In this document: positions 1-64,000 of the stretch, in pieces
Layout: every line of letters starts with the position of its first letter
Position numbering within the stretch: the stretch's first letter is position 1
Source of the DNA: Candidatus Acidiferrum sp.
GTDB lineage: Bacteria; Methylomirabilota; Methylomirabilia; Rokubacteriales; CSP1-6
Length of the DNA: 64,000 bases
Direction: 5' to 3'
Assembly: GCA_035317605.1 (NCBI GenBank)
Contig: DATHGT010000133.1
Coordinates: forward strand, 5,452 to 69,451
Translations under genes and position numbers: made by a program
Notes under the pieces: model-generated
Database searches by the model: none
What the model saw: the letters and a program-made list of their open reading frames with translations, nothing else
What the model was told of the DNA's origin: nothing

Positions 1-435
1 GAAGCGTCCGTTGAGGAGTTCGGCGACGATCGCCACGTGGCCGACGTTGGGGAGCGAGGCCACCACGTAGCCGTCGGGCGCCAGCAACGGCCGCAGGGCC
101 GCGAGCGCTCGGCCGGGATCGCGCAGGTGTTCGAGCACGTCGGCGCAGACGATGACGTCGAACCGCTCGGCGCCCAGCGCCGCCGCGAAATCGAGCGCGT
201 CGATGTCGGCCACGATCACCCGGCCGCAGGCCGCCCGCGCCCGCTCCGCCGCCTCGGGATCGCACTCGATGCCCACGACCGTGCAGCCGAAGCGCTCGAC
301 CAGAACCTGTGACATGTATCCGCTGGCGCACCCCAGCTCGAGGACGCGCTTGCCCGCGCCGACCAGATGGAGCACGCGACGGTGCGCGTTGTCGGCGTCG
401 AGATCGATGCGGTGTTCGTACTTGAGCGGCGTCAT
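1..435 (-). CDS. class I SAM-dependent methyltransferase (start inside window, 3' end runs off the window start)
   Basis: Not in the ORF track because it has no in-window stop. Minus-strand translation from ATG 435..433 reads MTPLKYEHRIDLDADNAHRRVLHLVGAGKRVLELGCASGYMSQVLVERFGCTVVGIECDPEAAERA...DVIVCADVLEHLRDPGRALAALRPLLAPDGYVVASLPNV. It shows a Gly-rich SAM motif I (VLELGCASG) and the acidic/hydrophobic downstream motifs of Methyltransf_11/23-type enzymes. The ATG lies 2 nt after the TGA of the upstream gene. Confidence 0.6.
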   Translation of the reverse strand, partial: MTPLKYEHRIDLDADNAHRRVLHLVGAGKRVLELGCASGYMSQVLVERFGCTVVGIECDPEAAERARAACGRVIVADIDALDFAAALGAERFDVIVCADVLEHLRDPGRALAALRPLLAPDGYVVASLPNVGHVAIVAELLNGRF

Positions 436-437
436 GC

Positions 438-1253
438 TCAGCCGCGAGCACCCTCCATCGTGCACACGAACACGCCCCGTCCCTGGCGCTCGAAGCCTTC
501 GGCGGTCTTCGTACCGGGGGGCGGCGCCCACACGATGCCCTGGAACGTCACCTCGGCGAAGCCGGCGGCACGGACCATCCGCTCGACACAGGCCGGCCCG
601 TAGATCCACCAATTGGTGGTATCTCCGCAGTACGGGCCCTCGATGAACCAGGCGTACTCCGAGGCCGCGGGGTCGGTAAGCACCTCGGTCTCGAGGTACA
701 TGGTCCGCCGGGTGATCTTCGCCATCTTGGCGAGCATGTCGAGCGGGTTCTGCAGGTGATAGAGGAGTCCGGTGTTGAGCACGACGTCGAAGGGTGGCAG
801 GTCGGTGAGGGCGGCGTGTCCGTCCTGCAATCGAAACTCGACGTCGACGGCCAGGATCTCCCGAATCAACTGCGCCTGGCGGAAGTAGTGCGGCAACGTC
901 TCCAGGCCGAGCACCGATCGGGCCCCGCGCAGCGCGGCCACGAACGAGTAGAACCCGGCGTTGCAACCCACGTCGAGCACGGTCTGGCCCGTGAAGTCCC
1001 GCGGGAACCCGTGCTGGTCGAGCACGGCGAGGGCCCCATGGCACGGGTGGATGCCCGGCGTCTCCAGGCGCTGGCCGGCCGCGTCCTCGATGGTCAGACG
1101 ATGATAGTAGTCGACGCCGCGGCACTCCTCGATGCGCTGCGCGTACCGCCGAAACTCGTCGGGCGAGAGCGCACGGCCGAGCAGGAAACGGTCGGGCGCG
1201 AGGCTCACCGCCCTACTCGCCACCGCGGGCACGGCGACGGCGTCCGACCTCAT
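438..1253 (-). CDS. SAM-dependent methyltransferase, CmoB/DUF1698-like fold (paralog A)
   Basis: 271-aa ORF with motif TVLDVGCNAGFYSF and an NWWIYGP block. About 65% identical in protein to the plus-strand ORF 3466..4284. Its stop overlaps the wzt start region. Confidence 0.7.
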   Translation of the reverse strand: MRSDAVAVPAVASRAVSLAPDRFLLGRALSPDEFRRYAQRIEECRGVDYYHRLTIEDAAGQRLETPGIHPCHGALAVLDQHGFPRDFTGQTVLDVGCNAGFYSFVAALRGARSVLGLETLPHYFRQAQLIREILAVDVEFRLQDGHAALTDLPPFDVVLNTGLLYHLQNPLDMLAKMAKITRRTMYLETEVLTDPAASEYAWFIEGPYCGDTTNWWIYGPACVERMVRAAGFAEVTFQGIVWAPPPGTKTAEGFERQGRGVFVCTMEGARG

Positions 1254-2536
1254 GTGTGCAGGGTAATTTGCACGGGCAGCCAGACCTTGGTGTGGATCAT
1301 CCGGCCGTCGGTGGGAGGCAGGACTTCGAACACCAGGGCGTTGTCCACCCAGTCGAAGAAGGTCGCGGAGTAACGGTTGTACGCCAGTGCCGTTGTCACG
1401 CTGTACGTCCCGGGCGCGAGCGGAAGCCGATGTCGGTAATCTACCACAATCGTCTCACCGGCCCGGCGTGACGGGATGGGGGCGTGGTCCTCGTACGTGT
1501 TCGTCCCGATGATGTTGGTGCCGGTTTTGTCACGGACCAGGTAGCCCAGGATGCACTCGGCAACGTCCTGGTAGAACTCGACGTGGACCCGCAGGACGAT
1601 CTCCGCGTCGAAATCGGCCGCGGCCAGCGGCCGCAGGTTTCCGTTCAGCAGCTCGACGTTCCGGATCCGTGCGGCCCCCGTCCCATGGCGAAACAACCCG
1701 GCCCGCTGGTCGAAGGTTGCATCCGGACGAAAGACACTCGCGGTGGGGGCGAGGGCGGGCGCGGCCAGCGGCGCCGTCGCCGGCCCCGGGGACCGGGTCT
1801 CCAGGCTCGCGATATGGGCGTGGTAGAGGTTGGCGACGTCGGCTGGGTCGCCGAAGGCACGGACCTCGCCAGCGTGCATGAAGAGCACTTCCGAGCACAG
1901 CGCCTGCACCGTGCCGATGTCGTGGCTCACGAAGACGATGGTCTTGCCCTGCTCCTGCAGCTCCTTGATGCGACGGATGCAGCGGTGCTGGAAGATCGCG
2001 TCGCCGACGGCGAGGGCCTCGTCGACCAGCAGCACGGCGGGGTCGACGTGAATGGCGGCGGCGAAGGCCAGGCGAACGAACATGCCGCTCGAGTACGTTT
2101 TCACGGGCTGGTCGAAGTAGTGACCGATCTCGGCGAAGGCCTCGATGGCCGGCACCCGCGCCCGCGTCTCCTCGGAGCGGAACCCGAGGATCGTGCCCTG
2201 CATCATGACGTTCTCCCGACCGGTGAACTCGGGGTTGAAGCCCGCCCCCAGCTCGAGCAGCGAAGCCACCCGGCCCTGCACGGCGACCCGGCCGTGGGTC
2301 GGCTGCACGATGCCGGCGACGACTTGCAGCAGCGTGCTCTTGCCGGAGCCGTTCATGCCGATGATGCCCAGCGTGGACCCGCCCCGGATCCGAAAATTGA
2401 CGTTGTGCAGGGCCCAGAAGTCCCGGTGATAGCGACGACGTCCGCGCCAGAGGGCCTCGTAGAGACGATGCCGCGGATGCGCGTAGATCCGGTAGATCTT
2501 GGACACGGCCTCGACGTCGACCGCGAAGGCGGACAT
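1250..2536 (-). CDS. wzt: polysaccharide/O-antigen ABC transporter ATP-binding protein Wzt with C-terminal carbohydrate-binding (Wzt_C-like) domain
   Basis: In the 1250..3364 track ORF the real start is ATG 2536..2534 (MSAFAVDVEAVSKIYR...), in a TGATG overlap with the wzm stop. It has Walker A GMNGSGKST, signature YSSGM and Walker B LLVDEA. After the NBD there is a roughly 170-aa beta-rich C-terminal extension, as in Wzt proteins that recognise a capped glycan terminus. The 276 upstream codons of the track ORF are Arg/Gly-rich read-through. Confidence 0.85.
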   Translation of the reverse strand: MSAFAVDVEAVSKIYRIYAHPRHRLYEALWRGRRRYHRDFWALHNVNFRIRGGSTLGIIGMNGSGKSTLLQVVAGIVQPTHGRVAVQGRVASLLELGAGFNPEFTGRENVMMQGTILGFRSEETRARVPAIEAFAEIGHYFDQPVKTYSSGMFVRLAFAAAIHVDPAVLLVDEALAVGDAIFQHRCIRRIKELQEQGKTIVFVSHDIGTVQALCSEVLFMHAGEVRAFGDPADVANLYHAHIASLETRSPGPATAPLAAPALAPTASVFRPDATFDQRAGLFRHGTGAARIRNVELLNGNLRPLAAADFDAEIVLRVHVEFYQDVAECILGYLVRDKTGTNIIGTNTYEDHAPIPSRRAGETIVVDYRHRLPLAPGTYSVTTALAYNRYSATFFDWVDNALVFEVLPPTDGRMIHTKVWLPVQITLHT

Positions 2537-3300
2537 CAGAGCACGTCGACGAAGGCGTGCTTCGAACGACCGAAGACCCAGTGGCCCCCCACGAAGCTGG
2601 CCACGGCCACCGCGGCGAGGACGAGCAGCTGCGGACCCAGCGGGAATCGCCCTTCCAGGATCACATCGCGATAGGCCTGGACGACGTAGTACATCGGGTT
2701 CAGGGCGAGCACCCACGCGTAACGGGCCGGCATCAAGTCCGCGGGGTAGAAGATCGGGGTCAGGAACATCCAGAGCGTCATGGCCAGCCCCAGCACCTGT
2801 CCCACGTCGCGCAGGAAGACGTTCAGGCTGGCCAACACCCAGCCGACACCCATGGTGAACAGGAACTGCAGCACCATCACCAGGGGCAACAGAGCCAGGC
2901 TCCACCCGACGCCCCGCGAGAACAGTCCCACCCCCACGAGCATGATCGCGAGCCCCACCAGCTCCATCAGGAGCGCCGAGATCACCACGTACGCGGGCAG
3001 GATCTCCGAGGGAAAGACCACCTTCTTGATCAGTGGCGCCTGCTCCACGATGACCGAAGCGGAGCGGGTGATCCCCTCCGCGAAGGCCAGCCAGGGCAGC
3101 ATGCCGCAAAAGAGGTACAGGGCGAAGCCACCGGTCGTCCCGCCGCCGAACCGGATCTTGAGCACGTACGCGAAGACAAAGGTGTAGAGGAGCAGGAGCG
3201 CGAGCGGCTGGATGATCGCCCACGACAGGCCCATGACCGAGGTGACGTACCGTCCACGGATGTCTCGCCGCACGAACGCCTCGATCGTGGCGCGGTGCAA
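2536..3300 (-). CDS. wzm: ABC-2 type polysaccharide exporter permease Wzm
   Basis: 254 aa with 6 predicted TM segments. The N-terminus RDIRGRYVTSVMGLSWAIIQPL is typical of ABC-2 permeases. It lies immediately upstream of wzt and is translationally coupled to it. Confidence 0.85.
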   Translation of the reverse strand: MHRATIEAFVRRDIRGRYVTSVMGLSWAIIQPLALLLLYTFVFAYVLKIRFGGGTTGGFALYLFCGMLPWLAFAEGITRSASVIVEQAPLIKKVVFPSEILPAYVVISALLMELVGLAIMLVGVGLFSRGVGWSLALLPLVMVLQFLFTMGVGWVLASLNVFLRDVGQVLGLAMTLWMFLTPIFYPADLMPARYAWVLALNPMYYVVQAYRDVILEGRFPLGPQLLVLAAVAVASFVGGHWVFGRSKHAFVDVL

Positions 3301-3465
3301 GACGAGAATTCGAAACGGGGCGATCAGGGCGCCGGCGAACGTCGCGATGGCCGCCCTCCGACACTGCTCACGCCTGGATCATACATGACGCTACGCGGCC
3401 CACGAACGAATCGTGCGCGCGCCGTCCCGGAACCGGCCCCGAGTGCGGTATAGTGACCGCGACAT
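3301..3465. promoter_or_regulatory. divergent intergenic region between wzm (-) and methyltransferase B (+); candidate promoters
   Basis: 165 bp non-coding. A TATAGT hexamer sits about 13 nt upstream of 3466. An inverted repeat CACGA-N5-TCGTG lies near 3400. Confidence 0.3.
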
Positions 3466-4284
3466 GTGCGTCAACCGCGGCCGCTCGACGCCGCTTGCTC
3501 GCGTACCGGCCGCCCCTCGACGATGACGGTGACGCTGACGCCCGACGCCATGGTGCTCGACCGGCGGCTCACCGCGGACGACTACGCGCGTTACCGCAGG
3601 CAGATCGACGAGCGGAAATCCTGGGGGTACTACCAGCGGCTGGTCATCGCCGACGCGGGCGGCCAGCGCCTGGAGACCCCGGGCAGCCACGCGTGTCTGG
3701 GCTCCCTCGCCCTGCTGGATCGTCACGGGTTCCCGAAGGACCTCGCGGGTCAGACCGTGCTCGACATCGGCTGTAACGCCGGCTTCTACTCCTTCGTGGC
3801 CAAGCTGCGCGGAGCGAAGTCCGTCCTCGGTCTCGACTCGCAGCCCCACTACGTCGAGCAGGCGCTGCTGATGAGGGAGATCCTCGGTCTCGACGTGGAA
3901 TTCCGCGTGAGCGACGGCCACGATCTCGACGCGAACGCCGGGACGTTCGACGTGGTGATCAACACCGGCGTCATCTATCACCTGCAGAATCCCATGGACT
4001 TCCTGGTCCGCGTGGCCCAGGTCACCCGGCACCTCATGTATCTCGAGAGCGAAACCCTGCTCGACCCCAAGATGTCCGAGTACGCGTGGTTCATCGAGAA
4101 GGAATACGGCCAGGATGCCTCGAACTGGTGGATCTACGGCCCGCGCTGCGTGGAACGGATGGCGCGGGCCGCCGGGTTTCGGCAGGCCGTGTTCCAGGGC
4201 TTCGTGTGGACGCCGCCACCCGGCATGAAGACGCCGGAGGGATTCGCGCGCCAAGGACGCGGCGCCTTCCTCTGCCAGAAGTGA
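3466..4284 (+). CDS. SAM-dependent methyltransferase, CmoB/DUF1698-like fold (paralog B)
   Basis: The protein aligns along its full length with paralog A (TVLDIGCNAGFYSF, NWWIYGP, FQGFVWTPPPG). The alternative internal start MTVTLTPD at 3523 matches paralog A's N-terminus better. The TGA at 4282..4284 overlaps the GTG of the next gene. Confidence 0.7.
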   Translation: MRQPRPLDAACSRTGRPSTMTVTLTPDAMVLDRRLTADDYARYRRQIDERKSWGYYQRLVIADAGGQRLETPGSHACLGSLALLDRHGFPKDLAGQTVLDIGCNAGFYSFVAKLRGAKSVLGLDSQPHYVEQALLMREILGLDVEFRVSDGHDLDANAGTFDVVINTGVIYHLQNPMDFLVRVAQVTRHLMYLESETLLDPKMSEYAWFIEKEYGQDASNWWIYGPRCVERMARAAGFRQAVFQGFVWTPPPGMKTPEGFARQGRGAFLCQK

Positions 4285-6236
4285 GCGTGGAGTCCGCGTC
4301 CGCTCGCGCGGACGACCCGTCGTCGTTCTCCCGCGACCCCGTCACCCTCGCCGTCGGCCTCGCCGCCTTCGGTGTCCTGGCCGGCGCGCTCGGCCTCGCC
4401 GGCCTCTCGCTCCGACCGGTCGAGGCCGTCATGGTCGCGGTGCTCATCGCCTTCTTCGTGGTCAGCGTGCTGCTCTCGCCGGCCAACGGACTCGTGCTCC
4501 TCTATCTCGTGCCCCCGCTCTTCAACGGAGAGGACGGGCGTCCGTACTTCTGGCTGCTCGAGGTGCTCGTCTACCTGACCGTGGTGGTGGGCATCGTCAT
4601 CCGTCTGCGGCACCGGCAACGGCTCGTCGTCCCTCACGGGGTTCTGCTCGCGATGCTCTTCGCCTCGACCGTGGTTTCGTTTCCCCTCAACCTCAGGGAG
4701 GTGTGGCTCCAGCTCCAGGTTTCGCCCTGGAGCGAGGTGCTGCAAGGCGTCCGCCGGGCCGATCTCTGGGACAACCTCTTCTACGTGCGCACCGTCCTCA
4801 ACGTCGCCAGTGGCATCGGGCTGTTCGTGCTGGTCGTGAACGAGCGGTGGCCCCGCGAGCGGATCGCGCGACTGGCCGCGTCCATCGGCCTCGTCTACCT
4901 CGCCACGACCGCCCTCGGGCTGTGGTGTCACTGGCGGCCGGCGTCCCCCGCGGGCGCGTTCGTCACGCTCTGGCTCGGGGGGCCCGTGTTGGAGGGCTTT
5001 CAGAGCGTCGGTTTCAACATGTCGTATTTCGCGCAATACGCGCTCACCTATCTTCCGCTCATGGCCCTGCCCCTGGCGCTGACGGACGTGGCACCTCGCT
5101 GGGGGGCCGCCGTCGCCCTGCTGAGCTTGATCGTCAGCGGCTACACGATTCCCGCGGCCCACCAGAGGACGGCCTACCTCTTGTTCGTGATGGAGGTGCT
5201 GCTGTTGGTCGCGGCCGCCGTGAACTGGCGGCGGGGCCGAGGGGGACGGGCCGTCCTGGTCGTGGGGATGGGGGCCCTCGTCTTCACCGTCGTCGGGCTC
5301 GTCGTCTTCACCCCACTTGGTCACGGCATCGTCGTGCACGTCAAGCAGTTGTGGTGGAACGGCGACCCCTATCGGGTCAAGGCCCTGTCCGTCACGTGGC
5401 GCATGTTCCGCGACGAGCCACTGCTCGGCATCGGCAGCGGTCGATTCGCGGGCGTCTTCTCCCAGTACGACCAGGAGCCCAGGATGCAATGGGGCTCGTT
5501 GTCAGCTCACAACATCTACGCGCAGTTCCTCGCCGAGCAGGGCGGGCTCGGCTTGGTGAGCTTCCTCCTGCTGGTCGGGGCCGTCGTGATCCCGGCGGTG
5601 CGCAGCGTCCGCCGAGGTGGCCAGGGGCAGACGGCTCTGGTCTTCTTGCTGATATCGATGGCGGGGTGGCTGGCGTATGGGTGCCTTCAGTACACGTTCC
5701 TCATGCGATCGATGCAGGGGTATTTCTGGATCACGCTGGGGCTCCTGCTCATCTTGTCCGAGCCCTGGCGTGGTCGGCCGATGTCGAAGCGGTGGCTCGC
5801 CGCGATCGTGGTGGCGGTTCTGGTGCTGGGGTCGCTGCGCGTCGACGCCGCGCTCCGCCGTCCCGTTCCCGTCGGCTACGCCTGGGGGCTGTATCCCGGC
5901 GAGCCGGGCCAGACCCTCTGGACGCGCGGGGGCGCCGTGTTCAATTTTCCCGCGAATGGGACCCTGCTGACCCTCGCCTTCAGTTTCCCGATGCCGCAGG
6001 TGATCCACCGCCACCCGCAGCGCGCCACCGTGATCGTCGACGGCCGGCCGTTTCGTCAGATCGTCTTCGACTCGCCGTGGACCTGGGAGGTGGTCGACAT
6101 TCCCATCGACAAGCCGCGCGGCGCCCCGGTCCTCGTCCAGGTGAGGGTGGCGCGGACCGTCGTGCCCGCGGCGCTCGGGATCAACACCGACACGCGCCCG
6201 CTCGGCGTCCTCATGAAGCCTCCGTCCTGGCGCTGA
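4281..6236 (+). CDS. O-antigen ligase/polymerase-family (Wzy_C domain) polytopic membrane protein with about 130-aa C-terminal periplasmic extension
   Basis: The track ORF 4086..6236 overlaps the upstream gene. A GTG at 4281 (GTGA overlap) or 4287 precedes the first TM segment (PVTLAVGLAAFGVLAGALGLAGL). There are about 12 TM segments and the Wzy_C/O-antigen-ligase signature LLGIGSGRFAGVFSQYD...SAHNIYAQFLAEQGGLGL. The C-terminal soluble domain ends ...VQVRVARTVVPAALGINTDTRPLGV. Confidence 0.65.
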   Translation: MSVESASARADDPSSFSRDPVTLAVGLAAFGVLAGALGLAGLSLRPVEAVMVAVLIAFFVVSVLLSPANGLVLLYLVPPLFNGEDGRPYFWLLEVLVYLTVVVGIVIRLRHRQRLVVPHGVLLAMLFASTVVSFPLNLREVWLQLQVSPWSEVLQGVRRADLWDNLFYVRTVLNVASGIGLFVLVVNERWPRERIARLAASIGLVYLATTALGLWCHWRPASPAGAFVTLWLGGPVLEGFQSVGFNMSYFAQYALTYLPLMALPLALTDVAPRWGAAVALLSLIVSGYTIPAAHQRTAYLLFVMEVLLLVAAAVNWRRGRGGRAVLVVGMGALVFTVVGLVVFTPLGHGIVVHVKQLWWNGDPYRVKALSVTWRMFRDEPLLGIGSGRFAGVFSQYDQEPRMQWGSLSAHNIYAQFLAEQGGLGLVSFLLLVGAVVIPAVRSVRRGGQGQTALVFLLISMAGWLAYGCLQYTFLMRSMQGYFWITLGLLLILSEPWRGRPMSKRWLAAIVVAVLVLGSLRVDAALRRPVPVGYAWGLYPGEPGQTLWTRGGAVFNFPANGTLLTLAFSFPMPQVIHRHPQRATVIVDGRPFRQIVFDSPWTWEVVDIPIDKPRGAPVLVQVRVARTVVPAALGINTDTRPLGVLMKPPSWR

Positions 6237-6267
6237 GCCGACGCCCGCGCCATCGTTCGTCGGTCCG

Positions 6268-7587
6268 CTAGCCGGGCAGATCGACGATTCGCCAGTCGCC
6301 CCAGGCGAGATCACGGATGGCGAACTGCCAGATCACCACGCGTGTCCCATCGAGCCGCCGCCAGCCGCGCGCCAGCTCGTTGGCGAGGACGAGACGGGAC
6401 AGATACGCGCCTCCGCCGGGTAGGCAGATCTTGTCGAGCGGACGAGCGAGCTCGACGCTGAGCGTCTCCGGCAGGCCGGCGGCGAGCGGGCGGCCGATCT
6501 GGTCTGTCCCGTACATCATGCAGAAGCTGTCGCCGAGCAGGAGCACGTCCGCCGAAGGTGTCGGCTGCCACAGGGCGCCCGCGTGATCGACGACCTGCCG
6601 TACGCGAAGCGTCAGCGGCGGGTACAGCATCTGGCCGAGTGGAAGATAGAGCAGGTTGACCAGGTCGAACTGGACGAGATGGGCCTCGGCCTCCTTCGTC
6701 CGATAGGCCTGCGGGCGCGGGGGCAGGCCGGCGGCCCGGCCGATGGTCCGCGCCAGGCCGGCCGCCACCACGCCCATCGTCTCCGGAAGCCAGTGCGTGT
6801 CGGCCCGCAAGTACGCGGGCGACGTTCGGGAGCGAGCATAGATGTCGGCCGACGGATCGAACACCTCGACGCGTTCGCGCGCGAGCGCTTCCCTGAACGC
6901 GGCGTACGACGGATTCTGCGGCACCGAGTCCCAGCGCGGGACGGATCGGAATCGCTCCGGATGGATCATGTCCTTGTCGGGCGTGGGCAGGAGGATCAGG
7001 TCGATGCCGCGCGCCGCGAGCTGGCGCCGAAAGCGGATGATCGCGGGGCGGGGATCGGGTTGCTGGAGGTCGTCGGTGCTCTTGGCGGCGGCCCTCCGCC
7101 GGGCCAGCACCTGGGGATCGAGAAACCCGGGGCCCATGACGTACTCGACCCCCATGCGGTCGAAGAGCCAGCGATGCTCGCCGACGTAGATGGTGTCGTT
7201 CCCCACGTCGAGGCGGCTGGTGATGATCGTCTGCGCCGTGGTCCGGACGACGTGGCCGACGACCGAGCCGCGTTCGAGCGCCGTCTCGAAGCGACGGAGT
7301 CGGGCCTCGGTCGGCACCCAGGCCAGCAACCGCCGGACGCGCCGACGGAGGTCCCGTCCGAAGGGAAGCACCTCCGCTTCGAGCATTTCCGGCGACGCCG
7401 CCTCGACCGCCGCCGCCGACGGCACGCGGAAACGCCCCAGCTCCGAGCAGGCCTGCACGAGGGGCACGATGAGGATGGTGAGGAGGAGCGCGCCCACCAG
7501 CATCCAGCGCACACCCCGCGAAAACGAGGTGTGCCCCAGCTCGGCCAAGGCTTGCTCTTCGCGACTGCGGGGGGCGTCACTCGTCAT
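6268..7587 (-). CDS. AlgX/AlgJ-like (SGNH/DHHW-type) periplasmic polysaccharide O-acetyltransferase partner protein
   Basis: 439 aa with an N-terminal TM anchor (WMLVGALLLTILIVPLV), the motif YLRADTHWLPETMG and a GDS-like block LLLGDSF. It lies directly downstream of the MBOAT gene in the same orientation, the classic two-component O-acetylation arrangement. Confidence 0.6.
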   Translation of the reverse strand: MTSDAPRSREEQALAELGHTSFSRGVRWMLVGALLLTILIVPLVQACSELGRFRVPSAAAVEAASPEMLEAEVLPFGRDLRRRVRRLLAWVPTEARLRRFETALERGSVVGHVVRTTAQTIITSRLDVGNDTIYVGEHRWLFDRMGVEYVMGPGFLDPQVLARRRAAAKSTDDLQQPDPRPAIIRFRRQLAARGIDLILLPTPDKDMIHPERFRSVPRWDSVPQNPSYAAFREALARERVEVFDPSADIYARSRTSPAYLRADTHWLPETMGVVAAGLARTIGRAAGLPPRPQAYRTKEAEAHLVQFDLVNLLYLPLGQMLYPPLTLRVRQVVDHAGALWQPTPSADVLLLGDSFCMMYGTDQIGRPLAAGLPETLSVELARPLDKICLPGGGAYLSRLVLANELARGWRRLDGTRVVIWQFAIRDLAWGDWRIVDLPG

Positions 7588-7630
7588 CGCCGCTGGCCCG
7601 GCCGTCCCGATCGCGCTCGGCTTGCCATGC

Positions 7631-9118
7631 TCAAAAGATGAAGTAGATAAACGGGTTGTAGGCCTGGGTGAACAGCACCACCAGGGCCAGCCACAGCACG
7701 GCCAGGCTGGCGCAGGCCCGCGGCCAGGTCAGGCGGCGGGTGAAGTCCCAGGCCTGCGGCGCGCTCCACACCACCACGGCCGCCAGGACGAACGTCCCCA
7801 CGTAGTACGGCTTGTACACCAGTCCCCGCAGCAGATCGGCCGCCTCCGAGGTCGTGGTCAGGCCGGCCATTGTTCTCAGATACGCGACCGCGTCGGGGAG
7901 GCTGGCGGCGCGGAAGAAGACCCAACCGACGAGCACGACGAGGAACGTCGCCATCCACTGGATCGGCGGCGCCCCCCATCGCCGTCCCCTGCCGGCGAGG
8001 GCGCCCCTGCCGGCGAGGGCGCGCTCGACGGCCAGGCAACCCCCGTGCAGGCCGCCCCAGACCAGGAAGTTCCAGGACGCCCCGTGCCACAACCCACCCA
8101 GCAGCATCGTCAGGATCAAGTTCACGTAGGTGCGCACGGGCCCCCGACGGTTTCCCCCGAGTGGGATGTAGAGATAGTCCCTGAGCCACGTCGACAGTGA
8201 GATGTGCCACCGCCGCCAGAACTCCGTGATCGAGCGGCTGCGATACGGCGAATCGAAATTCTTGGCGAAGACGAAGCCGAGCATGAGGCCGAGCCCGATC
8301 GCCATGTCGGAGTAACCGGAGAAGTCGAAGTAGATCTGAAAGGCATAGGCGACGGCCCCGTACCAGGCATCGAGGGCATGGGCGCTGGGCGCCGTGAAGA
8401 CGGTGTCGGCGATCTTGCCGCAGGGATTCGCCAGCAGCACCTTCTTGCCCATCCCCAGGCTGAACAGGGCCACGCCGCGGGCGAACTTGTCGACGGTGAG
8501 CGACCGTCCGGTCAGCTGCCCGGACAGGAACGAGAATTGGAGGATGGGACCGGCCACCAGGTGGGGAAACATCGAGACGAAGCAGGAGAAGTCGACGAAC
8601 CGGTCGAGGGCCCGCGCATGCCCGCGGTACACGTCGATGGTGTAGCTGAGCGACTGGAACGTGTAGAAGCTGATGCCGAGGGGCAACACGACGTGGAGCA
8701 CGCCCACCCAGGCCGCCCCCTCGAAGCCGAGCCCCCTGACCAGGGCATTGTAGTTGTCGATGCCGAAGTTGAAGTATTTGAAGAACCCCAGCACGAGCAG
8801 GTTCGACACGACGGAGACCACGATGGCCCCGTGCTGAAGCCTGCTCCGGGGCGTGCCCGGCGCCAGCGCGGGGGCCGGACGCGCCCTCGCCCACAGCCGC
8901 CAGTCGTCGTGAGCGACGACCAGGCTGGCCAGCCAGTCGATCGCGGTCGTCCCGAACATGAGGACGATGAAGAGCGGGTTGCTCCATCCGTAGAAGACGT
9001 AGCCGAGCAGGGCCAGCGACAGGTTGCGCATCCGCGGGTACAGCGCGCTCACCGAAAAATAGACCGCGAGCGCGATGGGAAGAAAGTAGAAGACGAAGAC
9101 CTGGGAGCTGAAGACCAT
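7631..9118 (-). CDS. MBOAT family membrane O-acyltransferase (AlgI/DltB/PatA-like)
   Basis: 495 aa. It carries FYTFQSLSYTIDVY, WRRWHISLSTWLRDYLYIPLGGNR and MLLGGLWHGASW, with the conserved His in the MBOAT core. It contains an in-frame 2x18-bp tandem duplication (ALAGRG-ALAGRG). Confidence 0.85.
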   Translation of the reverse strand: MVFSSQVFVFYFLPIALAVYFSVSALYPRMRNLSLALLGYVFYGWSNPLFIVLMFGTTAIDWLASLVVAHDDWRLWARARPAPALAPGTPRSRLQHGAIVVSVVSNLLVLGFFKYFNFGIDNYNALVRGLGFEGAAWVGVLHVVLPLGISFYTFQSLSYTIDVYRGHARALDRFVDFSCFVSMFPHLVAGPILQFSFLSGQLTGRSLTVDKFARGVALFSLGMGKKVLLANPCGKIADTVFTAPSAHALDAWYGAVAYAFQIYFDFSGYSDMAIGLGLMLGFVFAKNFDSPYRSRSITEFWRRWHISLSTWLRDYLYIPLGGNRRGPVRTYVNLILTMLLGGLWHGASWNFLVWGGLHGGCLAVERALAGRGALAGRGRRWGAPPIQWMATFLVVLVGWVFFRAASLPDAVAYLRTMAGLTTTSEAADLLRGLVYKPYYVGTFVLAAVVVWSAPQAWDFTRRLTWPRACASLAVLWLALVVLFTQAYNPFIYFIF

Positions 9119-9154
9119 CGATCAGGTCAACCCGGCCGGCCAGGGGTCCCGTGG

Positions 9155-10399
9155 TCAACGATGACCGAGGAGCCTCGTCGAGACGTGGCGCTTGAGCGCC
9201 TGGTACGCGGGAAGGTGTCGGACCCGGTCCACGGCGGGCTTGATCGGCCCGGTATTCCGCAGCCGCTGGAGCAGACGCCAGAGGCGGAAGGCCTGGCGTC
9301 GGGCGTGGGCGCGCAGGGCCTTCTTCAACGTGCCGGCGTCGTCACGCTCGTCGACGGGCAGGGCGAACAGCTCGATGGCCGGTGAGACGAGGGGAACCTC
9401 GATCGTCTCGGGAATGCCGCGGTTGCGCGCGCACACCAGGATGCGCTCGATGCTCTCGCCCCCCGGTCCCCGGCCCGGGCTCACCGACGCAACCCCCGCG
9501 ACTTCGAATCCGCACGCGGTGAACAGCCGCTCCAGCTCGGCCCGAGCATAGACACGGACGAACGCCCCGCCCCGGTCCTTGGCCTCGAACCACGCCTCGG
9601 AGACGAGCATCTCGGGGTCGAGCTGGACGAAGTCGACGCAGGCCCAGGCGCCGAGGGCGAGCTGGCGTTGGACGTTCTGGAGCGTCCGCACGAAGCTCGG
9701 GTAGAGATGCTCGAAGGTCGCCGAGCATACGAACAGGTCGCACTCCGCCTCCACCTGGTCGGTCATGGCGTCGCCCCGAACGAAGCGGGTGTGCTCGTCG
9801 CCGAACCTTTCGGAGAGCTTCTGGACCCGGTCGCCGGAGAGGTCCAGCCCCGTATAGCTCCGATAGGTATGTCCAGCGGCGCGCAGCGAGGCCAGCAGAC
9901 GGCCGTACCCGGGACCGACCTCCAGGATGCGCCCTTGGCGGAGGGTGCCCAGGTCGACGTGGGCGCCGAGGGCGCCGATGAAGGTGTCGCCGGTCATGAC
10001 CGAGCCCCAGGTGAGCGAGGCCTCGGATTCCGCGCCTTGCCACCGCTCCTTGGAGCGGGTCATCGGGTCCTCGGCCGCGAATCGCGCGGCCGAGTGCGTG
10101 TCGTAGTAGAGCGTGGAGGTGCCGTTCGGCAGCAACGCTCGGGTGTCGGCGAAGCGCACCTCGAAGCGATTCTCGCCGTACTCCAGAGACTCGAAGGGGT
10201 TGAACCAGAAGGCCCCGCGCGCGTCGACCACACCGGCGTTCAGGAGGTCGGCGCGGACGCCGCGGGCGGGGACGACGGCGACCAGGCGATCGTTCCGCAC
10301 GATCTCCACGCCCACGGTCCGCCCGGGGTGTTCGCGGTCGGCCGCCCATCCGTGGATCGAAAACATCGTGAACCGGTCGACGTGACCGTCCAGCCTCAT
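9155..10399 (-). CDS. class I SAM-dependent methyltransferase with about 130-aa N-terminal beta-rich domain of unknown function
   Basis: 414 aa. Motif I is ILEVGPGYGRLLASL, followed by the D/E-containing motifs. The N-terminal domain (FSIHGWAADRE...FWFNPF) has no recognisable catalytic motif. Confidence 0.65.
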   Translation of the reverse strand: MRLDGHVDRFTMFSIHGWAADREHPGRTVGVEIVRNDRLVAVVPARGVRADLLNAGVVDARGAFWFNPFESLEYGENRFEVRFADTRALLPNGTSTLYYDTHSAARFAAEDPMTRSKERWQGAESEASLTWGSVMTGDTFIGALGAHVDLGTLRQGRILEVGPGYGRLLASLRAAGHTYRSYTGLDLSGDRVQKLSERFGDEHTRFVRGDAMTDQVEAECDLFVCSATFEHLYPSFVRTLQNVQRQLALGAWACVDFVQLDPEMLVSEAWFEAKDRGGAFVRVYARAELERLFTACGFEVAGVASVSPGRGPGGESIERILVCARNRGIPETIEVPLVSPAIELFALPVDERDDAGTLKKALRAHARRQAFRLWRLLQRLRNTGPIKPAVDRVRHLPAYQALKRHVSTRLLGHR

Positions 10400-10433
10400 G
10401 GGTGACTGCGGCCCGCTCCCGGCGGCGCGGCCG

Positions 10434-11390
10434 TCATGACGGGCGCGACGTCCAGTAGACCTTCTTCTGGTAGCAGTAGAAGCTGTGCTTCCCCCACGGG
10501 ACTCGGTCGCTGTGCTCGACGTAGTGGAAGTACATCGGGTAGGTATTGGCGGGACTGTAGTGCGTCACCAGACTCCGCCGGGTCCGCGTCTCGTCGGTGT
10601 ACGGCGATCCGCCGTGGCCGAGATCGGCCGACCAGATGAAGACGTCGCCCTTCTTGGCCAGGAACCTCGTGGCCGCGACCTTCCGCTGCCTGGCGCAGTC
10701 CGCGAGGTGCCGGTGGAACTGGTCGGTCTCTTCGTTTCCCGGAGGCCACCACTTATACTTGCCCTCGAAGAGGAACTCCGGCCAGGTGTGGCTGCCCTTG
10801 TAGTACTCCAGCTCGCCCGAGCCGGGATGCACGTCCTCGAGGGCCACCCACGAGGCCACCAGCTCCATCGGTGAGCTGACTTTGACGAAGGCGGTGTCAC
10901 GGTGGATCGGCTGCTTGGATCCACGGTAGAAGCTCAAACCCTGGTGGGCCAGGACGGGACGCTCGAAGATGATCTCGAGGAAACGCTGGATCCGGGGGGC
11001 GAAGATGACCCGTCGCGCCGACTCCATGAACTCGTAGATGTCGAGGAGCTTGACGAGGTTGTCGGGCTTGAGGCGATCCTCGGGCTTGAGCGGTCGCGAG
11101 TACCCCACGCCGTCCTCGATGAGGTTCACCCACGCGTTGGGATGCCCCTTTTCCCAGACGTCCTCGATCTCCGCGCTCAACGCGTCGATCAGGTCCAGGT
11201 CGACGGCGCCCGGCATCACCACGTAGCCGTCGTCGATCCACGACATCAGGTCCGCGTGTTCCTCTTCGGTGATCACGCCGAGCCGGAGCTTGCCGTCCGC
11301 CAGCGTCTTGGCGTGACCGAGGTCGGGCCAGAGGCCGCCGAAGGGACTCCGATACTTCGGGACGAAGACGGGATTGCGGAACGGGTCCAT
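10434..11390 (-). CDS. phytanoyl-CoA dioxygenase (PhyH) family Fe(II)/2-oxoglutarate-dependent oxygenase
   Basis: The real start is ATG 11390..11388 (MDPFRNPVFVPKY...) inside the track ORF 10434..11678. An HxD motif sits in PIHRDTAF, with a downstream His and the double-stranded beta-helix core typical of PhyH. It is the first gene of the minus-strand operon PhyH - methyltransferase - MBOAT - AlgX-like. Confidence 0.65.
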   Translation of the reverse strand: MDPFRNPVFVPKYRSPFGGLWPDLGHAKTLADGKLRLGVITEEEHADLMSWIDDGYVVMPGAVDLDLIDALSAEIEDVWEKGHPNAWVNLIEDGVGYSRPLKPEDRLKPDNLVKLLDIYEFMESARRVIFAPRIQRFLEIIFERPVLAHQGLSFYRGSKQPIHRDTAFVKVSSPMELVASWVALEDVHPGSGELEYYKGSHTWPEFLFEGKYKWWPPGNEETDQFHRHLADCARQRKVAATRFLAKKGDVFIWSADLGHGGSPYTDETRTRRSLVTHYSPANTYPMYFHYVEHSDRVPWGKHSFYCYQKKVYWTSRPS

Positions 11391-11462
11391 CCGAGAGGCA
11401 GATCCTAGCACATCGATCGCGCGCCACCGACGCGATTGCCGTCGATCGCCCCGACTCGCCCC

Positions 11463-11518
11463 AAAAAGTTGACTTTTTCGACGGCCAGGAATCAGACTCG
11501 CCGAGTGCGATTTCGCAC
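11463..11518. promoter_or_regulatory. two short perfect/near-perfect palindromes in AT-rich divergent promoter region
   Basis: The 302-bp intergenic region 11391..11692 lies between the PhyH operon (-) and the S8 peptidase (+). AAAAAGTTGACTTTTT (11463..11478) contains a TTGACT -35-like hexamer. GTGCGAttTCGCAC (11505..11518) is a perfect 6-bp-arm palindrome. Confidence 0.3.
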
Positions 11519-11734
11519 CCGACGGGGTGAAGCATCGCGGCGGCTCGCGGGTTCCGTCACTCACCTCGACGTGACTCGCCCGTTCGAGACCGTCCCCTTC
11601 CCGCGCGATCGTCGCCGACGTCCTGACGACCCTCGTCCACATGGCCGGGCTCGTCACGCGAATCATGCCGGAGAGCATGTCTGGCCCCGGCCGTGCAGCC
11701 AGGAGCGCGCTGCCATGAGAGGGAGGACACGCTG

Positions 11735-13846
11735 ATGCACGCCTCGCGGACCTTCGTGTTGATCGCGGCCGTCTGCCTGTTGGCTCTGGCCCTCGGCTCC
11801 GAGCGCGGGGGGATTCGTGGTTCGGCCCGCGCGGACGATCTGTTCGTGTCGCCCGACGTGATGAACCAGCTGGCGACCTCCGGGCGCGCGCGGGTCATCG
11901 TGGAGGTCCGGCTGCCGAACGCATTCGTTCCCGAGGGACAGCTGCCCACGCCGGCGCATGTGGCACTCCAGCGAGCCAATCTGGCGTCAGCGCAATCTCG
12001 GGTGCTGTCTCGGCTCCAGGGCCGGAGCCACGCGGTCCTGCGTCAATTCTCTTCCGCTCCCTACCTCGCACTGGAGGTCGCCGCCGACGCCATGCAAGAG
12101 CTCGCGGGGGCGTCCTCTGACGTCCAGCGGGTGGTGGAAGATGCGCTGTACGAGCCGATGCTGCCGCAGAGCGCGCCGCTGGTCGGAGCCACCGAGGCGT
12201 GGGGGTTACAATTCGACGGGACAGGGGTCATGGTCGCCATTCTCGACACCGGCGTGGACCGAAGCCATCCCTTCTTCGCGGGAAAGATCCTCGAAGAAGC
12301 GTGCTTCTCCAGCAGCATCTTGGGATCGGCCTCCGTCTGTCCGAACGGTCAGCCGCAGCAGTTCGGGGCAGGCGCCGGCGTCCCTTGCCCGTCGACCATT
12401 CCCGGATGCTGGCATGGCACGCACGTGGCGGGCATCGCCGCGGGCAACGGCGCTAGCGCCGGGGTGGCGTATTCCGGCATCGCCAAGGGCGCCCAGATCA
12501 TGGCGGTCCAGGTCTTTTCCCGAATGACGATCGTCTCCACCCAGTGCCCGGCGCCCCCCTGCGCCTTGGCCTGGAACTCCGACATCATGGCGGGTCTCGA
12601 CCGCGTCTACAGCCTGCGCAACCAGCGCAACTTCGCGTCGGTCAACCTGAGCCTCGGCGGAAGCCTCTTCAGCGGCAACTGCGACTCCGATCCGACGAAG
12701 TCGTTCATCGACAATCTCCGCTCGGTCGGGATCGCCACCGTCATCGCCTCCGGCAACGACGGCTCGACCTCGAAGATGAGCTCGCCGGCGTGCATCTCCT
12801 CGGCGGTGAGCGTGGGTTCGACGGAGAAGGCCGACGTCGTGTCGTCGTTCTCGAACGTGGCCCCGGTTCTTTCCCTCTTCGCTCCCGGGGGGATCATCCA
12901 GTCGTCCTATCCCGGGGGCCAGTGGATCTTCGCCAGCGGAACCTCCATGGCGACCCCGCACGTCACCGGCGCCTTCGCGATCCTGAAACACGCGGTGCCC
13001 AGCGCCTCGGTGAGCACGATGTTGAGCGCGCTCCAGCAAACCGGCGTGTCGATCACGGACATCCGGCCCGGAGGGACCGTCACCAAGCCCCGGATTCAGG
13101 TCGCCAAAGCCCTGTCGTCCCTGGCCCCCGCGCCCCCGCCTCCGTCGCCGATCCCGAACGTGCAACTCGGCGTCTCCGGGGACATTCCCATCCCCGCCGA
13201 CTACGACGGCGACGGCAAGGTCGATCCCGCCGTCTATCGGCCGTCGACCGGACAGTGGTTCGTCCTGGGCAGCGCCACCGGCCTGCAGACCCGTATCTTC
13301 GGTGCGCCGGCCTCGAGCGGCCTCGGCGATACCGCGGTGCGCGCGGATTTCGATGGCGACGGCAAGGCCGACATGGCGATCTATCGTCAGGCGACGGGGG
13401 AGTGGTTGGTCTTCGGCAGCCGTAGCGGATTCCTCACCCTGCTGTTCGGGTCGCCGGCCTCTCTCGGCCTCGGCGACATTCCGGTCCCCGCCGACTACGA
13501 CGGCGACGGCATCGCCGATCTGGCGGTCTATCGCCAGGCCACCGGCGAGTGGTTCATCTTCGGTAGCCGCACGGGATTTCGCACGCTGCTCTTCGGCTCA
13601 CCGGCCTCTCTCGGCCTCGGCGACGTCCCGGTCCCCCGCGACTACGACGGCGACGGTAAGGCGGACCTGGCGGTCCGCCGGAACAGCACCGGCACCTGGT
13701 TCATCTTCCAATCGAGCCTCGGTCAGGTCCAGCAGGTCTGGGGGACACCCACGGACATCCCGACGCCCGGCGACTTCGACGGCAACAAGAAGAGCAACAT
13801 CGCCGTCTGGCGGCCGAGCGATGGAACCTGGCTGATTTCTCCGTGA
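11735..13846 (+). CDS. secreted subtilisin-like serine peptidase (S8) with C-terminal FG-GAP/VCBS-like repeat domain
   Basis: The start is ATG 11735, 8 nt after GGGAGG (track ORF starts at 11693). It has a signal peptide MHASRTFVLIAAVCLLALALG. The catalytic triad blocks are VAILDTGVD, HGTHVAGIAAG and GTSMATPHVTGAFAIL. Five C-terminal repeats of about 45-49 aa each carry DYDGDGKxDxAVYR...G.W...FG.PAS.GLGD (a Ca-binding DxDGDG plus FG/GAP signature). Confidence 0.85.
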   Translation: MHASRTFVLIAAVCLLALALGSERGGIRGSARADDLFVSPDVMNQLATSGRARVIVEVRLPNAFVPEGQLPTPAHVALQRANLASAQSRVLSRLQGRSHAVLRQFSSAPYLALEVAADAMQELAGASSDVQRVVEDALYEPMLPQSAPLVGATEAWGLQFDGTGVMVAILDTGVDRSHPFFAGKILEEACFSSSILGSASVCPNGQPQQFGAGAGVPCPSTIPGCWHGTHVAGIAAGNGASAGVAYSGIAKGAQIMAVQVFSRMTIVSTQCPAPPCALAWNSDIMAGLDRVYSLRNQRNFASVNLSLGGSLFSGNCDSDPTKSFIDNLRSVGIATVIASGNDGSTSKMSSPACISSAVSVGSTEKADVVSSFSNVAPVLSLFAPGGIIQSSYPGGQWIFASGTSMATPHVTGAFAILKHAVPSASVSTMLSALQQTGVSITDIRPGGTVTKPRIQVAKALSSLAPAPPPPSPIPNVQLGVSGDIPIPADYDGDGKVDPAVYRPSTGQWFVLGSATGLQTRIFGAPASSGLGDTAVRADFDGDGKADMAIYRQATGEWLVFGSRSGFLTLLFGSPASLGLGDIPVPADYDGDGIADLAVYRQATGEWFIFGSRTGFRTLLFGSPASLGLGDVPVPRDYDGDGKADLAVRRNSTGTWFIFQSSLGQVQQVWGTPTDIPTPGDFDGNKKSNIAVWRPSDGTWLISP

Positions 13847-13889
13847 GGTCTCGCCTCGCCCGAGGCCTCGCGACGAGCGAACCAAGCGC

Positions 13890-16800
13890 GTGAGCCACGA
13901 CAGTCCTTCCGACGTCTGCATCGTCATCCCGGTGTTCAACAAGCGGGCCTTCACGCTCCAATGCCTCGACCGGATCTGGCGGAACACGTCGACCATCGTC
14001 CCCTACGAAGTCGTCGTGGTGGACAACGGCTCGAGTGACGGCACCCGGGAGCACTTCGAGGGCGGCGTCGTCTCGCCGCGACTGCGGTACCTCCGGAACG
14101 ACACCAACCTCGGCTTCGCCAAGGGCAACAACCTCGGAGCGCGACTGGCCCGGGGGAAGTATCTGCTGTTCCTCAACAACGACACGCTGGTCCAGCCCAA
14201 ATGGCTCGAAGACATGGTCGGCCTGGCCAGCGGCGATCCCGCGATCGGCATGGTCGGCATCAAGCAGCTGTTCCCCTACACCAGCACCATCCATCACACC
14301 GGCATCGTCTTCACCGCGGGCGCCCGTCCCCTGCACCTCTATCCGCACGCGGACGCGCGGTGGCCTCACGTCAACAAGCAGCGCGAGTATCAGGCCGTCA
14401 ACGGCGCGTGCTTCTTGATCCGGCGCGAACTGTTCGAGGCGTGCGGCGGCTTCGACGAGGGCTACGTCAACGGATACGAGGACATGGACCTCTGCCTGGC
14501 CGTGCGGCAGCGCGGCTTCAAGATCGTCTGCTGCACGTCGTCCTTCATCTATCACTACGGCCAGATCTCCGAGGGGCGGACCAGCGCCGACGCCCGCAAC
14601 GCGGCGCGCTTCGTCGCCAAGTGGGGAGCCCACGTCCGGGCCGACGACGGCGACTACGCTCACGCCGACCTGGAGGACGTTCAGCGGGTCGAGGCGGCCC
14701 GCCGCCTCGTGCCCGCGCCCCGGCCGGAGGGCGGGGCCGCGTTCCACTTCGTCGACGACCTCTCGCGGGGCAGCGCGCTGTCCTGGGCGGTGGCCGATCT
14801 CGTCCTCGCCCTCAAGCGCCTCGGGGCGCCGGTCCACATCGCGAACACGCCCCTGACGAAGACCCTCGACGAGTCGACCCGCCGGGAGCTGCAGCCCCTG
14901 ATGCGCGGCGATCGTGACCCGGACGGAGTGCACATCAAGTGGTCGCATTACTGGCCGGAGCATCTCGCCCTCGATCTGACCGGCCGGATCAACCTGGAGC
15001 TGTTCGTCATCAACTACACGTTCGCCCGGCCTGGCGCCGACCCGTGGGACTACTGGCTCCAGTGCCTGGCGCAGAATCACTATCACAAGCTGCCGCTGAC
15101 TCGGTTCTGCCAGGACGTGCTCCTCGAGGTCGGGGTGCCGGCGGCGGAGAGCCACCTCTTGCACCTCGGCTATTCCCGCGAAGTCCACGACGTGGGGCCG
15201 CCCCCGCGCCGCCCGGGGGGATTCCGCTTTCTCACCGTCACCAACTCGCACGACCTCACGCGCTACGGGACCCGACTGCTCCTGGAGGCCTACTGGGACG
15301 CCTTCGCGCGCGGGGACGACACGGTCCTGGTCGTCAAGGACTACGGGGCCACGTCGGCGGACACCACGCTCCGCGACCTCATGCGCCGGGCGAACGGCCG
15401 GGCCCGCGTCGAGTACGTCGATGCGTTCACGAGCAAGCGGGACCTGATCAGCCTCTATCGTTCCTGCGACGCCTTCGTCTCGGCCCACCGCAGCGAAGGC
15501 TTCGGCATGAAGATCCTCGACGCGCTCGCCTGTGGTCTGCCCGTGATCACCCCGCGCTTCGGCGGCCCCGCGGACTTTTGCACGCCCGAGACCAGCTTCG
15601 AGGTGGCGTTCACCCTGGAGCCGATGACCGACTGCCTCGACACCCGCTCGCTCCGGATCACCAATCAACCGCTCTGGGGTGCGCCCGACCGCAACGACCT
15701 CGTGAGGCAGCTGCGGTTCGTGGCCGGCCACCCCGCGGCCGCCGCCGCGGTGGGCGAGGCCGGACGTCGCTCGGTCGTGGATCGCTTCACCTGGGACGCC
15801 TCCGCGCGGCGGCTGGTCGCCATCGTGGACGAGATCCGCGAGGGGCAGACGCGGCGCACCACGCGACGGGCCGACCGGGCCCCGGCCCCCGCGGCCGAGG
15901 CGTCGCCCTACTGGCTCGGCTGCCGGTTGAGCGTGGTCATTCCCACCTATAACCGCAAGGACACGCTGCTCCAGTGTCTGGCCGCGCTGGAGCGGCAGTC
16001 GATCCTGCCCTCGGAGTTCGAGGTCGTGGTCGTGGACGACGGCTCGACGGACGGCACCGAGGCGGCGCTGGCCGCGCGTCAGTTCACGTTTCCCCTCGAA
16101 TACCACCGGCAGTCGAATCAGGGGCCGGGCGCCGCCCGCAACCTCGGCGTCACCCTCGCCCGCGGCGAGCTGGTGCTCTTCATCGGAGACGACATCATCG
16201 CCCACGAGCGGCTGCTGGAGCACCATCTCCTGACCCACGCGCAACATCCCGAGGCGAGCGCGTCCGTGCTCGGACACATCGACTGGCCGCCGTGGCTGAC
16301 GCCCACGCCGGTGATGGACTACGTGTGCGGGGAGGGCGGTCTTCAGTTCGCGTACCAGTTCATCCCGGATCTTCCGTCGCTCGACTACCGGTTTTTGTAC
16401 ACGAGCAACATCTCTCTGAAGCGCCGGTTTCTCCTGGAGGCGTTCGAGGCGGGCGTCCGCTTCGACCCGTGCTTCCGGTACGCGGCGTTCGAGGATTCCG
16501 AGCTGGCCCTCCGGCTCGAGTCGCGGGGACTCACCATCCACTACTCCAGCGACGCGCTCGCCTACCACGATCACTGGATGGACCTCGAAAGCTTCGCGCG
16601 CCGCGAATACAGCGCCGGGCAGATGGCGGTGGTCTTCTACCGCAAGCATCCGAAGATGGACGAGGTCCTGACCGTGCGCTGGATCGGAGACTGGGTCGAG
16701 GCCGTCGAGAAGCTCCGCGCGCAGCCGGCCTTGCTGGACAAGGTCAAGACGCTGGACGCGCACACCGACCAGTTCCTCGTCTCGCTGGAGCGGTCCCTGG

Positions 16801-17303
16801 AGGAGCTCCTGACCCTCGAAGCATCGCTCGCGTCGACCATCGGCCGCGAACGACCGCGGACCGTGGTCCGCTCGGCGCTGCACAGCGTCCTCGCCGTGAT
16901 TTTCGACGTGCATCGCACGCGGGGCAAGGTCCAGGAGTGGTACGCGATGGTCGAGGATCGCGACAAGGTCGAGAGCGCGAAGGCCCTGCTCGGCTGCCTG
17001 CGCAAGCTCGAATTCCTCGGCACCGACGGAACCGCGCTGGGACGCCTGGTTCCGGGTCTTTCCTGGGGACGTCAGGAGGTCCGGGACCTGAAGGCCCAGG
17101 CCGCCGCGCTGCAGAGCGAGCTGGGCACGCCCGTCCCCTCCGGGGCTCGCGCCCTCGTGCGCCGCGTGCTCCTGCGCGGCGGCGTCTTCAGGGCGCTACG
17201 GAACGCCGACCGCCGCCTCCAGGCCGCCCTGCACCGGCGCCAGCGGCTCGGCTGGCTCGCGGCCTATCACCGGATCCGCGGCCGGCTCAAGCGCCTCTTG
17301 TAG
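13890..17303 (+). CDS. 1137-aa three-domain glycosyltransferase (GT2 - GT4/GT-B - GT2) with C-terminal helical region
   Basis: GTG start at 13890. Domain 1 is CIVIPVFNKR...VVVVDNGSSDGT...DTLV (GT2, with DXD-like DNDT). The middle domain ...VEYVDAFTSKRDLISLYRSCDAFVSAHRSEGFGMKILDALACGLPVITP carries the GT4 EX7E-type C-terminal motif. Domain 3 is LSVVIPTYNRKDTL...VVVVDDGSTDGT...FIGDDII (GT2). The last roughly 250 aa are helical/coiled-coil-like. Confidence 0.8.
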   Translation: MSHDSPSDVCIVIPVFNKRAFTLQCLDRIWRNTSTIVPYEVVVVDNGSSDGTREHFEGGVVSPRLRYLRNDTNLGFAKGNNLGARLARGKYLLFLNNDTLVQPKWLEDMVGLASGDPAIGMVGIKQLFPYTSTIHHTGIVFTAGARPLHLYPHADARWPHVNKQREYQAVNGACFLIRRELFEACGGFDEGYVNGYEDMDLCLAVRQRGFKIVCCTSSFIYHYGQISEGRTSADARNAARFVAKWGAHVRADDGDYAHADLEDVQRVEAARRLVPAPRPEGGAAFHFVDDLSRGSALSWAVADLVLALKRLGAPVHIANTPLTKTLDESTRRELQPLMRGDRDPDGVHIKWSHYWPEHLALDLTGRINLELFVINYTFARPGADPWDYWLQCLAQNHYHKLPLTRFCQDVLLEVGVPAAESHLLHLGYSREVHDVGPPPRRPGGFRFLTVTNSHDLTRYGTRLLLEAYWDAFARGDDTVLVVKDYGATSADTTLRDLMRRANGRARVEYVDAFTSKRDLISLYRSCDAFVSAHRSEGFGMKILDALACGLPVITPRFGGPADFCTPETSFEVAFTLEPMTDCLDTRSLRITNQPLWGAPDRNDLVRQLRFVAGHPAAAAAVGEAGRRSVVDRFTWDASARRLVAIVDEIREGQTRRTTRRADRAPAPAAEASPYWLGCRLSVVIPTYNRKDTLLQCLAALERQSILPSEFEVVVVDDGSTDGTEAALAARQFTFPLEYHRQSNQGPGAARNLGVTLARGELVLFIGDDIIAHERLLEHHLLTHAQHPEASASVLGHIDWPPWLTPTPVMDYVCGEGGLQFAYQFIPDLPSLDYRFLYTSNISLKRRFLLEAFEAGVRFDPCFRYAAFEDSELALRLESRGLTIHYSSDALAYHDHWMDLESFARREYSAGQMAVVFYRKHPKMDEVLTVRWIGDWVEAVEKLRAQPALLDKVKTLDAHTDQFLVSLERSLEELLTLEASLASTIGRERPRTVVRSALHSVLAVIFDVHRTRGKVQEWYAMVEDRDKVESAKALLGCLRKLEFLGTDGTALGRLVPGLSWGRQEVRDLKAQAAALQSELGTPVPSGARALVRRVLLRGGVFRALRNADRRLQAALHRRQRLGWLAAYHRIRGRLKRLL

Positions 17304-17320
17304 CGATCCTCGCCCGGGCA

Positions 17321-19396
17321 TCAGCGAGCGATCTGGGGGAGCGGGATGTCGACCGTCGTCCCCCACGTGGTCGTTTGCGTCTGTCCGTCGACCGACCGGT
17401 TCACGAGCCACTCGCTGGTCGTGCTCCGAAAGACCGCGAGGTCGGTCTTGCCGTCACCGTCGAAGTCGCCCGGCATCGGGACGTCGCCGAGGCGCGCGCT
17501 CGCCGGCGCTCCGAAGGCGCGTGTCTGGAAGCCGCTCAGGCTTCCGAAGATGTACCACTCACCCGTCGCCTGCCGGTAGATGGCCAGGTCCGTCTTGCCG
17601 TCGCCGTCGTAATCGGCCGGCACCGGGATGTCGCCGAAGTCGTTGGGGGCGGGAGAGCCGAAGACGACGGTGCGGAAGCCCGAGGCCGTCCCATAGATCA
17701 ACCACTCGCCCGTGGCGCGGCGATAGATGGCGAGGTCCGTCTTGCCGTCGCCGTCGTAGTCGGCCGGCACCGGGATGTCGTCGAGCCCGGCCGCGCCCGG
17801 CGCGCCGAACACCACGGTGCGGAAGCCGGAGGCCGTCCCATAGATCAACCACTCGCCCGTCGCCCGGCGATAGATGGCGAGATCCGCCTTGCCGTCGCCA
17901 TCGTAGTCGGCCGGCACCGGGATGTCGTCGAGCCCACTTGACGCGGGAGCGCCGAAGACGAGGGTGCGGAAGCCGAAATCCGTCCCGTAGATCAACCACT
18001 CGCCCGTCGCTTTACGATAGATGCCCAGGTCCGTCCTGCCGTCGCCGTCGTAGTCCGCGGGCACCGGTGTGTCACCGAGCCCGCTGGACGCAGGAGAGCC
18101 GAAGACGAGGCTGTGGAAGCCGGCGGCGCTGGTGAAGGCGAACCACTCACCCGTGCTTGGACGGTACACCGTGTAGTCCGTCTTGCCGTCCCCGTCGAAA
18201 TCTCCAAACACGCGCCTGACCACGGTGACCGCGAGCGTTGCCGTCGCCGTCCGCGCCGCGGCATCGGTGATGGTGAGGGTCAGCGTCCGCGCTCCCATCT
18301 CGACCGTCGCCGTGTTCCAGGCGTAGGTCGCGGCCGCCCCGTTCACCGTCTGCGTCGAGACCACCGTCCCGTCCACCGCGAGCTTGAAGGTCGATGACCC
18401 GCTGGCCCCCGCCGATATCATGCCGACGGTCGTGACCCCGCCCACGGTCGCGCCGCCCGTGGGCGCCGTGAACGACGCGGTCAACGGCGCCAAGGGTGGC
18501 GGCGGGTTGTTGACGGTGACCGGCAGCGCCGCCGTGGCCGTCTGGCCGGCCATGGTCACCGTCGTGGTCAGCGTCCGCGGGCCGTTCCCCACCTTGGTCG
18601 TATCCCAGGTGTACGAGAGCGTGGTGCCCTGCTCGCTCTGCGTGATCAGCACCGTGCCGTCGACCGGCAGCGCGAAGGTCTTGGCCTGTCCTCCCGCGGC
18701 CGTGGTCGACAGCGCCACGGTCGGTGTGCCGCTGACCGTGGCGCCGCCGGCGGGAGACGTGAACGTCACCGTGAAGGCCACCGGCGGCGGCGTGACGACG
18801 TTCGAGACCGTGACCGTCTGGGTCGCCGTGGCGGTGCGGTTCTGGGAATCCGTCACCGTGGCCGCCAGCGTGTGCGACCCGTTGGCCACCGTGGCCGTGT
18901 TCCAGGTGAAGCTTCCGTTCGTTCCCGAGTAGATCGTCGAGCCATCCACCTTGATCGTGTACGTATATCCGCTGCCGCCGCCCGCGGTCAGCGAGACCGC
19001 CGCGGTGCCGCTCACCGTCGTCCCGCTCGTCGGATTCGTGAACGACAGGATGAGCGGAGTGGCCGTGCTGGAGGTTGCGCACACCTCGTCGGAGTACGCC
19101 GAGACGCCGCCGGTGTCGTGGGCGAGCACGCGATAGCAGTACCTCGTCCCCTCGCCGACGGAGGTGTCGACGTACTGCGTGACGCCTGCCGGGATGTCGG
19201 CGAGGGCGGCGAAGCCCGAAGCCGACGCCAGTCGGCGCTCGAGCAGGGTCGCCGCGGCGCCGTTCGAGTTGTCGACCCACGATGCCGTGAGCTGGACGCC
19301 CGCGGCTTCGGCGGCTCCGAGACTGACGGCCGTGATCATCAGGGCGAGGAGCAGCAGGTGAACGGTGACCGAAGCGAATCGAGCCTTCGCGACCAT
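17321..19396 (-). CDS. secreted repeat protein: signal peptide, fibronectin-III/Ig-like domains, and six C-terminal FG-GAP/VCBS-like repeats
   Basis: 691 aa. ATG at 19396 has GGGAG 7 nt upstream on the minus strand. The signal peptide is MVAKARFASVTVHLLLLALMITAVSLGAAEA. There are three roughly 90-aa Ig-like repeats (T.SFT.P.GGATVSG...TATA.L.VTV), then six 49-aa repeats DYDGDGKTDLAIYRRATGEWLIYG...FGAP...GLDDIPVP. Confidence 0.7.
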   Translation of the reverse strand: MVAKARFASVTVHLLLLALMITAVSLGAAEAAGVQLTASWVDNSNGAAATLLERRLASASGFAALADIPAGVTQYVDTSVGEGTRYCYRVLAHDTGGVSAYSDEVCATSSTATPLILSFTNPTSGTTVSGTAAVSLTAGGGSGYTYTIKVDGSTIYSGTNGSFTWNTATVANGSHTLAATVTDSQNRTATATQTVTVSNVVTPPPVAFTVTFTSPAGGATVSGTPTVALSTTAAGGQAKTFALPVDGTVLITQSEQGTTLSYTWDTTKVGNGPRTLTTTVTMAGQTATAALPVTVNNPPPPLAPLTASFTAPTGGATVGGVTTVGMISAGASGSSTFKLAVDGTVVSTQTVNGAAATYAWNTATVEMGARTLTLTITDAAARTATATLAVTVVRRVFGDFDGDGKTDYTVYRPSTGEWFAFTSAAGFHSLVFGSPASSGLGDTPVPADYDGDGRTDLGIYRKATGEWLIYGTDFGFRTLVFGAPASSGLDDIPVPADYDGDGKADLAIYRRATGEWLIYGTASGFRTVVFGAPGAAGLDDIPVPADYDGDGKTDLAIYRRATGEWLIYGTASGFRTVVFGSPAPNDFGDIPVPADYDGDGKTDLAIYRQATGEWYIFGSLSGFQTRAFGAPASARLGDVPMPGDFDGDGKTDLAVFRSTTSEWLVNRSVDGQTQTTTWGTTVDIPLPQIAR
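17395..18280. repeat. tandem 147-bp coding DNA repeats (about 6 units) encoding the FG-GAP-like blades
   Basis: Near-identical units, for example ccgtcccatagatcaaccactcgcccgt...ggcgagGtccg starting at 17686, 17833 and 17980 (period 147 nt). Adjacent units are roughly 85-90% identical at DNA level. Other frames show matching periodic ORFs (17521..18135). Confidence 0.7.
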
Positions 19397-19828
19397 AGCG
19401 AGTCTCCCATTGCGCGAAGACCGCCATGGCCCCCTTCGTTTCGGTAACCCGGCTATCAGACCTCATGTCTGACCCGTGGCTTTGCGTCCCCGCCTCACGA
19501 CGGGTTTGCCTTTATCGGGGAAGGGGTCTTCGTTCTGGCAGAAGCCTAGAGCAACACTCGTACCGGACCGGATGCGAGTGCGACAACACGCCTTAAATAG
19601 TTGATTTCTTACGTACGAAGTACATTTCAGCAATCACCGTGGAGGGCGTGCTGCCATTTTCTGTCCAGCATCCGCCGGGCGGGGTGACACGATCACGATC
19701 GACTGCGCGCCAGGTAAACCCCTGAACCGGATTCCCAAACCGTCGCGTCGTGGGTTAGAGTACCCGCGACGATGTTCTCTGCCGTATTCACCCCTAGCCC
19801 AACCGTGAAAGGTTCGAGCGTCCGTTAG
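19397..19828. promoter_or_regulatory. 430-bp non-coding divergent leader/promoter region with AT-rich core
   Basis: No ORF of 60 aa or more. An AT-rich stretch acgccttaaatagttgatttcttacgtacgaagtacatttcagcaatca (about 19590..19640) stands out in a 70% GC background. It contains a TTGATT hexamer and short palindromes TACGTA/CGTACG. A stem CGTCGCG-N17-CGCGACG lies at 19740..19770. Confidence 0.3.
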
Positions 19829-21616
19829 GTGGAAGTCACCGATGGCCCCATGAGAGTCGCGGCGCTCGCCGGGCCATATGTGACCGCGCTGCTCGTCGCC
19901 GTCGTGTTGACCCTCGTGTGCGAGCGCGTGGCCCGTCGCTTCCGGTTGATCGCGCACCCGCGCGAGGATCGATGGCACCGTGAGAGCGTCCCGCTGCTCG
20001 GCGGCCTGGCCATCATGCTGACGGTCGCCGTGGTGGGCGCCGGATGGGGGGCCCGACTTGGTCGGTTTGCGCCGCTGCTGGTGCTGTCCTTCGCCATGGG
20101 CGTCGTGGGACTCGTCGACGACGTCAGGACGCTGCGCCCCCAGACCAAGCTGGCCGCACAGATCGTCGGCGCGGCCGTCCTGATCCAGTTCGGAGCCCTC
20201 CTCCCGCTCACCCAGTTCGCGATCGTCAATCTGCTCCTCACCCTGTTCTGGATGGTGGCGATCACCAATGCCTTCAACCTCCTCGACAACATGGACGGCC
20301 TGGCGGCCGGCGTGGCCGTCCTCACCGCGGTGTTCCGGCTGTGGCTCTTTCTCATCGACGGCGACGGCGACGGCGCCTGGATGATGGCGGCGCTCGTCGG
20401 CGCGGCGGGCGGGTTCCTCATCCGCAACTATCCGCCGGCCAAGATCTTCATGGGCGACGCGGGAAGCCTCTTCCTGGGCTTCTTTCTGGGCGGCGTCTCG
20501 CTGGTCAGTAGCTACGCCCAAACTCGCGGGGTCATCGCCGTGCTCGTCTTCCCGATCCTGCTCGTCCTCGTGCCCATTCTCGATACCTCATTCGTCACCG
20601 TGACGCGCCTGCTCAGCGGGCGATCGGTCGCCCAGGGCGGCCGGGATCATACCTCCCACCGGCTCATGGCCCTGGGGATCAGCGAGCGGAAGGCGCTCAG
20701 CCTGCTTCTGGGCGTTTCGACGGTCTCGGGGGTCCTGGCGATCCTGTCGTATCAGCAGGGGTTCCGATACTCGATCATCCTGCTCGCCTTGCTCATCATC
20801 TGGCTCGCCCTTCTGGGCGTACATCTCAGTCGCGCGCACGTCGTCACGGCTCAGGCCGGCGGGGAGGCGGCGGCCACCTTCCGTTTCGTGAACGACTTCC
20901 CGTACAAGCGTCACGTCGTTACCCTGGGCATCGATGCGATGTTGATCGTGGTGGCCTACTATGCGTCGTACCTGCTCCGCTTCGAAGGGACGTTCGAAGC
21001 CGAACGAGCGAACTTCATGCGCAGCGTCGGGCCGATCCTCGGCCTGCAGATCCTGGCTCTTGCCGTCTTCGGCAGCTATCGCGGAATCTGGCGTTACACG
21101 AGCCTTTCCGACCTTGTCCGTCTGTGCCGCGCGGCGACGGCCGGCGTGGCCGCCAGTGTCCTGTACCTGGTGTTCACCACGCGGTTCGAGACGTTTTCGA
21201 GAGCGGTGTTCGTGCTCGACTGGGCCCTCTTGATCCTCCTTCTCGCCGGAAGCCGGGTGGCGTTCCGTCTCCTCGGTGACTGGCTGCGGCCGCGATCGAG
21301 AACGTCCCGGCGGGCATTGATCTACGGCGCCGGCGACGGTGGCGCCCTCACCCTGCGTGAGCTGCTGAACAATGCCGGTCTCGCGCGGCGCCCGGTGGGC
21401 TTCCTCGACGACGATCGGCACAAGCGAGGCCGGCGGATCTACGGGCTCCCCATCCTGGGTGGGCTCGACCTCGCCGAGGAGATCTTCACGGCCCAGCAGG
21501 TCGAAGAGGTGATCGTCGCCTCACAGAAGATCCCGCCCGAACGGCTCGAGCAGCTGAGCGCCCTGTGCACGGCCCGCGGCGTCCTGGTGACGCGGGCGTC
21601 GCTGTGGATCCAGTGA
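19829..21616 (+). CDS. WecA/MraY-family (Glycos_transf_4) polyprenyl-phosphate HexNAc-1-phosphate transferase fused to C-terminal membrane segment plus CoA_binding-type Rossmann domain
   Basis: 595 aa. Residues 1-330 carry the 11-TM MraY/WecA core with NAFNLLDNMDGLAAG and FMGDAGSLFLGF motifs. Four more TM helices follow, then ALIYGAGDGGALTLRELL...PVGFLDDDRHKRGRRIYGLPILGGLD...VEEVIVA. This resembles the nucleotide/CoA-binding domain found at the N-terminus of WbaP/PglF/WbpM-type proteins. Confidence 0.75.
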   Translation: MEVTDGPMRVAALAGPYVTALLVAVVLTLVCERVARRFRLIAHPREDRWHRESVPLLGGLAIMLTVAVVGAGWGARLGRFAPLLVLSFAMGVVGLVDDVRTLRPQTKLAAQIVGAAVLIQFGALLPLTQFAIVNLLLTLFWMVAITNAFNLLDNMDGLAAGVAVLTAVFRLWLFLIDGDGDGAWMMAALVGAAGGFLIRNYPPAKIFMGDAGSLFLGFFLGGVSLVSSYAQTRGVIAVLVFPILLVLVPILDTSFVTVTRLLSGRSVAQGGRDHTSHRLMALGISERKALSLLLGVSTVSGVLAILSYQQGFRYSIILLALLIIWLALLGVHLSRAHVVTAQAGGEAAATFRFVNDFPYKRHVVTLGIDAMLIVVAYYASYLLRFEGTFEAERANFMRSVGPILGLQILALAVFGSYRGIWRYTSLSDLVRLCRAATAGVAASVLYLVFTTRFETFSRAVFVLDWALLILLLAGSRVAFRLLGDWLRPRSRTSRRALIYGAGDGGALTLRELLNNAGLARRPVGFLDDDRHKRGRRIYGLPILGGLDLAEEIFTAQQVEEVIVASQKIPPERLEQLSALCTARGVLVTRASLWIQ

Positions 21617-21670
21617 GGGGGCGCCGGCTCCGGCCGTCCGCTCAGGTGGAGGACCGGTCGCAGACCGAGA

Positions 21671-22840
21671 TCATCTGGACTTCTCGGAGCGCAGCCGCGT
21701 ATACAGGTCATCGATGTCGGCCAGGAGCCGATCGGCGTTGAGCGCGGGATAGACGCGCTTGCGCCCGGCGCCGCCCATCGCGCGGGCGCGATCAGGATCG
21801 GCGAGGAGGCCGACGATGGCGCTCGCGAGGGCACGAGCGTCTCCGGGCGGAGCGAGCCGTCCGCTGATTCCATCCTCGACGAGGTCCGGAACGCCTCCCA
21901 CGCTGGTCGCGACGACCGGCCGCGCCGCTGCCATGGCCTCGATCAGTGACACCGGCAACCCCTCGTTGCGCGAGGTGAGCGCGACGACATCGAGGTCGAC
22001 GTACACGCGATCCAGGTCTCCGCGCCAGCCGAGAAAATGCACGCGCCCCTCGAGACCAAGCCGCCCGGTCAGCTCCTCCAGTTCTCGCCGCCGCTCGCCA
22101 TCGCCCACGATGGCGAACCGGCACTCGGGAACGGTGCGATGGATCTCGGCGGCCGCGGCCAGGAAGAGCTCGTGGGCCTTGATGGGAACCAGGCGCGCGA
22201 CGATCCCCACGATCGGGGTGTGCGGCCCGACGGCCAATTCGCGACGGAGTTGACCGCGGAGGCTTTCGCAGCGCAAGAAGGGGTCGAGGTCGAGGCCCAG
22301 GGGTACGGTTTCGAAGCGGGTGGGCGTTCCGATGCCCATGGCCAGCAACTCCTGCCGGACGCGCTCGCTCACCGCCAGGAGTCGGTGGGTCCGACGGGCC
22401 AGCCATCGCTCGATCGCCACGAAGAACCGGGTCGTCGAGGGCGAGAAGTATCCGTGCAGGACGTGGCCGTGGTACGTGTGCACGACGGTCGGGACCCGAC
22501 AGATCAGCGCGGCGATGCGGCCGAGGGTCCCCGCCTTCGCGGTATGGGTGTGGACGATGTCGGGCCGCACCCGGCGCATCAGCCGCACGAGCTGCGCGAG
22601 GGCAACGGCGTCCTGCCCGGCCCTGATGTTTCGTCCGAGAGCGGGAATCATCTCCAACCGATCGAGCCGCTTGGCCTGCAGCTCGAGAAAGTTGCCCTCG
22701 GTCGCCTCCTCCGACCCGGTCACCAGGGTGGAGCTATAGCGGCTCGTGTCGAGGCGCTCGGTGAGGAGCACCGCGTGGAGCGCCGGTCCGCCGATGTTCA
22801 GCCGGGCGATGACCCGCAGGAGGCGGATGCGCTCAGACAC
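21671..22840 (-). CDS. glycosyltransferase family 4 (GT-B)
   Basis: 389 aa. The N-terminus RIRLLRVIARLNIGGPALHAV is a Glyco_trans_4-like_N start. The C-terminal motif is EGLPVSLIEAMAAARPVVATSVGGVPDLVEDGISG. It is the last gene of the long minus-strand array. Confidence 0.8.
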   Translation of the reverse strand: MSERIRLLRVIARLNIGGPALHAVLLTERLDTSRYSSTLVTGSEEATEGNFLELQAKRLDRLEMIPALGRNIRAGQDAVALAQLVRLMRRVRPDIVHTHTAKAGTLGRIAALICRVPTVVHTYHGHVLHGYFSPSTTRFFVAIERWLARRTHRLLAVSERVRQELLAMGIGTPTRFETVPLGLDLDPFLRCESLRGQLRRELAVGPHTPIVGIVARLVPIKAHELFLAAAAEIHRTVPECRFAIVGDGERRRELEELTGRLGLEGRVHFLGWRGDLDRVYVDLDVVALTSRNEGLPVSLIEAMAAARPVVATSVGGVPDLVEDGISGRLAPPGDARALASAIVGLLADPDRARAMGGAGRKRVYPALNADRLLADIDDLYTRLRSEKSR

Positions 22841-24749
22841 CGCATGTGTCCGGCGGGCCGACGGGGCAGGGCTGGTCGATGAAGGTTCGATGCCACAGCT
22901 CGAGCATCAGCAGCGCCCACAGCTGGCGGTGCCGGGGCTGCCCCGCCTCGTGGGCCTCGAGCAGCTTGCGCACACCCTCCGGGTCGAAGTAGCCGCGCTG
23001 CCGGGCGCGGGAGTCCAGCAGCACGTCGTGGGTCATTTGACGCAGCTCCTGGCGCAGCCACCGATCGATCGGTACCGCGAATCCCATCTTGGCCCGGCCG
23101 AGGATGCTCTCGGGGAGCACGCCCCGCATCAGCGCCTTGACCAGGTACTTCTGCGTCGTTCCCCGGAGCTTCATCCGGGAGGGCAGCGCCGCCGCGAACT
23201 CGACGACCCGATGATCGAGGAACGGCGACCGCAGCTCGAGCGAGTTCGCCATGCTGGCGATGTCCATCTTCACGAGGAGGTCGTCGGGCAGGTAGAGGTG
23301 GACGTCGGCCGAGGCCGCCGCCTCGGCGTCGCCGTCGCCATCGGCCGACGCAAAGAGCGCGTCGAGCCGGGCCAGTGGCGTTCCCCCGGCAACCGCGGAC
23401 TGGAACGCCGGGGTGCACAGCGCGCGGCGAGTCTCCTCGTCGAACACGACCATCCAGCGTGCGTACCGGCGCGCTCGCTCGAGGCCGAGGGCCTCGACGA
23501 ACCGGCGGAGCGCGTGCACGCGCGACTTGGGGTCGGTGTGGGGCAGCCACGAGGCGCCGTGGACCACGCCGGCCAGCAGCGGACGCGGCAGGGCGTCGGC
23601 GAGCCGGCCGAGCCGAGCGGCCTGGTAGCGATCGTAGCCGAGGAAGCTTTCGTCGCCACCGTCGCCGTTCAGGGCGACCGTCACCAGGCGGCGCGCCATC
23701 TGACACACGGCATACGACGGCACCGCGGACGAGTCGGCGAACGGCTCGTTGTAGTGCCAGACCAGCCGCGGCAGCAGCTCGACGGCATTCGGCCGCACGA
23801 CCAGCTCGTGGTGGTCGGTGTCGAAGCGCCGGGCCACTTCGCGCGCGTACCGCAGCTCATCGTAATCCGCGTCCTCGAACCCGATGGAGAACGTGGTGAT
23901 CCGTCCCGAGGTGACCTGACGCATGAGGGCGACCACCGTGCTGGAGTCGAGGCCGCCGCTCAGCAGCGCGCCCACGGGGACGTCGGCGATGAGCCGCAGC
24001 CGCACGGCCTCCCGCAACAGCGCCCCCAGTTCCTCGATCAGATGGTCTTCGCGCTCCTCGCGCTTCGGCGAATAGCGGAGCGTCCAGTAGCGTTCGACGC
24101 TCAGCGCGCCCTCGTGAAGACGGAGGTAGTGGGCGGGCGGCAACTTGCGCAGCCCGCGGAACGCCGAGAGCGGCGACGGGACGTAGCCGTAGGTCAAATA
24201 GTGATCGATGGCGGAGGGGTCGGCCTCCGCGGTCACGTCGGGATCCTGAAGGATCGTCTTGGGCTCGGAGCCGAAGACCAGGTGTTCCCCGTTGAAATGA
24301 TAGAAGAGCGGCTTCTTACCCAGCCGGTCACGGGCCACGATCAGGCTGCCGTCGCGGGCGTCCCACAGCGCGAGGGCGAACATCCCCCACAGCCGATCCA
24401 GACACTTGATTCCCTCGTCCTCGTAGAGGCGGAGGATCGTCTCGGTATCGCTGTCCGACCGGAAGCGATGACCCCGCCGCTCGAGGTCGGCGCGGAGGGC
24501 CTGGAAGTTGTAGATCTCGCCGTTGAAGACGAGGTGCAGGGACCCGTCGTCGTTGGTCATCGGCTGCCGCGCGCGCGGCGAGAGGTCGATGATGGCCAGC
24601 CGTCGGCTGCCGAGACCGACGTGACCGTTCACCCAGAGACCTTCGTCGTCCGGCCCGCGATGGCGGATCGTGTCGAGCATGCGCTGGACCAGTCGAGGGT
24701 CGACGGGCCGGGAGCGGTCGGTGTAGACCTTACCGGCGATTCCGCACAC
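22833..24749 (-). CDS. asparagine synthetase (glutamine-hydrolysing)-like amidotransferase, copy 1 (WbpS-like)
   Basis: 638 aa. It has an N-terminal Cys-2 (MCGIAG) Ntn glutaminase domain and the PP-loop SGGLDSS. Full-length AsnB architecture. Confidence 0.85.
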   Translation of the reverse strand: MCGIAGKVYTDRSRPVDPRLVQRMLDTIRHRGPDDEGLWVNGHVGLGSRRLAIIDLSPRARQPMTNDDGSLHLVFNGEIYNFQALRADLERRGHRFRSDSDTETILRLYEDEGIKCLDRLWGMFALALWDARDGSLIVARDRLGKKPLFYHFNGEHLVFGSEPKTILQDPDVTAEADPSAIDHYLTYGYVPSPLSAFRGLRKLPPAHYLRLHEGALSVERYWTLRYSPKREEREDHLIEELGALLREAVRLRLIADVPVGALLSGGLDSSTVVALMRQVTSGRITTFSIGFEDADYDELRYAREVARRFDTDHHELVVRPNAVELLPRLVWHYNEPFADSSAVPSYAVCQMARRLVTVALNGDGGDESFLGYDRYQAARLGRLADALPRPLLAGVVHGASWLPHTDPKSRVHALRRFVEALGLERARRYARWMVVFDEETRRALCTPAFQSAVAGGTPLARLDALFASADGDGDAEAAASADVHLYLPDDLLVKMDIASMANSLELRSPFLDHRVVEFAAALPSRMKLRGTTQKYLVKALMRGVLPESILGRAKMGFAVPIDRWLRQELRQMTHDVLLDSRARQRGYFDPEGVRKLLEAHEAGQPRHRQLWALLMLELWHRTFIDQPCPVGPPDTCGV

Positions 24750-25929
24750 GGTCGACCGTCTCCTCGTAGACCGCCTCGTATTTGGCGGCCATGACCGGCA
24801 AGGCGAACTGCTGCTCGATGCGCCGGCGGGCCGCGCACCCCAGCCGGAGCCGTTCGTCGTCGTCCTCGAGGAGGGCCAGACAGGCGTCGGCGAGAGCTCG
24901 AGGGTCCCTGGGGGGAATCACGCGGCCCGTGTCCGCGACGAGGGACGCGGAATCCCCGACGTCGGTCACCACGCACGGCACGCCGCAGGCCATCGCCTCT
25001 CCGATCACGTTGGGAAATCCCTCGCCGAGCGAGGACGAGCAGGCCAAGTCGACCGCGGCGTGCACCCGCTGCACGTCGTCGCGGCGGCCGAGCAAGTGCG
25101 CGCGCCCCTGCAGGCCCGCCGCCCGCACCCACCCGGCGAGCTCCCGATTCTCCCCGGTGACGCCGTCACCGCACAGGACGAAGTGGACGTCCGCCCGCGC
25201 CGCCGCGATTCGCCGCGCGGCGTCGACGAACGTTTGGTGGTCCTTGTAGGGGTCGAAGCGGGCGACGAGGCCAACCAGCGGGGTGCCGGGAGCGAGCGCG
25301 AGCTCGCGACGCAGCGCCAGCCGGGAGCCGGGATCCGGCCGGAACGTCGAGACGTCGAACCCCGTCGGGATCACGGTCATCCGGGGCGCCGGATAGCCGA
25401 GCGACGCGTGCAGCTGGCGGCCGGCCTCCGAGTTACAGATGATCTTGCGAGGAACTTTCGAGGACAGCGCGACACAGGCGCGGACGGTGAGCCGGGTGAG
25501 GCGCGAGGTCCCCTCGGGGACGAGACTTCCCAGCTGCACGTTCCACACGACGGGAATCCGGCCGGCCAGGAGGGTGGCCAGGCCGCCGATCAAATCCGCG
25601 TGGTGCATCCACGTCTGGACGAGGTCGGGACGCCGGCGCCGCAGCAGGCCCGCCAATCGTAGGATTCCGGCGGGGTTCGGACGGCCCCGCCGCAGCCCGA
25701 GCGACTGCACGGGCACCCCCAGCGCGCGAATCCTGTCACCGATGGGACCGATGTTCGTGAGCGAGATCACGTCGCACGCGAAACGCCGGTGATCGATGGT
25801 GCTCAAAAGCTTGTAGAGGTTGACCTCGGCGCCGCCGGTCGACAGCGTGGTGATGACGTGGAGCAGGCGGATCGGCCGCGAGCTCATCCCTCGCCGAGGT
25901 CTCCCGCGCGTGTCCGGGGCGACGGTCAT
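24730..25929 (-). CDS. glycosyltransferase family 4 (GT-B)
   Basis: Inside the track ORF 24730..26148. The probable start is ATG 25929..25927 (ATGA overlap with the upstream stop); 25887 (MSSRPIRLLHVITTLSTGGAE) is also possible. The C-terminal block is GEGFPNVIGEAMACGVPCVVTDVGD. Confidence 0.75.
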   Translation of the reverse strand: MTVAPDTRGRPRRGMSSRPIRLLHVITTLSTGGAEVNLYKLLSTIDHRRFACDVISLTNIGPIGDRIRALGVPVQSLGLRRGRPNPAGILRLAGLLRRRRPDLVQTWMHHADLIGGLATLLAGRIPVVWNVQLGSLVPEGTSRLTRLTVRACVALSSKVPRKIICNSEAGRQLHASLGYPAPRMTVIPTGFDVSTFRPDPGSRLALRRELALAPGTPLVGLVARFDPYKDHQTFVDAARRIAAARADVHFVLCGDGVTGENRELAGWVRAAGLQGRAHLLGRRDDVQRVHAAVDLACSSSLGEGFPNVIGEAMACGVPCVVTDVGDSASLVADTGRVIPPRDPRALADACLALLEDDDERLRLGCAARRRIEQQFALPVMAAKYEAVYEETVDRVRNRR

Positions 25930-27209
25930 GCGCGGGAGCCGGACGGCGTCGGTGCGAGCAGCGTGCTCGTCCCGAGTCGCGCTTCGGCCCGCTGAGCCCA
26001 GACGGACAGGGTCTGCGTCAACAGGGCCAGCATCATGAACCCTGGCGCGCTGCCCCAGCCGTACTCCGAGAAGGCCAGGACCTGCGTGAGGGTTCCGAAC
26101 AGCAGCACCGCCATGATTCGCTGCCGTCCACGAGCCGCATCGACGCATCGGGCAAGGTAGGCGAACAACCGGAAGTACGCGACCACGGCCACGGCGATGC
26201 CCACGACGCCGCCCCGGACATACGCGCCCAAGAGCGCGCCCGCGTCCGTGGCCTCCACCCGCGTGCCCCAGAGCGAGCCTGCGCTCGCCTGGGCAGTCTC
26301 CGCCATCCAGCTGAGGCGCGCCAGCGCAGAACCGGTCTTCGAGAACGCGGTATACACCTCGCCGAGCTGGGCACTCATCTCCGCGATGGCGAAGACGATG
26401 ACTGGGACGTCAGCCAGCAGGACGATACCGATGCCCGCCGCGGTGACGATGAACGGAAGCGCGGCGGCCAGCCGCGTCCGTCGCGAGAAGATTCGCAGGA
26501 TCGGCCACAGGGCGGCGGAGGCGAGAATGGACAGCCAGACGGTGCCGGATGCCGCCAGGATCACCACAAACACGGCGATCGGGAGGGTGGCCCAGAACGA
26601 CAGGGCGCCACGCGCACCGAGAGCCAGGATGCCCGGGACCAGGAACGAGTAGATGAGCACAGAGGGCTCGGAGGCGAACGACTCGAATCGCGGAAACTCG
26701 TGCCCGGCGATGAAGATGGGGTACGGCTGGAGGAAGCCGAGATAATTGAGCGAGTGCGAGACCTCGACCGGGTCGGCCGAGGTGCCCGAGGTGTACGACG
26801 CATCGAGCGCCGCCGTGATCCCGGGATTGGTGGCGACGGCGACCGCTTGCAAGATCACCATCGACGAGAACACCGCCGCGACGACGACGATGCCGCGAAC
26901 GATGCGCCGGCTGTACGCCGGCCCCAAGCTGTCCACGATCGCGACGAGGACGAGCGCCAGGGCGGCATCCGCGATCCGCTCGACGGATGCCTCCTTCACG
27001 ACGTTCGCACAGAAATAGACCGCGGCGAGGACGAACAGCGGCTCCACCAGGAACGAACGGTGGCGCCGCCAGAGCAGCGGCAGCAACAGCCCCAGCGGGA
27101 GGAGGAGCACGACCTGCAACGATCGTCGATCGCCGATCGCGTTCAGGAATCCGAAGTTTCCAAACGCATAGAAGATGAGGGCGAGCAGGGACACGTAGAA
27201 GGCGGTCAC
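25926..27209 (-). CDS. polytopic membrane protein, Wzy-like (candidate O-unit polymerase)
   Basis: 427 aa with about 11 TM segments and one larger loop near the C-terminal third (AEMSAQLGEVYTAFSKTGSALARLSWMAETAQASAGSLWGTRVEATD). There is no enzymatic motif. The topology and the context next to GTs and Wzx suggest Wzy. Confidence 0.45.
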   Translation of the reverse strand: MTAFYVSLLALIFYAFGNFGFLNAIGDRRSLQVVLLLPLGLLLPLLWRRHRSFLVEPLFVLAAVYFCANVVKEASVERIADAALALVLVAIVDSLGPAYSRRIVRGIVVVAAVFSSMVILQAVAVATNPGITAALDASYTSGTSADPVEVSHSLNYLGFLQPYPIFIAGHEFPRFESFASEPSVLIYSFLVPGILALGARGALSFWATLPIAVFVVILAASGTVWLSILASAALWPILRIFSRRTRLAAALPFIVTAAGIGIVLLADVPVIVFAIAEMSAQLGEVYTAFSKTGSALARLSWMAETAQASAGSLWGTRVEATDAGALLGAYVRGGVVGIAVAVVAYFRLFAYLARCVDAARGRQRIMAVLLFGTLTQVLAFSEYGWGSAPGFMMLALLTQTLSVWAQRAEARLGTSTLLAPTPSGSRA

Positions 27210-27246
27210 CGGCGCCTCCGACCGCAGGGACTCACGACACTCCGGG

Positions 27247-28227
27247 TCACCGCCGGGGCTCCGGCACCCCGCCGGGCATCAGCGTGGTATCGCCCAGGAA
27301 CAGACCGAGCTTGGTGGCGATGCCGCGGGAGAGGGCGAACAGGCGCGGGGGCAGAACGAAATGGACGGCATCGATGAGCGCGAACAGTGGGAACCCCCGA
27401 CGGAGCTCGCGCTCGAGCGCGCGCACTCTCGCCCGCCCCCCTCTGGCGATCCGATACTGGAGGTGGAGGAGATACTTGAGATGCCGCCGACGGCAGGGGC
27501 GTGAGAAGCGGCCGGCGTGGCGGAGATAGGCCCGGCGATAACCGCGGTAGATGTCGTCGTACCGCCGGGAGATGCGGTCGCGCACCTCGTCGTGGTACGT
27601 GGCCAGGTGGTGCTGGAGCACGTGGATGGGGCCGACCTCGCTCATGCGCAGCCAGAAATCCCAGTCCTGGCAGGAGGCCAGGTCGTCGGTGATCCCGCCG
27701 CTCCGCCGAAGCGCGCTCCGGCGGGCCATGGCGAAGGAGAAGCTGCCGCACACGTTCCCCCACTGGAGCTCGTCGAGCGTCACCTCCGCGGGCGTGCTGG
27801 AACGCCTGCCCCCGATCTTCGCGCGGCGGGCGGTGTGCGCACCCTGTCTGACGAACAGGCAGGAGACCGCCACGTGCCGCGCGTGGGATTGCAGGAAGGA
27901 GACTTGACGCGACGTCTTGTCGGGCAACCACTCGTCGTCGTCGTCGAGGAACGCCACGAAATCGGCCGTCGCGCGGGCGATGCCGACATTGCGGGCGCGG
28001 GCGCCCCCCTGCCGAGCCTCGTGCCGGACGTAACGGAGCTGCAGGTCCGGGTGCGCAGCCGCGAAGGCCTTCACGGTCTCGCCGGTGGCGTCGGTCGACG
28101 CGTCGTCGACCACGATGACCTCGAGCGGCCGGTAGGTCTGACCCACGACGCTCTCCAGGGCGCGGCGCAGGAGCGCCGCGCGGTTCCTCGTGGGGATCAC
28201 GATCGAGACCACCGGCGTCGTGGACAT
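27247..28227 (-). CDS. glycosyltransferase family 2
   Basis: The start ATG 28227..28225 (MSTTPVVSIVIPTRNRA...) forms a TGATG overlap with the AsnB copy-2 stop. VVDDASTDAT and the DDDDEW (DXD) motif are present. Confidence 0.8.
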   Translation of the reverse strand: MSTTPVVSIVIPTRNRAALLRRALESVVGQTYRPLEVIVVDDASTDATGETVKAFAAAHPDLQLRYVRHEARQGGARARNVGIARATADFVAFLDDDDEWLPDKTSRQVSFLQSHARHVAVSCLFVRQGAHTARRAKIGGRRSSTPAEVTLDELQWGNVCGSFSFAMARRSALRRSGGITDDLASCQDWDFWLRMSEVGPIHVLQHHLATYHDEVRDRISRRYDDIYRGYRRAYLRHAGRFSRPCRRRHLKYLLHLQYRIARGGRARVRALERELRRGFPLFALIDAVHFVLPPRLFALSRGIATKLGLFLGDTTLMPGGVPEPRR

Positions 28228-30074
28228 CAGGCCGGGACCAGCACCTGGCGCCGCCACTCGGCCAACAGGGTCAGACCGAACAGGAGGTTGGCGTCACCGG
28301 ACGCTCCCCGGAGATCCGTCCAGCTCGCCGCGGCCGCCGTCACGTCGATGCGGTCGCGGAGGAATTCGTCGCTCTTCCAGACCCGGTCCCACGGCTCGTC
28401 GCTCTCCCGCGCCGCCTCGGCGAGCCAGTGGCCGACGGGGGCCCCGAATCCGCGCTTGGGGATCGCGAGCACTTCCTTCGGCAGGAGGTCACCGATGGCC
28501 TGCCGGAACAGCCGCTTGGTGGCCCCTCCCGCGACGCGATATCGGTCGGGCAGCGCGAACATCCATTCCACCAGCCGATGGTCGAGCAGCGGCACCCGGC
28601 CTTCCACCGACGCGGCCATCGTCATCTTGTCGAGGAGCGGCAGCAGGTCGCCGGCCAGGTACGTGTGCAGATCGAAATACGTCCGGCGGCTGACCGCGGT
28701 GACCAGCCGCGGATCGTGGAAGATCGGCGACAGCAGAGCGTCCAGTCGCTCGGTCAGGCGCCGCGTCCAGGCCGGGTCCCTCAGCAGACGACTCATGAGA
28801 TCGACACGTCCGGAGATCCGGCAGAGGTAGTCGACCACCGGGCTTCGCAGGCGCAGGGCCTGCGCGCTGCCGCCGGCCCCGAGCGCGAGGCCGGCGAGAC
28901 GGCGGAGGCCCCGCGGCATCGCCTCGAGACCGCGCCGCCACGCCTGGTCACTATAGCGGGGATAACCCCCGAACACCTCGTCGCCCCCGGTGCCGTTGAG
29001 AATGACGGTGATCCCGTCTTCGCGGGCCAGCCGCGACAGGAGCAGGGTCGGCACCGCCGCGGAATCGCAGACGGGCTCGTCGATGGAGGCGGCGACCTCG
29101 GGCAGCGCGGCGATCGCCGCCTTGGCGTCGAGGAGCAGCTCGCGATGGCGCGCGCCGTGGCGGGCGGCCACCATGCGCGCGGCCGGCCGCTCGTCGTAGA
29201 GGTGTCCCTCGAACCCGACCGAGAAGGTCCGCACCGGCTGGGTCACCTGCTCGGCCATCAGCGCGACCACGGTGCCGCTGTCCAGTCCGCCGCTGAGGAA
29301 GATGCCCAGCGGGACGTCGCTGCGCTGCTGGAGGCGAATCGCGTCGCGCAGCAGCTCCAGCAGGCGCTCCCTCGCCTCTCGCTCGTCGATCCGAGCGTCG
29401 CCGAAGCGCTCGACGTCCCAGTACCGTCGGGTCTCGATGCGGCCGTGTCGGTCGATCTTGAGGTAGTGCGCGGGCGGGAGCTTCCGGATCCCCTCGACGA
29501 GGCAGTCGGGGGCCGGGACGTACATCATGAGCAGGTACATGAGGAACGCGGTCTCGTCGATCGTGCGCCGGCCCGTCAGCTCGACGAGCGAGCGCAGCTC
29601 GGAGGAGAAGGCGAAGCGTCCGGGCTCGGCGACGTAGAACAGCGGCTTGATGCCGAGCCGGTCGCGGGCCACGAACAGCTCGCGCTCCCGCCGGTCCCAG
29701 ACGGCGAACGCGAACATGCCGTTGAGATCGGCGAGACAGGCCGGGCCCCGCTCCTCGTACAGGTGCAGCAGGACCTCGGTGTCGCTGTGCGTCCGGAACG
29801 TGTGCCGGCCGACCAAGTCGGCCCGCAGCTCGAGGAAGTTGTAGATCTCGCCGTTGAACACGATGCAGTAGCGCCCGTCCTCGCTCTCGATCGGCTGGTG
29901 CCCGCCCTTGACGTCGATGATCGAGAGGCGGCGGATGCCGAAGGTCAACCCGCCGTCCGTGAAGCTGCCCTGATCGTCCGGGCCACGGTGCACCATCCGG
30001 TCCAGCATCGACTGCAGCGCCCGCGTCTCAGGCGGGGCGCCGTCGAACCGGTGGATCCCGGCGATCCCGCACAT
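28227..30074 (-). CDS. asparagine synthetase (glutamine-hydrolysing)-like amidotransferase, copy 2
   Basis: 615 aa with MCGIAG and SGGLDSG. It is paralogous to 22833..24749 (roughly 45-50% identity by eye). Confidence 0.85.
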   Translation of the reverse strand: MCGIAGIHRFDGAPPETRALQSMLDRMVHRGPDDQGSFTDGGLTFGIRRLSIIDVKGGHQPIESEDGRYCIVFNGEIYNFLELRADLVGRHTFRTHSDTEVLLHLYEERGPACLADLNGMFAFAVWDRRERELFVARDRLGIKPLFYVAEPGRFAFSSELRSLVELTGRRTIDETAFLMYLLMMYVPAPDCLVEGIRKLPPAHYLKIDRHGRIETRRYWDVERFGDARIDEREARERLLELLRDAIRLQQRSDVPLGIFLSGGLDSGTVVALMAEQVTQPVRTFSVGFEGHLYDERPAARMVAARHGARHRELLLDAKAAIAALPEVAASIDEPVCDSAAVPTLLLSRLAREDGITVILNGTGGDEVFGGYPRYSDQAWRRGLEAMPRGLRRLAGLALGAGGSAQALRLRSPVVDYLCRISGRVDLMSRLLRDPAWTRRLTERLDALLSPIFHDPRLVTAVSRRTYFDLHTYLAGDLLPLLDKMTMAASVEGRVPLLDHRLVEWMFALPDRYRVAGGATKRLFRQAIGDLLPKEVLAIPKRGFGAPVGHWLAEAARESDEPWDRVWKSDEFLRDRIDVTAAAASWTDLRGASGDANLLFGLTLLAEWRRQVLVPA

Positions 30075-30077
30075 GGC

Positions 30078-31976
30078 TCAGCGCGCCTCCATTCCCTCGA
30101 CGAGCACGGTCATCACCCGCGAGGCCGGGAGCGTCACGCGGGCCCGCACCCGCGACGACAGCGTGGGGACAGCCTGACCATACTCCCCGTGATACCAGCC
30201 GAGCGGGAACGCGCCCCCCTCACCTCGATGATGCGACGTCTCGCACGTCGCCGGTCCGTCGGCTCCCTGGCACTGCACCAGCGCCGTGATCGTTCCAGCG
30301 GGCGTGGACACGGCGAGTCGATCCGGCGCCGCCGGCATCGGGTCGGATCCCGGCGCCCAGTGGAAGAACGCCTCGATCTCGGCCGGCCCCGAACCGGCGT
30401 AGCGGTCGTGAAGGGTGAAGCCGTCGGTGCGGCACGAGAGCGTGCGCTCGAATCGGACGCCCCGCCGCACGCGCTCGAAGCCGTCGTGGGCCACGACCAC
30501 CTCGACTCCGGCGGCGCTCACCTTGACGTCGGCGCGGCAGGAGGACCTCGTGTAGGCGGGTGGGAACCATCCCAGCCAGTCGTCGGGAAATGGCTCGAAC
30601 CCGTCGAGGGCTACCGAGTTGTGGGCGAAGGCCTGGACGGGGAATCGCGATCCGGCGTCCGTCGCGTAGCTGCGGCGTCCCACGTCGACGAGCAGCGGGC
30701 GACCCTCCAGGAACGCGCAGAAGGCCCCGCTGTCGTTGTGGCCATGGCTCGGGTGATCGGGGCGGCCGGTTCGCTCGATCCGCCAGAAGATCGTCAACGG
30801 TCCCACGTCGGTGCGATACCAGCCGCTCTCCGGAAAGGCCTCGACCGACGGCGCGGCCGATCGCTCGGCGCGCGGGGCTGCGGCGGGAGGCTCGATGAGA
30901 CGGCCCCAGCCACGCGGCGGACCGGGGGCCACGAGGTCGAGCAGCCAGGGCACCGTGCAGTCCGGCGACACGTCGCCGATCCGCGGGATGTCGACGGCCC
31001 CGTCGGGCGACTCCAGCAAGAAGAACCGGCAGCGATCGAGCATGCGCCGTCGATACGGCTCCGTCAGTCGGAGGACGCCGTCGTCTCCGACCGCCTCCGC
31101 CGCGCGGTGGATCTCCGCGACGGTGCGGGTGAGCAGGAAGTGATAGTGGGAGGAGCCTTCGCGGAGAAACCCGTCCTCGGTGACCAGGCGTGGCAGCATG
31201 CGCTCGAGGAGCGCGCGTCCGAGGGACGCGTACCGGTCCTGGTCCGTGGCCGCTCCGAAGAGGTAGAGCGCTCGCGCGTTGTTGACGAGGTGGTTGTTCG
31301 TGCGGTCGCCGTGATCCTCGAGGCGCCCGGCCAGGAACGCGCCCATCTCGCCCAGCGCGCCCACCAGCCGGCGCTCGGCGTCGGAGTTTCGCGGCGAGCA
31401 CGCGCGCGTCGCCGACAGGAACACCAGCGCGTTGGCGATGCGCTCGGACACCGAGTAGCTTTCCCAGGCCGGCGCGCCCGGGCGCGGCGGGCCACAGCGC
31501 TCGACCCACTGGAGCATGCGGTCCAGGATCCACATGGGGAGTTGTGGGCAGGAGTGCGTGGCGAGCAGGCGAAGCGCCCATCCCCAGCGGTGCAGGGCCA
31601 GGACGTCTTCGAGCTCCGCGAATTCGGCCGCCCACTCGGGGGCCGGCACCGCCGAGACGCTGGTGGTGACCAGCGGGAGATCCACCGGCGGGGGACACGC
31701 GACGTCACCACCGTTGACCGGCCACGGCCGAGCGAACCCGCGGAGGAACGACGCGCTCATCGCGGTCGGGGCACCGGAGGGCGGAAGCCCGTCCATGGCC
31801 GACCGGCCCGCCCGGCCCTGACGAAATGCGCGGCGGCGCTCGAGCAAGCGCAGCCCCTCGCGGACGGTATGGACGCCCCAGCCCAGGCGCCGCTCGGCGA
31901 TCACGCGGCGGAGATAGTTCCGCCATTCCGGTGTCGTGAACACCTGAAGTCGCGAGGGGCGCCGGAGCGGAGTCAC
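30078..31976 (-). CDS. heparinase II/III-like family protein (polysaccharide-modifying, alpha/alpha-toroid plus beta-sandwich)
   Basis: Track ORF 30078..32066. The probable start is GTG 31976..31974 in a GTGA overlap with the upstream stop. It contains NHLVNNARALYLFG and HGHNDSGAFCAFLEG, blocks characteristic of the Hepar_II_III family. Confidence 0.55.
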   Translation of the reverse strand: MTPLRRPSRLQVFTTPEWRNYLRRVIAERRLGWGVHTVREGLRLLERRRAFRQGRAGRSAMDGLPPSGAPTAMSASFLRGFARPWPVNGGDVACPPPVDLPLVTTSVSAVPAPEWAAEFAELEDVLALHRWGWALRLLATHSCPQLPMWILDRMLQWVERCGPPRPGAPAWESYSVSERIANALVFLSATRACSPRNSDAERRLVGALGEMGAFLAGRLEDHGDRTNNHLVNNARALYLFGAATDQDRYASLGRALLERMLPRLVTEDGFLREGSSHYHFLLTRTVAEIHRAAEAVGDDGVLRLTEPYRRRMLDRCRFFLLESPDGAVDIPRIGDVSPDCTVPWLLDLVAPGPPRGWGRLIEPPAAAPRAERSAAPSVEAFPESGWYRTDVGPLTIFWRIERTGRPDHPSHGHNDSGAFCAFLEGRPLLVDVGRRSYATDAGSRFPVQAFAHNSVALDGFEPFPDDWLGWFPPAYTRSSCRADVKVSAAGVEVVVAHDGFERVRRGVRFERTLSCRTDGFTLHDRYAGSGPAEIEAFFHWAPGSDPMPAAPDRLAVSTPAGTITALVQCQGADGPATCETSHHRGEGGAFPLGWYHGEYGQAVPTLSSRVRARVTLPASRVMTVLVEGMEAR

Positions 31977-33958
31977 AGGAGGCCCCGAGCCGTCAGGAAG
32001 CCGACGAGGCGGTCGTCGGCTCGGCCGTCGAGGACGTGGAACGTCCGGCGGAGCGCGGCCGGCCAAGCGGCCCGCAGCCGCGCGAGCACGGCCGGATCGA
32101 GCAACGCCTCGAGCGCCTCCGCCAGTCCGGCGGCGGAGTGCGCGAAGAGCGCGGCGTCCTTCATGTCGACCAGCGGCCCGATGTTGACGATCGCTCGATT
32201 GTCGAACACCACCGGTGGCCGGCCGAGGGCGATCGCCTCGAGGCCGGTCGTCGAATTGGTGAGCACCACCGCGTCGCTCGCGCGGATGTGTGCGTGGAGG
32301 TCGCTGTCGACGCCGAGGAGCCGCCAGCCGTGGCGCGGGCGGCCGCCGAAGAGACGCTGCACGTCGGCCGCGATGGGACAGTGATAGTGCGGCTTGAACA
32401 GGAGCACGAACTCCCCGGCTCCGTCGGCGGTGGCGCCGGCCAGCGCCTCGAGCAGGGCGAGCGAGTCGTCCCGGTCGCTGGAGCCGGCCACCAGCAGGAT
32501 GCGGCGCTCGAGGGGCAGATCAAGGCTCGCCCTCGCCTCGCGCGCGGGAGCCGCCTCGACCCTGAGCATGTTGTAGCGGACCGCGCCCACGACCTCGGAT
32601 CGCGTCTCGGGATAGCCGGTCGCCCGCATGATCTGAAGGGGCCAGTCCCCGGTCGCCAGGTAGTAGTCGGGCAGCGGCGTGTCGAGCCGGTCGTGGCCGG
32701 CGAGCGCCCGCTCGATTTCACCCTTGGCGAAGAAGAACATGAGCGTGTTCGACGACACGGTCGTGTGCTGAAAGGCGACCGTGCGGGTCGCGGTCCCCGA
32801 CGCCGCGTGCCAGATCGCGCGCTCCATGGGCTGGAACTCGCAGGGGTGCAGCACGAACGAGGGCCGGTGGGCGATCATCAGCCGACGCATGGCGGCGGCG
32901 AGCACGAGGTTCGTCGGCAGCTCGAAGCCCGTGAAGCTGCGGTCCAACTCCTCGCGCCACAGCGGCGTCACGTCCCACTCCGCGAAGTGAGCCGACAGAC
33001 GGCGCCGCAACCTCCGATAGTGCCACGTCCATCGGAGCCCATCCGCTCCGGCCAGCGCGGAGCATAGCTCGCCGACGGTGGCGAACAACAGGACCGGCAC
33101 GATCCGTCCGTGATCGAACGCCCGCCGGATGTTCCGACGGCGCCGGAGCAGGCGCCACGGCCACAGAGTGAGCAGCACCACCTGCCACATCGGCCCCCGG
33201 CTGCGCAGGGCCGGGAACACCGGCTCGAGGTTCCGCTCGCGGACGACCTCCGAGTCGGCCGCCTCGTACAGCACGGGGTATCGGCTGAACACCACCGAGC
33301 GCACCGCCGAATCCGGCCGGGGACGGCGGAGACCGATCATGGCCAGCACCAGACGGTTGCCGAGCGTCTGGATGCCCCATGCCGTGCGCATGGCCACGAA
33401 GCGCAACCAGAAATGCCTGAGACCGCTCAGCCGGGTACGAAGTCCCCGGCCGCGGGCCGGCCGTCTCGTCATCTCCTCGACCGCCAGCCCCCGCGCGCGC
33501 AGTCCGGACACCAGGCAGGCGGCCAGAGATCCGTCGACCAAGTCGAGCCGGGCACGTGGGAATCCGCGGCGGGCCAGCACCCCCTCGACCAGGAGCAGGG
33601 CGTAGAGCCGGTTGAGGAAGGGCGTCCTCAGCGGGCTCTTCTCACACGCATCGGTGAACCACCACGCGCTCGTGCCGTCCCGCTCGAGCAGCGTCAACAG
33701 CGAGGGGCCGGCCCCGATGCGCTGACGGACGGCCTCGTCGAGAAACGCGGGGTAGAGCCCGCGCAGCTGCTCGAGCGCCCGCTCGGAGACGTCCTCGACG
33801 GGAAGGACCGTGGCGCTCGCGCGGGTCAGGGCTTCGGCGAGGTGGGCCACGTAGAGGCTCGGGACGATCCCGAGGGGAAGGATCGTCACCGGACCCCGGT
33901 CCGACGGAATCCCCGCCGGATCGAGGTGATCGACGATGAGCAAGAGGGGCTCGCTCAC
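31973..33958 (-). CDS. large (661 aa) putative GT-B-like transferase of the KpsC/KpsS (capsule_synth) or TagF-like type; candidate nonulosonic-acid or polyol-phosphate transferase
   Basis: The C-terminal half has RILLVAGSSDRDD ... FVLLFKPHYHCP ... DAVVLTNSTTGLEAIALGRPPVVFDN, resembling the two-His 'KPH.H' and terminal donor-binding blocks of TagF/Capsule_synth folds. No Pfam-grade motif can be confirmed by eye. It is a remote paralog of 44359..46287. Confidence 0.4.
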   Translation of the reverse strand: MSEPLLLIVDHLDPAGIPSDRGPVTILPLGIVPSLYVAHLAEALTRASATVLPVEDVSERALEQLRGLYPAFLDEAVRQRIGAGPSLLTLLERDGTSAWWFTDACEKSPLRTPFLNRLYALLLVEGVLARRGFPRARLDLVDGSLAACLVSGLRARGLAVEEMTRRPARGRGLRTRLSGLRHFWLRFVAMRTAWGIQTLGNRLVLAMIGLRRPRPDSAVRSVVFSRYPVLYEAADSEVVRERNLEPVFPALRSRGPMWQVVLLTLWPWRLLRRRRNIRRAFDHGRIVPVLLFATVGELCSALAGADGLRWTWHYRRLRRRLSAHFAEWDVTPLWREELDRSFTGFELPTNLVLAAAMRRLMIAHRPSFVLHPCEFQPMERAIWHAASGTATRTVAFQHTTVSSNTLMFFFAKGEIERALAGHDRLDTPLPDYYLATGDWPLQIMRATGYPETRSEVVGAVRYNMLRVEAAPAREARASLDLPLERRILLVAGSSDRDDSLALLEALAGATADGAGEFVLLFKPHYHCPIAADVQRLFGGRPRHGWRLLGVDSDLHAHIRASDAVVLTNSTTGLEAIALGRPPVVFDNRAIVNIGPLVDMKDAALFAHSAAGLAEALEALLDPAVLARLRAAWPAALRRTFHVLDGRADDRLVGFLTARGLL

Positions 33959-34599
33959 CGTTCTCCCAGACCGACGAGCGCGGCGGAGAGCGAGCGCAGG
34001 TCGTCGACGACGGTGACCTCGGCCGGGAAGGGCGAGGCGGTCCCCGGCGGCACGCGCCCCACGAACGAGACTCCGGCGTCGCGGGCGCCCGTGAAGTCGC
34101 TCCAGGCGTCCCCGACCATCACCACCGTGGTCCGGTCGAACCCCGCGGTGCCGAGGATGCCGCGGATGATCTCCGCCTTGCTCGCCGGGCTGCCGAATAC
34201 CGCCTTGAAGTACGGGTCCAGACGGCGACGCGCGACGATACGCGCCAGCTCGGCGTCGGGCGTGCCCGACGCGACGTAGAGCGGCATGGGGGCGGTCTCC
34301 AGGAATTCGCGCGCGCCGTGAACGAGCGGGACCGCCACCACCTGGTCTTCGACCAGCGCGGAAAACCGCTCCCCCAGCTCGTGCTCTTCCCCGGGACCGA
34401 GGGGACGACGCAGGATCTCGCGATACGCGTAGCGGAATTTCTCGAAGCGCGAGATGCCGACGTGTCGCCGATGGTAGGCCACCACCGCTTCCGCGGCGTC
34501 CGGACCCCAGGGCGCGAAGAGCGCGCGGAACGCCTCGGTCTTGACGTCGGCCGACTCGACGATGACGCCGTCGAAGTCGAGCACGACGGCTTGAATCAC
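33955..34599 (-). CDS. HAD-superfamily phosphatase (beta-phosphoglucomutase-like subfamily IA)
   Basis: The real start is GTG 34599..34597 (VIQAVVLDFDGVIVESAD...), in a GTGA overlap with the upstream stop. HAD motif I is DFDGV and motif IV is MVGDAWSDFTGARDAG. The track ORF 33955..35400 carries 267 spurious N-terminal codons. Confidence 0.7.
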   Translation of the reverse strand: MIQAVVLDFDGVIVESADVKTEAFRALFAPWGPDAAEAVVAYHRRHVGISRFEKFRYAYREILRRPLGPGEEHELGERFSALVEDQVVAVPLVHGAREFLETAPMPLYVASGTPDAELARIVARRRLDPYFKAVFGSPASKAEIIRGILGTAGFDRTTVVMVGDAWSDFTGARDAGVSFVGRVPPGTASPFPAEVTVVDDLRSLSAALVGLGER

Positions 34600-35366
34600 A
34601 CGCTGGCTCCGCGACGCTCGTCGCCCCGGCCCGTCAGCAGGTCCGAGGGCACGCCGAGCTCGAGGCGGACGTTCTCCTCGCGGGCGTCGGCCGACCGGTG
34701 CGCCGCGAACACGGTGAAGGCGAGACGCTCGTACGGCGTCACCGCGGTACGGGAGGGGGGGCCCCAGTACCCATAGCCGACCAGCATATCGGGGCCGAGC
34801 CCGGCCAGCAGCCCGATCGCCTCGTGGACATTGAACACCACGTAGTTCGCCACTTCGGCACCCGGGTCGTCGCCCTCGAACACGATGCGCTGGCGGCTCA
34901 CCGCGGGGTCCGTCGTCCCCGCCCCATCCGTCAGCCGGAGCGACAGGATCAGGAGACCGCCCGGCGCGACGCAGGCCCACAGGCTCCGGATCGTCTCGAT
35001 CGGCGCGAGGTTCCAGTCCACGCAGCTCAACGACACCACCCACTGAAACCGCGCGGAGCCGCTCGGCGTCGTTCCCACGTCGGCACAGATGAAGGTCTGC
35101 CAGGGGCGGGCGCGGCCCTGGGCCACGGAGATAGCCTGGGGATTGACGTCGACCCCCACGTACCGATCGAGCGTGGAGAACCGCTCCTGAAGGGCCAGTC
35201 CGAGCCCGCCGGCGGCGCAGCCGGCGTCGAGCACCGAGCGGGGCGGCCCGAACCTGGCCGCGACCTGTTCGAAGACCGTCCGCTCGGAGGGATAGAACTC
35301 CTCCCAGCGGAGCCGGTGGCCTCCGTAGAACCGGGCGATCTCGTCGGTGCGATACGTCTTGTTCAT
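34596..35366 (-). CDS. class I SAM-dependent methyltransferase
   Basis: The real start is ATG 35366..35364 (MNKTYRTDEIARFYGG...) in an ATGA overlap. Motif I is VLDAGCAAGGLGLAL. Confidence 0.7.
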   Translation of the reverse strand: MNKTYRTDEIARFYGGHRLRWEEFYPSERTVFEQVAARFGPPRSVLDAGCAAGGLGLALQERFSTLDRYVGVDVNPQAISVAQGRARPWQTFICADVGTTPSGSARFQWVVSLSCVDWNLAPIETIRSLWACVAPGGLLILSLRLTDGAGTTDPAVSRQRIVFEGDDPGAEVANYVVFNVHEAIGLLAGLGPDMLVGYGYWGPPSRTAVTPYERLAFTVFAAHRSADAREENVRLELGVPSDLLTGRGDERRGASV

Positions 35367-36268
35367 TTCGCCTCGAGCCCCGCGGCCCGCTCGCGACCAC
35401 CGACGACCTCGTACATGTCGGCGAGACACTGTAGGAGCCCTTGGCCGAGATCGAGATACGAGGTGCCGACCAGCTTCTGGGCCACCTTCGGCGTGAAGGA
35501 ATAGGGAGTCAACCGATAGTGCACGTCGTCGTCGGAGACGGGCTGGAAGTGGATCTCGACGCGATTGTCGAGGATCTCGCGGATCATCTCCAGCAGCTCG
35601 GCGAACTTCATCCGGTGCGGACCCGTGATCAGGCAGTGCGTGTTCGCGAACTCGTCGGCCAGGGCCTGCACGCTGAGGCACGCCGCGTCCTTCACGTGCA
35701 CGTATTCCCGCATCTCCTCCCCCGTTCCCTGGCACACGATCCGGCCCGTGGTCAGCGCCTGGTGCAGATACCGGTAGACGCTGTTGCGCCCATCGGCACG
35801 GGGGCCGTAGACGGTCCCGTAGCGCAGGATCGTGTACCCCAGGCCGTAGCGACGCGCGTACTCTTCGATGTAGAGCTCGGCCGACTGCTTGCTACAGCGA
35901 TAGAACCCGCCGGCCCGGCTGTACACGTAGACCGTGCTCGCGTAGACGTACCGCTGGAGCTGCCGTTGCACGGCGGCCTCGAGCAGGATCGCGTTGCCCA
36001 GGACGTTCTGCTTGACCGTGTCGATGGGGCGTTCGGCCGCCGCGTCGAGATCGGCGATGCCCGCGAAGTTGTACGCGCACTGCGCCGCTTCGAGGGCGCG
36101 GTCCACGGCCACCGGATCGAGGACGTCGGCGACGATCATCTTCTGCGTCGGTCGCCGATAGGGCGACGGGGTGACGTCGAAGAGGCTGACCTGGTGGCCG
36201 GCATCGGTGAGGGCGTCGGCGACGTGGCTGCCGAGATAGCCGCTGCCCCCAAAAACGACGACGTTCAT
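35363..36268 (-). CDS. NAD-dependent epimerase/dehydratase (extended SDR)
   Basis: Start ATG 36268..36266 (MNVVVFGGSGYLGSHV...) in an ATGA overlap. YxxxK-type catalytic region YRCSK. Confidence 0.8.
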   Translation of the reverse strand: MNVVVFGGSGYLGSHVADALTDAGHQVSLFDVTPSPYRRPTQKMIVADVLDPVAVDRALEAAQCAYNFAGIADLDAAAERPIDTVKQNVLGNAILLEAAVQRQLQRYVYASTVYVYSRAGGFYRCSKQSAELYIEEYARRYGLGYTILRYGTVYGPRADGRNSVYRYLHQALTTGRIVCQGTGEEMREYVHVKDAACLSVQALADEFANTHCLITGPHRMKFAELLEMIREILDNRVEIHFQPVSDDDVHYRLTPYSFTPKVAQKLVGTSYLDLGQGLLQCLADMYEVVGGRERAAGLEAK

Positions 36269-37359
36269 CGGGCCATTCTCTGCTCGACGGCCTCCTGGAC
36301 CACCGCCTCGAGGGCGCTGACGAATCCCGCCATGATCTCGGCGTCGCCCAAGGTCACCCGAATGCAATCCTGGACCGCCGGCGCGCCGAAGGGACCTCGG
36401 ACGAGATAGCCGCGGCCGCGCAGCGCATCGACGATCACCGCCGGGCTCACGCTTCCGGGAAGCCGCACGAGCTGGAAGTTCGTCGGGCAGCCCGGCACGT
36501 CGAGACCCAGACGGGTCGCCCCCTCGCAGAGCACTCGACGGCCCTCCTCGATCTCGCGCCGGAACGCCTCACCCATCTCGGGGTGATCGAGCACGTAGCA
36601 CCCCAGACTGATCGCCACGCTGTTGACCTCGTAGGATCCGCGAACCCTCCGGACCGCGTCCACGATCCCGGGGTTCCCGGCCAGGTAGCCGAGCCGGAGC
36701 CCGGCCAGGCCGCCGACCTTGGAGAACGTCCGCGTCACGACGACGTTGTCGAACTCCGTGACCAGGGACAGGGCGGTGATGGGATGGAACGGAAAGTACG
36801 CCTCGTCGACGATGAACAGGGCGCCGACGGCGGCGGCGGCCGACGCGACCTCACGCAGCTCCGCGAGGCTGACCACGGTCCCCGTCGGCTGGTCAGGATT
36901 CGGCAGCGCGACCAGCCGGGGACGCTGCCGGACCTTCGAGATGAGCAGGTCCAGGTCCAGCCGGCGGTCGCGACCGTACGCCACCGTGTCGGGCACCGCC
37001 TGGAACATTCGCGTGTAGATGGCGTACATGGCGTAGGTCGGGTCCGGCGTGACGACCCGATCACCCGGCCGGACGTAGGCATGGAACAGCACGCGGATCG
37101 CCGCGTCGGACCCCGGCGTCAGATGAAGATGGTCGACGGGAAGCTCGAGCTCACGACTCAGACGGGCGTAGAGCGGCGAAGGATCCGGATACGCGCACAG
37201 CGTCTCCGGCGTGATCTCCGACAGCATCGCACGCACTGTCGGCTCGGGAAACGGCGTGACCCGCTCGTTCCGGTCCAGGCGCACGAAGGCCAGGCGCTCG
37301 GCCATGGCGTCGTCGACGCGGTGGATGGCGAGAAGGTGAGGATTGGGTTCCGGCCTCAT
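36265..37359 (-). CDS. class I/II PLP-dependent aminotransferase (HisC/CobD-like)
   Basis: Start ATG 37359 with a perfect AAGGAGG 6 nt upstream on the minus strand. The PLP-Lys motif is TRTFSKVGGLAGLRLGY. Confidence 0.8.
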   Translation of the reverse strand: MRPEPNPHLLAIHRVDDAMAERLAFVRLDRNERVTPFPEPTVRAMLSEITPETLCAYPDPSPLYARLSRELELPVDHLHLTPGSDAAIRVLFHAYVRPGDRVVTPDPTYAMYAIYTRMFQAVPDTVAYGRDRRLDLDLLISKVRQRPRLVALPNPDQPTGTVVSLAELREVASAAAAVGALFIVDEAYFPFHPITALSLVTEFDNVVVTRTFSKVGGLAGLRLGYLAGNPGIVDAVRRVRGSYEVNSVAISLGCYVLDHPEMGEAFRREIEEGRRVLCEGATRLGLDVPGCPTNFQLVRLPGSVSPAVIVDALRGRGYLVRGPFGAPAVQDCIRVTLGDAEIMAGFVSALEAVVQEAVEQRMAR

Positions 37360-37428
37360 GCGTCCTCCTTCATGATCGGAAAGTGACCGCGGTGCCGCGG
37401 GTCGACCCATCGCGCCGGCACGCCCGCG

Positions 37429-38361
37429 TCATGGCTCGAGCCCCTGCGCCCACTCGACCATCCTGCGTAGCCCTTCGTCGAGCGGCGTCACCGGTCGCCA
37501 GCCGAGGTCCTGCTCGGCCCGGCTGATGTCCGCGCACAGTCCGAACTGGTCGCCGATGTGGCCAGCCAGTTCCTGGACCGGGTAATCGGGCTCGCGGCCG
37601 AGGGCGACGGCCAGCCGGGAGATGAGATCGCCCACCTCCGTGCGCTCGCCGGCCCCGATGTTGTACTCGAGGGCCGGAGTGCTCGGCCGGTACAACGCCC
37701 GGAGCCACGCGTCGATCACGTCGTCGATGTAGACGAAGTCGCGGAAGCGCTTGAGCGACCCCGTGACCGGCACCGGCACACCCTGCAGCAGGTACGCGAG
37801 GTAGATGCTCGCCATGCCCTGCCGCAAGTTGCCGAGGTTCTGGCCGGGACCGTAGACGCTGAACATCCGGAAGCTCGTCACGCTCAGGCCCTCGGCCGCG
37901 GCCAGACGCAGGACATGTTCGGAGGTCAGCTTGGAGACTCCGTAGTAGGACAGCGGCACGCACGGCGCGGTCTCCCGGACCGGAAGCTCGTCGGGGCTGC
38001 CGTAGACCGCCATCGAGCTGGCGTAGATGAACCGTGGCGTGCCCTGCTCCAGGCACCAGCGAGAGAGGAGCACGGTGGAGCCGGCGTTCGCCTGGAGGTC
38101 GTAGTACGGTACCTCCGCCGAGGCGGGTCCCGAAGACTGGGCAGCCAGGTGGCACACGGCGTCGAAGCGCGGCGGCGGCACCTGGTCCAGAAAGTTGGAC
38201 CGGTCGAGATCGAGCTCGACGATCCGCGCCGCCCGCGGAACGGCGGCGCGCTGCCCGGTTCGCATGTTGTCGATCACGACCACGTCGTGGCCATCCTCGA
38301 CGAGCCGGCGCGCCAGATGGCTCCCGATGAAGCCGGCGCCGCCGGTCACGAGCACGCGCAT
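37429..38361 (-). CDS. NAD-dependent epimerase/dehydratase (UDP-sugar 4-epimerase-like)
   Basis: The real start ATG 38361..38359 (MRVLVTGGAGFIGSHLARRL) forms a TGATG overlap. YGVSK catalytic motif. Confidence 0.8.
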   Translation of the reverse strand: MRVLVTGGAGFIGSHLARRLVEDGHDVVVIDNMRTGQRAAVPRAARIVELDLDRSNFLDQVPPPRFDAVCHLAAQSSGPASAEVPYYDLQANAGSTVLLSRWCLEQGTPRFIYASSMAVYGSPDELPVRETAPCVPLSYYGVSKLTSEHVLRLAAAEGLSVTSFRMFSVYGPGQNLGNLRQGMASIYLAYLLQGVPVPVTGSLKRFRDFVYIDDVIDAWLRALYRPSTPALEYNIGAGERTEVGDLISRLAVALGREPDYPVQELAGHIGDQFGLCADISRAEQDLGWRPVTPLDEGLRRMVEWAQGLEP

Positions 38362-39464
38362 CAGCGCCCGCCTTCCCCGGCGGCCGGCGGCGAAACTCGA
38401 TAGAGCGCGGCCAGCCGGTCGTCCTTCCGGCCCAGGCGCCGGGACGCGACGTCTTCGGCGAGCCGCACCTCGCGCCCGTCCTCGGCCGACCGATAGATCG
38501 CGTTGAGCAGCCGGAGCGCCTGCGTCCCCTCCTCGAACGAGATCGGGTGGGGGCGGCCGTCGAGCAGATCGGCGACCACGTCGAGCAGGAACGGCCGGTG
38601 GCCCAGGCCATAGGCGTTGGGAAAGATCTCGGAGTGCAGCGCGCGCTCGTCCGGAGCCGGGGTGAACACGGCCAGCTCGTTGGCGGCGATGCCCTGGAGC
38701 ACGGCGGTGCCGCGCTCGGCCAGGACCGAGATCGACGCCTCGAAGTCGTCGGGGCGCGCGGCCGTGGTCACCTCGATCACGCCCAGCGCTCCGCTGGCGA
38801 ACCGGATGGTGGCCACCGCGGTGTCTTCGACCTCGATGTCGACGAGCTGGGTCGCGGTGCGCGCGTTCACCGCGTCGATGTCGCCCACGATGTAGCGCAC
38901 GAGGTCGATGTAGTGGATCCCCTGGTTGGTCAGCGCGCCGCCGTCCATGGCCCACGTCCCCCGCCACGGGTCGCGCCGGTAGTAGGCCTGGGGCCGGCAC
39001 CAGCGCACGCGCACGGTGCCGAGCACCGGACGGCCCAGCTCGCCGGAGGCGAGCGCGGCGCGGACCTTGCGCACGGCCTTGTTGTAGCGGTTCTGGTACA
39101 CGGGAAAGATCTTGACCCCCGCGCGCTCCGCCGTCCGCCTGAGCGTCTGCACGTCCTCCCAGGCCAGGGCCATGGGCTTTTCGAGGATCACGTGCTTGCC
39201 GTAGCGCTCCATCGCGTCGAGCGCGTGCTCGGGGTGCATCCCGCTCGGGGTGAGGATGTTGACGACGTCGATCTGCTCCCGGCGCAGCATCTCGTGATAG
39301 TTGGTGTAGGCGGGCACGCCGTGCTTGCGCGCGTACGCCTCCGCCCGCTCGGGCTGAAGGTCGCAGACCGCGGCCAGCCGGGCCCGCGGGAGATCGGCGA
39401 GGTGATCGGCGTGGTGACCGGCGATCCGTCCGCACCCGACGACCGCGAAGCTCAGGGGGGCCAT
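38361..39464 (-). CDS. Gfo/Idh/MocA family NAD(P)-dependent sugar oxidoreductase
   Basis: The real start ATG 39464..39462 (MAPLSFAVVGCGRIAGHHA...) forms a TGATG overlap. N-terminal Rossmann fold plus the EKP block (HVILEKPMA). Confidence 0.8.
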   Translation of the reverse strand: MAPLSFAVVGCGRIAGHHADHLADLPRARLAAVCDLQPERAEAYARKHGVPAYTNYHEMLRREQIDVVNILTPSGMHPEHALDAMERYGKHVILEKPMALAWEDVQTLRRTAERAGVKIFPVYQNRYNKAVRKVRAALASGELGRPVLGTVRVRWCRPQAYYRRDPWRGTWAMDGGALTNQGIHYIDLVRYIVGDIDAVNARTATQLVDIEVEDTAVATIRFASGALGVIEVTTAARPDDFEASISVLAERGTAVLQGIAANELAVFTPAPDERALHSEIFPNAYGLGHRPFLLDVVADLLDGRPHPISFEEGTQALRLLNAIYRSAEDGREVRLAEDVASRRLGRKDDRLAALYRVSPPAAGEGGR

Positions 39465-40210
39465 CACTTCGCGGGCTCGATACCGTGCGCGCGAAGCCAG
39501 AATTCCAGCATGGGCACCTGCCACTCGTAGTCGACGTCGAAGCCGCCCCATTGCTGGAGCGGGAAGATCTTCTGCCCCATCCACTTCTGGGGCAGCAACC
39601 CGTCGTGGAGGTGCTCCAGGCAGCGCGGCCTCACGATCGAGGTGCCCATGTCGGCGAACCAGACGTCGCCCTGGGAGTCGCGATCGCAGTTCAGGGTCGC
39701 GGGATCACCGAAGGTCTCGAAGGGGACGAACGGATGGAGCAGCCCGTCCCCGCCGATCTTGCGGGCGCGGAGCGGGCTCCACATGTTGTAGCGCGAGACG
39801 GTGACGGCCGAATCGTAGTCCGGATGCTCCCGGAGCACGTCGATCCCCTCTTCGAGAGTCTTGGCGGTGATGGTGGCCGCGTTGGCCATCAGCAGCACGA
39901 TCAGCTCGACCTCGCCCCCGTCCCGTCGGACCTCGTCGCGAATCACCTCGTAGCCGTGGACGTAGGCGTCTTCGCCCAGCGCCTGGTTCGTGGCCAGGTG
40001 GGCGGGCCGGTCGATGATCCGGGCGCCGTACTCCGTCGCGATGGCCTTCAAGCGCGGGGAGTCGGTCGAGAGGTACACGCGGTCCACGCGCTTGGCGTCG
40101 CGGGCCGCCATGAGCGGATACGCGACGAGGGGCCGGCCCAGGAGCGGAAGGACGTTCTTGCCTGGAAACCCCGAGGACCCTTCTCGTCCCAGCATCAGTG
40201 CACAGATCAC
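39464..40210 (-). CDS. acylneuraminate/CMP-sugar cytidylyltransferase family (NeuA/KdsB-like, CTP_transf_3)
   Basis: 248 aa. ICALMLGREGSSGFPGKNVLPLLGRPLVAYPL matches the sugar-binding N-terminal signature of CMP-nonulosonate/Kdo synthetases. Confidence 0.75.
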   Translation of the reverse strand: MICALMLGREGSSGFPGKNVLPLLGRPLVAYPLMAARDAKRVDRVYLSTDSPRLKAIATEYGARIIDRPAHLATNQALGEDAYVHGYEVIRDEVRRDGGEVELIVLLMANAATITAKTLEEGIDVLREHPDYDSAVTVSRYNMWSPLRARKIGGDGLLHPFVPFETFGDPATLNCDRDSQGDVWFADMGTSIVRPRCLEHLHDGLLPQKWMGQKIFPLQQWGGFDVDYEWQVPMLEFWLRAHGIEPAK

Positions 40211-40316
40211 GGTCGACCTCCTTCGTCGTCTCTCCGTTCACGGTCGAGCGCCCGTCCGGCGTCACTGTATGCGACCCGGAAGTTTTCGTCTAGCAACGGT
40301 CCCGAGTTCCGCCCGT

Positions 40317-41126
40317 TCACCGGATCGGCTCCAGCTCGTAGTACTGAAGCTTCGGAAAGTAGTTCGGGTACATGAGCGTGCCCAGCCACCACTGGGTGAG
40401 CGGGTTGACCGGCTCCGGGAACACCTGGACCCGACTCTGGTACACGATCTTCACCCGCGCGTAGCTCAGGACCTTGGAAAAGTCCGCCTCCGAGAACTCG
40501 AAGATATGGCTCTCGACGTTGGGCCACCCGTGCGGCCGGTGCGTGATTCGCGTCCGCAGCATCCACGGGATGGTCAGGAAGATCCGCCGCGCGGCGACCC
40601 GGATCAGCTCGTCGAGCGCGGCCAAGGGGCTGCGGACGTGCTCGAGGGTCTCGCAGCTGACGACGTAGTCGAACGCCTGGTCGGCGAACGGCAGACGCTC
40701 GAGGTCGGCCAGGCACGCCTGGGAACCATCGCTCCTGATCTTGCGGGCGCAGGCCAGCAGGATGTTGACCCCCACCCCTCGCTTGACGCCCAGCCGGGAC
40801 AGGAAGAATCCATCCGAGGCGGCGGCGTCGAGCACGCGCGCGTCGCCCACCGTGCCCACGCGCCGGCGCAGCATTCCGGTGAGCTCGTACAACTGGGACG
40901 CCAGGTGCAACTGCTTGAACTCTCCGTGAAGCTCCTCGTGTCCCCAGTGCCCTTCGACGATCCGCTGGCCCTCGCGGCTCCACCACTCCCGGAAGTCGAC
41001 GTCCCGCGCCAGCTTCCGGCGGTACGCGCGCGTCGCCAGCCCGTGCCACAGCCGCTCCGGCTGGAGGCCCGCGCGCGCCGCGACGCTCCGAAGTCTGTGG
41101 CGAAGCGCGGAGGCGACCGGCGTCAT
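40317..41126 (-). CDS. class I SAM-dependent methyltransferase
   Basis: The real start ATG 41126..41124 (MTPVASALRHRL...) is in an ATGA overlap. The track ORF 40317..41942 has 272 spurious N-terminal codons. Motif VLDAAASDGFFLS and the acidic motif FDYVVSCETLEH are present. Confidence 0.65.
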   Translation of the reverse strand: MTPVASALRHRLRSVAARAGLQPERLWHGLATRAYRRKLARDVDFREWWSREGQRIVEGHWGHEELHGEFKQLHLASQLYELTGMLRRRVGTVGDARVLDAAASDGFFLSRLGVKRGVGVNILLACARKIRSDGSQACLADLERLPFADQAFDYVVSCETLEHVRSPLAALDELIRVAARRIFLTIPWMLRTRITHRPHGWPNVESHIFEFSEADFSKVLSYARVKIVYQSRVQVFPEPVNPLTQWWLGTLMYPNYFPKLQYYELEPIR

Positions 41127-41974
41127 GCCCGATCTCCGCGCGGACGGTCGAGTTTCGGCCGAGGAACCGCGAGCAGTCGGGCCGTGTAGCCATGGTACTC
41201 GCCGAGGGACTGCGGAAACGCCTCCCCGGTGATGGCGACGGAGGCCACCTCGGTGCAGCCGAGCCCCTCGAACACCCGCCGGTAGTCGCGGGCGAACACG
41301 TACCCGCAATTCGCGGCCTCGAGCTCGACGACACACACGTACTTCCGCGCCACCCGCACCATGTGCCGGAAGATGGCGCGGCTGTTCGGGTGCACGTGGA
41401 TGAGGACGGCCATCGTGAAGATCACGTCCGCGCTCCCACTCTCCAGTCCGGGAAGGACGTCCTCGACGGAGCCCACGGTGATCGTGCTGACCGCGGACAC
41501 CTCGGGAAAGATCGACGGCATGTAGGCGACGGCATGGGCGTTGATCTCCACGCCGTTCAGCCGCTCGTAACCGAGCGTGAGCAGGCCGTTCAGGTTCGCT
41601 CCGCAGTTGCACCCGAGCTCGAGAATGCGATCGTGACGCGTGACGTGAGGACCCCAGAACTCGTGCAGGAACCGCACGATGTCCTGCGACTTGGCCCCGT
41701 AGGAGGCCGGGTGATTGCTGTCGGTGGTGGCGTACTCGGCGCCGTTGGTGCGGGTGCGCCAGTAGGCTTGGCACTCCGACCGGGTCATGACCCATGGCGC
41801 CGTCACGCCACGCTCCGTGATCCACTGGTTGACGCGATTCAGGCGCCGCGCGGGCAGCGACTCCCCGTGCGCGCCCACGCGATCCTGGTAGAAGAGCCAT
41901 CGTCCCAGGTGCTGTCCGAAGAACTTCTTCTGCACCTTCCACAGCCCGATTCCCGCGTCACGTGCGGTCAACAT
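41123..41974 (-). CDS. class I SAM-dependent methyltransferase
   Basis: The real start ATG 41974..41972 (MLTARDAGIG...) is 2 nt after the upstream stop. Motif I is ILELGCNCGANLNGL, followed by ADVIFTMAVLIHV. Confidence 0.7.
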   Translation of the reverse strand: MLTARDAGIGLWKVQKKFFGQHLGRWLFYQDRVGAHGESLPARRLNRVNQWITERGVTAPWVMTRSECQAYWRTRTNGAEYATTDSNHPASYGAKSQDIVRFLHEFWGPHVTRHDRILELGCNCGANLNGLLTLGYERLNGVEINAHAVAYMPSIFPEVSAVSTITVGSVEDVLPGLESGSADVIFTMAVLIHVHPNSRAIFRHMVRVARKYVCVVELEAANCGYVFARDYRRVFEGLGCTEVASVAITGEAFPQSLGEYHGYTARLLAVPRPKLDRPRGDRA

Positions 41975-41976
41975 CG

Positions 41977-43536
41977 TCACCTCTTTCCCAGCCGCCCCTG
42001 CCCATGACCCAAGCCGAGGAAGCTCAGCCCGGCGAGGGCAGGCCACAGCACCACGAGTATTCCCAGTAACGCGAAGTACAGGACCGACGCCAGAGCAAGG
42101 CCGCCGATCGTCCCCCATTCCAGCTGGACCCGCAACCAGTCGCTCGGGCCGGCGAGGATCGTCACGGCGCAGGTCCCGACCACGACGAACGCGGCGAGCC
42201 GGTCCCGGAGCCCGCGGAGATAGCTCTGGCCCAGGAACCGACTGTTCACCCACTCGTAGATTTGCCGGCTCACGAATCCCCAGCCGACGAGCTGGACGGC
42301 CACGCCGATGGCGCCCAGCCCCAGACCCGGCACCCGCGCCGTCGAAGGAGCGACGGTGAAATAGGTGATGAGCAGGTCGGGAATGGCCAGCCCCAGGCGC
42401 AGGTTCCGAAGCTGCACGGTGCGCTCGGTGGCCTTCAGGGCGGCGTCGTTGAGCTGTCCCATCGTCTGGACGACCGGGTAGAAGGCCATCACCATCAGGA
42501 CCGGCACCGCCGCGAGATATTCGGGTCCGGCCAACCACTCGACGAGCGATCGGCTGGCGAGGCTCAGCCAGCAGCTCAGCGCCAAGGCGACGAAGAACAA
42601 CGACTGGCTGAACCGCGCGTACACCCGGGCCGCCTGGACCCGGTCGCTCCCGGCCATGGCCTTGGAGATTTCCCTCCAGAAGATCGGCACGGCCGCGCCG
42701 GCGAACGTCAAGGCGAGCAAGGACCACCGAGAGGCGAGGGCGAAGTAGGCCTGCTCGGACGACCCATACGCCCGCTGCAGGATGTACGCGCTGAACCAGG
42801 ATCCGGCGCAGCCGTAGAGGTTGACCACGATCATGGGGCGCGCGTAGCGCCACCAGCGCGTCAGGTACCACCGGGAATGCTCGAACAGACGCCCGATCCA
42901 GCACTCGTCTCGCCTGATCGTGAGCAGCCACCAGGCCAGAACCGCGCACAACACCAGCGACGACCCCACGTTGACCCGGACGTAGCTGTCGAAATCCAGC
43001 TCTCCCAGCGAATGCAGCAGCAGCAGGGCGGCGACGTTCAGCCCCGCCACCGCGGCCCCGATGGCCTGGGTGCGGACGGTCAACGCCTTGCTGTCGCCCA
43101 GGCTCTGCAAGGCGATGCCCACGAAGACGAGCCAGTCGAGGATGGTCAGCCACACGATTCGATCCGGCGGTTGGGCCAGCCAGAGCCAGCCCGCGGCCCC
43201 GGTGGTCACGCCGACGCCGACCAGGATCAGCGTCAGTGCGAGCTGGCTGGCCAGACAGGCCACGTAGAGCCTCGTCAACGAACCGCTGCGGCGCTCCTGG
43301 GACGAAAAGGTGAAGAACGCGTCGTACGCGCTCAGGTCGACGACGCCGCGCACCGAGGCGGCCGTGGTCATGAGGAAGGCGTAGCTTCCGTAGGCCACCG
43401 GCCCCAGCGCCCGCGGAACGACGGTGAGCGTGATCGCCGACGCCCCCAGCTGGACGAACCTGGCCAGCAGCGTGGCCAGGTATCGATACCGGATGCTGTC
43501 GGCGAAGCTCACCGTCGGCACGACGTCCTCGGTCAT
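41977..43536 (-). CDS. Wzx-like (MOP/polysaccharide biosynthesis protein family) lipid-linked oligosaccharide flippase
   Basis: The real start ATG 43536..43534 (MTEDVVPTVSFADSIRYRYLATLL...) is in an ATGA overlap. It is about 519 aa with 12-14 TM segments. The N-terminal pattern is typical of the Polysacc_synt family. Confidence 0.7.
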   Translation of the reverse strand: MTEDVVPTVSFADSIRYRYLATLLARFVQLGASAITLTVVPRALGPVAYGSYAFLMTTAASVRGVVDLSAYDAFFTFSSQERRSGSLTRLYVACLASQLALTLILVGVGVTTGAAGWLWLAQPPDRIVWLTILDWLVFVGIALQSLGDSKALTVRTQAIGAAVAGLNVAALLLLHSLGELDFDSYVRVNVGSSLVLCAVLAWWLLTIRRDECWIGRLFEHSRWYLTRWWRYARPMIVVNLYGCAGSWFSAYILQRAYGSSEQAYFALASRWSLLALTFAGAAVPIFWREISKAMAGSDRVQAARVYARFSQSLFFVALALSCWLSLASRSLVEWLAGPEYLAAVPVLMVMAFYPVVQTMGQLNDAALKATERTVQLRNLRLGLAIPDLLITYFTVAPSTARVPGLGLGAIGVAVQLVGWGFVSRQIYEWVNSRFLGQSYLRGLRDRLAAFVVVGTCAVTILAGPSDWLRVQLEWGTIGGLALASVLYFALLGILVVLWPALAGLSFLGLGHGQGRLGKR

Positions 43537-44378
43537 ACCAGCGTCACGCCCCGTTTCGTGGCCTCGGCCCGAAAATCCTCCGGATAGGCGAAGTCGCCGA
43601 GGAACGCGTACACGCCGCGGATGTAGTCGTGGTACGCGCGGACGTGCGCGTTGTTCCGGCCGCACATCACGAACAGGGCGACCTTCTCCCGATCGGGAGG
43701 GACCACGGGCTGGCGGGGCTGGGTCGGCCGGTGCGTCGCCCGCTGGTGAAAGATCACGAGGTCACCGGCCTTGTTGGGAATGGAGACCCCGGCTCGGACG
43801 TGCCGGTCCCGCCACGCATCATCCTCCCGGCCGAGACGGCGGAGCACCGGCAACGCCGCCCGGTAGTAGAGCCGCTCGGCCACCTTCCCCACGGGCCCGT
43901 GGGCGATGAAGGGGTCGCGGCCCCGGTGCGAGCCCGGATCGACGTCGAGGCCGCCCCCGTACTCCGGGCCGTTGTCCTGGAGGTAATAGGCGACCTGGAC
44001 CATCAGGAAATCCGGCGCGAGGCTGAAGGCGTGCCCCCTGCCCTCGTGTCGAGAACTGTCCTTGTGCCAGGAGCCCTCGAAGTGATTCAGCATCGCGGAG
44101 CACTCGCGCACCACGGCGAAGTCGGGGCCGAGAAGCGTTCTCAGGACACCGAGGGTGCGATCGTGGAACAGCAGCCACCGCAGGTCGGCGTGCTGGGAGT
44201 ACACGTCGAACAGCATGGTCCCGGTATCGCCCGTCCGCCGGCGCTCCGGGGGCAGCTCGAACTTCGCCCTCAGGAGCGCGCGGGCCCGCGTCACCTCCTC
44301 GTCCGTCAGCACGTTCGGCACCAGCAGATAGCCATCGCGATCGAACGAGTCGACCTGCTCACGCGTCAGCATCGGCAC
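43533..44378 (-). CDS. phytanoyl-CoA dioxygenase (PhyH) family Fe(II)/2-oxoglutarate-dependent oxygenase, copy 2
   Basis: 281 aa. HxD motif in GSWHKDSS, and a distal His in LVIFHQRATHRP. Confidence 0.65.
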   Translation of the reverse strand: MPMLTREQVDSFDRDGYLLVPNVLTDEEVTRARALLRAKFELPPERRRTGDTGTMLFDVYSQHADLRWLLFHDRTLGVLRTLLGPDFAVVRECSAMLNHFEGSWHKDSSRHEGRGHAFSLAPDFLMVQVAYYLQDNGPEYGGGLDVDPGSHRGRDPFIAHGPVGKVAERLYYRAALPVLRRLGREDDAWRDRHVRAGVSIPNKAGDLVIFHQRATHRPTQPRQPVVPPDREKVALFVMCGRNNAHVRAYHDYIRGVYAFLGDFAYPEDFRAEATKRGVTLV

Positions 44379-53808: not shown

Positions 53809-54794
53809 CGCGCGCCCAGCTCCAGGACGGCCTCGGCCACACGGTGCGCCCCCCCGCCATCGACGAGGCTTCGGCCACGCCGACTCATCGCCTCCCGAAG
53901 GGCCGCGTCCGCGGCCAGACCGCGCAAGGCTTCGCCCACTCGTCGGCCGACGCCCTCGTCGTCGACGTCCCCCGCAAAGCGGAAGACGCCTTCCGCATCC
54001 CACGAGCGCGACTGCGGCGTCTGGTTGGGAGCCACGGCCACCAGGACCGCCGGTACGCCCATGGCGGCGAGTTCGTACGTCACTTGACCGCCTGCGCTCA
54101 GGGCCAGGTCCGCCGTCACCATCAGGTCCGCGAGGGACTTGGGATGGTGATGCACGGTCACGAGCTCCTCGGGAACACCGAGAGGCCCGCTGGCCAGAGG
54201 ACCCACCACCGCATCGATCGTCACCGCGGGCAACGCGGCGCGAACCCAGCTCAGGAACCGGCTCATCGAAGCCTTCGGATCCGCTCCTCCGACCGTCACC
54301 AGCACTCGGAGCACCGGGTGGGAGGCGGCAGGCCTTCCGTCCCGCGCGAACTCCGGACGGAGCAGCGCGTAGCGCGGCCCCAGGAGCAGCCGCGCGTCGG
54401 CCGACCCGCGGTAGGCGGAGACGCCCACGCCGGGTGCCGTGTTGACGACGACGTCGGCGGGGATCTCGCGATCGGCCAGGTCGTCGATCACGACCAGCGG
54501 GCCCGCTTGCCGCAAGCGCGCCAGGTCCTCCCTCCGGAGCTCGTAGGAGTCGGCCACGAACACCCGCGGCGCCGCTCGGTCGACTTCATCGAGCCACGAC
54601 GTGACGCCGCCTCCGTCGATCGCCTGAACCCTGAAGCCGGCGTCGGCAATGAGCGCGGCCACGGTCGGTTCCGGATTAACGACGAAGCGCGACGCCGCTC
54701 CCAGGTTGCGGAGCGTTTCCGCGAGGGTCAGGCAACGACGGACGTGTCCGAAGCCCTCCACACGACCTCCGCGCGTGACGAAGACGACGGTCAC
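53805..54794 (-). CDS. pseG: UDP-2,4-diacetamido-2,4,6-trideoxy-hexose hydrolase PseG-like (MurG-like GT-B fold)
   Basis: GTG start 54794..54792 in a GTGA overlap. VVFVTRGGRVEGFGHVRRCLTLAETL matches the PseG/SpsG N-terminal GxGHxxR signature. TVGGADPKA and the C-terminal sugar-nucleotide block are present. The upstream 374 codons of the track ORF are spurious. Confidence 0.7.
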   Translation of the reverse strand: MTVVFVTRGGRVEGFGHVRRCLTLAETLRNLGAASRFVVNPEPTVAALIADAGFRVQAIDGGGVTSWLDEVDRAAPRVFVADSYELRREDLARLRQAGPLVVIDDLADREIPADVVVNTAPGVGVSAYRGSADARLLLGPRYALLRPEFARDGRPAASHPVLRVLVTVGGADPKASMSRFLSWVRAALPAVTIDAVVGPLASGPLGVPEELVTVHHHPKSLADLMVTADLALSAGGQVTYELAAMGVPAVLVAVAPNQTPQSRSWDAEGVFRFAGDVDDEGVGRRVGEALRGLAADAALREAMSRRGRSLVDGGGAHRVAEAVLELGAR

Positions 54795-55948
54795 GCGCTT
54801 CGCGCTTCCAGGACCCGTCGAACGGTGTCCACCACGCGGTCGACGTCGGCATCGTTCAACTCGGGAAACATCGGGAGCGAGAGGATGCTCGCGTACGCGG
54901 CCTCCGCGACCGGGCATTGCCCCGGGGACGTCCCGAAGCGCTTCTGATAGAAGGGATGCAGGTGCACGGGAATGTAGTGGACGTTGACGCCGAGGCCCTC
55001 CGCCCGCAAGGCCGCGAACACGTCCGCCCGATCGGTACGCAGTCGCTGCAGACGGAGGCGCACGACGTAAAGGTGGTAGGCATGCCCAGCCGCGGGGCGG
55101 ACGGCGAGGGGGGCCAGCCAGGGCATCCCTTGGAAGGCCGCGTCGTACCGGCGGGCCAGCTGCCGCCGGCGCGCGACCCAACCCTCCAGCTTGCGGAGCT
55201 GGCTGATCCCCAGGGCGCACTGCAGGTCGGTCAAGCGGTAGTTGAATCCCAGGTCCACCATCTCGTAGAACCAGGATCCCGCGGCCTCCCGCTGTCGATG
55301 ATCGCTGGTGATGCCGTGATTGCGGAAGATCCGCATCCGCCGCGCCCGCTCCGCGTCGTTGGTGGTGATCATCCCGCCTTCGCCGGTCGTGATGTGCTTG
55401 ACGGGATGAAAGCTGAAGGTCGACAGGTCGGCGAGCGTCCCCACGGGGACGCCCGACAGGTCCCCGCCGAGCGCGTGGCAGGCGTCGGCGATCAGCACGA
55501 GCCCGTGCGCGACGGCCAACTCCCGGAGCTTCACGTAGTCGCAGGGCTGACCGGCGTAGTCCACCGCCACGATGGCTTTCGTCCGTGCCGAGAGCCGCGA
55601 CTCCACCGAGGCGGGATCCACCAGCAAGGTGTCCGGGTCGACGTCGGCGAACACCGGCGTGCCGCCCTCGTAGACGACGCAGTTCGCGCTCGCCGCGAAG
55701 GTGAGCGCGGGCACGATCACCTCGTCGCCTGCCCCGATCCCGATCGCATGGACGGCCGCGTGCAGTGCCGCGGTCCCGTTGCTGACCGCCACCGCCTCCG
55801 TCGCTCCCACGAAATCCGCGAAGGCCCGCTCGAACTGTCCCACCAGCGGCCCCGTGGTCAGGTATTCGGAGCGCAGAACGCGGACGACGGCCTCGATGTC
55901 GTCGTCGCCGAGCCACTGCCTGCCGTACGGGAGGTGCCGGTTGGTCAC
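54791..55948 (-). CDS. pseC: DegT/DnrJ/EryC1/StrS-family PLP aminotransferase (PseC-like UDP-4-keto-6-deoxy-HexNAc transaminase)
   Basis: GTG start 55948..55946 in a GTGA overlap. The N-terminus LPYGRQWLGDDDIEAV is PseC-like. The PLP-Lys region is FSFHPVKHITTGEGG. Confidence 0.85.
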   Translation of the reverse strand: MTNRHLPYGRQWLGDDDIEAVVRVLRSEYLTTGPLVGQFERAFADFVGATEAVAVSNGTAALHAAVHAIGIGAGDEVIVPALTFAASANCVVYEGGTPVFADVDPDTLLVDPASVESRLSARTKAIVAVDYAGQPCDYVKLRELAVAHGLVLIADACHALGGDLSGVPVGTLADLSTFSFHPVKHITTGEGGMITTNDAERARRMRIFRNHGITSDHRQREAAGSWFYEMVDLGFNYRLTDLQCALGISQLRKLEGWVARRRQLARRYDAAFQGMPWLAPLAVRPAAGHAYHLYVVRLRLQRLRTDRADVFAALRAEGLGVNVHYIPVHLHPFYQKRFGTSPGQCPVAEAAYASILSLPMFPELNDADVDRVVDTVRRVLEARSA

Positions 55949-56949
55949 GGATCTCGAGAGAGTGGACTCGCGTGGAGCTTGGAGACCATCTCGGCGAGCT
56001 CCTCCCGCGAGAGCCAGCGATCGTTCAGATCCGAGGAATAGCGGAAGCCTTCCGGGCACGGTTTCGCGTGTTCGTAGTGGTTCGAGTCGAACCAGTCGAA
56101 CTCGGGCCGGATCACGAACCGGTCCGGGAGTTCGGCCGTGTGATGCGCGTCGTCCTCGGGAACCATGACCTCGTGGAGCTTCTCGCCGGGTCGAATACCG
56201 ATGACTTCCGTGCGGCACTCCGGCGCCAGGGCCGCCGCCAGATCCATGATGTTCATCGACGGGATCTTGGGCACGAAGATCTCACCGCCGGTCATCCGAT
56301 CGAGGCAGTCGATCACGAACTCAACGCCCTGCGGCAGGGTCAGCCAGAATCTCGTCATGCGGGGGTCGGTGATCGGAAGGACACCCGTCTTTCGACGCCC
56401 CAGGAAAAACGGGATGACGCTGCCCCGGCTGCCCACCACGTTTCCGTACCGCACCACGGAGAAGCGCGTGTTTCGGTGTCCCGCGTAGACGTTCCCGGCC
56501 ACGAACAGCTTGTCGGAGCAGAGCTTGGTCGCCCCGTAGAGATTGATGGGGTTGGCGGCCTTGTCCGTGGAGAGGGCGACCACGCGCTCCACGCCCATGT
56601 CAATCGCCTCGTTGATGACGTTTTCCGCGCCGACGACGTTGGTCTTGACGGCCTCGAACGGGTTGTATTCGGCCGCGGGGACCTGCTTGAGGGCGGCCGT
56701 GTGGATGACGACGTCGACGCCCTGAAAGGCTCGGTGGAGGCGATCACGATCGCGGACGTCTCCGATGAAGTACCGCAGCGCGGGAAACCGACTCTCCGGG
56801 AACTCCTGCCTCATCTCGAATTGCTTGAGCTCGTCCCGGCTGAAGACGATGACTTTCCGGGGCTGATAGCGGGTCAGGACCGTCCGGACGAAGGAACGCC
56901 CGAATGAACCCGTCCCCCCCGTGATCAACACGACCTTGTCGTCGATCAT
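55945..56949 (-). CDS. pseB: UDP-N-acetylglucosamine 4,6-dehydratase (inverting), PseB/FlaA1-like (Polysacc_synt_2)
   Basis: 334 aa. KVVLITGGTGSFG, the catalytic YGATKLCSDKLF and the C-terminal extension are typical of PseB/CapD short forms. It is the first gene of the long minus-strand array. Confidence 0.85.
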   Translation of the reverse strand: MIDDKVVLITGGTGSFGRSFVRTVLTRYQPRKVIVFSRDELKQFEMRQEFPESRFPALRYFIGDVRDRDRLHRAFQGVDVVIHTAALKQVPAAEYNPFEAVKTNVVGAENVINEAIDMGVERVVALSTDKAANPINLYGATKLCSDKLFVAGNVYAGHRNTRFSVVRYGNVVGSRGSVIPFFLGRRKTGVLPITDPRMTRFWLTLPQGVEFVIDCLDRMTGGEIFVPKIPSMNIMDLAAALAPECRTEVIGIRPGEKLHEVMVPEDDAHHTAELPDRFVIRPEFDWFDSNHYEHAKPCPEGFRYSSDLNDRWLSREELAEMVSKLHASPLSRDP

Positions 56950-56986
56950 CGGATCATTCTTTCCGCGCGCCCGTCGGAGTCCGCTT

Positions 56987-57007
56987 CGTGTTCAAAATGT
57001 GAACAGG
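56987..57007. promoter_or_regulatory. palindromic candidate operator CGTGTTCA-aaatg-TGAACA upstream of the pseB array
   Basis: Perfect 6-bp arms TGTTCA/TGAACA with a 5-nt spacer at 56989..57005, about 40 bp upstream of the pseB start. The same core recurs at 58631..58646. Confidence 0.35.
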
Positions 57008-57158
57008 ATTCTATCGCCCCGGCCGCCGCGCCGTCAAGCGCCCCATCGGCGAATGGGCCGGTCGCTTGACAGGTCGCGAGAAGAACCCGAAGATCCGGCC
57101 TCGTGCGGAACGGGCAGATTCGAGAATCACCGCCGACGCGGACGCTCCCGCCACCGTC

Positions 57159-57947
57159 ATGAGCGCCCCCCGAACGTCTCAGGAGCGGCTGGACGACTTC
57201 AGCGCCGGGGCCCTGGCCGATCGGCACGACCGCCAGCAGTCGCTCCTGGAGAACACCGGCGCGCTCGGGTCGCCGCCTTACCGCGTGCTCGATCTGGGAA
57301 GTGGAAGCGGCGTCACCGCCGTGTGGGCGGCGCGCCGAGGCTGGCCGGTCACAGCCGTGGATGTCGACGGCAAGCACATGGCGGTGCTGGAACGCCACCT
57401 CGCGGTCGAGGAGCCGGGCCTGCCCATCGAGCGGGTGGTCTCCGACGCGGTCACCTGCGAAGGCGTGCCCGACGCCGCCTACGACATCGCGTATCTCAAG
57501 GATCTGCTGGAGCACGTCGATGATTTCCGTACCTGCCTCGCCACGGCGTACCGGAAGCTCAAGCCGGGGGGGCTGTTGTACGTGGCCACCACCAACGTCG
57601 TGTGTCCGCTCCAGTTGGAATATCACGGCGTGGGGCCGTACTCGTGGTATCCGCGCTGGCTCAAGGACAGGATCCGCCTATGGGCGCTCGCCGGCCATCC
57701 CCGCGTCGTCGCCCACAGCGCCCGGCCGGCGCTCCACTGGTTCAGCCGGCGCTCGCTGAGCCGCGCCATGCGCGAGGTCGGATTCACGCGCACCTGGGAC
57801 CTCTACGACCTCGTGCGCTCGCCGGGAGACCTCACGCGCCGCACCCGTCTCATCTACCCGTTGATCCGTCACGCGCGCCGCGTCCCGCTCGGGCCGGACC
57901 TGGTCGACCTCATGGTGGTCGGGCTCACCATGGTGGCACAGGCCTAG
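57159..57947 (+). CDS. class I SAM-dependent methyltransferase
   Basis: Track ORF 57066..57947. The likely start is ATG 57159 (MSAPRTSQERL...). Motif I is VLDLGSGSGVTAVWAA and the acidic motif is YDIAYLKDLLEHV. Confidence 0.7.
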   Translation: MSAPRTSQERLDDFSAGALADRHDRQQSLLENTGALGSPPYRVLDLGSGSGVTAVWAARRGWPVTAVDVDGKHMAVLERHLAVEEPGLPIERVVSDAVTCEGVPDAAYDIAYLKDLLEHVDDFRTCLATAYRKLKPGGLLYVATTNVVCPLQLEYHGVGPYSWYPRWLKDRIRLWALAGHPRVVAHSARPALHWFSRRSLSRAMREVGFTRTWDLYDLVRSPGDLTRRTRLIYPLIRHARRVPLGPDLVDLMVVGLTMVAQA

Positions 57948-57997
57948 GTTCGGATCTGCCCTGAGGGGGGCCGGCAGGCCGGCGACCGCGCCGTCAT

Positions 57998-58588
57998 CTA
58001 TGCCGGCCGTTCACCGAGCACGATCAGTTTCGCCCTGGGGAGCCCCAGCCGCGTCACCTGCTCGACCAGGCGGTCGTTGGCGTTGAACGTCACCACCACG
58101 ACCCGATCGACCTCGGCGCTCGCGAGCTCACGGAGCGGACGGACGGGGAGATCGAGAAACGTCGACGCCTTGGTGTCGGCGAACACGGCGATCGCGTCCA
58201 GCCCGAGCTCCTTGAGCGTGAGGTAGGTGAGCTCCGCGGCCTCCCCGGTCCCGCACAGCGCCACCCGCTTCGGGCCCGCGCTGGCGATGGGCTGCAGGGC
58301 CTCGCGGAGCCGCTGACGTGTCTCGCGGTACAGCACGAGTGAGAAGCTCATGTACTCGTAGGTGAGGCGCGTCTTCTGGGCGATGCCGCGGGGCGTGAGG
58401 AGGTATTTCAAGCGGTTCGTGGGGATGGTGGTGATCTTGACGTAGCCCTTGCGGGTGAGCCGCTTGAGGTAGAGATTCGTCAGGCCGAGGGCGACCCCGA
58501 GGCTCTCGGACAGGCCGCGCTGGGTGACGTCGTCGCGGGCGGCGATCTCGGTGAGGATCTTGAGATCGCGCTGGGCCGCTTGCCTCAC
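57998..58588 (-). CDS. transcriptional regulator: N-terminal winged helix-turn-helix plus C-terminal Rossmann-like (CoA-binding/Rex-like) domain
   Basis: 196 aa. The N-terminus LKILTEIAARDDVTQRGLSESLGVALGLTNLYLKRLTRKGYVKI is AsnC/MarR-like wHTH. The C-terminus RVALCGTGEAAELTYLTLKELGLDAIAVFADT...VDRVVVVTF has a GxGxxA nucleotide-binding pattern. It resembles the C-terminal domain of the WecA fusion at 19829..21616. Confidence 0.55.
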   Translation of the reverse strand: MRQAAQRDLKILTEIAARDDVTQRGLSESLGVALGLTNLYLKRLTRKGYVKITTIPTNRLKYLLTPRGIAQKTRLTYEYMSFSLVLYRETRQRLREALQPIASAGPKRVALCGTGEAAELTYLTLKELGLDAIAVFADTKASTFLDLPVRPLRELASAEVDRVVVVTFNANDRLVEQVTRLGLPRAKLIVLGERPA

Positions 58589-58627
58589 GCGCCGGTCCCG
58601 TCGCCGCCCGCTTGGAGCCCGCTCATC

Positions 58628-58648
58628 GCGTGTTCATGTTTTGAACGG
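58628..58648. promoter_or_regulatory. second copy of the palindromic operator GCGTGTTCA-tgttt-TGAACGG, about 45 bp upstream of the regulator gene
   Basis: TGTTCA-N5-TGAAC at 58631..58646. It shares the CGTGTTCA...TGAAC core with the site at 56989..57005. Confidence 0.35.
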
Positions 58649-58723
58649 CGCCAGCCTAACAAGAGTTCCGGCGCCCGTCAACGACGGCGGGAGGCCGGCC
58701 GTGGAGCCGTCGCCGGCGACCCG

Positions 58724-60211
58724 TCACAGGGCCTGACGGGTCGCCTCCTCGGAGACCTGCCGGGCCGTTCGCGCCTCGTCGCGGGCCTTCTTGAAGAGAT
58801 GCTCGAAGCTCATCAAGGCGATGGCCAGGAACAGGCTCACCACAATGATCCCGGCCAGGATGGTGCTCCAGGCGTAGCCCTCTCGCCTGATCACGGGCGG
58901 CTGGGCGATGGCGACCTGGCTGCTCACCGTGAACGTGAGGTAGTCGTCGAGGAGCTTGGAGTAGTTCTGAATGATCTCCCGCAGCTCGGTCGAGACGGTC
59001 CCCAGGATGTCCTTGTAGCCGGAGGGCAGCTGGCCGATGCCGATGTCGCTGGCCTTGGGCAGCCAGGCGAGCTGATTCTGCAGGCGGGCTTTCTCGGCCT
59101 CCAGCGTTTGCCTGTCCTCCTGGAGCTTCGAGATCCGGGACACCACGGGCCCTTCGTAGTCGCTCTTGAGCAGCTTCTCGAGCGCGGTGACGTCGAGGAT
59201 CGAGGTGCCGCGTTCATTGCTGAGCTGGCCGGCCATCAGCGACTTGGGCCGGTCGATCAACGCCAGCAGCCGCCCCTGCTCCTCGGCTTCCCGCGTCTTC
59301 TGATGGATCCGGATGTCGACTTCGGCGATGCGGTGCTGAACCCGCTGCTGGATGAGGTCGCGGTTCTTGACCAATCGGCCGTGGTAGGTCACGGCCTCCA
59401 GGGCTTGCAGTCGCGTGGCGTACCAGGTCTCGAGATCGTTGACGAGGGTCCGGAAGGCGACCTGATACTTGGGATAGTTGTTCTGCAGCGTTTCCAGGAC
59501 GAGGCCGTTCAGCTCCGAGCTGAGCGTCGAGTAGGTCGTCACGAACCGCATCGGAAGGTCCCAGAAGTCGTAGGTCGCGATGAGTTTCTCGTAGGCGATG
59601 TCGTTCAGCGTGACCAGCGTCGATTTCTGCGCGTATTTGAGCTGTTCCTGGTACTTGAGCTGTTCCCGGTAGTGGCGGACCAGCGCGTCGAAGAACCGGA
59701 TCCGCTGCGCGTCGCTGATACCGGGGATCTCGGCGGCGATCCTGAACTCGCTGGGGAAATACTCGTCCCGTCTCGCGCCTTCCTTCTCCTGCCGTCTCCA
59801 GCGCCCCTGAATATCCCCGGGAATGATCGGGGTGACGAAGATGTGCGAAGCCAGATTCGTCAGGTTGCGACCGAACTGCGGGATGCCCGCTTCCGCGAGC
59901 GCGCTCGTCAGGACGGCGGGACTACGAAAGTCCTCGACGCTGAATTTTCGTCCGGTGGGATATTCGTTGCGCTCGATCCCCCGGAAGCTCAGCCGCAGCG
60001 TGCCCTCGACGAGCTTGGGAGCGGACAGGTACGCGTTGAGGAAGATGAGCACCCCGACCCCGAGAAACGCGATGAAGCGCACCGCGAGGGCGATGCGCCG
60101 GGCGTACAGGAATTTGATCGCGTCCACGAACCCGGGATGGAGCTCCTCTTCGTCGGCATCACGACCCACCTTTGGCGCCTTGGAAGACGCCGCCGCCGCT
60201 GGTTCGGTCAT
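58724..60211 (-). CDS. polysaccharide co-polymerase (Wzz/PCP-family chain-length determinant), no kinase domain
   Basis: 495 aa. The N-terminal Wzz motif and TM are FVDAIKFLYARRIALAVRFIAFLGVGVLIFL. It has a long periplasmic helical/coiled-coil region and a C-terminal TM (WSTILAGIIVVSLFLAIALMSF). GC is lower (about 60%). Confidence 0.7.
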   Translation of the reverse strand: MTEPAAAASSKAPKVGRDADEEELHPGFVDAIKFLYARRIALAVRFIAFLGVGVLIFLNAYLSAPKLVEGTLRLSFRGIERNEYPTGRKFSVEDFRSPAVLTSALAEAGIPQFGRNLTNLASHIFVTPIIPGDIQGRWRRQEKEGARRDEYFPSEFRIAAEIPGISDAQRIRFFDALVRHYREQLKYQEQLKYAQKSTLVTLNDIAYEKLIATYDFWDLPMRFVTTYSTLSSELNGLVLETLQNNYPKYQVAFRTLVNDLETWYATRLQALEAVTYHGRLVKNRDLIQQRVQHRIAEVDIRIHQKTREAEEQGRLLALIDRPKSLMAGQLSNERGTSILDVTALEKLLKSDYEGPVVSRISKLQEDRQTLEAEKARLQNQLAWLPKASDIGIGQLPSGYKDILGTVSTELREIIQNYSKLLDDYLTFTVSSQVAIAQPPVIRREGYAWSTILAGIIVVSLFLAIALMSFEHLFKKARDEARTARQVSEEATRQAL

Positions 60212-60385
60212 TCAGTTCTCCCCATTGGGATGGGTGGGACGGCCCACCATCCGCCAAGATATTGTGTCGTCCCTCGTCCTGTCAACCTGAACCGCACCCG
60301 CGACGCGGGGAGAGTTTTCTTGACTCGGAGCGGTGGCTGGTCGATCATGCCGTGCGTGCCGGATCGCGGAACCAACGAAGGAGGC

Positions 60386-61696
60386 ATGGGAGTGCTGGAG
60401 CTCGAAACACGCATTGAGCGGCGCGTCGCACGCATCGGCGTCGTCGGTCTCGGCTATGTCGGTTTGCCCCTCGCCGTCGAGTTCGCCAAGGCCGGCTTCG
60501 GTGTGGTCGGACTGGACGTCGATCGACGCAAGGTCGAACGCATCCGCCAGGGCGAGAACTACATTCCGGACATCGAGGACAGTGATCTGCAGAACGCCGT
60601 CCGGAAGGGGCAGCTGTCGGCCACCGATGACTGGGACGTCGTGGCCGATCTGGACGTCCTCATCGTCTGCGTGCCGACCCCCTTCAACCGCAACAAGGAG
60701 CCCGATCTCTCCGCCGTCGTCGAGGCGGTCCAGGCCATCGGCAAACGCCTGCGACGCGGCCAGCTCGTGGTCCTCGAGAGCACGACGTACCCGGGCACGA
60801 CCGAGGAGATCCTCCAGCCCGTGCTCTCCGAGAGCGGCCTCCGCGTGGGCGTCGACTTCGCCCTAGCCTACTCCCCGGAACGCGTCGATCCCGGCAACCG
60901 GCTCTATCAGATCCCCAACACGCCTAAGGTCGTGGGGGGCGTGACCCCGACGTGCGGCCGGCTGGCCGCCGCCCTCTATCGCACCATCGTGGTGAAGATC
61001 GTGCCGGTGTCCTCGTCCCGGATCGCAGAGATGGTCAAGCTGCTGGAGAACATCTTCCGCAACGTCAACATCGCGTTGGTCAACGAGCTGATGATCCTGT
61101 GCGACCGCATGGGCATCGACATCTGGGAAGTGGTCGAGGCCGCGGCCACCAAGCCCTTCGGGTTCATGAGCTTCCAGCCGGGTCCCGGGGTTGGCGGTCA
61201 CTGCATTCCCGTCGACCCGGTGTATCTGTCCTGGAAGGCGCGCGAGTACGACTTCTATACGAACTTCATCGACCTGGCCGCCGAGGTCAACGGCAACATG
61301 CCGTACTTCGTGGCGCAGAAGACGACCCGCGCGCTGGCCGCCCGGGGATGCGCGCTGTCGAGAGCGAACATCCTGGTGCTCGGGACGGCGTTCAAGCGCG
61401 ACGTGGGTGACGTGCGGAACTCGTCGGCCCTACGGCTGATGGAACTCCTCGCGCAGGACGGCGCGATGATCTCCTACCATGACCCCTACGTCCCGGAAGT
61501 GCGGTTGCGGGGCCACACCATGCGATCGGTCGAGCTCACCCCCGCCGTTCTCGGCGCCGCCGATTGCGTGCTGATCCACACAGACCACACGGTCTTCCGG
61601 TGGGAGTCGATCGTCCCGCACTGCCGCCTCGTCGTCGACACCCGCAACGCCACGCACGGCGTGCCCAACACCGCCGGCGTCGTCGTCAAGCTGTAG
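60386..61696 (+). CDS. UDP-N-acetyl-D-glucosamine/mannosamine 6-dehydrogenase (nucleotide-sugar dehydrogenase, WbpA/WecC-like)
   Basis: The real start ATG 60386 has AGGAGG 5 nt upstream. MGVLELETRIERRVARIGVVGLGYVGLPLAVEFA. The catalytic Cys is in GPGVGGHCIPVDP. 436 aa. The 5' 600 codons of track ORF 58580..61696 are antisense read-through of the PCP gene. Confidence 0.85.
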   Translation: MGVLELETRIERRVARIGVVGLGYVGLPLAVEFAKAGFGVVGLDVDRRKVERIRQGENYIPDIEDSDLQNAVRKGQLSATDDWDVVADLDVLIVCVPTPFNRNKEPDLSAVVEAVQAIGKRLRRGQLVVLESTTYPGTTEEILQPVLSESGLRVGVDFALAYSPERVDPGNRLYQIPNTPKVVGGVTPTCGRLAAALYRTIVVKIVPVSSSRIAEMVKLLENIFRNVNIALVNELMILCDRMGIDIWEVVEAAATKPFGFMSFQPGPGVGGHCIPVDPVYLSWKAREYDFYTNFIDLAAEVNGNMPYFVAQKTTRALAARGCALSRANILVLGTAFKRDVGDVRNSSALRLMELLAQDGAMISYHDPYVPEVRLRGHTMRSVELTPAVLGAADCVLIHTDHTVFRWESIVPHCRLVVDTRNATHGVPNTAGVVVKL

Positions 61697-61705
61697 GTCT
61701 CGGCG

Positions 61706-62665
61706 ATGAGAGCGCTGGTCACCGGGGGGGCGGGCTTCATCGGCTCCCACCTCACCGAACGCCTGCTCGCCGAAGGGCATGCGGTCACGGTCATCGACGA
61801 CCTCTCCACGGGGCGCTCCGAGAACCTGGCCGCCGTCTCCGGTTCCCCCTCTCTCCGCACGCACTGGGCCTCGATCCTGGAGGACGAGGGGCTCCAGGAG
61901 CTGGTCGACGAGTGCGACGTCGTGTATCACCTTGCCGCGGCGGTCGGCGTCCGCCTGATCCTCGAGCGTCCGGTGGAGACCATCGAGACCAACATCCTGG
62001 GGACGGACCGGATCCTGCGCGCGGCCGCGAAGGGCCAGAAGACGGTGGTCATCGCCTCGACGTCGGAAGTCTACGGAAAGAACGATCAGGTTCCGCTCAA
62101 GGAAGACGACGACGGCATCTTCGGGCCCACCACGAAGAGCCGGTGGAGCTACGCCTGCTCGAAGGCGATCGACGAGTTCCTCGGCCTCGCCTACGTCCGA
62201 GCGCGGGGCCTTCCGGTCGTGATCGTCCGGTACTTCAACACGATCGGGCCCCGCCAGACCGGACAGTACGGCATGGTGGTGCCTCGCTTCGTCCAACAGG
62301 CGCTGGCCGGCCAGCCCATCACCGTGTATGGCGACGGCGAGCAGTCACGGAGCTTCACCGACGTTGACGACGCCGTCCGCGCCACCATCGCGGTATCCCG
62401 CCACCCGCGGGCGGTGGGACAGGTCTTCAACGTCGGCTCCGGGAGCGAGATCACCATCAACCAGCTCGCGGATCGGGTGAAGGTCCTGACCGGGAGCCGC
62501 TCGGAGGTCGTCCACATCCCCTACGAGCAGGCCTACGAAGGCGGGTTCGAGGATCCGCGTCGTCGCGTCCCCAACGTCTCGAAGATCCGGGCCCTCGTCG
62601 ACTTCGTGGCCGCGGTGGACACCACCGCTTCGCTCGAAAAAGTCATCCGTTTCTATCGCCGATAG
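61706..62665 (+). CDS. NAD-dependent epimerase/dehydratase (UDP-HexNAc(A) 4-epimerase or UDP-GlcA decarboxylase-like)
   Basis: 319 aa. MRALVTGGAGFIGSHLTERL, catalytic YACSK. It lies 9 nt downstream of the dehydrogenase. Confidence 0.8.
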   Translation: MRALVTGGAGFIGSHLTERLLAEGHAVTVIDDLSTGRSENLAAVSGSPSLRTHWASILEDEGLQELVDECDVVYHLAAAVGVRLILERPVETIETNILGTDRILRAAAKGQKTVVIASTSEVYGKNDQVPLKEDDDGIFGPTTKSRWSYACSKAIDEFLGLAYVRARGLPVVIVRYFNTIGPRQTGQYGMVVPRFVQQALAGQPITVYGDGEQSRSFTDVDDAVRATIAVSRHPRAVGQVFNVGSGSEITINQLADRVKVLTGSRSEVVHIPYEQAYEGGFEDPRRRVPNVSKIRALVDFVAAVDTTASLEKVIRFYRR

Positions 62666-62701
62666 CGGCGAGAACGACCGGTACTCGCCCTCGCCGGACG
62701 G

Positions 62702-62731
62702 TTGACAAGACAAGCCTTGCCCACCTAGACT
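62702..62731 (+). promoter_or_regulatory. near-consensus sigma70-type promoter (TTGACA-N17/18-TAGACT) upstream of the beta-helix gene
   Basis: TTGACA at 62702..62707 and TAGACT at 62726..62731. The RBS GAGGAGG and ATG at 62858 follow. Confidence 0.35.
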
Positions 62732-62857
62732 GGCGCTCCGGATTCATCGACCCGATTGGGTTGGGAAGACGTAGTGGGAAAGAAGAAGGAGGTGTCGGTT
62801 CAACGCCGCAGTAAACGCAGCATTCACGTCACAGACTTCGCTGAGGAGGCAAGACCC

Positions 62858-63775
62858 ATGAAGTATCTTCGCATCGCCCTGGGCATCGTGGCCGTCGCCC
62901 TTGTCGCACTTATCCTGGTACCGGACGCGCAAGCGCAAGCGACCCGAACGTGGGTGTCCGGTGTCGGCGACGACGTCAACCCGTGCAGCCGCACGGCCCC
63001 GTGCAAGACGTTCGCGGGCGCCATTTCCAAGACCGCTGCGCACGGCGAGATTTCCGTCCTCGATCCCGGCGGCTTCGGCGCGCTCAACATCACCAAGTCG
63101 ATCACGCTCAACGGTGACGGCACCCTGGCCGGCATCCTGGCCGCCGGCACCACCGGCATCATCGTCAACCCGCCGCTCGCGACCGACAAGGTCATGATCC
63201 GCAGCATCACGATCAACGGCGCCAACTCGGGGACCAACGGGATTCGCTTCATCGGCCAGGGCACGCTGACGGTCGAGAACGTGGCGATCTACAGTTTCAA
63301 CGGGGCCCCGGGTCGCGCCCTCGACGTGACGGGCGCCGGCGAAATGATCCTCAACAACGTCACCATCACGGACTGCCAGGCCGGCGTCCGCATCGCGTCC
63401 TCGGGGTCCCACACCGCGACGCTCGACAACGTGCGGATCCAGGACATCAATGGTCATGCCTTCGAAGCCGCGTCGGGTAGCGTCTTCGCCCTGATCACGC
63501 GGTCGAGGTTCACCAACAATGGCGCCGACGCCGTTCGGGCCGGCGTGAGCTCCTCGACCATCATGGTCGAGGACAGCTCGCTCTCGTTCAACAGCGGCAC
63601 GGGCGCGAATGCCGCGGTGTCAGGTTCCAAGATCCGGATCAAGGGCAACAACATCAACGTCAACAACGTCGGCATCGCCATCGCCGGCGGAGCGGTCGTA
63701 GAGTCGACCGGCACCAATACCGTCATCGGGAACGTCAGCAACACCGCCCCGAACGGCACCTACACCCAGCAGTAG
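62858..63775 (+). CDS. secreted right-handed parallel beta-helix repeat protein (pectate-lyase-fold/PbH1 repeats)
   Basis: The start ATG 62858 follows GAGGAGG (track ORF from 62756). Signal peptide MKYLRIALGIVAVALVALILVPDAQAQA. Repetitive G/N/T/I-rich beta-helix rungs (ITLNGDGT..., ITINGANSGTNGIRF..., NNVTITDCQAGVRI...). GC is about 62%. Confidence 0.65.
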   Translation: MKYLRIALGIVAVALVALILVPDAQAQATRTWVSGVGDDVNPCSRTAPCKTFAGAISKTAAHGEISVLDPGGFGALNITKSITLNGDGTLAGILAAGTTGIIVNPPLATDKVMIRSITINGANSGTNGIRFIGQGTLTVENVAIYSFNGAPGRALDVTGAGEMILNNVTITDCQAGVRIASSGSHTATLDNVRIQDINGHAFEAASGSVFALITRSRFTNNGADAVRAGVSSSTIMVEDSSLSFNSGTGANAAVSGSKIRIKGNNINVNNVGIAIAGGAVVESTGTNTVIGNVSNTAPNGTYTQQ

Positions 63776-63796
63776 CCTGCTCGCCTAGCCTCACAC

Positions 63797-63832
63797 GACG
63801 CCGGGCCCCTCGGGGTCCGGCGTCGTCGTTTC
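63797..63832. terminator. putative bidirectional intrinsic terminator between convergent genes
   Basis: GACGCCGGGCCCC-tcgg-GGTCCGGCGTC is a 12-bp stem with one mismatch. It is followed by GTCGTTTC, a weak U-tract. It lies between the stops at 63775 (+) and 63848 (-). Confidence 0.4.
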
Positions 63833-63847
63833 AACCAGCGGACGCGA

Positions 63848-64000
63848 TTACTGGAGTGAACGGAAGTAGTCGACCGTCCGCGCGAGACCCTCGTTGAAAC
63901 CCACCAGGGGAGTGTGGCCGAGCAGCCGTCGGCCCTTGGAGACGTCGGCCAGGGTGTGCGCGATGTCCCCGACCCGGACGGGCGTGTGCCGTCGTTCGAG
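63848..64000 (-). CDS. C-terminal fragment of an NAD-dependent epimerase/dehydratase-family gene (gene continues beyond window end)
   Basis: The minus-strand translation is LERRHTPVRVGDIAHTLADVSKGRRLLGHTPLVGFNEGLARTVDYFRSLQ-stop (TAA at 63850..63848). The ...LGW.P...eGl..tv.yfr ending is typical of extended SDR epimerases. It is not in the ORF track because it is truncated. Confidence 0.5.
   Translation of the reverse strand, partial: LERRHTPVRVGDIAHTLADVSKGRRLLGHTPLVGFNEGLARTVDYFRSLQ

Follow-up and report, generated by a model that had tools for sequence, protein, structure and literature searches.

A predicted coiled-coil methyltransferase and two diverged CmoB-fold paralogs beside the Wzm/Wzt exporter of an uncultured acidobacterium

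A probable export and termination module

The genes at the left end of the window (the whole 64,000-nucleotide stretch of DNA that was analysed) are best explained as the part of an ABC transporter-dependent pathway that terminates and exports an O-antigen-like surface glycan. The pathway type is ordinary. Three methyltransferase genes adjoin the transporter: two ancient CmoB-fold paralogs that bracket it in inverted orientation (MT1 and MT2), and a third (MT0) that most likely supplies the chain-ending methyl, a role argued from its modelled architecture and by analogy with known terminators. Taken as a whole, this explanation seems to us slightly more probable than not. The source is named in NCBI as a Candidatus Acidoferrum sp. 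metagenome-assembled genome and was taken to be an uncultured acidobacterium. The relevant features are as follows.

1..435, minus strand: MT0, first 145 codons (ATG at 435; the gene continues leftward beyond the window)
438..1253, minus strand: MT1, CmoB-fold (DUF1698) methyltransferase, 271 aa (BLASTP, Pfam)
1250..2536, minus strand: Wzt, ABC transporter ATPase with C-terminal carbohydrate-binding extension, 428 aa (Pfam)
1304..1690, minus strand: Wzt_C domain, Wzt residues 283-411 (Pfam and pocket alignment)
2536..3300, minus strand: Wzm, ABC-2 permease (Pfam ABC2_membrane, 82 bits)
3301..3522, no strand: intergenic region from which the wzm and MT2-Wzy_C operons diverge (gene layout)
3523..4284, plus strand: MT2, CmoB-fold (DUF1698) methyltransferase, 253 aa (Pfam, AF2 model)
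4281..6236, plus strand: Wzy_C-domain membrane protein, 651 aa (Pfam Wzy_C, 52.8 bits)
6268..7587, minus strand: AlgX-like SGNH protein (Pfam ALGX, 96 bits)
7631..9118, minus strand: MBOAT protein (Pfam MBOAT, 102 bits)
9155..10399, minus strand: MT3, a fourth methyltransferase, 414 aa, with the methyltransferase domain at residues 154-300 (ORF and domain search)
13890..17303, plus strand: GT2-GT4-GT2 multidomain glycosyltransferase, 1137 aa (Pfam)
19829..21616, plus strand: WecA/WbpL-like polyprenol-phosphate sugar-1-phosphate transferase (Glycos_transf_4 and CoA_binding_3)

The gene junctions define two divergent operons. On the minus strand wzm, wzt, MT1 and MT0 are tightly coupled: the wzm stop overlaps the wzt start (TGATG), wzt and MT1 share an ATGA overlap that implies translational coupling, and a gap of just 2 nt separates MT1 from MT0. 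The opposing operon comprises MT2 and the ligase-like Wzy_C gene, with the stop codon of the former overlapping the start of the latter (GTGA). The longest open reading frame of wzm begins at 3300, while public annotation places its start at 3273 (245 aa). The MT2 frame extends over 3466-4284 on the plus strand with a possible GTG start at 3466; the true start is likely the ATG at 3523, which yields 253 aa, in agreement with public annotation and with the 253-256 aa of nearly all homologs. Promoters of both operons presumably lie within 3301..3522; since a scan of this region for the sigma-70 consensus returned no match, their placement is by inference only.

The carbohydrate-binding domain of Wzt

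The first-pass annotation ascribed to Wzt a C-terminal carbohydrate-binding extension, and this is what the protein carries. Pfam finds an ABC_tran domain over residues 43-175 and a Wzt_C domain (PF14524) that spans 283-411 and scores 109 bits (cutoff 30.4; E 2e-31). The ATPase motifs are evident in the translation (Walker A GMNGSGKST, signature YSSGM, Walker B LLVDEA and H-loop SHD). The best solved relatives of the full-length protein are those of Aquifex aeolicus Wzt (8DKU/7K2T, E 6e-77), which has the same domain order; the tail by itself hits the structure of that protein's carbohydrate-binding domain (6O14/8DKY, E 2e-9). Judged from sequence, the extension is a genuine Wzt_C domain.

The A. 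aeolicus domain (6O14, 8DKY, 7K2T, 8DKU) is a beta-sandwich that reads a 3-O-methyl-mannose/rhamnose cap, binding 3-O-methyl-mannose but not mannose; contact is made by a methyl pocket (L300, T346, A348 and W362), by N313, which touches the sugar ring, and by H350 (PMC9445017). All four pocket residues are kept in the window Wzt (L333, T381, A383 and W396), as is the ring-contacting asparagine (N346). Only the sixth residue, the O2-contacting histidine, is replaced (by alanine), and the trap loop has one residue fewer than in A. aeolicus. Five of the six residues are also kept in three related loci (L170, L171 and L172); in a fourth (L086) four are kept and the equivalent of L300 is tyrosine. 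The match is not generic to the family, because the aligned pocket positions of a Kdo-binding domain (5HNO) are S, S, H and G. The tail thus resembles a methyl-cap reader of the A. aeolicus type, and retention of the pocket and asparagine suggests that the exported glycan is likely methyl-capped, a reading taken solely from pocket conservation between domains that are about 32% identical overall. Given the histidine replacement and the shorter trap loop, the cap may differ from that of A. aeolicus in its sugar or in where the methyl sits.

MT0 as the candidate terminator

In Escherichia coli O8/O9a (and Klebsiella pneumoniae O5/O3) a methyl or methyl-phosphate cap ends chain elongation and is then recognised by the C-terminal domain of Wzt; the capping enzyme WbdD has its catalytic domain at the N-terminus, followed by a coiled-coil ruler and a C-terminus that binds the membrane (PMC3482155; PMC11231755). 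The window domain is only a distant relative of that in E. coli O9a Wzt (2R5O; profile E 5e-4). By this analogy the first-pass annotation suggested that one of the two bracketing methyltransferases, or alternatively the adjacent gene at 1..435, adds a terminating methyl that Wzt reads. The conserved pocket accords with the reading of a methyl; as for the enzyme, the best candidate is neither bracketing paralog and the alternative is now favored.

That the gene at 1..435 encodes a methyltransferase is clear (Pfam Methyltransf_23, a class I methyltransferase domain, 95 bits). Complete MT0 is 373 aa long (L081, 4765-5886, minus strand; identical to P0121). Its AF2 model (pLDDT 87) shows a methyltransferase domain (1-224), a helix of about 80 residues (253-332) and two short helices (334-349 and 355-368). 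The coiled coil is called from this monomer prediction together with a heptad count, in which the best register has LIVMF at 61% of a/d positions against 29% overall. The C-terminal tail is basic (14 K/R against 2 D/E) and is predicted to be membrane-seeking; tails of homologs range from about 60 to 411 aa, with a median of 165. As modelled, this layout of catalytic domain, coiled-coil-like helix and basic C-terminus is analogous to that of WbdD. It is not homologous: there is no specific sequence similarity between the two, and WbdD is absent among PDB matches with E values up to 0.01. A kinase domain was not detected either, and the MT0 stalk is short.

An MT0 homolog lies directly behind a wzt gene encoding Wzt_C, or one gene off, in L086, L170, L172, L173, L174 and the P0139 contig, making MT0 the gene most constantly linked to such wzt genes in every related locus examined, a small sample of short metagenomic contigs. 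In the P0038 contig a 660-aa gene following the MT1 ortholog fuses an MT0-type domain to a Methyltransf_9 domain. Coiled coils are characteristic of glycan terminators (PMC11231755), and the stalk is found in MT0 alone, with no equivalent in MT1 or MT2. It is this feature, together with the constancy of the linkage, that leads us to prefer MT0 as the probable terminator.

Two ancient CmoB-fold paralogs

Inverted paralogous methyltransferase genes do flank wzm-wzt, at 438..1253 and 3466..4284, as first annotated, and the estimate of roughly 65% identity was close: MT1 and MT2 are 62% identical over 253 aa (BLASTP, gapless, E 4e-125). At the DNA level the inverted repeat is visible as two blocks of 73-77% identity; a codon alignment gives 70% over 253 codons (60% at third positions), and the longest exact run in common is 18 nt. 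The description as CmoB-like also holds. Both proteins match Pfam Methyltransf_9 (DUF1698/CmoB-like) with scores of 57-61 bits (cutoff 23.8), and the MT2 model (AF2, pLDDT 93.9) forms one compact domain whose best 13 PDB matches are all CmoB (TM 0.79-0.82), with the other methyltransferases listed at 0.68 or below.

CmoB, a tRNA U34 carboxymethyltransferase (4QNU/4QNV, 4P7C, 7CT8), is thus the closest fold and sequence family, and common motifs reach the C-terminal tail. MT1 and MT2 are nevertheless not CmoB: they lack about 70 residues at the N-terminal end, fall far short of the equivalog cutoffs for CmoB (65-70 bits where 275 are required, and 60-65 where 209 are), and lie in a context of glycan synthesis rather than tRNA modification. 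Each is closer to orthologs in other organisms than to its partner, the MT1 orthologs P0046 (94%), P0039 (79%), P0043 (76%) and P0038 (75%) forming a separate subclade. Members of that subclade directly follow a Wzt_C-encoding wzt in all four distinct relatives checked (P0038, P0042, P0043 and P0044), which marks MT1 as the paralog specifically tied to the putative cap-reading Wzt. Relatives nearer to MT2 also adjoin Wzt proteins (249-261 aa) with no Wzt_C domain, which argues against a general cap-for-Wzt role of the MT2 branch. We conclude that the two are old, functionally diverged paralogs from separate subclades, most likely SAM-dependent sugar O-methyltransferases that add further methyls to the cap or to internal residues. 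They are not obligatory partners of the exporter, because on the P0139 contig it is a methyltransferase from another family that comes after the Wzt_C-encoding wzt and MT0.

Alternative explanations

A bracketing enzyme, most plausibly MT1, might itself add the terminating methyl, leaving MT0 to a second methylation or to scaffolding. We regard this as a serious but improbable competitor. The MT1 gene overlaps the wzt stop codon and its orthologs keep that position, and in the CPA locus of Pseudomonas aeruginosa the partly redundant methyltransferases PA5457 and PA5459 are small, stand-alone and devoid of interaction domains, yet loss of both abolishes the polymer (PMC3560663). Likened by description, that locus is a precedent for the favored reading too, and shares with ours several small stand-alone methyltransferases in an ABC transporter-dependent glycan cluster; PA5457 and PA5459 are, however, WbdD-like in sequence (PMC3560663), and MT1 and MT2 are not, WbdD matching their profile at a generic level only (E about 1e-7). 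MT1 and MT2 contain no coiled coil, MT2 is modelled as a single domain, the MT2 branch extends to Wzt proteins without Wzt_C, and in L173 and the P0139 contig MT0 directly follows wzt with no MT1-type gene between. The word methyltransferase occurs nowhere in the Aquifex study (PMC9445017).

The kinship with CmoB raises two further readings. If MT1 and MT2 took a carboxymethyl group from carboxy-SAM, an O-carboxymethyl ether would be expected on the glycan or its cap. CmoB leads the fold matches clearly, and two of its three Cx-SAM carboxylate residues (PMC4482062) align with near-invariant residues: Y200 with Y152 (30/30 sequences) and R315 with R246 (28/30). The third, K91, is essential for Cx-SAM use, K91A being a plain SAM methyltransferase (PMC4482062), and has no counterpart in MT1 or MT2; within residues 1-76 of the family, a region unalignable with CmoB, no position is lysine in >40% of members. 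An NCBIfam scan of five window proteins (four of them methyltransferases) showed no CmoA-like Cx-SAM synthase, and the Wzt pocket fits a methyl binder, so we hold this reading to be very unlikely. Just as little credence is due to action on tRNA or a small metabolite, with proximity to wzm-wzt a coincidence. The sole characterised relatives are indeed the tRNA-modifying CmoB enzymes, and the wider family, about 40% identical, neighbors inositol-phosphate synthase, phosphatase and nucleotidyltransferase genes rather than transporters; but the equivalog scores and shorter length speak against it, as do translational coupling, with wzt in one case and the Wzy_C gene in the other, and the fact that all close homolog loci examined are glycan gene clusters. 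Least probable of all, to the point of being negligible, is that the paralogs serve as homologous-recombination arms that flip wzm-wzt, an inversion raised as possible in the first-pass annotation, and so produce phase variation. Geometry alone speaks for it (two homologous inverted genes about 2.2 kb apart). The arms are only 70% identical and belong to different old subclades, exchange would yield chimeric genes, and three independent assemblies (one from ENA, two from Logan runs) agree on the orientation; a search for short inverted repeats of high identity found none, and no recombinase was seen among the genes scanned. We attribute the inverted orientation to operon layout, of which it is a by-product, and not to a switch.

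A model for glycan synthesis and export

With MT0 as terminator, the pathway might run as follows. The WecA-like protein, a candidate initiating enzyme, and the 1137-aa glycosyltransferase, a candidate polymerase, would build the glycan on undecaprenyl phosphate at the cytoplasmic face; O-methylation of the non-reducing terminal sugar, most likely by MT0, would halt growth; binding of the methylated cap by the Wzt domain would license export via Wzm/Wzt; and the Wzy_C protein, a presumed transferase similar to O-antigen ligases or oligosaccharyltransferases, would move the exported glycan onto an acceptor. The scheme departs from E. coli O8/O9a in having two additional CmoB-fold enzymes. A further parallel is the S-layer glycan locus of Geobacillus stearothermophilus NRS 2004/3a (WsaE, Wzm/Wzt, WsaB), where Wzt is proposed to recognise a 2-O-methyl cap, the wzm, wzt and capping-methyltransferase genes overlap in one operon, and a Wzy_C-type transferase attaches the glycan; there, however, the methyltransferase is fused to rhamnosyltransferases in one protein, and the acceptor is the S-layer protein of a Gram-positive cell (PMC2943079).

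Among related loci, a Wzy_C homolog adjoins wzm in L086, L173, L174 and the P0139 contig, and in L088 a 1018-aa protein similar to the large glycosyltransferase adjoins an MT2-like gene. Within the window, the AlgX-like SGNH and MBOAT proteins (6268..9118) look like a glycan O-acylation pair.

Gene order around the exporter

The left end of the window (GC content ~68% across the window) encodes an ABC exporter together with three methyltransferases, here termed MT0, MT1 and MT2.

Genes at the left end of the window (from ORF listing and translation)
1-435, minus: MT0, methyltransferase, running off the left edge
438-1253, minus: MT1, CmoB-fold methyltransferase
1250-2536, minus: wzt, transporter ATPase
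2536-3273/3300, minus: wzm, transporter permease
3523-4284, plus: MT2, paralog of MT1 (open reading frame from a GTG at 3466, annotated ATG at 3523)

The wzm stop and wzt start overlap in TGATG, the wzt stop and MT1 start overlap in ATGA, and MT0 starts 2 nt past the MT1 stop; on the opposite strand, a gene for a 651-aa membrane protein with a Wzy_C domain has a GTG start that overlaps the stop of MT2. Because these junctions overlap or nearly touch, the region falls into two translationally coupled operons that diverge from each other, wzm-wzt-MT1-MT0 and MT2-Wzy_C. A scan of positions 3200-3600 for promoters and terminators found none. The first-pass annotation had described paralogous, CmoB-like methyltransferases with wzm-wzt between them and a C-terminal carbohydrate-binding extension on Wzt; BLASTP and Pfam searches bear out all of these elements.

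Conservation of a methyl-sugar pocket in Wzt

Wzm is an ABC-2 permease (ABC2_membrane, 82 bits) whose gene adjoins wzt. The N-terminal part of Wzt is an ABC ATPase (Pfam ABC_tran, 74 bits), its translation showing Walker A (GMNGSGKST), signature (YSSGM), Walker B (LLVDEA) and H-loop (SHD) motifs; the best-scoring PDB relatives are Wzt and TagH/TarH. Comparison of the tail with HMMs and structures agrees with its earlier reading as a carbohydrate-binding extension: residues 283-411 match Wzt_C (PF14524) at 109 bits against a cutoff of 30.4, and with the tail alone as query the only domain found among solved structures was that of Aquifex aeolicus Wzt (6O14/8DKY, E 2e-9). The full-length proteins match at E 6e-77. 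By homology to the solved domain, the tail is predicted to be a beta-sandwich.

The Aquifex domain, itself a beta-sandwich, binds 3-O-methyl-D-mannose but not mannose; its methyl pocket consists of Leu300, Thr346, Ala348 and Trp362, with Asn313 touching the ring oxygen and His350 touching O2, and the native O antigen cap is 3-O-methyl rhamnose or mannose (PMC9445017). In our alignment the window Wzt carries L333, T381, A383, W396 and N346 at these positions, that is, five of the six ligand-contact side chains are kept and His350 is replaced by Ala; the trap loop is one residue shorter than in Aquifex. The same five residues are present in Wzt from three related loci (L170, L171 and L172), and in a further one (L086) a Tyr at the Leu300 position is the only departure. 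The Kdo-binding domain 5HNO has Ser, Ser, His and Gly at the aligned pocket positions, which argues that the conservation is specific and not generic. 5HNO and the E. coli O9a Wzt domain (2R5O) came within reach only with a profile, which included the Aquifex sequence, so that the Aquifex score against it is by construction. Pocket conservation, seen at 32% domain identity, is our strongest evidence, and from it we infer an O-methylated sugar at the end of the exported glycan.

Two observations concern Wzt in related loci. In L001 a Wzt-like protein (3460-4713), encoded near a 58%-identical methyltransferase homolog that is a nearer relative of MT2, has a divergent C-terminal extension of ~170 aa, too divergent for a tblastn match to the window Wzt_C and without the Trp/Thr/Ala pocket; this extension probably reads another cap. 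In L086, the gap that separates a small methyltransferase-like gene from the MT0 homolog is non-coding except for a stretch of 49 residues (7153-7299) with 69% identity to part of the Wzt C-domain; this stretch has the look of a remnant, left by a rearrangement or by a second copy of wzt.

MT0 as candidate chain terminator

In full, MT0 (P0121) is a protein of 373 aa with a class I methyltransferase domain (Methyltransf_23, 95 bits); among structures, 3CC8, an uncharacterised protein of Bacillus cereus, is nearest (E 2e-34, TM 0.80). The AF2 model places one continuous helix at residues 253-332 (pLDDT mostly 74-96), followed by two short helices. In the best heptad register of the long helix, L/I/V/M/F occupy 61% of the a/d positions, compared with 29% overall, and MT0 is thus predicted to carry an extended coiled coil after its catalytic domain. 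The post-catalytic region ranges from ~60 to 411 residues among 118 MT0 homologs. The last 41 residues, two predicted helices, hold 14 Lys/Arg against 2 Asp/Glu, a composition compatible with membrane binding.

The layout of a catalytic domain held distally on a coiled coil, with the C-terminus near the membrane, has been described as the characteristic marker of the chain terminators of ABC-transporter-dependent glycans (PMC11231755). No kinase domain was detected in MT0. Judged by structure-database searches, MT0 is like WbdD in architecture only and is not a homologous family member, because its PDB matches at E 0.01 or better include no WbdD chain.

MT1 and MT2 share the CmoB fold

MT1 and MT2 align without gaps over 253 residues at 62% identity (E 4e-125). 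The pair score 61.1 and 57.2 bits against Pfam Methyltransf_9 (DUF1698; gathering threshold 23.8), over profile positions 113-264 of 315, and the top database match, 100% identical, is a 'DUF1698 domain-containing protein' (NCBI name) from a Candidatus Acidoferrum sp. MAG. Using a profile of the MT1/MT2 family, CmoB is the nearest solved relative (E 8e-17), and WbdD is matched at the generic class I level only (E ~1e-7). Structure prediction gives the same picture: the MT2 AlphaFold model (pLDDT 93.9) has CmoB as all of its top 13 Foldseek PDB matches (TM 0.79-0.82, query-normalised), and the remaining methyltransferases listed reach TM 0.68 at most (ToxA and XrdM 0.55-0.58; the sugar O-methyltransferase EvdMO1 up to 0.68).

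The earlier label 'CmoB-like' holds for the fold but does not extend to CmoB itself. Both proteins stay below the CmoB equivalog cutoffs (TIGR00452/PRK15068; 65.6 and 70 bits against 275, and 60.5 and 64.8 against 209) and the curated cutoff of TIGR04290 (115.7 and 127.9 against 300), and are ~70 residues shorter than CmoB. On these scores, MT1 and MT2 are not CmoB orthologs.

In CmoB, K91, Y200 and R315 hold the carboxylate of carboxy-SAM; K91 is essential, and K91A turns the enzyme into a SAM-dependent methyltransferase (PMC4482062). The E. coli CmoB query sequence matches the HMMER alignment at residues 119-280 and has K91, K110, Y200 and R315 as named in PMC4482062. Counterparts of Y200 and R315 are nearly invariant in the family (Y152 in 30 of 30 sequences, R246 in 28 of 30). 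The N-terminal ~70 residues do not align with CmoB (hhalign), and within residues 1-76 no Lys is conserved, any one position having Lys in at most 40% of family members; the triad thus appears incomplete. The retained Tyr and Arg could be taken to mean that the paralogs belong to a novel family of polysaccharide alkyltransferases that use a partial carboxy-SAM site to install O-carboxymethyl groups on the glycan or its cap, a use of carboxy-SAM that would have no precedent in glycan biosynthesis. The want of a K91-type Lys stands against this, and we regard it as very improbable. An NCBIfam scan of five proteins from this 64-kb part of the genome, of which four were methyltransferases, matched no CmoA-like model. 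We conclude that ordinary SAM-dependent methyl transfer is the most likely activity of MT1 and MT2.

A profile search of genome and metagenome contigs with the methyltransferase alignment yielded, among the matches listed, mostly a wider family of ~40% identity without linkage to wzm/wzt. These proteins are sub-threshold for TIGR04290 and have in common an NWW(I/V)(Y/F)GP motif. Linkage to the exporter was followed instead through exact-protein look-ups.

Loci of the wider ~40%-identity family
L010, 8003-12665
L042, 6897-12720
L052, 9015-11501

Their neighbours encode a GT4 glycosyltransferase, a histidine phosphatase, myo-inositol-1-phosphate synthase, nucleotidyltransferases and a PIG-L deacetylase, which suggests that the wider family acts on a small inositol- or sugar-containing metabolite. 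Longer CmoB-like variants (385-410 aa), some with DUF4214, also occur (P0009, P0017, P0035 and P0041).

Age of the duplication

At the DNA level, comparison of 438-1253 with 3466-4284 confirmed the inverted repeat (73-77% identity). The duplication is old, because each paralog is nearer to its orthologs elsewhere than to its partner: MT1 orthologs are 94%, 79%, 76% and 75% identical and MT2 orthologs 84% and 73%, all above the 62% between the paralogs. In a neighbour-joining tree of 107 family members, MT1 and MT2 fall in separate subclades, and we rejected a recent inverted duplication, orthologs being closer than the partner in the tree.

It had also been proposed that the inverted pair might permit recombinational inversion of the transporter segment. 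This is not supported: codon third positions are 60% identical, the longest common exact run is 18 nt, and gene orientation is the same in three independent assemblies of the locus. At such divergence, homologous recombination between the arms would not be efficient, and the three assemblies show no trace of an inversion. Site-specific inversion of the wzm-wzt segment was likewise rejected on an inverted-repeat search.

Synteny among relatives

As in the window, genes of the MT1 subclade directly follow wzm-wzt(Wzt_C) in all four distinct relatives (P0038, P0042, P0043 and P0044), and an MT0-type gene comes after the MT1 ortholog wherever the sequence continues. In L086 and L173 an MT0-type gene and then an MT2-like gene lie downstream of wzm-wzt(Wzt_C). 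In every such locus wzt(Wzt_C) is followed by an MT0-type gene, either immediately or one gene away, and in L173 and the P0139 contig no MT1-type gene separates the two. The surroundings of relatives nearer MT2 vary. One locus (L088) has no transporter within 10 kb of its MT2-like gene, and two nearer-MT2 relatives (the P0012 contig and L084) have a nearby Wzt of 249-261 aa without Wzt_C.

On the P0038 contig, the gene that follows the MT1 ortholog (6283-8265) encodes a 660-aa protein with MT0-type domains followed by a CmoB-like Methyltransf_9 domain; over the first 125 residues this protein shares 69% identity with MT0. This fusion implies that the two enzyme types are functionally tied.

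A model for capping and export

The region is most economically read as a standard system of cap-dependent export. In it, the glycan would be polymerised on a lipid carrier, MT0 would methylate the terminal sugar once the chain reaches its catalytic head, the Wzt domain would bind the methyl cap, Wzm/Wzt would export the chain, and the Wzy_C protein would ligate the glycan. MT1 and MT2 would add further methyls to the cap or decorate internal residues. Most economically, then, their family comprises CmoB-derived glycan O-methyltransferases, with MT1 dedicated to systems that have a cap-reading Wzt. Each component has a known counterpart. The transporter and its domain are like Aquifex WzmWzt, MT0 is like WbdD in architecture though not in sequence, and the compact operon with a Wzy_C transferase recalls the wzm-wzt-methyltransferase operon of the Geobacillus S-layer glycan locus (PMC2943079).

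The first-pass annotation had one of the bracketing methyltransferases, or the 1-435 gene, add a methyl cap read by Wzt. Our analysis favours the latter gene, MT0. That MT1 or MT2 is instead the terminator has a precedent in the P. aeruginosa CPA pathway, where small stand-alone methyltransferases act and their joint loss abolishes the polymer (PMC3560663); set beside the predicted coiled coil of MT0 and its recurrent position after wzt(Wzt_C), we think this assignment less likely, though a live rival. A milder version of the carboxymethyl reading given above, in which the coiled-coil MT0 and one or two CmoB-fold enzymes form a three-enzyme termination module that builds a multiply methylated cap, is more likely than that reading, and we put it forward tentatively.

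Understanding of the mechanism is left unchanged by this model, and a specialist would find nothing surprising in it. What would be new is the assignment of a CmoB-fold/DUF1698 subfamily to glycan methylation, and a terminator family, with a 3CC8-like head on a variable coiled coil, that lacks an earlier description; the host phylum is also poorly studied. A literature search found nothing on DUF1698, alone or with polysaccharide, and nothing relevant on O-antigen methylation in Acidobacteria. In public databases the subfamily appears as 'DUF1698 domain-containing protein', or is mislabelled as tRNA (mo5U34)-methyltransferase or ubiquinone methylase. The model gives it a concrete, testable function, that of O-methylating sugars in Acidobacteriota pathways for ABC-transporter-dependent glycans, and would bring a soil phylum that has received little study within the range of cap-dependent export with a coiled-coil terminator. 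In metagenomes, methyl-capped glycans could be marked by the compact wzm-wzt(Wzt_C)-MT-MT(coiled-coil) operon.

The surrounding glycan island

The entire window is a glycan biosynthesis island. Rightward of MT2-Wzy_C are genes for an AlgX-like/MBOAT acylation pair, a fourth methyltransferase (MT3, 9155-10399, minus), a PhyH-family dioxygenase, an S8 peptidase/FG-GAP protein, a 1137-aa GT2-GT4-GT2 glycosyltransferase, a WecA-like initiating enzyme, further glycosyltransferases, AsnB-like amidotransferases and, at 47133-58633, a set resembling nonulosonic-acid biosynthesis.

Members of the nonulosonic-acid-like set
55945-56991: PseB-like dehydratase
54791-56281: DegT-family aminotransferase
50589-52652: cytidylyltransferase fused to an aldo-keto reductase
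within 47133-58633: class I glutamine amidotransferase
49029-49835 and 57003-57947: two additional methyltransferases
within 47133-58633: MarR/HTH regulator

With the two methyltransferases of this set, the window encodes at least six.

Large FG-GAP repeat proteins, one of them fused to an S8 peptidase, recurrently adjoin wzm/wzt/methyltransferase genes here and in several relatives.

FG-GAP repeat proteins
window, 11735-13846, plus
L086, 9496-12270
L088, 5891-9839
L173, 1-1777
L081 (contig with the full MT0 gene), 1693-4584

These proteins could be acceptors or processors of the glycan, in which case the Wzy_C protein could be a protein O-oligosaccharyltransferase instead of a lipid A-core ligase.

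Between the polymerase-like glycosyltransferase and the WecA-like gene, inside the glycan cluster, lies a 691-aa open reading frame (17321-19396, minus) whose N-terminus resembles a signal peptide and whose product has repeated Ig-like segments as well as FG-GAP/VCBS-like 'DYDGDGKTDLAIYR..GEW' repeats. It is preceded, at a distance of 43 nt, by a riboswitch of the c-di-GMP-I (GGC variant) class (RF03167; 19439-19519, minus; 76.4 bits, E 2e-16), which suggests that c-di-GMP controls a secreted repeat protein co-located with the glycan genes.

The C-terminal ~190 residues of the 1137-aa GT2-GT4-GT2 protein (13890-17303, plus) form a helical-looking region with a basic tail, 'GWLAAYHRIRGRLKRLL', that resembles 'GWRVVKRVRRWRARL' of MT0; the two may represent a membrane-binding or interaction motif common to polymerase and terminator.

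Follow-up and report, generated by a model that had tools for sequence, protein, structure and literature searches.

Pairs of MBOAT and SGNH proteins are autonomous O-acetylation systems elsewhere: AlgI/AlgJ/AlgX act on alginate, PatA/PatB on peptidoglycan or secondary cell-wall polymers, and WssH/WssI on cellulose. The C-terminus of the chain terminator WbdD is membrane-associating. As for oxidative chemistry, SnoK and KanJ, both of the PhyH family, have sugar moieties as their targets, and to our knowledge KdoO, an Fe/2OG Kdo 3-hydroxylase of the LPS core, is the sole established Fe/2OG dioxygenase hydroxylating a cell-surface glycan sugar. The orthosomycin oxygenases EvdO1, EvdO2, AviO1 and HygX, together with the fused methyltransferase-oxygenase EvdMO1, belong to actinomycete antibiotic clusters and, according to the accounts as relayed in one later paper, form orthoesters or methylenedioxy bridges (PMC4577193, PMC7231510, via PMC10338323). 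In the LPS cluster of Xanthomonas, a transposon mutant of the PhyH-like gene XAC3597 is biofilm-defective (PMC3130047). Here we consider four adjacent genes, one of them of the PhyH family, and we lean towards the view that they make up two separable glycan-tailoring modules inside a Wzm/Wzt-dependent surface-polysaccharide locus of an Acidobacterium.

Setting of the locus

The stretch of DNA analysed, 64,000 nucleotides long and called the window below, comes from an uncultured Acidobacterium, and the genes around the PhyH-methyltransferase pair are clearly those of surface-polysaccharide biosynthesis. Export of the polysaccharide is ABC-transporter dependent: the minus strand carries wzm (ABC-2 permease, 2536–3378; Pfam ABC2_membrane, 6e-23) followed by wzt (1250–2539), encoding an ABC ATPase (ABC_tran, 2e-20) with the C-terminal carbohydrate-binding domain Wzt_C (2e-31). 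The ATG start of a minus-strand methyltransferase gene (438–1253; Pfam Methyltransf_9/31/23) overlaps the wzt stop, a layout shared with the relative L007, and judged from this position its product is a candidate chain terminator. A second, paralogous methyltransferase (3466–4284, plus strand; Pfam and sequence cross-matches) is divergent from wzm. The gene for an O-antigen ligase/polymerase-like Wzy_C membrane protein (4086–6236, plus strand; Pfam Wzy_C, 4.7e-14) converges with the four-gene group; its real start probably lies downstream of 4086, and in L007 the gene call for the ortholog gives 650 aa.

The four genes themselves all lie on the minus strand, as the preliminary description had them. 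They encode a PhyH-family Fe(II)/2-oxoglutarate oxygenase (10434–11390, 318 aa), a three-part methyltransferase (9155–10399, 414 aa), an MBOAT-family membrane acyltransferase of the AlgI/PatA/DltB type (7631–9118, 495 aa) and an AlgJ-like, SGNH-like O-acetyltransferase (6268–7587, 439 aa; Pfam ALGX), with intergenic gaps of 34, 36 and 43 nt. Their third-position GC is strong (0.87–0.92), and the Pfam matches of all four exceed the gathering score, bearing out the domain assignments first made. A scan for intrinsic terminators and the sigma-70 consensus, which is uninformative for this DNA, found none between the four genes.

The PhyH oxygenase and its methyltransferase partner

The PhyH open reading frame as listed has 414 aa; a start at an internal ATG, which puts the end coordinate at 11390, gives instead a protein of 318 aa, the length of all close homologs. 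A MAG of ‘Candidatus Acidoferrum sp.’ at NCBI encodes the identical protein. The 318-aa protein matches PF05721 with 61.9 bits (cut-off 22; E = 1.4e-16) and has the double-stranded beta-helix fold. The HxD...H facial triad, on which the preliminary proposal had been made to depend, is complete: H163 (10902–10904), D165 (10896–10898) and H259 (10614–10616) align with H175, D177 and H264 of PHYH and are invariant in 30 homologs. The 2OG-binding R271 (10578–10580) aligns with PHYH R275, and both R271 and S273 are invariant. The catalytic residues are intact, and the protein is predicted to be a soluble, competent Fe(II)/2OG oxygenase; neither it nor the methyltransferase has a hydrophobic segment. 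The window holds a second PhyH-family gene (43533–44396, minus strand; Pfam PhyH, 1.4e-14; motif WHKD...H), and this was correctly placed amid nonulosonic-acid genes (PseB/PseC/NeuB-like, cytidylyltransferase, HisH/HisF-like). At a BLASTP E of 0.04 between the two, it is no close paralog of the first.

In the partner protein, matches to Pfam Methyltransf_23/25/11/12 (1e-8 to 1e-11) are confined to aa 154–300 of 414, and about 140 N-terminal and 90 C-terminal residues have no Pfam match, in keeping with the N-terminal domain of unknown type reported before. The AF2 model consists of a beta-sandwich (aa 1–100; 10100–10399), a Rossmann core (aa 150–326; 9422–9952), a disordered stretch (aa 332–356) and helices (aa 356–410) within a basic tail (aa 356–414; 9158–9334), all on the minus strand. 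With its Rossmann-like fold, a glycine-rich motif I loop (LEVGPGYG, aa 159–166) and an acidic residue ending beta2, the core is that of a class I SAM-dependent methyltransferase, and the structures most like it are those of generic methyltransferases of small molecules and natural products, among them RebM/AtmM and the corresponding domain of EvdMO1. In several relatives the SAM motif of the partner is degenerate, so that its essential contribution may not be methylation. The N-terminal domain, with the signature GW(A)...RxDL...G.G...F, belongs to an un-modelled family of beta-sandwich repeats that gives no Pfam match at E ≤ 10 and no PDB sequence match; its profile retrieves 15,910 cluster representatives, often as tandem arrays, and it is probably a glycan- or partner-binding module. 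The helical C-terminal tail (16 K/R against 1 D/E), confined to the closest relatives, may serve to bind a membrane or a partner.

PhyH and this methyltransferase form a conserved two-gene module. PhyH adjoins an ortholog of the N-domain methyltransferase in L002, L004, L007, L008, L009, L010 and L014, and such an ortholog is also seen next to PhyH in L090; among metagenome loci with a methyltransferase core at least 40% identical, PhyH is adjacent in 13 of 17, the remaining four being short or end-cut contigs. Over 79 broader loci, methyltransferases are the only recurrent immediate neighbours of PhyH. The two are also found fused, either as methyltransferase-PhyH (P0082, L041) or as N-domain-PhyH (P0067 and about 30 others), the latter arrangement being found in many homologs of about 420 aa.

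The expectation that orthologs would accompany glycan and not lipid genes is borne out by the near-orthologs that keep the partner, which sit amid GT4, GT2, Wzy_C, methyltransferase and Wzm/Wzt genes; the 105 genes near pair-bearing loci include 15 methyltransferases, 8 GT4, 6 GT2, 5 Wzy_C and 4 DUF7657. On the P0004 contig, PhyH and its partner are followed by a block of convergent genes, methyltransferase-methyltransferase-Wzt(Wzt_C)-Wzm. Of 80 genome loci, about 10 have Wzm, Wzt or both no more than 10 kb away, and a Novosphingobium rhamnan locus contains a PhyH homolog. One could still regard the pair as a passenger in the glycan locus whose substrate is a lipid head-group, some small metabolite or a protein, for instance the secreted S8/FG-GAP protein encoded next to it. 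L008 and L009, where the pair is present and the available sequence contains no glycan genes, would fit this, as would the broad PhyH family, whose members at 37–50% identity are mostly ‘orphans’ in mixed neighbourhoods that include low counts of GDSL lipases, phosphoesterases and enoyl-CoA hydratases. One Planctomycete homolog, P0117, has an SRPBCC-type N-terminus (PF08327), which would suit a hydrophobic small-molecule substrate. The S8/FG-GAP gene adjoins PhyH in the window, L004, L007 and L090, but this linkage is confined to very close relatives and may be plain synteny. We consider a non-glycan substrate unlikely, given that the neighbourhoods of the pair-bearing subfamily are dominated by glycan genes, that no lipid-metabolism family recurs, and that the N-terminal domain is found too in GT2, WbsX, sulfotransferase and DltD proteins.

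The putative O-acetylation genes and their polymorphism

The MBOAT and AlgJ-like proteins are best read as a classical two-component O-acetylation system. The polytopic MBOAT protein, with multiple hydrophobic segments, scores 102 bits against PF03062 (cut-off 27; E = 4.7e-29) and has both conserved histidines, H305 (FWRRWH) and H345 (GLWHG). It aligns with DltB (6BUG; E = 4e-26), the GLWHG of H345 standing opposite GFWHG, but at 151.6 bits against an NCBIfam DltB cut-off of 375 it is not a DltB equivalog, and no Dlt partner genes lie within the window. The AlgJ-like protein matches the ALGX profile (PF16822) over aa 171–423 of 439 with 96 bits (cut-off 26.5; E = 3.3e-27). AlgJ (4O8V; E = 3e-7) is its best PDB sequence match, and the putative triad consists of D263, H265 and S354: D263-x-H265 lies opposite the AlgJ DTHW motif, while S354, in a GDS 91 residues downstream and outside the PDB alignment, is placed by motif alone. 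We rejected AlgX proper, considering that only 16 of the 439 residues lie beyond the profile match, too few for a CBM, that AlgJ is the best match, and that the protein is anchored by a single N-terminal hydrophobic segment of the uncleaved type (aa 22–51).

Over 18 kb the window is colinear with L007 at ~92% identity, except for 6250–9152: by blastn, positions 1–6249 align at 91.5% and 9153–18474 at 92.7%, with nothing between. The 2,903 bp in question contain the AlgJ-like and MBOAT genes and are bordered on one side by the stop codon of the methyltransferase gene and on the other by that of the convergent Wzy_C gene; GC content and GC3 are equal in cassette and flanks. The O-acetylation module varies between strains, its gain or loss having involved the 2.9 kb as a single unit. 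In the preliminary description the four genes had been taken as one decoration operon, a dedicated pathway in which the same sugar or substituent is hydroxylated, O-methylated and then O-acetylated. The shared strand, the short gaps with no terminator detected (by the uninformative scan) and the topological order, cytoplasmic then periplasmic, are all compatible with such a pathway. A single conserved four-gene operon nevertheless fails on gene order, for L007 lacks MBOAT and ALGX yet has retained PhyH and the methyltransferase along with all the flanking genes, and the two are adjacent to the PhyH-methyltransferase pair in none of ~20 other loci. Considering also that MBOAT/SGNH pairs are autonomous elsewhere, one joint pathway seems to us improbable. 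Because the cassette is strain-specific and the PhyH-methyltransferase pair conserved, the apparent operon is better described as two separate modules.

Two proposed modules, and how they compare with known systems

Gene and domain identities, catalytic residues, the cassette polymorphism, the conserved pairing, the fusions and the glycan neighbourhood are observations; substrate, hydroxylation, sequence of steps and any co-transcription of the four genes are inferred, and the likeliest picture is as follows. PhyH and its methyltransferase (10434–11390 and 9155–10399) would tailor the glycan in the cytoplasm, before export, because both proteins have no signal peptide and need cytoplasmic cofactors. 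Their target would be a nucleotide sugar or the lipid-linked polymer, and their chemistry most likely C-H hydroxylation of a sugar or of an N-acyl substituent together with methylation, whether of the hydroxyl so formed or at a position next to it. Encoded at 7631–9118 and 6268–7587, the second module would have its MBOAT protein move an acyl group across the membrane, and the anchored AlgJ-like SGNH protein would then transfer it in the periplasm to the exported polymer, in this strain alone. More tentatively, PhyH, its partner and the shared beta-sandwich may represent a widespread, uncharacterised oxidative glycan-tailoring module, split here and fused in other lineages, which would add a hydroxyl, methoxy or other oxidised decoration to surface polysaccharides linked with Wzm/Wzt or Wzy_C, in Acidobacteriota and in further phyla of the soil. 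If true, Fe/2OG chemistry of the PhyH type would for the first time be assigned to a polymer of the bacterial cell surface.

Such a module might also create a terminal epitope read by Wzt. Let us assume, then, that the pair is a WbdD-like terminator with oxidative chemistry, building or editing a non-reducing-end cap that stops extension and is read by the Wzt C-terminal domain. As with the WbdD terminators of E. coli O8/O9a, the methyltransferase has extra non-catalytic regions and the Wzt of the locus has a potentially cap-reading C-terminal domain; the same pair stands beside Wzt(Wzt_C)/Wzm on the P0004 contig and in L007, and the binding-type domain with its basic helical tail may be seen as recalling the WbdD C-terminus. 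We rejected a WbdD-type terminator on several counts, however: the pair methyltransferase lacks both a kinase domain and a long coiled coil, its C-terminal helices are short, its gene is not downstream of wzt, and that place is taken by the methyltransferase of 438–1253. Since, in addition, most pair-bearing loci have Wzy_C and GTs with no Wzm/Wzt within reach, we hold a capping role to be improbable. That PhyH serves instead as an oxidative O-/N-demethylase, the eraser in a writer/eraser editing of methyl groups that the many methyltransferases of the locus install, or catalyses a non-hydroxylating reaction such as epimerisation, cyclisation or orthoester formation, is very improbable in our estimate, even though methyltransferase genes are unusually numerous here and in related loci and the top structural neighbours of PhyH include the carbocyclase SnoK and the orthoester-forming EvdO1/EvdO2/AviO1/HygX.

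Returning to the reading of two separable modules, the second has close counterparts. As in AlgI/AlgJ/AlgX, PatA/PatB, WssH/WssI and DltB/DltD, an MBOAT protein with both histidines is encoded beside an ALGX-domain protein, which like AlgJ has the DxH...S motifs and an N-terminal anchor, and the predicted action is likewise periplasmic and post-export. Unlike in these systems, the polymer comes from a Wzm/Wzt pathway and not from a synthase, an AlgF- or AlgX-type partner and a carbohydrate-binding module are absent here, and the two genes form a cassette that varies between strains. Because DltA/DltC genes are absent here, the group transferred is presumably acetyl.

The PhyH-methyltransferase module is without a characterised counterpart. 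It differs from the orthosomycin oxygenases, which have no N-terminal beta-sandwich, in its low identity to them (11–20%) and in showing no sign of orthoester or methylenedioxy chemistry here. With SnoK, EctD, PHYH, PHYHD1 and KanJ the oxygenase shares the DSBH fold, the HxD...H triad and the C-terminal 2OG arginine, but identity is 14–18% and its family has an N-terminal motif of its own, YRSxFGGLWxD, invariant there, and an insertion near aa 200–235. KdoO is absent from the PhyH sequence matches and the top-60 structural matches, and it acts on lipid A-core Kdo, unlike the O-chain or EPS target considered here. A further likeness lies in the LPS O-antigen cassettes of Xanthomonas (XAC3597, likened by description only, and BXO8-type) and the rhamnan locus of Novosphingobium pLA5, whose PhyH copy is cut by an IS element and matches at 51% identity over the C-terminal half only: there, as here, a PhyH-family gene sits amid glycosyltransferase and methyltransferase genes in a Wzm/Wzt or rhamnan locus.

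Two modules in one run of genes

The region from 6268 to 11390, in a 64-kb window of about 68% GC, holds four minus-strand ORFs with strong GC3 (0.87–0.92) and gaps of 43, 36 and 34 nt between them. Their Pfam assignments are all above the gathering score: ALGX at 6268-7587 (439 aa, E 3.3e-27), MBOAT at 7631-9118 (495 aa, E 4.7e-29), class I SAM methyltransferase at 9155-10399 (414 aa, matches confined to aa 154-300) and PhyH at 10434-11390 (E 1.4e-16). The mechanical call for the PhyH ORF gave 414 aa; read from the ATG at 11390 the protein has 318 aa, the length of all close homologs, and is identical to an NCBI MAG protein of Candidatus Acidoferrum sp. on a 90-kb contig. The ORFs, their domains and this start thus bear out the four genes of the preliminary description. 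Its claim of a four-gene operon stands as regards four adjacent ORFs on one strand and fails as regards a single unit, because a close relative and the other loci with the PhyH-methyltransferase pair lack MBOAT and ALGX. The run of four divides into two modules.

The close relative is a JGI metagenome contig (L007) with the same gene order. Its PhyH, Wzt, Wzm, glycosyltransferase and S8 protease are 95% identical to those of the window, its methyltransferase 82-84% and its Wzy_C protein 86%. By blastn, window positions 1-6249 align with it at 91.5% and 9153-18474 at 92.7%, and 6250-9152 has no counterpart there; the missing 2,903 bp are exactly the MBOAT and ALGX genes, and in L007 the methyltransferase and the convergent Wzy_C gene end about 20 bp apart. 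GC and GC3 of the cassette equal those of its flanks, so that a foreign origin was rejected and gain cannot be polarised against loss. An adjacent MBOAT/ALGX pair was likewise absent from the other PhyH-methyltransferase loci (about 10 from look-up and genomes, 13 from metagenomes), the sole trace being a 72-residue MBOAT match next to a distant methyltransferase in L119, a contig of 1.2 kb. Presence and absence of the cassette between two 92%-identical genomes offers a natural experiment on O-acetylation as a means of diversifying surface antigens within a lineage.

The cassette itself is a typical example of a system already known. The MBOAT protein can be aligned with DltB (6BUG, E 4e-26), where FWRRWH and GLWHG fall on the two conserved histidine motifs, and a sub-threshold DltB-like score for it was the only addition that NCBIfam made to the four ORFs. 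We rejected its assignment as DltB, since the score is far under the equivalog cut-off and dlt partners are absent; an acetyl carrier of the AlgI/PatA type is therefore the sensible reading of its sequence. The ALGX-domain protein, described earlier as AlgX-like, does carry that domain; its best match is AlgJ (4O8V, E 3e-7), in an alignment that includes DTHW. One hydrophobic anchor lies near the N-terminus of the protein (aa 22-51), a GDS serine follows the Asp by 91 residues and, unlike AlgX, the protein has no sequence left for a carbohydrate-binding module. These features make it AlgJ-like rather than AlgX-like.

The surrounding polysaccharide locus

The locus is a large surface-polysaccharide region. 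It includes wzm (2536-3378, minus strand), wzt with a Wzt_C domain (1250-2539, minus strand), three further methyltransferases close to these two, a Wzy_C membrane protein (4086-6236), a WecA/MraY-type initiating transferase, several GT4 and GT2 genes, two AsnB-type amidotransferases and a heparinase II/III-like protein. On the minus strand at 438-3378, wzm, wzt and the ORF for a 271-aa methyltransferase (438-1253) overlap by 4 nt at each junction, which places this methyltransferase where wbdD sits in the wzm-wzt-wbdD layout of E. coli O8/O9a and makes it, by position, a candidate chain terminator. A divergently transcribed paralog (60-63% identical) lies at 3466-4284.

On the plus strand at 13890-17303 a 1,137-aa protein combines GT2, GT4 and GT2 domains, an arrangement that recalls the multidomain transferases responsible for polymerisation in ABC-dependent O-antigen pathways; its L007 ortholog is 95% identical. 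The gene is flanked by FG-GAP-repeat, secreted-type proteins at 11693-13846 (plus strand) and 17321-19462 (minus strand), one with an S8 subtilase domain and the other with Big_7, and FG-GAP repeats of different genes are 72-79% similar in DNA. In every very close relative (L004, L007, L090) PhyH has the S8/FG-GAP gene as its divergent neighbour.

A second PhyH-family gene had been placed inside the pse array, and we do find it at 43533-44396 (minus strand, with a WHKD...H motif) within a nonulosonic-acid set of PseB-, PseC- and NeuB-like genes, cytidylyltransferases and HisH/HisF-like genes. This region (40317-56991) also has several methyltransferases, a 607-aa NeuB-like protein with an N-terminal extension and a cytidylyltransferase fused to an aldo/keto reductase; the large ORFs at 41977-43761 and 44359-46293 gave no Pfam match. 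Recent duplication of the two PhyH genes was rejected, their pairwise similarity not being significant.

The PhyH-methyltransferase pair and its N-terminal domain

PhyH and the methyltransferase form a conserved pair. In seven homologous loci (L002, L004, L007, L008, L009, L010, L014) PhyH is flanked by matches to both the methyltransferase core and its N-terminal domain, and the gene that follows PhyH in L004 matches the window methyltransferase end to end (38% identity, E 6e-90). Of the 17 metagenome loci with a methyltransferase core of 40% identity or more, 13 have PhyH adjacent and the remaining four are short or cut contigs; more distant cores are also accompanied by PhyH-like genes. Fusions join methyltransferase to PhyH (P0082, L041) and N-terminal domain to PhyH (P0067 and some thirty homologs of ~420 aa).

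The AlphaFold model of the methyltransferase (pLDDT 80) falls into four parts: a confidently predicted beta-sandwich (aa 1-100), a Rossmann core (aa 150-326) with motif I intact (LEVGPGYG), a disordered stretch (aa 332-356) and basic helices (aa 356-410; 16 K/R against 1 D/E). Structurally, the nearest matches to the core are methyltransferases of a generic kind, acting on small molecules and natural products. The N-terminal domain had been called unassigned, and indeed Pfam gives nothing for it even at E≤10, and its profile matches no PDB sequence. It is a beta-sandwich of ~95 aa (window 10100-10399) with the signature GW...RxDL...G.G...F. A word-index search with its profile gave only short fragments, in which domain partners were invisible; an exhaustive HMMER search of 1.84 billion proteins, used instead, recovered 15,910 cluster representatives at E≤1e-3, often with 3-16 copies in tandem and in proteins as long as 5,916 aa (P0167-P0316). 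Partners in a sample of 66 proteins were T9SS sorting tails, methyltransferases, GT2, WbsX, sulfotransferase, DltD, radical SAM and peptidases, and the domain is therefore a promiscuous module of glycan-processing enzymes and secreted proteins alike, for which we infer a binding function. A repeat family of this size (about 16,000 cluster representatives) without a Pfam model merits annotation, and together with the fusions the domain provides a handle for finding the pair in many genomes.

Motif I of the partner methyltransferase is lost in several relatives (P0125, P0126, P0136 and L004 3485-4777), with degenerate forms such as LELEPGSGR and GLGPDSAR and an internal deletion, and on the contig of P0125 another methyltransferase, P0133, is intact. 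The partner may therefore have a role beyond catalysis, for example as a scaffold. Some Acidobacteria have two oxygenase copies, 55% identical, around the methyltransferase (L010 4086-7077; L091). In six loci (L010, L016, L096, L100, L102, L110) a three-gene block (about 470, 215 and 431 aa) recurs ahead of the pair and a convergent GT2-containing gene of ~930 aa follows it; such a block points to a larger cassette conserved among Acidobacteria, with Wzy_C and TPR matches being locus-wide Pfam counts rather than assignments to single block genes.

Substrate, chemistry and comparison with known systems

Association with lipid loci would speak against a glycan role, and the neighbourhoods of the pair are of glycan type: 105 genes within 8 kb in 13 pair-bearing loci include 15 methyltransferases, 8 GT4, 6 GT2, 5 Wzy_C, 6-7 TPR proteins and 4 DUF7657/DUF7654, with no recurrent lipid-metabolism family among them. 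This check does not refute the glycan reading, and neither does that on the facial triad, which is intact. The contig of P0004, whose PhyH is 73% identical, carries the partner gene and then a convergent methyltransferase-methyltransferase-Wzt(Wzt_C)-Wzm block; Wzm and/or Wzt lie within 10 kb in about 10 of 80 genome loci, and in a rhamnan locus on a Novosphingobium plasmid, GT-A and methyltransferase genes lie beside a homolog truncated by an IS element. In Xanthomonas citri the PhyH-like XAC3597 lies in the LPS cluster beside rfbC-wzt-wzm, and a transposon mutant of the gene is defective in biofilm formation (PMC3130047); PhyH-family genes are recorded in Xanthomonas LPS cassettes (bioRxiv 10.1101/2022.03.02.482478). 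Our searches of the open-access literature yielded no biochemical characterisation of a PhyH-family enzyme from a bacterial surface-polysaccharide locus.

This support for the glycan reading is partial: many homologs at 37-50% identity sit in unrelated neighbourhoods, two loci (L008, L009) have the pair and no visible glycan genes, and one Planctomycete homolog (P0117 / L037) has an SRPBCC-type N-terminus. The last, a PF08327 (AHSA1/SRPBCC-like) domain in place of the beta-sandwich, suggests that the substrate in this lineage may differ and could be hydrophobic. Among 79 broader PhyH loci, methyltransferases were the sole recurrent Pfam family of immediate neighbours (6 upstream, 8 downstream); neighbour counts are approximate throughout, because our home-made gene caller misses or over-extends some genes. 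With no other dominant neighbour, the broad PhyH family is not assignable to glycans as a whole; the assignment is possible for the pair-bearing subfamily only.

Because PhyH and the methyltransferase lack hydrophobic segments and need Fe(II), 2OG, O2 and SAM, they should act in the cytoplasm, where they would modify a nucleotide sugar or an undecaprenyl-linked chain before export by Wzm/Wzt; the MBOAT and AlgJ-like pair would act after export. Judging from family behaviour and context, hydroxylation and methylation of the glycan or its acyl substituent is the most likely chemistry of the PhyH-methyltransferase pair. Alternatively, the pair might form a cap for recognition by Wzt, carry out oxidative demethylation or another PhyH-type reaction, or act on a non-glycan substrate, as the homologs outside glycan neighbourhoods would allow. 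A halogenase is rejected, the triad Asp being present.

Known glycan decorations include methyl, acetyl, phosphate and pyruvyl groups, and oxygenase chemistry would join them if the pair does tailor surface polysaccharides. To our knowledge, the chemistry of these polymers in Acidobacteria and other soil phyla is almost unexplored. We regard the findings on the pair, its N-terminal domain and the cassette as a reasonable lead, neither surprising nor overturning current understanding. The pair is probably a glycan-tailoring enzyme set, for which our searches of the open-access literature gave no biochemically assigned counterpart in a cell-surface-polysaccharide pathway. In fold and architecture it resembles the methyltransferase/oxygenase tailoring enzymes of orthosomycins, and in context the uncharacterised PhyH-like genes of Xanthomonas LPS loci; from all characterised relatives it differs in an identity of only 11-20%, an N-terminal motif of its own and the shared, un-modelled beta-sandwich domain.

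Follow-up and report, generated by a model that had tools for sequence, protein, structure and literature searches.

Assembly of surface glycans through the ABC-transporter-dependent pathway is known almost wholly from a few enterobacterial, pseudomonad, and Gram-positive S-layer systems. The pathway is defined by multi-module elongating enzymes, methyl caps, and Wzt carbohydrate-binding modules (PMC11231755, PMC7820976), and a single module, where characterized, can attach two or three residues (PMC11231755). WsaE, which contains two GT2 modules, and the GT4 enzyme WsaF cooperate in building a rhamnan with a trisaccharide repeat and a 2-O-methyl cap (PMC2943079). A Wzt with a carbohydrate-binding module has been described for capped polymers (PMC11231755, PMC9445017). 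In the characterized Klebsiella and Escherichia coli chain-terminating systems, the coiled-coil protein that bears the terminator acts as both scaffold and ruler; characterized rulers carry the terminator at the far end of an extended coiled coil (PMC11231755).

Here we describe a glycosyltransferase (GT) gene in a 64,000-nucleotide stretch of contig DATHGT010000133.1, assigned to Candidatus Acidiferrum sp. and called the window throughout. Judging from its sequence and surroundings, the encoded protein is on balance probably the chain-elongating enzyme of a methyl-capped, ABC-transporter-dependent surface glycan. Such an enzyme would be of a known kind, and its basic logic would be expected rather than surprising to specialists. 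What is new is the arrangement, in which three catalytic modules of two folds are joined in one chain with a helical domain and basic tail of their own.

A three-module glycosyltransferase family from uncultured bacteria

A preliminary description of this DNA had proposed a single 1137-aa open reading frame (ORF) at 13890-17303 (Table 1). The ORF list bears this out, as does a third-position GC of 0.91, which is typical of real genes (the window is 68% GC). An antisense ORF of 1070 aa over the same gene had no Pfam match. More than 120 full-length homologues, at 52 to 95% identity, share the architecture, implying that the three-module enzyme is not a chance fusion. All of the sources are metagenomes or metagenome-assembled genomes, at least six phyla are represented, and the family is confined so far to uncultured bacteria of several phyla. 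In every source its members are annotated as "glycosyltransferase" and nothing more specific. Among 20 more distant relatives (32 to 39% identity), 15 had three modules and 5 had two; the groups represented include Kiritimatiellia, Verrucomicrobiota, Victivallales, Bdellovibrionales, Ca. Kuenenia, and Rokubacteria. A standalone GT4-GT2 version, equivalent to aa ~278 to 923 of the enzyme, occurs in Planctomycetota and Verrucomicrobiota.

Table 1. Features of the enzyme and of its glycan cluster (positions in the window)
Feature	Position	Strand	Evidence and remarks
SAM-dependent methyltransferase flanking wzt; candidate chain-capping enzyme	438..1253	-	Pfam Methyltransf_9, _31, _23; TIGR04290-like, below cut-off
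wzt, ABC-transporter ATPase with C-terminal carbohydrate-binding module	1250..2536	-	428 aa; Pfam ABC_tran and Wzt_C, E 2e-31
wzm, ABC-2 permease	2536..3300	-	Pfam ABC2_membrane, E 4.7e-23
Paralogous SAM-dependent methyltransferase, divergent from wzm; candidate chain-capping enzyme	3466..4284	+	Pfam; TIGR04290-like, below cut-off
Wzy_C-domain membrane protein, O-antigen-ligase-like/oligosaccharyltransferase-like; candidate acceptor-transfer enzyme	4086..6236	+	Pfam Wzy_C, E 4.7e-14
Secreted subtilase with FG-GAP domain	11693..13846	+	Pfam; 44 bp upstream of enzyme, co-directional; conserved neighbor
Three-module glycosyltransferase gene	13890..17303 (stop codon included)	+	ORF list, translation; GTG start; 1137 aa
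Module 1, GT2, GT-A fold	13908..14669	+	aa 7-260; Pfam PF00535, PF13641; GT-A structural matches
Module 2, GT4, GT-B fold	14739..15875	+	aa 284-662
Module 3, GT2, GT-A fold	15924..16682	+	aa 679-931; Pfam PF00535, PF13641
Family-specific all-helical domain	16683..17129	+	aa 932-1080
Arginine-rich C-terminal tail	17142..17300	+	aa 1085-1137; two predicted helices, low to moderate confidence
Secreted Big_7 and FG-GAP protein	17321..19396	-	Pfam; convergent, 17 bp from enzyme stop codon; conserved neighbor
WecA/MraY-type polyprenyl-phosphate sugar-phosphate transferase with CoA_binding_3 region; candidate initiator	19829..21616	+	Pfam PF00953, PF13727; NCBIfam wecA-like, below cut-off

Conservation of the catalytic modules

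Profile-based boundaries placed the modules in the order GT2, GT4, and GT2, followed by an all-helical region (aa 932 to 1137), in agreement with the architecture first proposed. All three modules keep their putative catalytic residues across 77 homologues, the GT4 in the form of an EX7D motif, and these residues are conserved in 73 to 77 of the 77 at each position checked. Modules 1 and 3 are 29% identical; both have the GT-A fold, and their GT2 profile matches exceed the curated cut-off. In module 1, residues D45, N96-N97-D98 (DXD-like), and E197-D198 are present in 77/77 sequences, the metal-site motif reading NND and not the canonical DXD. These residues are kept in 13 of the 15 distant three-module relatives. 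In module 3, D717, D768, D869, and E871 are invariant, and D767 is present in 76/77; the catalytic residues of this module and of the GT4 are kept in all 20 distant relatives. Two NCBIfam profiles aligned with aa 680 to 931 of module 3 at scores below their cut-offs, namely EpsD (NF041875; 255.8 bits, cut-off 370) and MftF (TIGR03965; 194.3 bits, cut-off 280).

Module 2 consists of two Rossmann-like halves and carries a Glycos_transf_1 match, and its N-terminal half had no Pfam match. Residues D455, R458, K541, and the pair E536-x7-D544 are invariant among the 77 homologues. The last of these is an EX7D variant of the EX7E motif, with Asp for the second Glu, and aligns with EGLGIVYLEA of PimB'. 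The enzyme has Arg-Tyr where PimB' has Arg-Lys, Y459 aligning with the PimB' lysine; we take the Arg-Lys pair to be a phosphate-binding motif. Given the EX7D motif and Y459, GT4 activity is assumed here. A WsaF-type GT4 rhamnosyltransferase was considered and rejected. WsaF-type enzymes carry a proline-rich PHPSYPPLE signature in place of the first Glu of EX7E (PMC2943079), whereas module 2 reads HRSEGFGMKILDA, with the first Glu present, and WsaF was absent from the PDB matches of the enzyme. Also rejected was a GT4 of an anti-phage "conflict system" (PF20706 context): PADLOC returned no match, and the genomic context is that of glycan biosynthesis.

The C-terminal helical domain and basic tail

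The preliminary description had given the enzyme a helical C terminus of roughly 250 aa that could act as a membrane tether or molecular ruler. The helical character stands, since residues 899 to 1136 are all predicted to be helical save for short breaks. The length does not, because single-GT2 NCBIfam profiles reach aa 931, so that the truly extra region is only ~205 aa. Structure prediction was of high confidence up to ~aa 1045 and, when the region was modeled alone, gave a compact domain (pTM 0.77) whose longest helix spans 35 to 39 aa. R905, P921, G1012, and W1017 are conserved across phyla. The domain has no relative among solved structures, and it is restricted to this family.

Neither helix prediction nor a crude heptad score revealed an extended continuous coiled coil in this region. 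One ~35-aa segment (947 to 985) is heptad-like, with a score that does not exceed the 95th percentile of shuffles. No terminating domain (methyltransferase, kinase, or Kdo transferase) was found in the protein by Pfam or NCBIfam. Lacking a long coiled coil as well as a terminator domain, the protein lends no support to the ruler proposal. Tethering fared better. The enzyme has no transmembrane segment (top 19-residue hydropathy, 1.31), and a charge/hydrophobic-moment scan gave a net charge of +12 for its last 45 residues, with a mean of +8.4 over 77 aligned sequences and a range of +4 to +11 in 15 distant relatives. The charge of this conserved basic tail makes membrane tethering plausible, and the enzyme is most likely a soluble, peripherally membrane-associated cytoplasmic protein.

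Linkage to the Wzm/Wzt exporter and other glycan genes

The start of wzt overlaps the stop of wzm (TGATG), and the top PDB match of the window Wzt is Aquifex aeolicus Wzt (E 6.5e-77). The preliminary description had placed the enzyme next to Wzm/Wzt; they are in fact 10.6 kb and eight genes upstream, but belong to one glycan cluster with it, and relatives preserve the linkage. Of 43 three-module relatives, 27 encode Wzm/Wzt no more than 10 kb from the enzyme gene, against 2 of 19 two-module relatives, and many of the 16 three-module loci that have none within this distance are truncated. In a Vicinamibacterales genome that carries rmlA/C/D as well, wzt and the enzyme gene share 8 bp, and their cluster includes the same initiating transferase fusion. 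Three loci (L022, L043, and L026) contain a wzm-wzt-GT operon, and linkage is also operonic in L063. At L022 the enzyme is the sole glycosyltransferase encoded between the flanking housekeeping genes. The genetic link between enzyme and exporter is genuine.

Of nine loci with called genes, eight encode methyltransferases no farther than 10 kb from the enzyme gene, as do L043 and L026; none was found at L022. The Wzy_C protein had no PDB sequence match, and its start is uncertain, with 650 aa called at a 95%-identical locus (L005). The FG-GAP regions encoded by the subtilase gene upstream and the Big_7 gene downstream of the enzyme are 58 to 64% identical, and 26 of 43 three-module relatives encode secreted FG-GAP proteins at a distance of 10 kb or less. 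Neither rml genes nor a nucleotide-sugar pathway clearly feeding the enzyme could be identified in the window. No extended coiled-coil protein, the literature marker of a terminator strategy, was seen. Other single-module GT genes lie at 21.6 to 28.3 kb of the window, any of which could encode the true polymerase or an adaptor enzyme.

A model for the enzyme and its alternatives

In the model that we favor, the WecA-type transferase would prime the undecaprenyl-diphosphate carrier, and the three active sites would in turn extend the non-reducing end of the lipid-linked chain. The modules are presumably two inverting GT-A enzymes of family GT2 and one retaining GT-B enzyme of family GT4, a combination that would yield a repeat with no fewer than three types of linkage, two in which the donor configuration is inverted and one in which it is retained. 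The preliminary description had suggested that the three domains could make a trisaccharide repeat processively; a module of this pathway may, for its part, add more than one residue (PMC11231755). The arginine-rich tail, borne on the family-specific helical domain, would anchor the enzyme at the anionic inner membrane face. We infer that the chain would be capped by the SAM-dependent methyltransferases encoded beside wzm/wzt, that the cap would be recognized by the carbohydrate-binding module of Wzt, and that the glycan would be exported by Wzm/Wzt and moved to its final acceptor by the Wzy_C protein. An MBOAT/AlgX pair may O-acylate it. As for the sugar, a deoxyhexose such as rhamnose is hinted at, by relatives only.

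The enzyme might instead be a non-polymerizing assembly line that adds three sugars once each to give an adaptor, core, or short oligosaccharide, with any polymerization left to other enzymes. A three-module GT that builds a fixed glycan does exist in chlorovirus PBCV-1 (A111/114R; PMC7826918), and polymerization could be the task of additional GTs (GT2, GT4, and two-module) encoded in the window and in several relatives. We nevertheless regard this as unlikely, given that the L022 enzyme is the only GT beside wzm and a wzt with a carbohydrate-binding module, the type of Wzt described for capped polymers (PMC11231755, PMC9445017). It is also conceivable that the GT4 and second GT2 form a disaccharide polymerase and that a different sugar, for termination or priming, is contributed by the N-terminal GT2, much as in Klebsiella O12 WbbB, where one of the three GT modules is a terminator (PMC11231755). 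The two-module GT4-GT2 form does stand alone, with Wzm/Wzt linkage in 2/19 cases versus 27/43 for three modules. However, methyltransferases, the usual capping enzymes, are present, and only ~20 residues lie between modules 1 and 2, so that a terminator and a polymerase would not be held apart; we judge such a division of labor to be quite unlikely. The departure of the GT4 motif from EX7E, the tyrosine in place of the PimB' lysine, and the Pfam-silent N-terminal half of the GT-B fold would all fit a non-catalytic scaffold, most likely the GT4, in an effectively bifunctional enzyme, a possibility to which we attach little probability.

That the C-terminal region is a coiled-coil ruler setting glycan chain length seems highly improbable. 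It is all-helical and contains the heptad-like segment, but its short helices fold back into a compact domain, the segment scores at the 95th percentile of shuffles, and the terminator that characterized rulers carry distally is not attached (PMC11231755). Since FG-GAP proteins flank the gene here and accompany it in many relatives, their direct glycosylation in the cytoplasm, with no lipid-linked polymer, may also be imagined. Against this, the gene is linked to Wzm/Wzt, to a Wzy_C transferase, and to a WecA-type initiator, all of which point to lipid-linked assembly, and no striking resemblance to any known cytoplasmic glycosyltransferase of proteins emerged; we give this idea hardly any credence.

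A bolder extension of the favored elongating role, which we consider doubtful, is that the enzyme forms the core of a compact, undescribed, cross-phylum cassette in which a single polypeptide would make the entire capped glycan; this would amount to a new kind of surface glycoconjugate system. Such a cassette would comprise wzm, wzt with a carbohydrate-binding module, the three-module synthase, a methyltransferase, and secreted FG-GAP, beta-helix, or carbohydrate-binding-module proteins, often with an SGNH/GDSL acyl-esterase. The private helical domain and basic tail would replace the enterobacterial coiled-coil scaffold protein, the FG-GAP proteins would be dedicated extracytoplasmic acceptors or processors of the glycan, and the hosts would be uncultured Acidobacteriota, Kiritimatiellota, Verrucomicrobiota, and Rokubacteria. 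If wzm-wzt-GT suffices, it would offer a compact, portable system for relating module order to repeat unit and for chain length without a ruler. It could also, if true, open a first way into the surface glycans of soil Acidobacteriota, which are abundant but uncultured.

Comparison with known systems

With its three GT modules and its wzm/wzt linkage, the enzyme probably falls within the class of multi-module elongating enzymes (WbdA, WbbM, WbbB, ORF6-O7, and WsaE), in which at least two GT modules are coupled to wzm/wzt and polymerize a repeat unit on a lipid-linked acceptor. The preliminary description had likened it to WbdA/WbbM-type polymerizing GTs, which holds as a functional analogy but not as family membership. 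It resembles WbdA of E. coli O9a and Klebsiella O3, and the Pseudomonas syringae TET operon, as a putative multi-module, peripheral cytoplasmic elongating enzyme (PMC11231755, PMC7820976) coupled to wzm, wzt with a carbohydrate-binding module, and O-methyltransferase genes. Compared by description, WbdA has two GT4 modules and no GT2 and is recruited to the membrane by the coiled-coil WbdD, whereas the present enzyme combines three modules of mixed fold with a basic tail of its own, and nothing resembling WbdD was seen among its neighbors. We therefore reject membership in the WbdA family by description, tandem GT4 modules being absent and a single GT4 being flanked by two GT2s. WbbM of Klebsiella O2a is likewise a multi-module polymerase of an ABC-transporter pathway (PMC11231755); by description, it has two modules, in a system without a terminal cap or Wzt carbohydrate-binding module.

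Three GT modules in one polypeptide are also found in WbbB of Klebsiella pneumoniae O12, within an ABC-transporter-dependent pathway (PMC11231755). Its modules belong to GT99, GT102, and GT103, and the N-terminal Kdo-transferring terminator is set apart by a long coiled-coil ruler, unlike the GT2, GT4, and GT2 modules with ~20-aa linkers and no long coiled coil seen here. ORF6 of Klebsiella O7 shares the two GT2 modules in one protein and elongates a rhamnose-containing O-polysaccharide with a methyl-containing cap (PMC11231755), but it has an N-terminal methyltransferase-kinase and a coiled coil, lacks a GT4, and draws its third activity from a separate protein. The putative membrane-associating C-terminal helices of our enzyme recall the amphipathic or basic helix of WbdD-type coiled-coil terminators (PMC3482155, PMC11231755). 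WbdD itself combines an extended coiled coil with kinase and methyltransferase domains, none of which the enzyme here has; having no extended coiled coil and no terminating domain, it is not placed in the ruler/terminator class (WbdD, WbbB, ORF6-O7, and ORF7-O4). A111/114R of chlorovirus PBCV-1 combines three glycosyltransferase domains in one protein as well (PMC7826918), although it is viral, builds a fixed N-glycan core and not a polymer, and has no transporter linkage.

The nearest parallel is with WsaE and WsaF of Geobacillus stearothermophilus NRS 2004/3a, which make the S-layer poly-L-rhamnan (PMC2943079). There the three modules are divided between two proteins, whereas here a single chain carries them as GT2-GT4-GT2, methyltransferases are encoded as proteins of their own, the first Glu is kept with no PHPSYPPLE, and the window has no rml genes (WsaE being compared by description); the host is also of high GC, with relatives from Gram-negative-type phyla. 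Both sets nonetheless comprise two GT2 modules and one GT4, consistent with a repeat of three linkages, and the systems are alike in the methyl cap and Wzm/Wzt export that we propose, in a large Wzy_C-domain candidate transfer enzyme, and, in relatives, in the overlap of wzm, wzt, and GT genes. By analogy, the enzyme therefore appears closest in function to WsaE plus WsaF.

An enzyme with three conserved glycosyltransferase modules

The window has a GC content of 68%, and spurious long open reading frames (ORFs) are abundant in it. The ORF of the three-module glycosyltransferase starts with GTG, and its codon-position GC (0.69/0.46/0.91) is typical of real genes in the window. An antisense ORF (13701-16913, minus strand; 1070 aa) was rejected as a real gene, having the wrong codon bias and no Pfam match, whereas the enzyme ORF matches Pfam strongly. 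Pfam scans of the whole protein and of each segment placed all three modules above curated cut-offs, and gave no significant family match for the final 247 residues. ORF, codon bias and Pfam modules agree on the 1137-aa GT2-GT4-GT2 enzyme of the preliminary description, which is essentially correct apart from its claim of adjacency to the Wzm/Wzt transporter. At only 29% identity to each other, the GT2 modules are not the product of a recent duplication, and the enzyme scores below NCBIfam equivalog cut-offs. Around the gene, a promoter and terminator scan found no more than in shuffled sequence, and a tRNA scan found none, hence no integration-site evidence. A defense-system reading, raised by a match to PF20706, was dropped after a search with PADLOC gave no match.

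The catalytic positions of all three modules are kept in 73 to 77 of 77 close homologues. Those of the GT4 module and module 3 are all retained in distant three-module and two-module relatives, and those of module 1 in 13 of 15 distant three-module relatives. The GT4 motif, which aligns to the EX7E motif of PimB', is E-x7-D, and a tyrosine stands where the aligned PimB' residue is lysine, in what is usually regarded as the Arg-Lys pair with which GT4 enzymes bind phosphate. As judged from conservation, none of the modules lacks its putative catalytic residues.

Features of the window and of the three-module enzyme (nucleotide positions refer to the window, aa positions to the enzyme)
Feature	Position	Strand	Remarks
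Methyltransferase	438-1253	-	
wzt	1250-2536	-	Wzt_C carbohydrate-binding module, E = 2e-31
wzm	2536-3300	-	
Methyltransferase paralogue	3466-4284	+	
Wzy_C-domain membrane protein	4086-6236	+	~650-716 aa
MBOAT and AlgX-like SGNH pair	6268-9118	-	
Methyltransferase, 414 aa	9155-10399		
Secreted FG-GAP protein	11693-13846	+	
Three-module enzyme	13890-17303	+	1137 aa
Module 1, GT2	aa 7-228		Pfam, above curated cut-off; conserved D45, N96-N97-D98, E197-D198
Module 2, GT4 (C-terminal half)	aa 417-643		Pfam, above curated cut-off; conserved D455, R458, K483, E536, K541, D544
Module 3, second GT2	aa 680-905		Pfam, above curated cut-off; conserved D717, D767-D768, D869, E871
Secreted FG-GAP protein	17321-19396	-	
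Initiating transferase	19829-21616	+	WecA-type, fused to CoA_binding_3 region
Second glycan gene set	21671-33958	-	
Heparinase II/III-like protein	30078-32066		in second glycan gene set
Nonulosonic-acid pathway	~39.4-57 kb	-	
Cytidylyltransferases (CTP_transf_3), two		-	one fused to aldo/keto reductase (50589-52232)
GNAT	52229-52762	-	
NeuB	52762-54003	-	
PseC-like aminotransferase	54791-56218	-	
PseB-like dehydratase	55945-56949	-	

Glycan genes around the enzyme

The start of wzt overlaps the stop codon of wzm (TGATG), and the nearest match of Wzt is the O-antigen transporter ATPase of Aquifex aeolicus (E = 6.5e-77). The enzyme had been placed next to this transporter, which is only loosely true: 10.6 kb and eight genes separate them, encoding a methyltransferase, the Wzy_C-domain protein, the AlgX-like SGNH protein, the MBOAT, the 414-aa methyltransferase, a PhyH-like dioxygenase, and a secreted subtilase that carries an FG-GAP domain. 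The enzyme is the sole glycosyltransferase in the 19 kb nearest the transporter. Downstream of it lie a convergent Big_7/FG-GAP gene and then the WecA-type initiating transferase.

Several neighbors merit description in their own right. Two paralogous methyltransferases (271/272 aa; TIGR04290-like, below cut-off) bracket wzm-wzt and are candidate capping enzymes, neither with a coiled coil or kinase domain. The Wzy_C protein carries an extra C-terminal region of ~150 aa, is much longer than typical O-antigen ligases, and matched no PDB sequence; its candidate identities are a ligase and a WsaB-like protein O-oligosaccharyltransferase. The MBOAT and AlgX-like pair, polysaccharide O-acylation machinery, is missing from an otherwise syntenic locus (L005) whose enzyme is 95% identical, which suggests that it was inserted recently. 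In the initiating transferase, a WecA/MraY-type polytopic domain (aa 20-340) precedes a noncatalytic transmembrane/CoA_binding_3 region typical of the WbaP-type N terminus (TIGR03025 positions 2-218), an uncommon combination. The second glycan gene set comprises two GT4, one GT2, two AsnB-like amidotransferases, the heparinase II/III-like protein, and a TIGR04326-like protein of 661 aa ("surface carbohydrate biosynthesis"), and the nonulosonic-acid pathway is of pseudaminic or legionaminic type.

Distribution and gene context of the family

More than 120 full-length homologues (~1110-1160 aa, 52-95% identity) share the architecture, all from metagenomes or metagenome-assembled genomes. The named ones belong to Vicinamibacterales, Acidobacteriota or Methylomirabilota. 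In a cross-phylum scan with one genome per species, every one of 54 loci came from metagenome-assembled genomes; three-module relatives at 32-39% identity occurred in Kiritimatiellia, Victivallales, Verrucomicrobiota, Bdellovibrionales, "Ca. Kuenenia" and Rokubacteria, and a two-module form (GT4 and second GT2, aa ~278-923) in Planctomycetota and some Verrucomicrobiota. A search seeded with a Kiritimatiellia protein yielded neither an isolate nor an informative name; among its matches were rare larger fusions: four proteins of 1324-1849 aa (P0254, P0257, P0294 and P0301) join the three-module core to a polysaccharide pyruvyl transferase, or to TPR, RgpF (rhamnan synthesis) and WbsX domains. 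Two copies of the enzyme (L009 and L051) share a 58.6-kb contig, JBMDXQ010000100.1, in a Vicinamibacterales genome. Our search for a cultured host or informative name among the relatives ended with metagenome-assembled genomes tagged only "glycosyltransferase," and literature searches on the GT2-GT4-GT2 architecture or on Wzm/Wzt in Acidobacteria did not turn up an account of the family. The enzyme is of a familiar type but has a new architecture, and its family is sizeable, wholly uncharacterized and found so far only in uncultured bacteria.

To count neighbors within 10 kb, we searched 62 related loci (43 three-module, 19 two-module) by tblastn, with proteins encoded in the window as queries; many of the loci are truncated, so that the counts are lower bounds. 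Wzm or Wzt was found at 27 of 43 three-module and 2 of 19 two-module loci, and the carbohydrate-binding part of Wzt at 16/43 and 0/19. In a Vicinamibacterales genome (L063), wzt and the enzyme gene overlap by 8 bp in a cluster that also holds rmlA/C/D-like genes, methyltransferases, and an initiating transferase (594 aa; 19514-21298) of the same WecA-CoA_binding_3 fusion type as that of the window; a 653-aa counterpart of the TIGR04326-like protein is present too. In a Kiritimatiellia genome (L022), wzm, wzt (with carbohydrate-binding module) and the enzyme gene form an operon with overlapping stops; after it come genes for one protein with beta-helix, CBM6-35 and FG-GAP domains and another with FG-GAP and GDSL domains. 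Housekeeping genes lie on either side, and the enzyme is the sole glycosyltransferase there. A third locus (L043) reads wzm-wzt-GT-FkbM methyltransferase-GDSL, and FkbM-type or other SAM methyltransferases adjoin the enzyme in several other relatives. Several relatives also have dTDP-rhamnose or GDP-mannose-dehydratase-type genes, none of which is clearly assignable in the window. At one locus (L007, 1-648, minus strand), a Wzt_C domain lies apart from the ABC ATPase, fused to methyltransferase and GT domains (1182 aa).

The two secreted FG-GAP proteins flanking the enzyme gene are 58-64% identical in their FG-GAP regions, and no other FG-GAP sequence occurs in the 64 kb of the window. Proteins like them lie within 10 kb at 26/43 three-module loci (15 within 3 kb) and 0/19 two-module loci. 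Such neighbors occur across phyla (L002-L006, L022, L026 and others), as counted in the surroundings of the enzyme gene, and frequently carry a fused beta-helix, CBM6/35, BACON, subtilase or GDSL domain; L026 adds a two-module GT and further FG-GAP proteins. GDSL/SGNH genes recur in the distant cassettes L022 and L043. This cross-phylum cassette with FG-GAP, beta-helix and CBM proteins is the most interesting loose end.

The C-terminal helical region

The preliminary description gave the enzyme a helical C terminus of roughly 250 aa. Residues 899-1136 are indeed predicted to be helical throughout, but profiles of the single GT2 enzymes EpsD and MftF align as far as aa 931, so that the truly extra region is ~205 aa. 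Modeled alone, aa 891-1137 form a compact all-helical domain (pLDDT 87, pTM 0.77) in which the longest helix measures 39 aa; in the model of the whole protein it measures 35 aa. No known relative of this domain emerged: Pfam gave nothing significant, a word-indexed homologue search gave 13 matches, mostly short proteins from short contigs, and an exhaustive profile search of 1.84 billion representative proteins gave 82, most of them short fragments that lack several hundred residues relative to the enzyme, and one a full-length member of the family. On these searches, the domain appears confined to the enzyme's own family.

Its proximal part (residues 900-1040) is well conserved, with R905, P921, G1012 and W1017 kept across phyla, and probably forms part of module 3 or helps to pack the modules together. 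The distal part varies in sequence, yet is basic in every case: the net charge of the last 45 residues is +12 here, averages +8.4 over 77 aligned sequences, and ranges from +4 to +11 in 15 distant relatives. The enzyme has no transmembrane segments, and an electrostatic membrane tether is plausible but unproven. By eye the basic tail of the 414-aa methyltransferase looks like that of the enzyme, but the idea of a shared docking motif was discarded: of 388 ORFs in the window, an HMM built from the enzyme tail recovered the enzyme alone.

Proposed role and rival explanations

We lean modestly towards the view that the enzyme elongates a capped glycan whose export depends on the ABC transporter. 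The architecture, conservation and transporter linkage are observed; polymerization is what homology and context suggest. In this scheme, a WecA-type enzyme would prime the lipid carrier, and the three modules, two inverting and one retaining, would lengthen the chain at the cytoplasmic face with at least three linkage types while the basic tail holds the enzyme at the membrane. Neighboring methyltransferases would cap the chain, the Wzt carbohydrate-binding module would bind the cap, Wzm/Wzt would export the glycan, and the Wzy_C protein would pass it to lipid A-core or protein.

One rival, an assembly line for a fixed oligosaccharide in the manner of PBCV-1 A111/114R (PMC7826918), is unlikely. 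Somewhat less likely again is a two-module polymerase preceded by an N-terminal module that terminates or primes the chain, on the model of WbbB, a reading suggested by the free-standing two-module form with its weak link to the transporter. That the GT4 module is a degenerate scaffold is improbable, and we give very little credence to direct protein glycosylation.

The C-terminal region had also been proposed as a molecular ruler, which we consider highly improbable. In the rulers characterized so far, an extended coiled coil carries a terminating enzyme at its far end (PMC11231755, PMC3482155). As the present enzyme has neither feature, we reject the ruler; its C-terminal domain is compact. 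A home-made, crude heptad score calibrated on GCN4 and tropomyosin singles out only aa 947-985, at a value (9.9) that equals the 95th percentile of shuffled sequences. The earlier interpretation as a whole is partly supported: the elongating-enzyme and tether readings still stand as the best hypotheses, and the ruler does not.

Comparison with known systems

The enzyme differs from WbdA, a protein with two GT4 modules that WbdD recruits, from WbbB (GT99, coiled coil, GT102, GT103), and from ORF6 of Klebsiella O7 (methyltransferase-kinase, coiled coil, two GT2) (PMC11231755). By analogy, the functionally closest known system is the S-layer rhamnan system of Geobacillus stearothermophilus, in which WsaE (methyltransferase and two GT2) and WsaF (GT4) make a three-linkage repeat; Wzm/Wzt export the 2-O-methyl-capped rhamnan, and WsaB, a Wzy_C protein, transfers it (PMC2943079). 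WsaE plus WsaF has the same module inventory as the enzyme, but in the latter the modules are fused in another order, the methyltransferase is separate, and the GT4 module lacks the WsaF signature, so that it resembles this pair without belonging to either family.

Follow-up and report, generated by a model that had tools for sequence, protein, structure and literature searches.

A WecA/MraY-type phosphoglycosyltransferase carrying at its C-terminus the membrane-anchored Rossmann-like module of WbaP and PglF-type enzymes

Undecaprenyl phosphate is scarce, and it is the initiating phosphoglycosyltransferases (PGTs) that commit it to one glycan pathway; their regulation is poorly understood. A large surface-glycan locus fills the window (the whole 64-kb stretch of DNA that was analysed) and includes a polytopic PGT of the WecA/MraY type that carries, behind its catalytic core, a module normally found on other enzymes. 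This PGT is the sole initiating enzyme found for the locus; no Bac_transf gene and no second gene with PF00953 or PF13727 was found in the 64-kb window. The gene and its stop codon are placed as follows:

19829..21616, forward strand: polytopic PGT gene with a C-terminal four-transmembrane-helix (4TMH) and Rossmann module (from the ORF list)
21614-21616, forward strand: stop codon

The gene is one open reading frame of 595 aa from the GTG at 19829, with zero internal stops and a coding-type GC content at the three codon positions (0.69/0.45/0.87). The true start is probably the ATG at 19850, which would give 588 aa, since the NCBI copy of the protein (P0002) has 588 aa and most homologues have 585-588 aa; P0001 and P0002 represent the same protein from independent sources. 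The possibility that the C-terminal region is a separate gene behind a missed stop, raised in an earlier note on this DNA, is refuted by the continuous frame and by the recurrence of the architecture at about 590 aa. The downstream gene starts 54 bp after the PGT gene on the opposite strand. A riboswitch in the upstream intergenic region was considered as a regulator of this gene and rejected, being on the opposite strand and belonging to the divergent gene, and a scan for promoters and terminators around the gene gave nothing informative.

The catalytic part of the protein comprises the first eleven helices, with two sequence signatures that can be placed exactly:

19829..20830, forward strand: PGT core, aa 1-334, 11 TM helices, MraY/WecA/GPT fold (Pfam, NCBIfam, Foldseek, model)
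20117..20122, forward strand: DD motif Asp97-Asp98, after TM3 (alignment to 4j72)
20267..20302, forward strand: NxxNxxDxxDGL superfamily signature, N147-A-F-N150-L-L-D153-N-M-D156-G-L (MraY-chain alignments)

The Pfam scan matches Glycos_transf_4 (PF00953) at aa 82-227 with an E value of 4.1e-33 and a score of 115.1 bits (cutoff 27), and MraY (5jnq) is matched by sequence at E 2e-13. The NCBIfam model ECA_wecA (TIGR02380) aligns to aa 20-340 with 120.8 bits, under its equivalog cutoff of 326.05, and the protein is therefore related to WecA without being a strict orthologue, and its sugar donor need not be UDP-GlcNAc. Both hydropathy and the AlphaFold2 model (pLDDT mostly 77-95) give 11 TM helices in the core, which Foldseek aligns to MraY and DPAGT1 with E values from 4e-8 to 5e-5 and TMt of 0.58-0.79, the best values being E 3.6e-8 and TMt up to 0.79 for MraY and E of about 4e-6 for DPAGT1. 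The motif set is complete (DD, NxxNxxDxxDGL, FMGD and DH..H), and in the alignment the conserved residues of the core line up with MraY active-site residues, Asp97-Asp98 falling on D117/D118 of Aquifex MraY (4j72). Among 139 diverse family members this aspartate pair is kept at 99% and N147, N150, D153 and D156 at 99-100%, as is the wider set that adds K107, D210, D252, R260, D273, H274 and H277. The gene product thus belongs to the WecA/WbpL branch within the MraY superfamily and is predicted to be a catalytically competent polytopic PGT. It shares the 11-TM MraY/GPT-like core and the motif set with WecA/WbpL/TagO-type PGTs, and also their setting, a surface-glycan locus with GT4, nucleotide-sugar dehydrogenase and epimerase genes alongside (these three and an AsnB-type amidotransferase gene are the recurrent neighbours). 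To our knowledge, none of the characterised WecA/WbpL/TagO-type PGTs, which have about 340-400 aa, carries a 4TMH and Rossmann extension.

This extension occupies the remainder of the chain:

20831..20905, forward strand: cytoplasmic linker, aa 335-359 (low pLDDT, weak conservation)
20906..21283, forward strand: four-TM-helix bundle, aa 360-485 (NCBIfam, models, Foldseek, conservation)
21284..21613, forward strand: cytoplasmic Rossmann-like domain ("DUF"/CoA_binding_3), aa 486-595, five strands (PF13727, profile search, Foldseek)
21326..21343, forward strand: G500-A-G-D-G-G505, GxGxxG loop after strand 1, a putative nucleotide-phosphate binding loop (motif scan)
21398..21415, forward strand: G524-F-L-D527-D-D529, acidic end of strand 2 (motif scan)

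The linker is predicted to be disordered, with pLDDT below 50 for aa 338-358 in the AlphaFold2 model. The four extra TM helices, which the earlier note had proposed, are found by hydropathy and in the model at aa 360-385, 389-413, 426-451 and 458-485, and the bundle holds the conserved polar residues D369, Y417, W421 and R476. CoA_binding_3 (PF13727) covers aa 414-564 with a score of 58.4 bits (cutoff 25; E 1.2e-15), so the proposed pairing of a WecA/MraY-type PGT with a CoA-binding-type Rossmann domain is borne out by the Pfam scan. The model shows a beta-alpha-beta Rossmann-type domain at aa 494-589 with pLDDT of about 80-90, the last strand of which ends 6 residues from the end of the protein; in a separate model of the isolated C-terminal part the TM region has pLDDT of 50-70, a modest confidence. 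With 11 + 4 helices, the Rossmann domain comes to lie on the cytoplasmic side, that of the active site. Acidic residues that end strand 2 in Rossmann folds are the usual contact to the ribose hydroxyls. Both quoted motifs are strongly kept in the 139 sequences, with G500 at 98%, A501 at 94%, G502 at 90% and G505 at 92% in the loop and D527 at 96% and D528 at 89% in the acidic stretch; GAGDGG lines up with IYGAGSAG and GFLDDD with FIDDDRKK of 3nkl.

The comparison of this module with known proteins indicates where it is usually found. The NCBIfam models TIGR03025, TIGR03023 and TIGR03022 begin to match at aa 368, and aa 368-587 align solely to the non-catalytic N-terminal part of the EPS_sugtrans, WcaJ and WbaP models, at positions 2-218 (E 4.7e-22 for TIGR03025). 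These alignments end at about 220 of 445-456 positions with scores far under the cutoffs, and there is no Bac_transf match in the protein. A profile of the module finds 3nkl (WbpM-like) in the PDB at E 3.6e-8, VioB at 0.003 and WbaP at 0.02. By Foldseek, the Rossmann domain superposes on 3nkl with an rmsd of 2.0-2.3 A over 97-98 columns (TMt 0.65-0.69), and the module matches WbaP 8T53 at E 5.6e-6 over 254 columns. These profile and structure matches agree with the published view that the module is normally N-terminal in WbaP-type PGTs and in WbpM/PglF dehydratases (PMC10942596), and together with the AlphaFold2 model they support a true Rossmann fold.

Like the large monotopic PGTs (Salmonella WbaP, E. 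coli WcaJ, Myxococcus EpsZ; 8T53), the protein has a 4TMH and PF13727 module that is cytoplasmic and membrane-anchored, and it is predicted to share with them the initiation of a polyprenol-linked glycan and the release of UMP. Polytopic PGTs likewise release UMP. In WbaP the module comes first and a monotopic Bac_transf catalytic domain second, whereas in our protein the module follows an unrelated polytopic catalytic domain and ends the chain. In sequence the Rossmann domain is closest to the membrane-bound UDP-HexNAc 4,6-dehydratases PglF/WbpM/CapD (3nkl is such an N-terminal domain), but unlike these enzymes the protein ends with the DUF, and Pfam finds no Polysacc_synt_2/SDR dehydratase domain in it. 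The small Rossmann-like layout with its GxGxxG loop also recalls the N-terminal domain of PglD/NeuD/VioB and the Rex family, with weak matches to NeuD_NnaD (E 1.6e-4), VioB (E 0.003) and Rex (E of about 1e-4 by Foldseek); this is a similarity at the level of the fold only. Those proteins are without the TM bundle, have other partner domains and are not members of the same family. The earlier note had further assigned the same domain to the C-terminus of a nearby regulator, which is not supported. The sole candidate, a 196-aa wHTH protein at 57998-58588 on the reverse strand, lies 36 kb from the PGT gene, has MarR_EPS and HTH_24 matches at its N-terminus only, and gives no CoA_binding_3 match at E<=5 and no informative PDB match; against the C-terminal domain of the PGT it reaches a BLASTP E of 0.53 and an hhalign probability of 9% with the alignment in register.

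It is clear that the fusion is stable, and its spread indicates that it is old. All of the best 120 90%-clusters are homologous, full-length or fragmentary, and nearly all are annotated PF13727+PF00953; about 138 of the best 150 50%-cluster representatives are full-length fusions with 33-51% identity. Counted in distinct 50%-identity clusters, the fusion occurs in more than 130, and a Pfam check of sampled loci from many phyla found the PF00953+PF13727 fusion in 9/10. Pfam-confirmed cases come from MAGs of Acidobacteriota, Planctomycetota, Omnitrophota, Chloroflexota, Actinomycetota, Desulfobacterota, Heliomicrobium and Pseudomonadota. The names of the cluster members added almost no taxonomic information. 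All family members found are from uncultured organisms, and a plasmid collection gave zero matches at E<=1e-20. Over the 139 members, mean column conservation drops to 0.27 in the linker, whereas it is 0.52 in the core, 0.47 in the 4TMH bundle and 0.44 in the Rossmann domain; the module is under selection and kept about as strongly as the catalytic core. A literature search on PF13727/CoA_binding_3/polytopic PGT fusions found no description of a PGT core with this module at its C-terminus. The module has previously been described on two other enzyme classes only, and its fusion to polytopic PGTs is apparently unstudied.

Some relatives depart from the two-domain form. In P0144, P0148 and P0152 (936-975 aa) Glycos_transf_4, CoA_binding_3 and Polysacc_synt_2 are joined in a single chain, so that the full PglF-type arrangement (4TMH, DUF and Polysacc_synt_2) follows the PGT core, while P0211 has a polysaccharide deacetylase C-terminal to the module. 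P0152 is identical on two independent contigs. Its locus is of the Wzx/Wzy type and also encodes a DegT aminotransferase and a hexapeptide acetyltransferase, a PglF-PglE-PglD-like gene set. In an NJ tree of the 139 members the tri-domain forms make up a single small, deeply nested clade (4 long members and one of 604 aa), and because this clade sits deep inside the two-domain proteins, the two-domain form looks ancestral within the sample. The idea that the protein is a decayed tri-domain PGT-dehydratase is accordingly not favoured by the tree, and there is no dehydratase remnant downstream of the gene in the short intergenic gap. P0098 (486 aa) was considered as a natural module-less form and rejected as a frameshift split, with its Rossmann part in an overlapping 102-aa ORF.

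The role that we propose builds on what is known for WbaP, where the homologous module forms a dimer interface and binds UMP, UDP and UTP, and where UMP inhibits the enzyme with an IC50 of 4.1 uM (PMC10942596); that this inhibition is allosteric rather than at the active site is itself a proposal only. Judged by its family, the 11-TM core would take a UDP-sugar as donor, load its HexNAc-type sugar-1-phosphate onto undecaprenyl phosphate at the cytoplasmic face and release UMP. The flexible linker joins this core to the four TM helices and the cytoplasmic Rossmann-like domain. To judge from WbaP, this module probably serves the PGT as an adaptor for regulation and/or assembly. Its conserved GxGxxG...D site may bind a uridine nucleotide or UDP-sugar, and the binding of such a ligand may tune PGT activity (e.g., by UMP feedback) and/or oligomerisation, in the way proposed for WbaP. 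The metabolite sensing suggested by the earlier note gains support from the nucleotide binding of the WbaP domain (PMC10942596). The means of dimerisation may differ. In WbaP the beta-hairpin Asn251-Gln268 makes a domain-swapped dimer (PMC10942596), and our protein, unlike WbaP and like EpsZ, seems to be without it (PMC10942596, PMC12802240); extrapolating from the module-profile alignment, it appears to end just before the hairpin position, so the WbaP mechanism is not simply transferable. Taken as a whole, a catalytically competent WecA/WbpL-branch PGT with a regulatory or assembly adaptor module is the best explanation of the gene, and we lean toward it with moderate rather than strong confidence.

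A different use of the module would be mainly as a scaffold that docks nucleotide-sugar-modifying enzymes beside the PGT and lets them pass a labile UDP-sugar intermediate straight to it; the protein would then be an "empty adaptor" version of the PGT-dehydratase fusion. Candidate partners would be a 4,6-dehydratase of the PglF/WbpM type, a deacetylase or a further protein with the module. Relatives in which a PglF/WbpM-type dehydratase follows the module lend support to such coupling, which the earlier note had also put forward, as do the deacetylase of P0211, the gene set around P0152 on both of its contigs, and the module profile being nearer to WbpM-like 3nkl than to WbaP. Documented PGTs such as WreU do take the direct PglF product UDP-4-keto-6-deoxy-GlcNAc (PMC11626204). 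Yet the tri-domain clade is small and deeply nested (5 of 139), the 64-kb window is without a second module-bearing gene, such a gene lies within 10 kb in only 2 related loci, and the window encodes just one 4,6-dehydratase, a soluble PseB equivalog at a distance of 34 kb. We regard scaffolding as a possible but rather unlikely account of the module. It is compatible with nucleotide sensing.

A catalytic or cofactor role, in which the Rossmann domain would bind CoA, after which Pfam names it, or NAD(P) and would perform or assist a second reaction of the lipid-linked sugar, such as an oxidation, a reduction or an acyl transfer, is considerably less probable. GxGxxG with an acidic residue is a typical dinucleotide-binding pattern, NAD(H)-binding Rex repressors and dehydrogenases are among the structural neighbours, and one homologue has weak GFO_IDH_MocA and TrkA_N matches, but the domain, at just about 100 residues, is without a substrate-binding or catalytic half, and in sequence it is nearest to N-domains that are not catalytic, those of WbpM-like, VioB/PglD-like and WbaP proteins. 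For WbaP the "CoA-binding" label is moreover contradicted by experiment, as uridine nucleotides bind instead (PMC10942596). Least credible of all is an artefact, either separate genes fused by a sequencing or assembly error or a C-terminal half left over without function. The split P0098 does illustrate that assemblies contain such breaks; against this stand the continuous frame, the occurrence of the same protein in P0001 and P0002 and the breadth of the architecture across clusters and phyla, and the conservation of the module at about the level of the core effectively refutes this reading.

The adaptor role that we favour can be extended beyond this protein. A function of the 4TMH and DUF in dimerisation and UMP sensing was assigned in 2024 for monotopic PGTs only, and the presence of the module on PglF-type dehydratases was called puzzling (PMC10942596). 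What is new here is a large and phylogenetically broad family in which the module is borne by the other PGT superfamily, distinct in fold and mechanism yet sharing the UDP-sugar substrates and the UMP product, and the presence of the module on both superfamilies argues for a function independent of the catalytic fold. We therefore advance, as a tentative idea that may well prove wrong, that the module is a general and portable uridine-nucleotide/UDP-sugar sensor and assembly adaptor for the membrane steps that initiate glycans, recruited independently by three classes of enzyme with unrelated mechanisms, namely monotopic PGTs, PglF-type dehydratases and polytopic PGTs. If true, a WecA-type enzyme would gain UMP feedback control and/or the docking of sugar-modifying enzymes, the tri-domain relatives would be PGT-dehydratase channelling machines, and there would be an answer to a question that the WbaP structure paper left, namely why the module occurs on enzymes that are unrelated. 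The family also provides a natural test system, in which the full-length protein can be set against a module-less truncation and the tri-domain PGT-dehydratase relatives. It further allows automatic annotation to be corrected for its proteins, which are now labelled simply "WecA" or "hypothetical". The practical impact is moderate.

The region 19829..21616 (plus strand) reads through 595 codons as a single ORF with zero internal stops, and its codon-position GC of 0.69/0.45/0.87 is what genuine genes show in this window, whose GC is 68%. The identical protein is recorded from two sources. Since its NCBI version (P0002, labelled as from the soil MAG 'Candidatus Acidoferrum sp.') is 588 aa long, with a start 7 codons downstream, and since homologues are mostly 585–588 aa, ATG 19850 seems the likelier start of the gene.

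A Pfam scan places Glycos_transf_4 at aa 82–227 (E 4.1e-33) and CoA_binding_3 at aa 414–564 (E 1.2e-15), both far over the gathering score, as expected from the earlier note, which had proposed a WecA-type phosphoglycosyltransferase (PGT) core joined to a CoA-binding-type domain. With NCBIfam, the WecA model aligns over aa 20–340 at 120.8 bits, well under its equivalog cutoff of 326, and aa 368–587 align to the EPS_sugtrans, WcaJ and WbaP models at positions 2–218 only, which is the non-catalytic N-terminal region of large monotopic PGTs. Neither Bac_transf nor Polysacc_synt_2 was found in the protein by the Pfam and NCBIfam searches. Hydropathy and an AlphaFold2 model (41 homologues as input, mean pLDDT 80, pTM 0.75) concur on four parts:

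aa ~3–334: PGT core of 11 TM helices (hydropathy and AlphaFold2)
aa 338–358: disordered linker (pLDDT <50)
aa 360–385, 389–413, 426–451 and 458–485: four extra TM helices (hydropathy and AlphaFold2)
aa 494–589: five-stranded beta-alpha-beta domain (pLDDT ~80–90), with the stop 6 residues beyond

In Foldseek searches with the whole model, the core matches MraY and human GPT (E 4e-8 to 5e-5, TMt 0.58–0.79) and the tail matches WbaP (8T53) and a WbpM-like N-terminal domain (3nkl). The tail-only model has 8T53 as its top match (E 5.6e-6, 254 columns), superposes on 3nkl at 2.3 A rmsd and also matches Rex-family Rossmann domains. With the tail sequence profile, the E values are 3.6e-8 for 3nkl, 0.003 for VioB and ~0.02 for WbaP. 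A Rossmann-type domain following four extra TM helices, as had been read from the sequence, is thus borne out by the model. The charged loops obey the positive-inside rule which, with 11 + 4 helices and the topology established for this family, would put all catalytic motifs on one face and the Rossmann domain on the same cytoplasmic face.

The superfamily motifs are all there (D97-D98, N147xxN150xxD153xxD156GL, FMGD210 and D273-H274..H277), align to the MraY active-site residues and are 99–100% conserved among 139 diverse relatives, from which we conclude that the core is probably functional.

It is clear that the fusion is not peculiar to this contig. The best 120 clusters at 90% identity all belong to the same protein family (120/120), nearly all ~585–595 aa and already annotated with PF13727 and PF00953. 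An exhaustive search over 1.84 billion 50%-identity representatives gave, among the best 150 matches (E<=1e-88), ~138 proteins of ~560–665 aa or longer that align in a single stretch from ~residue 20 to ~590 at 33–51% identity. The best 80 loci in GTDB species genomes show that the architecture, whose presence elsewhere the earlier note had wished to see searched for, spans many phyla (Acidobacteriota, Planctomycetota, Omnitrophota, Desulfobacterota, Chloroflexota and Actinomycetota, along with one Heliomicrobium MAG and Pseudomonadota MAGs), and both domains were confirmed in 9 of 10 diverse loci by re-deriving the ORFs and scanning them with Pfam. Mean column conservation over the 139 relatives is 0.52 in the core, 0.47 in the four-helix segment (4TMH), 0.44 in the Rossmann domain and 0.27 in the linker. 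Within the module D369, which lies in a TM helix, is 99% conserved, Y417, W421 and R476 are also conserved, and G500-A-G..G505 and D527 reach 90–98% and 96%, respectively.

One 65% identical relative, P0098 (L083 3001–4730), was considered as a natural form without the Rossmann domain and rejected: a frameshift leaves the PGT and 4TMH in one ORF of 486 aa and the Rossmann part in another, of 102 aa, that overlaps it, so that it is an assembly error or pseudogene. The continuous ORF, the wide recurrence of the fusion, the conservation of the module and the frameshift nature of P0098 rule out a missed stop or a relic, and artefact or relic is the least probable explanation of the protein. The window protein, a single fused chain as originally proposed, belongs to a well-known enzyme family, of which it represents a widespread variant in domain architecture.

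What the module does can be considered in light of its other hosts. The 4TMH plus DUF (PF13727) module is a hallmark of large monotopic PGTs; in WbaP the dimer interface is mostly DUF, via a swapped beta-hairpin (Asn251-Gln268), the DUF in isolation gains stability from UMP, UDP and UTP, and the enzyme is inhibited by UMP with an IC50 of 4.1 uM (PMC10942596). The same authors found its presence on PglF-like dehydratases 'puzzling' (PMC10942596). EpsZ is without the hairpin, and a response regulator has been proposed to promote its dimerisation (PMC12802240, 2025). The tail profile alignment pairs residue 544 of the window protein with WbaP 196, and by extrapolation the window protein ends near WbaP ~247, just short of the hairpin, so this dimerisation device is probably missing. 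UMP is also released by polytopic PGTs, so the feedback logic of WbaP would apply to the fusion as well.

On balance, the explanation we favor, at somewhat better than even confidence, is that of an active initiating enzyme of WecA/WbpL-like type, with a C-terminal module that would respond to nucleotides and serve, as in WbaP, as an adaptor for regulation and/or assembly. The main rival, compatible with such an adaptor and possible at a distinctly lower probability, is that the module mainly serves sugar-modifying enzymes as a scaffold for docking or channelling, and relatives with a third domain point that way. Chains of 888–975 aa occur in 6 of the best 150 representatives, and three of these (P0144, P0148 and P0152, 936–975 aa) hold Glycos_transf_4, CoA_binding_3 and Polysacc_synt_2, so that a whole membrane dehydratase of the PglF/WbpM/CapD type comes after a polytopic PGT. 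P0152 is a genuine gene, as it is identical on two contigs from two samples (L084 10001–12868, L085 8444–11311) and the Wzx/Wzy locus around it also codes for an aminotransferase (DegT) and a hexapeptide acetyltransferase. Beyond the module, P0211 (888 aa) carries a polysaccharide deacetylase with DUF3473, P0168 (928 aa, SAR324 MAG) a repeat-rich extension, TPR-like by eye, and P0155 (936 aa) an extension that is Rossmann-like but degenerate and matches no Pfam model at 1e-5. The C-terminal end of the module behaves as a site for attaching soluble sugar-modifying domains. The dehydratase-bearing proteins fall in a single clade of a neighbour-joining tree, 15 nodes deep within the two-domain proteins, so the two-domain form looks ancestral within the sampled sequences. 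A CoA- or NAD(P)-dependent second activity is improbable.

The earlier note's observation is therefore confirmed, and its interpretation, that the fusion may couple initiation to a nucleotide-sugar modifying complex or sense a metabolite, is largely supported. The main interest of the fusion is that the WbaP/PglF accessory module is now seen on a third, mechanistically unrelated host. We found no paper describing the module on a polytopic PGT in a literature search of incomplete coverage, so the architecture is, as far as we found, undescribed beyond existing automatic Pfam annotation.

A single, very large glycan locus takes up the window and has these features:

13890–17303, plus strand: 1137-aa protein with GT2, GT1 (GT4-type) and a second GT2 in one chain, directly upstream of a Big/FG-GAP gene
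22833–24749, minus strand: AsnB-type glutamine amidotransferase, resembling the XrtA/PEP-CTERM-system model (627 bits, under the cutoff of 817)
28227–30074, minus strand: second AsnB-type glutamine amidotransferase
50589–56949, minus strand: pseudaminic-acid-type nonulosonic acid set (PseB equivalog, 522 bits vs. cutoff 408; DegT aminotransferase; GNAT; NeuB; cytidylyltransferases, including a cytidylyltransferase-aldo/keto-reductase fusion)
Within the window: Wzy_C protein
Within the window: AlgX/MBOAT O-acylation pair
Within the window: several GT4 and GT2 genes
Within the window: heparinase II/III-like protein
Within the window: nucleotide-sugar dehydrogenase and epimerases

The long DegT ORF shares ~270 nt with the PseB ORF, so the true DegT start is probably further downstream. 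Domain scans of the window genes found no second initiating PGT in the 64 kb, nor was another PF13727 protein found there. Both neighbours of the PGT gene are on the minus strand. Methylomirabilota-like relatives show a compact row of GT4 or AsnB, PGT-module, nucleotide-sugar dehydrogenase, epimerase(s) and UbiA. Across phyla, GT4 genes (35 loci), AsnB-type genes (26 loci) and an epimerase 58–63% identical to that at 61706–62665 (35 loci) recur within 10 kb of the fused PGT; the AsnB-type genes suggest that the glycan contains an amidated uronic-acid sugar. A second module protein lies within 10 kb of the fused PGT in only two related loci (L029 15698–17143 and L075 5363–7732, both minus strand), the former being 482 aa with an N-terminal module, about the size of a large monotopic PGT.

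The claim that a nearby regulator ends in the same domain type is not supported. The 196-aa wHTH protein at 57998–58588 (minus strand), whose gene is 36 kb from the PGT gene, matches the EPS-associated MarR model (TIGR04176) over residues 6–95 at E 2e-16, as well as HTH_24. Its ~100 additional C-terminal residues, with a GTGEAA motif, give no PF13727 match at E<=5 and no informative PDB match, and comparison with the PGT Rossmann domain yields a BLASTP E of 0.53 and an hhalign probability of 9%. That weak alignment is in register, pairing KRVALCGTGEAAELT with RRVLIYGAGDGGELT, and these C-terminal residues could form a small domain of Rossmann-like type.

A full-length c-di-GMP-I-GGC riboswitch aptamer (Rfam RF03167, 76.4 bits vs. 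gathering score 59, E 9e-18) lies at 19439–19519 in a divergent intergenic region. Being on the minus strand and ~43 nt ahead of where the Big/FG-GAP surface-protein gene on that strand (17321–19396) starts, it is part of that gene's leader and not of the PGT gene's.
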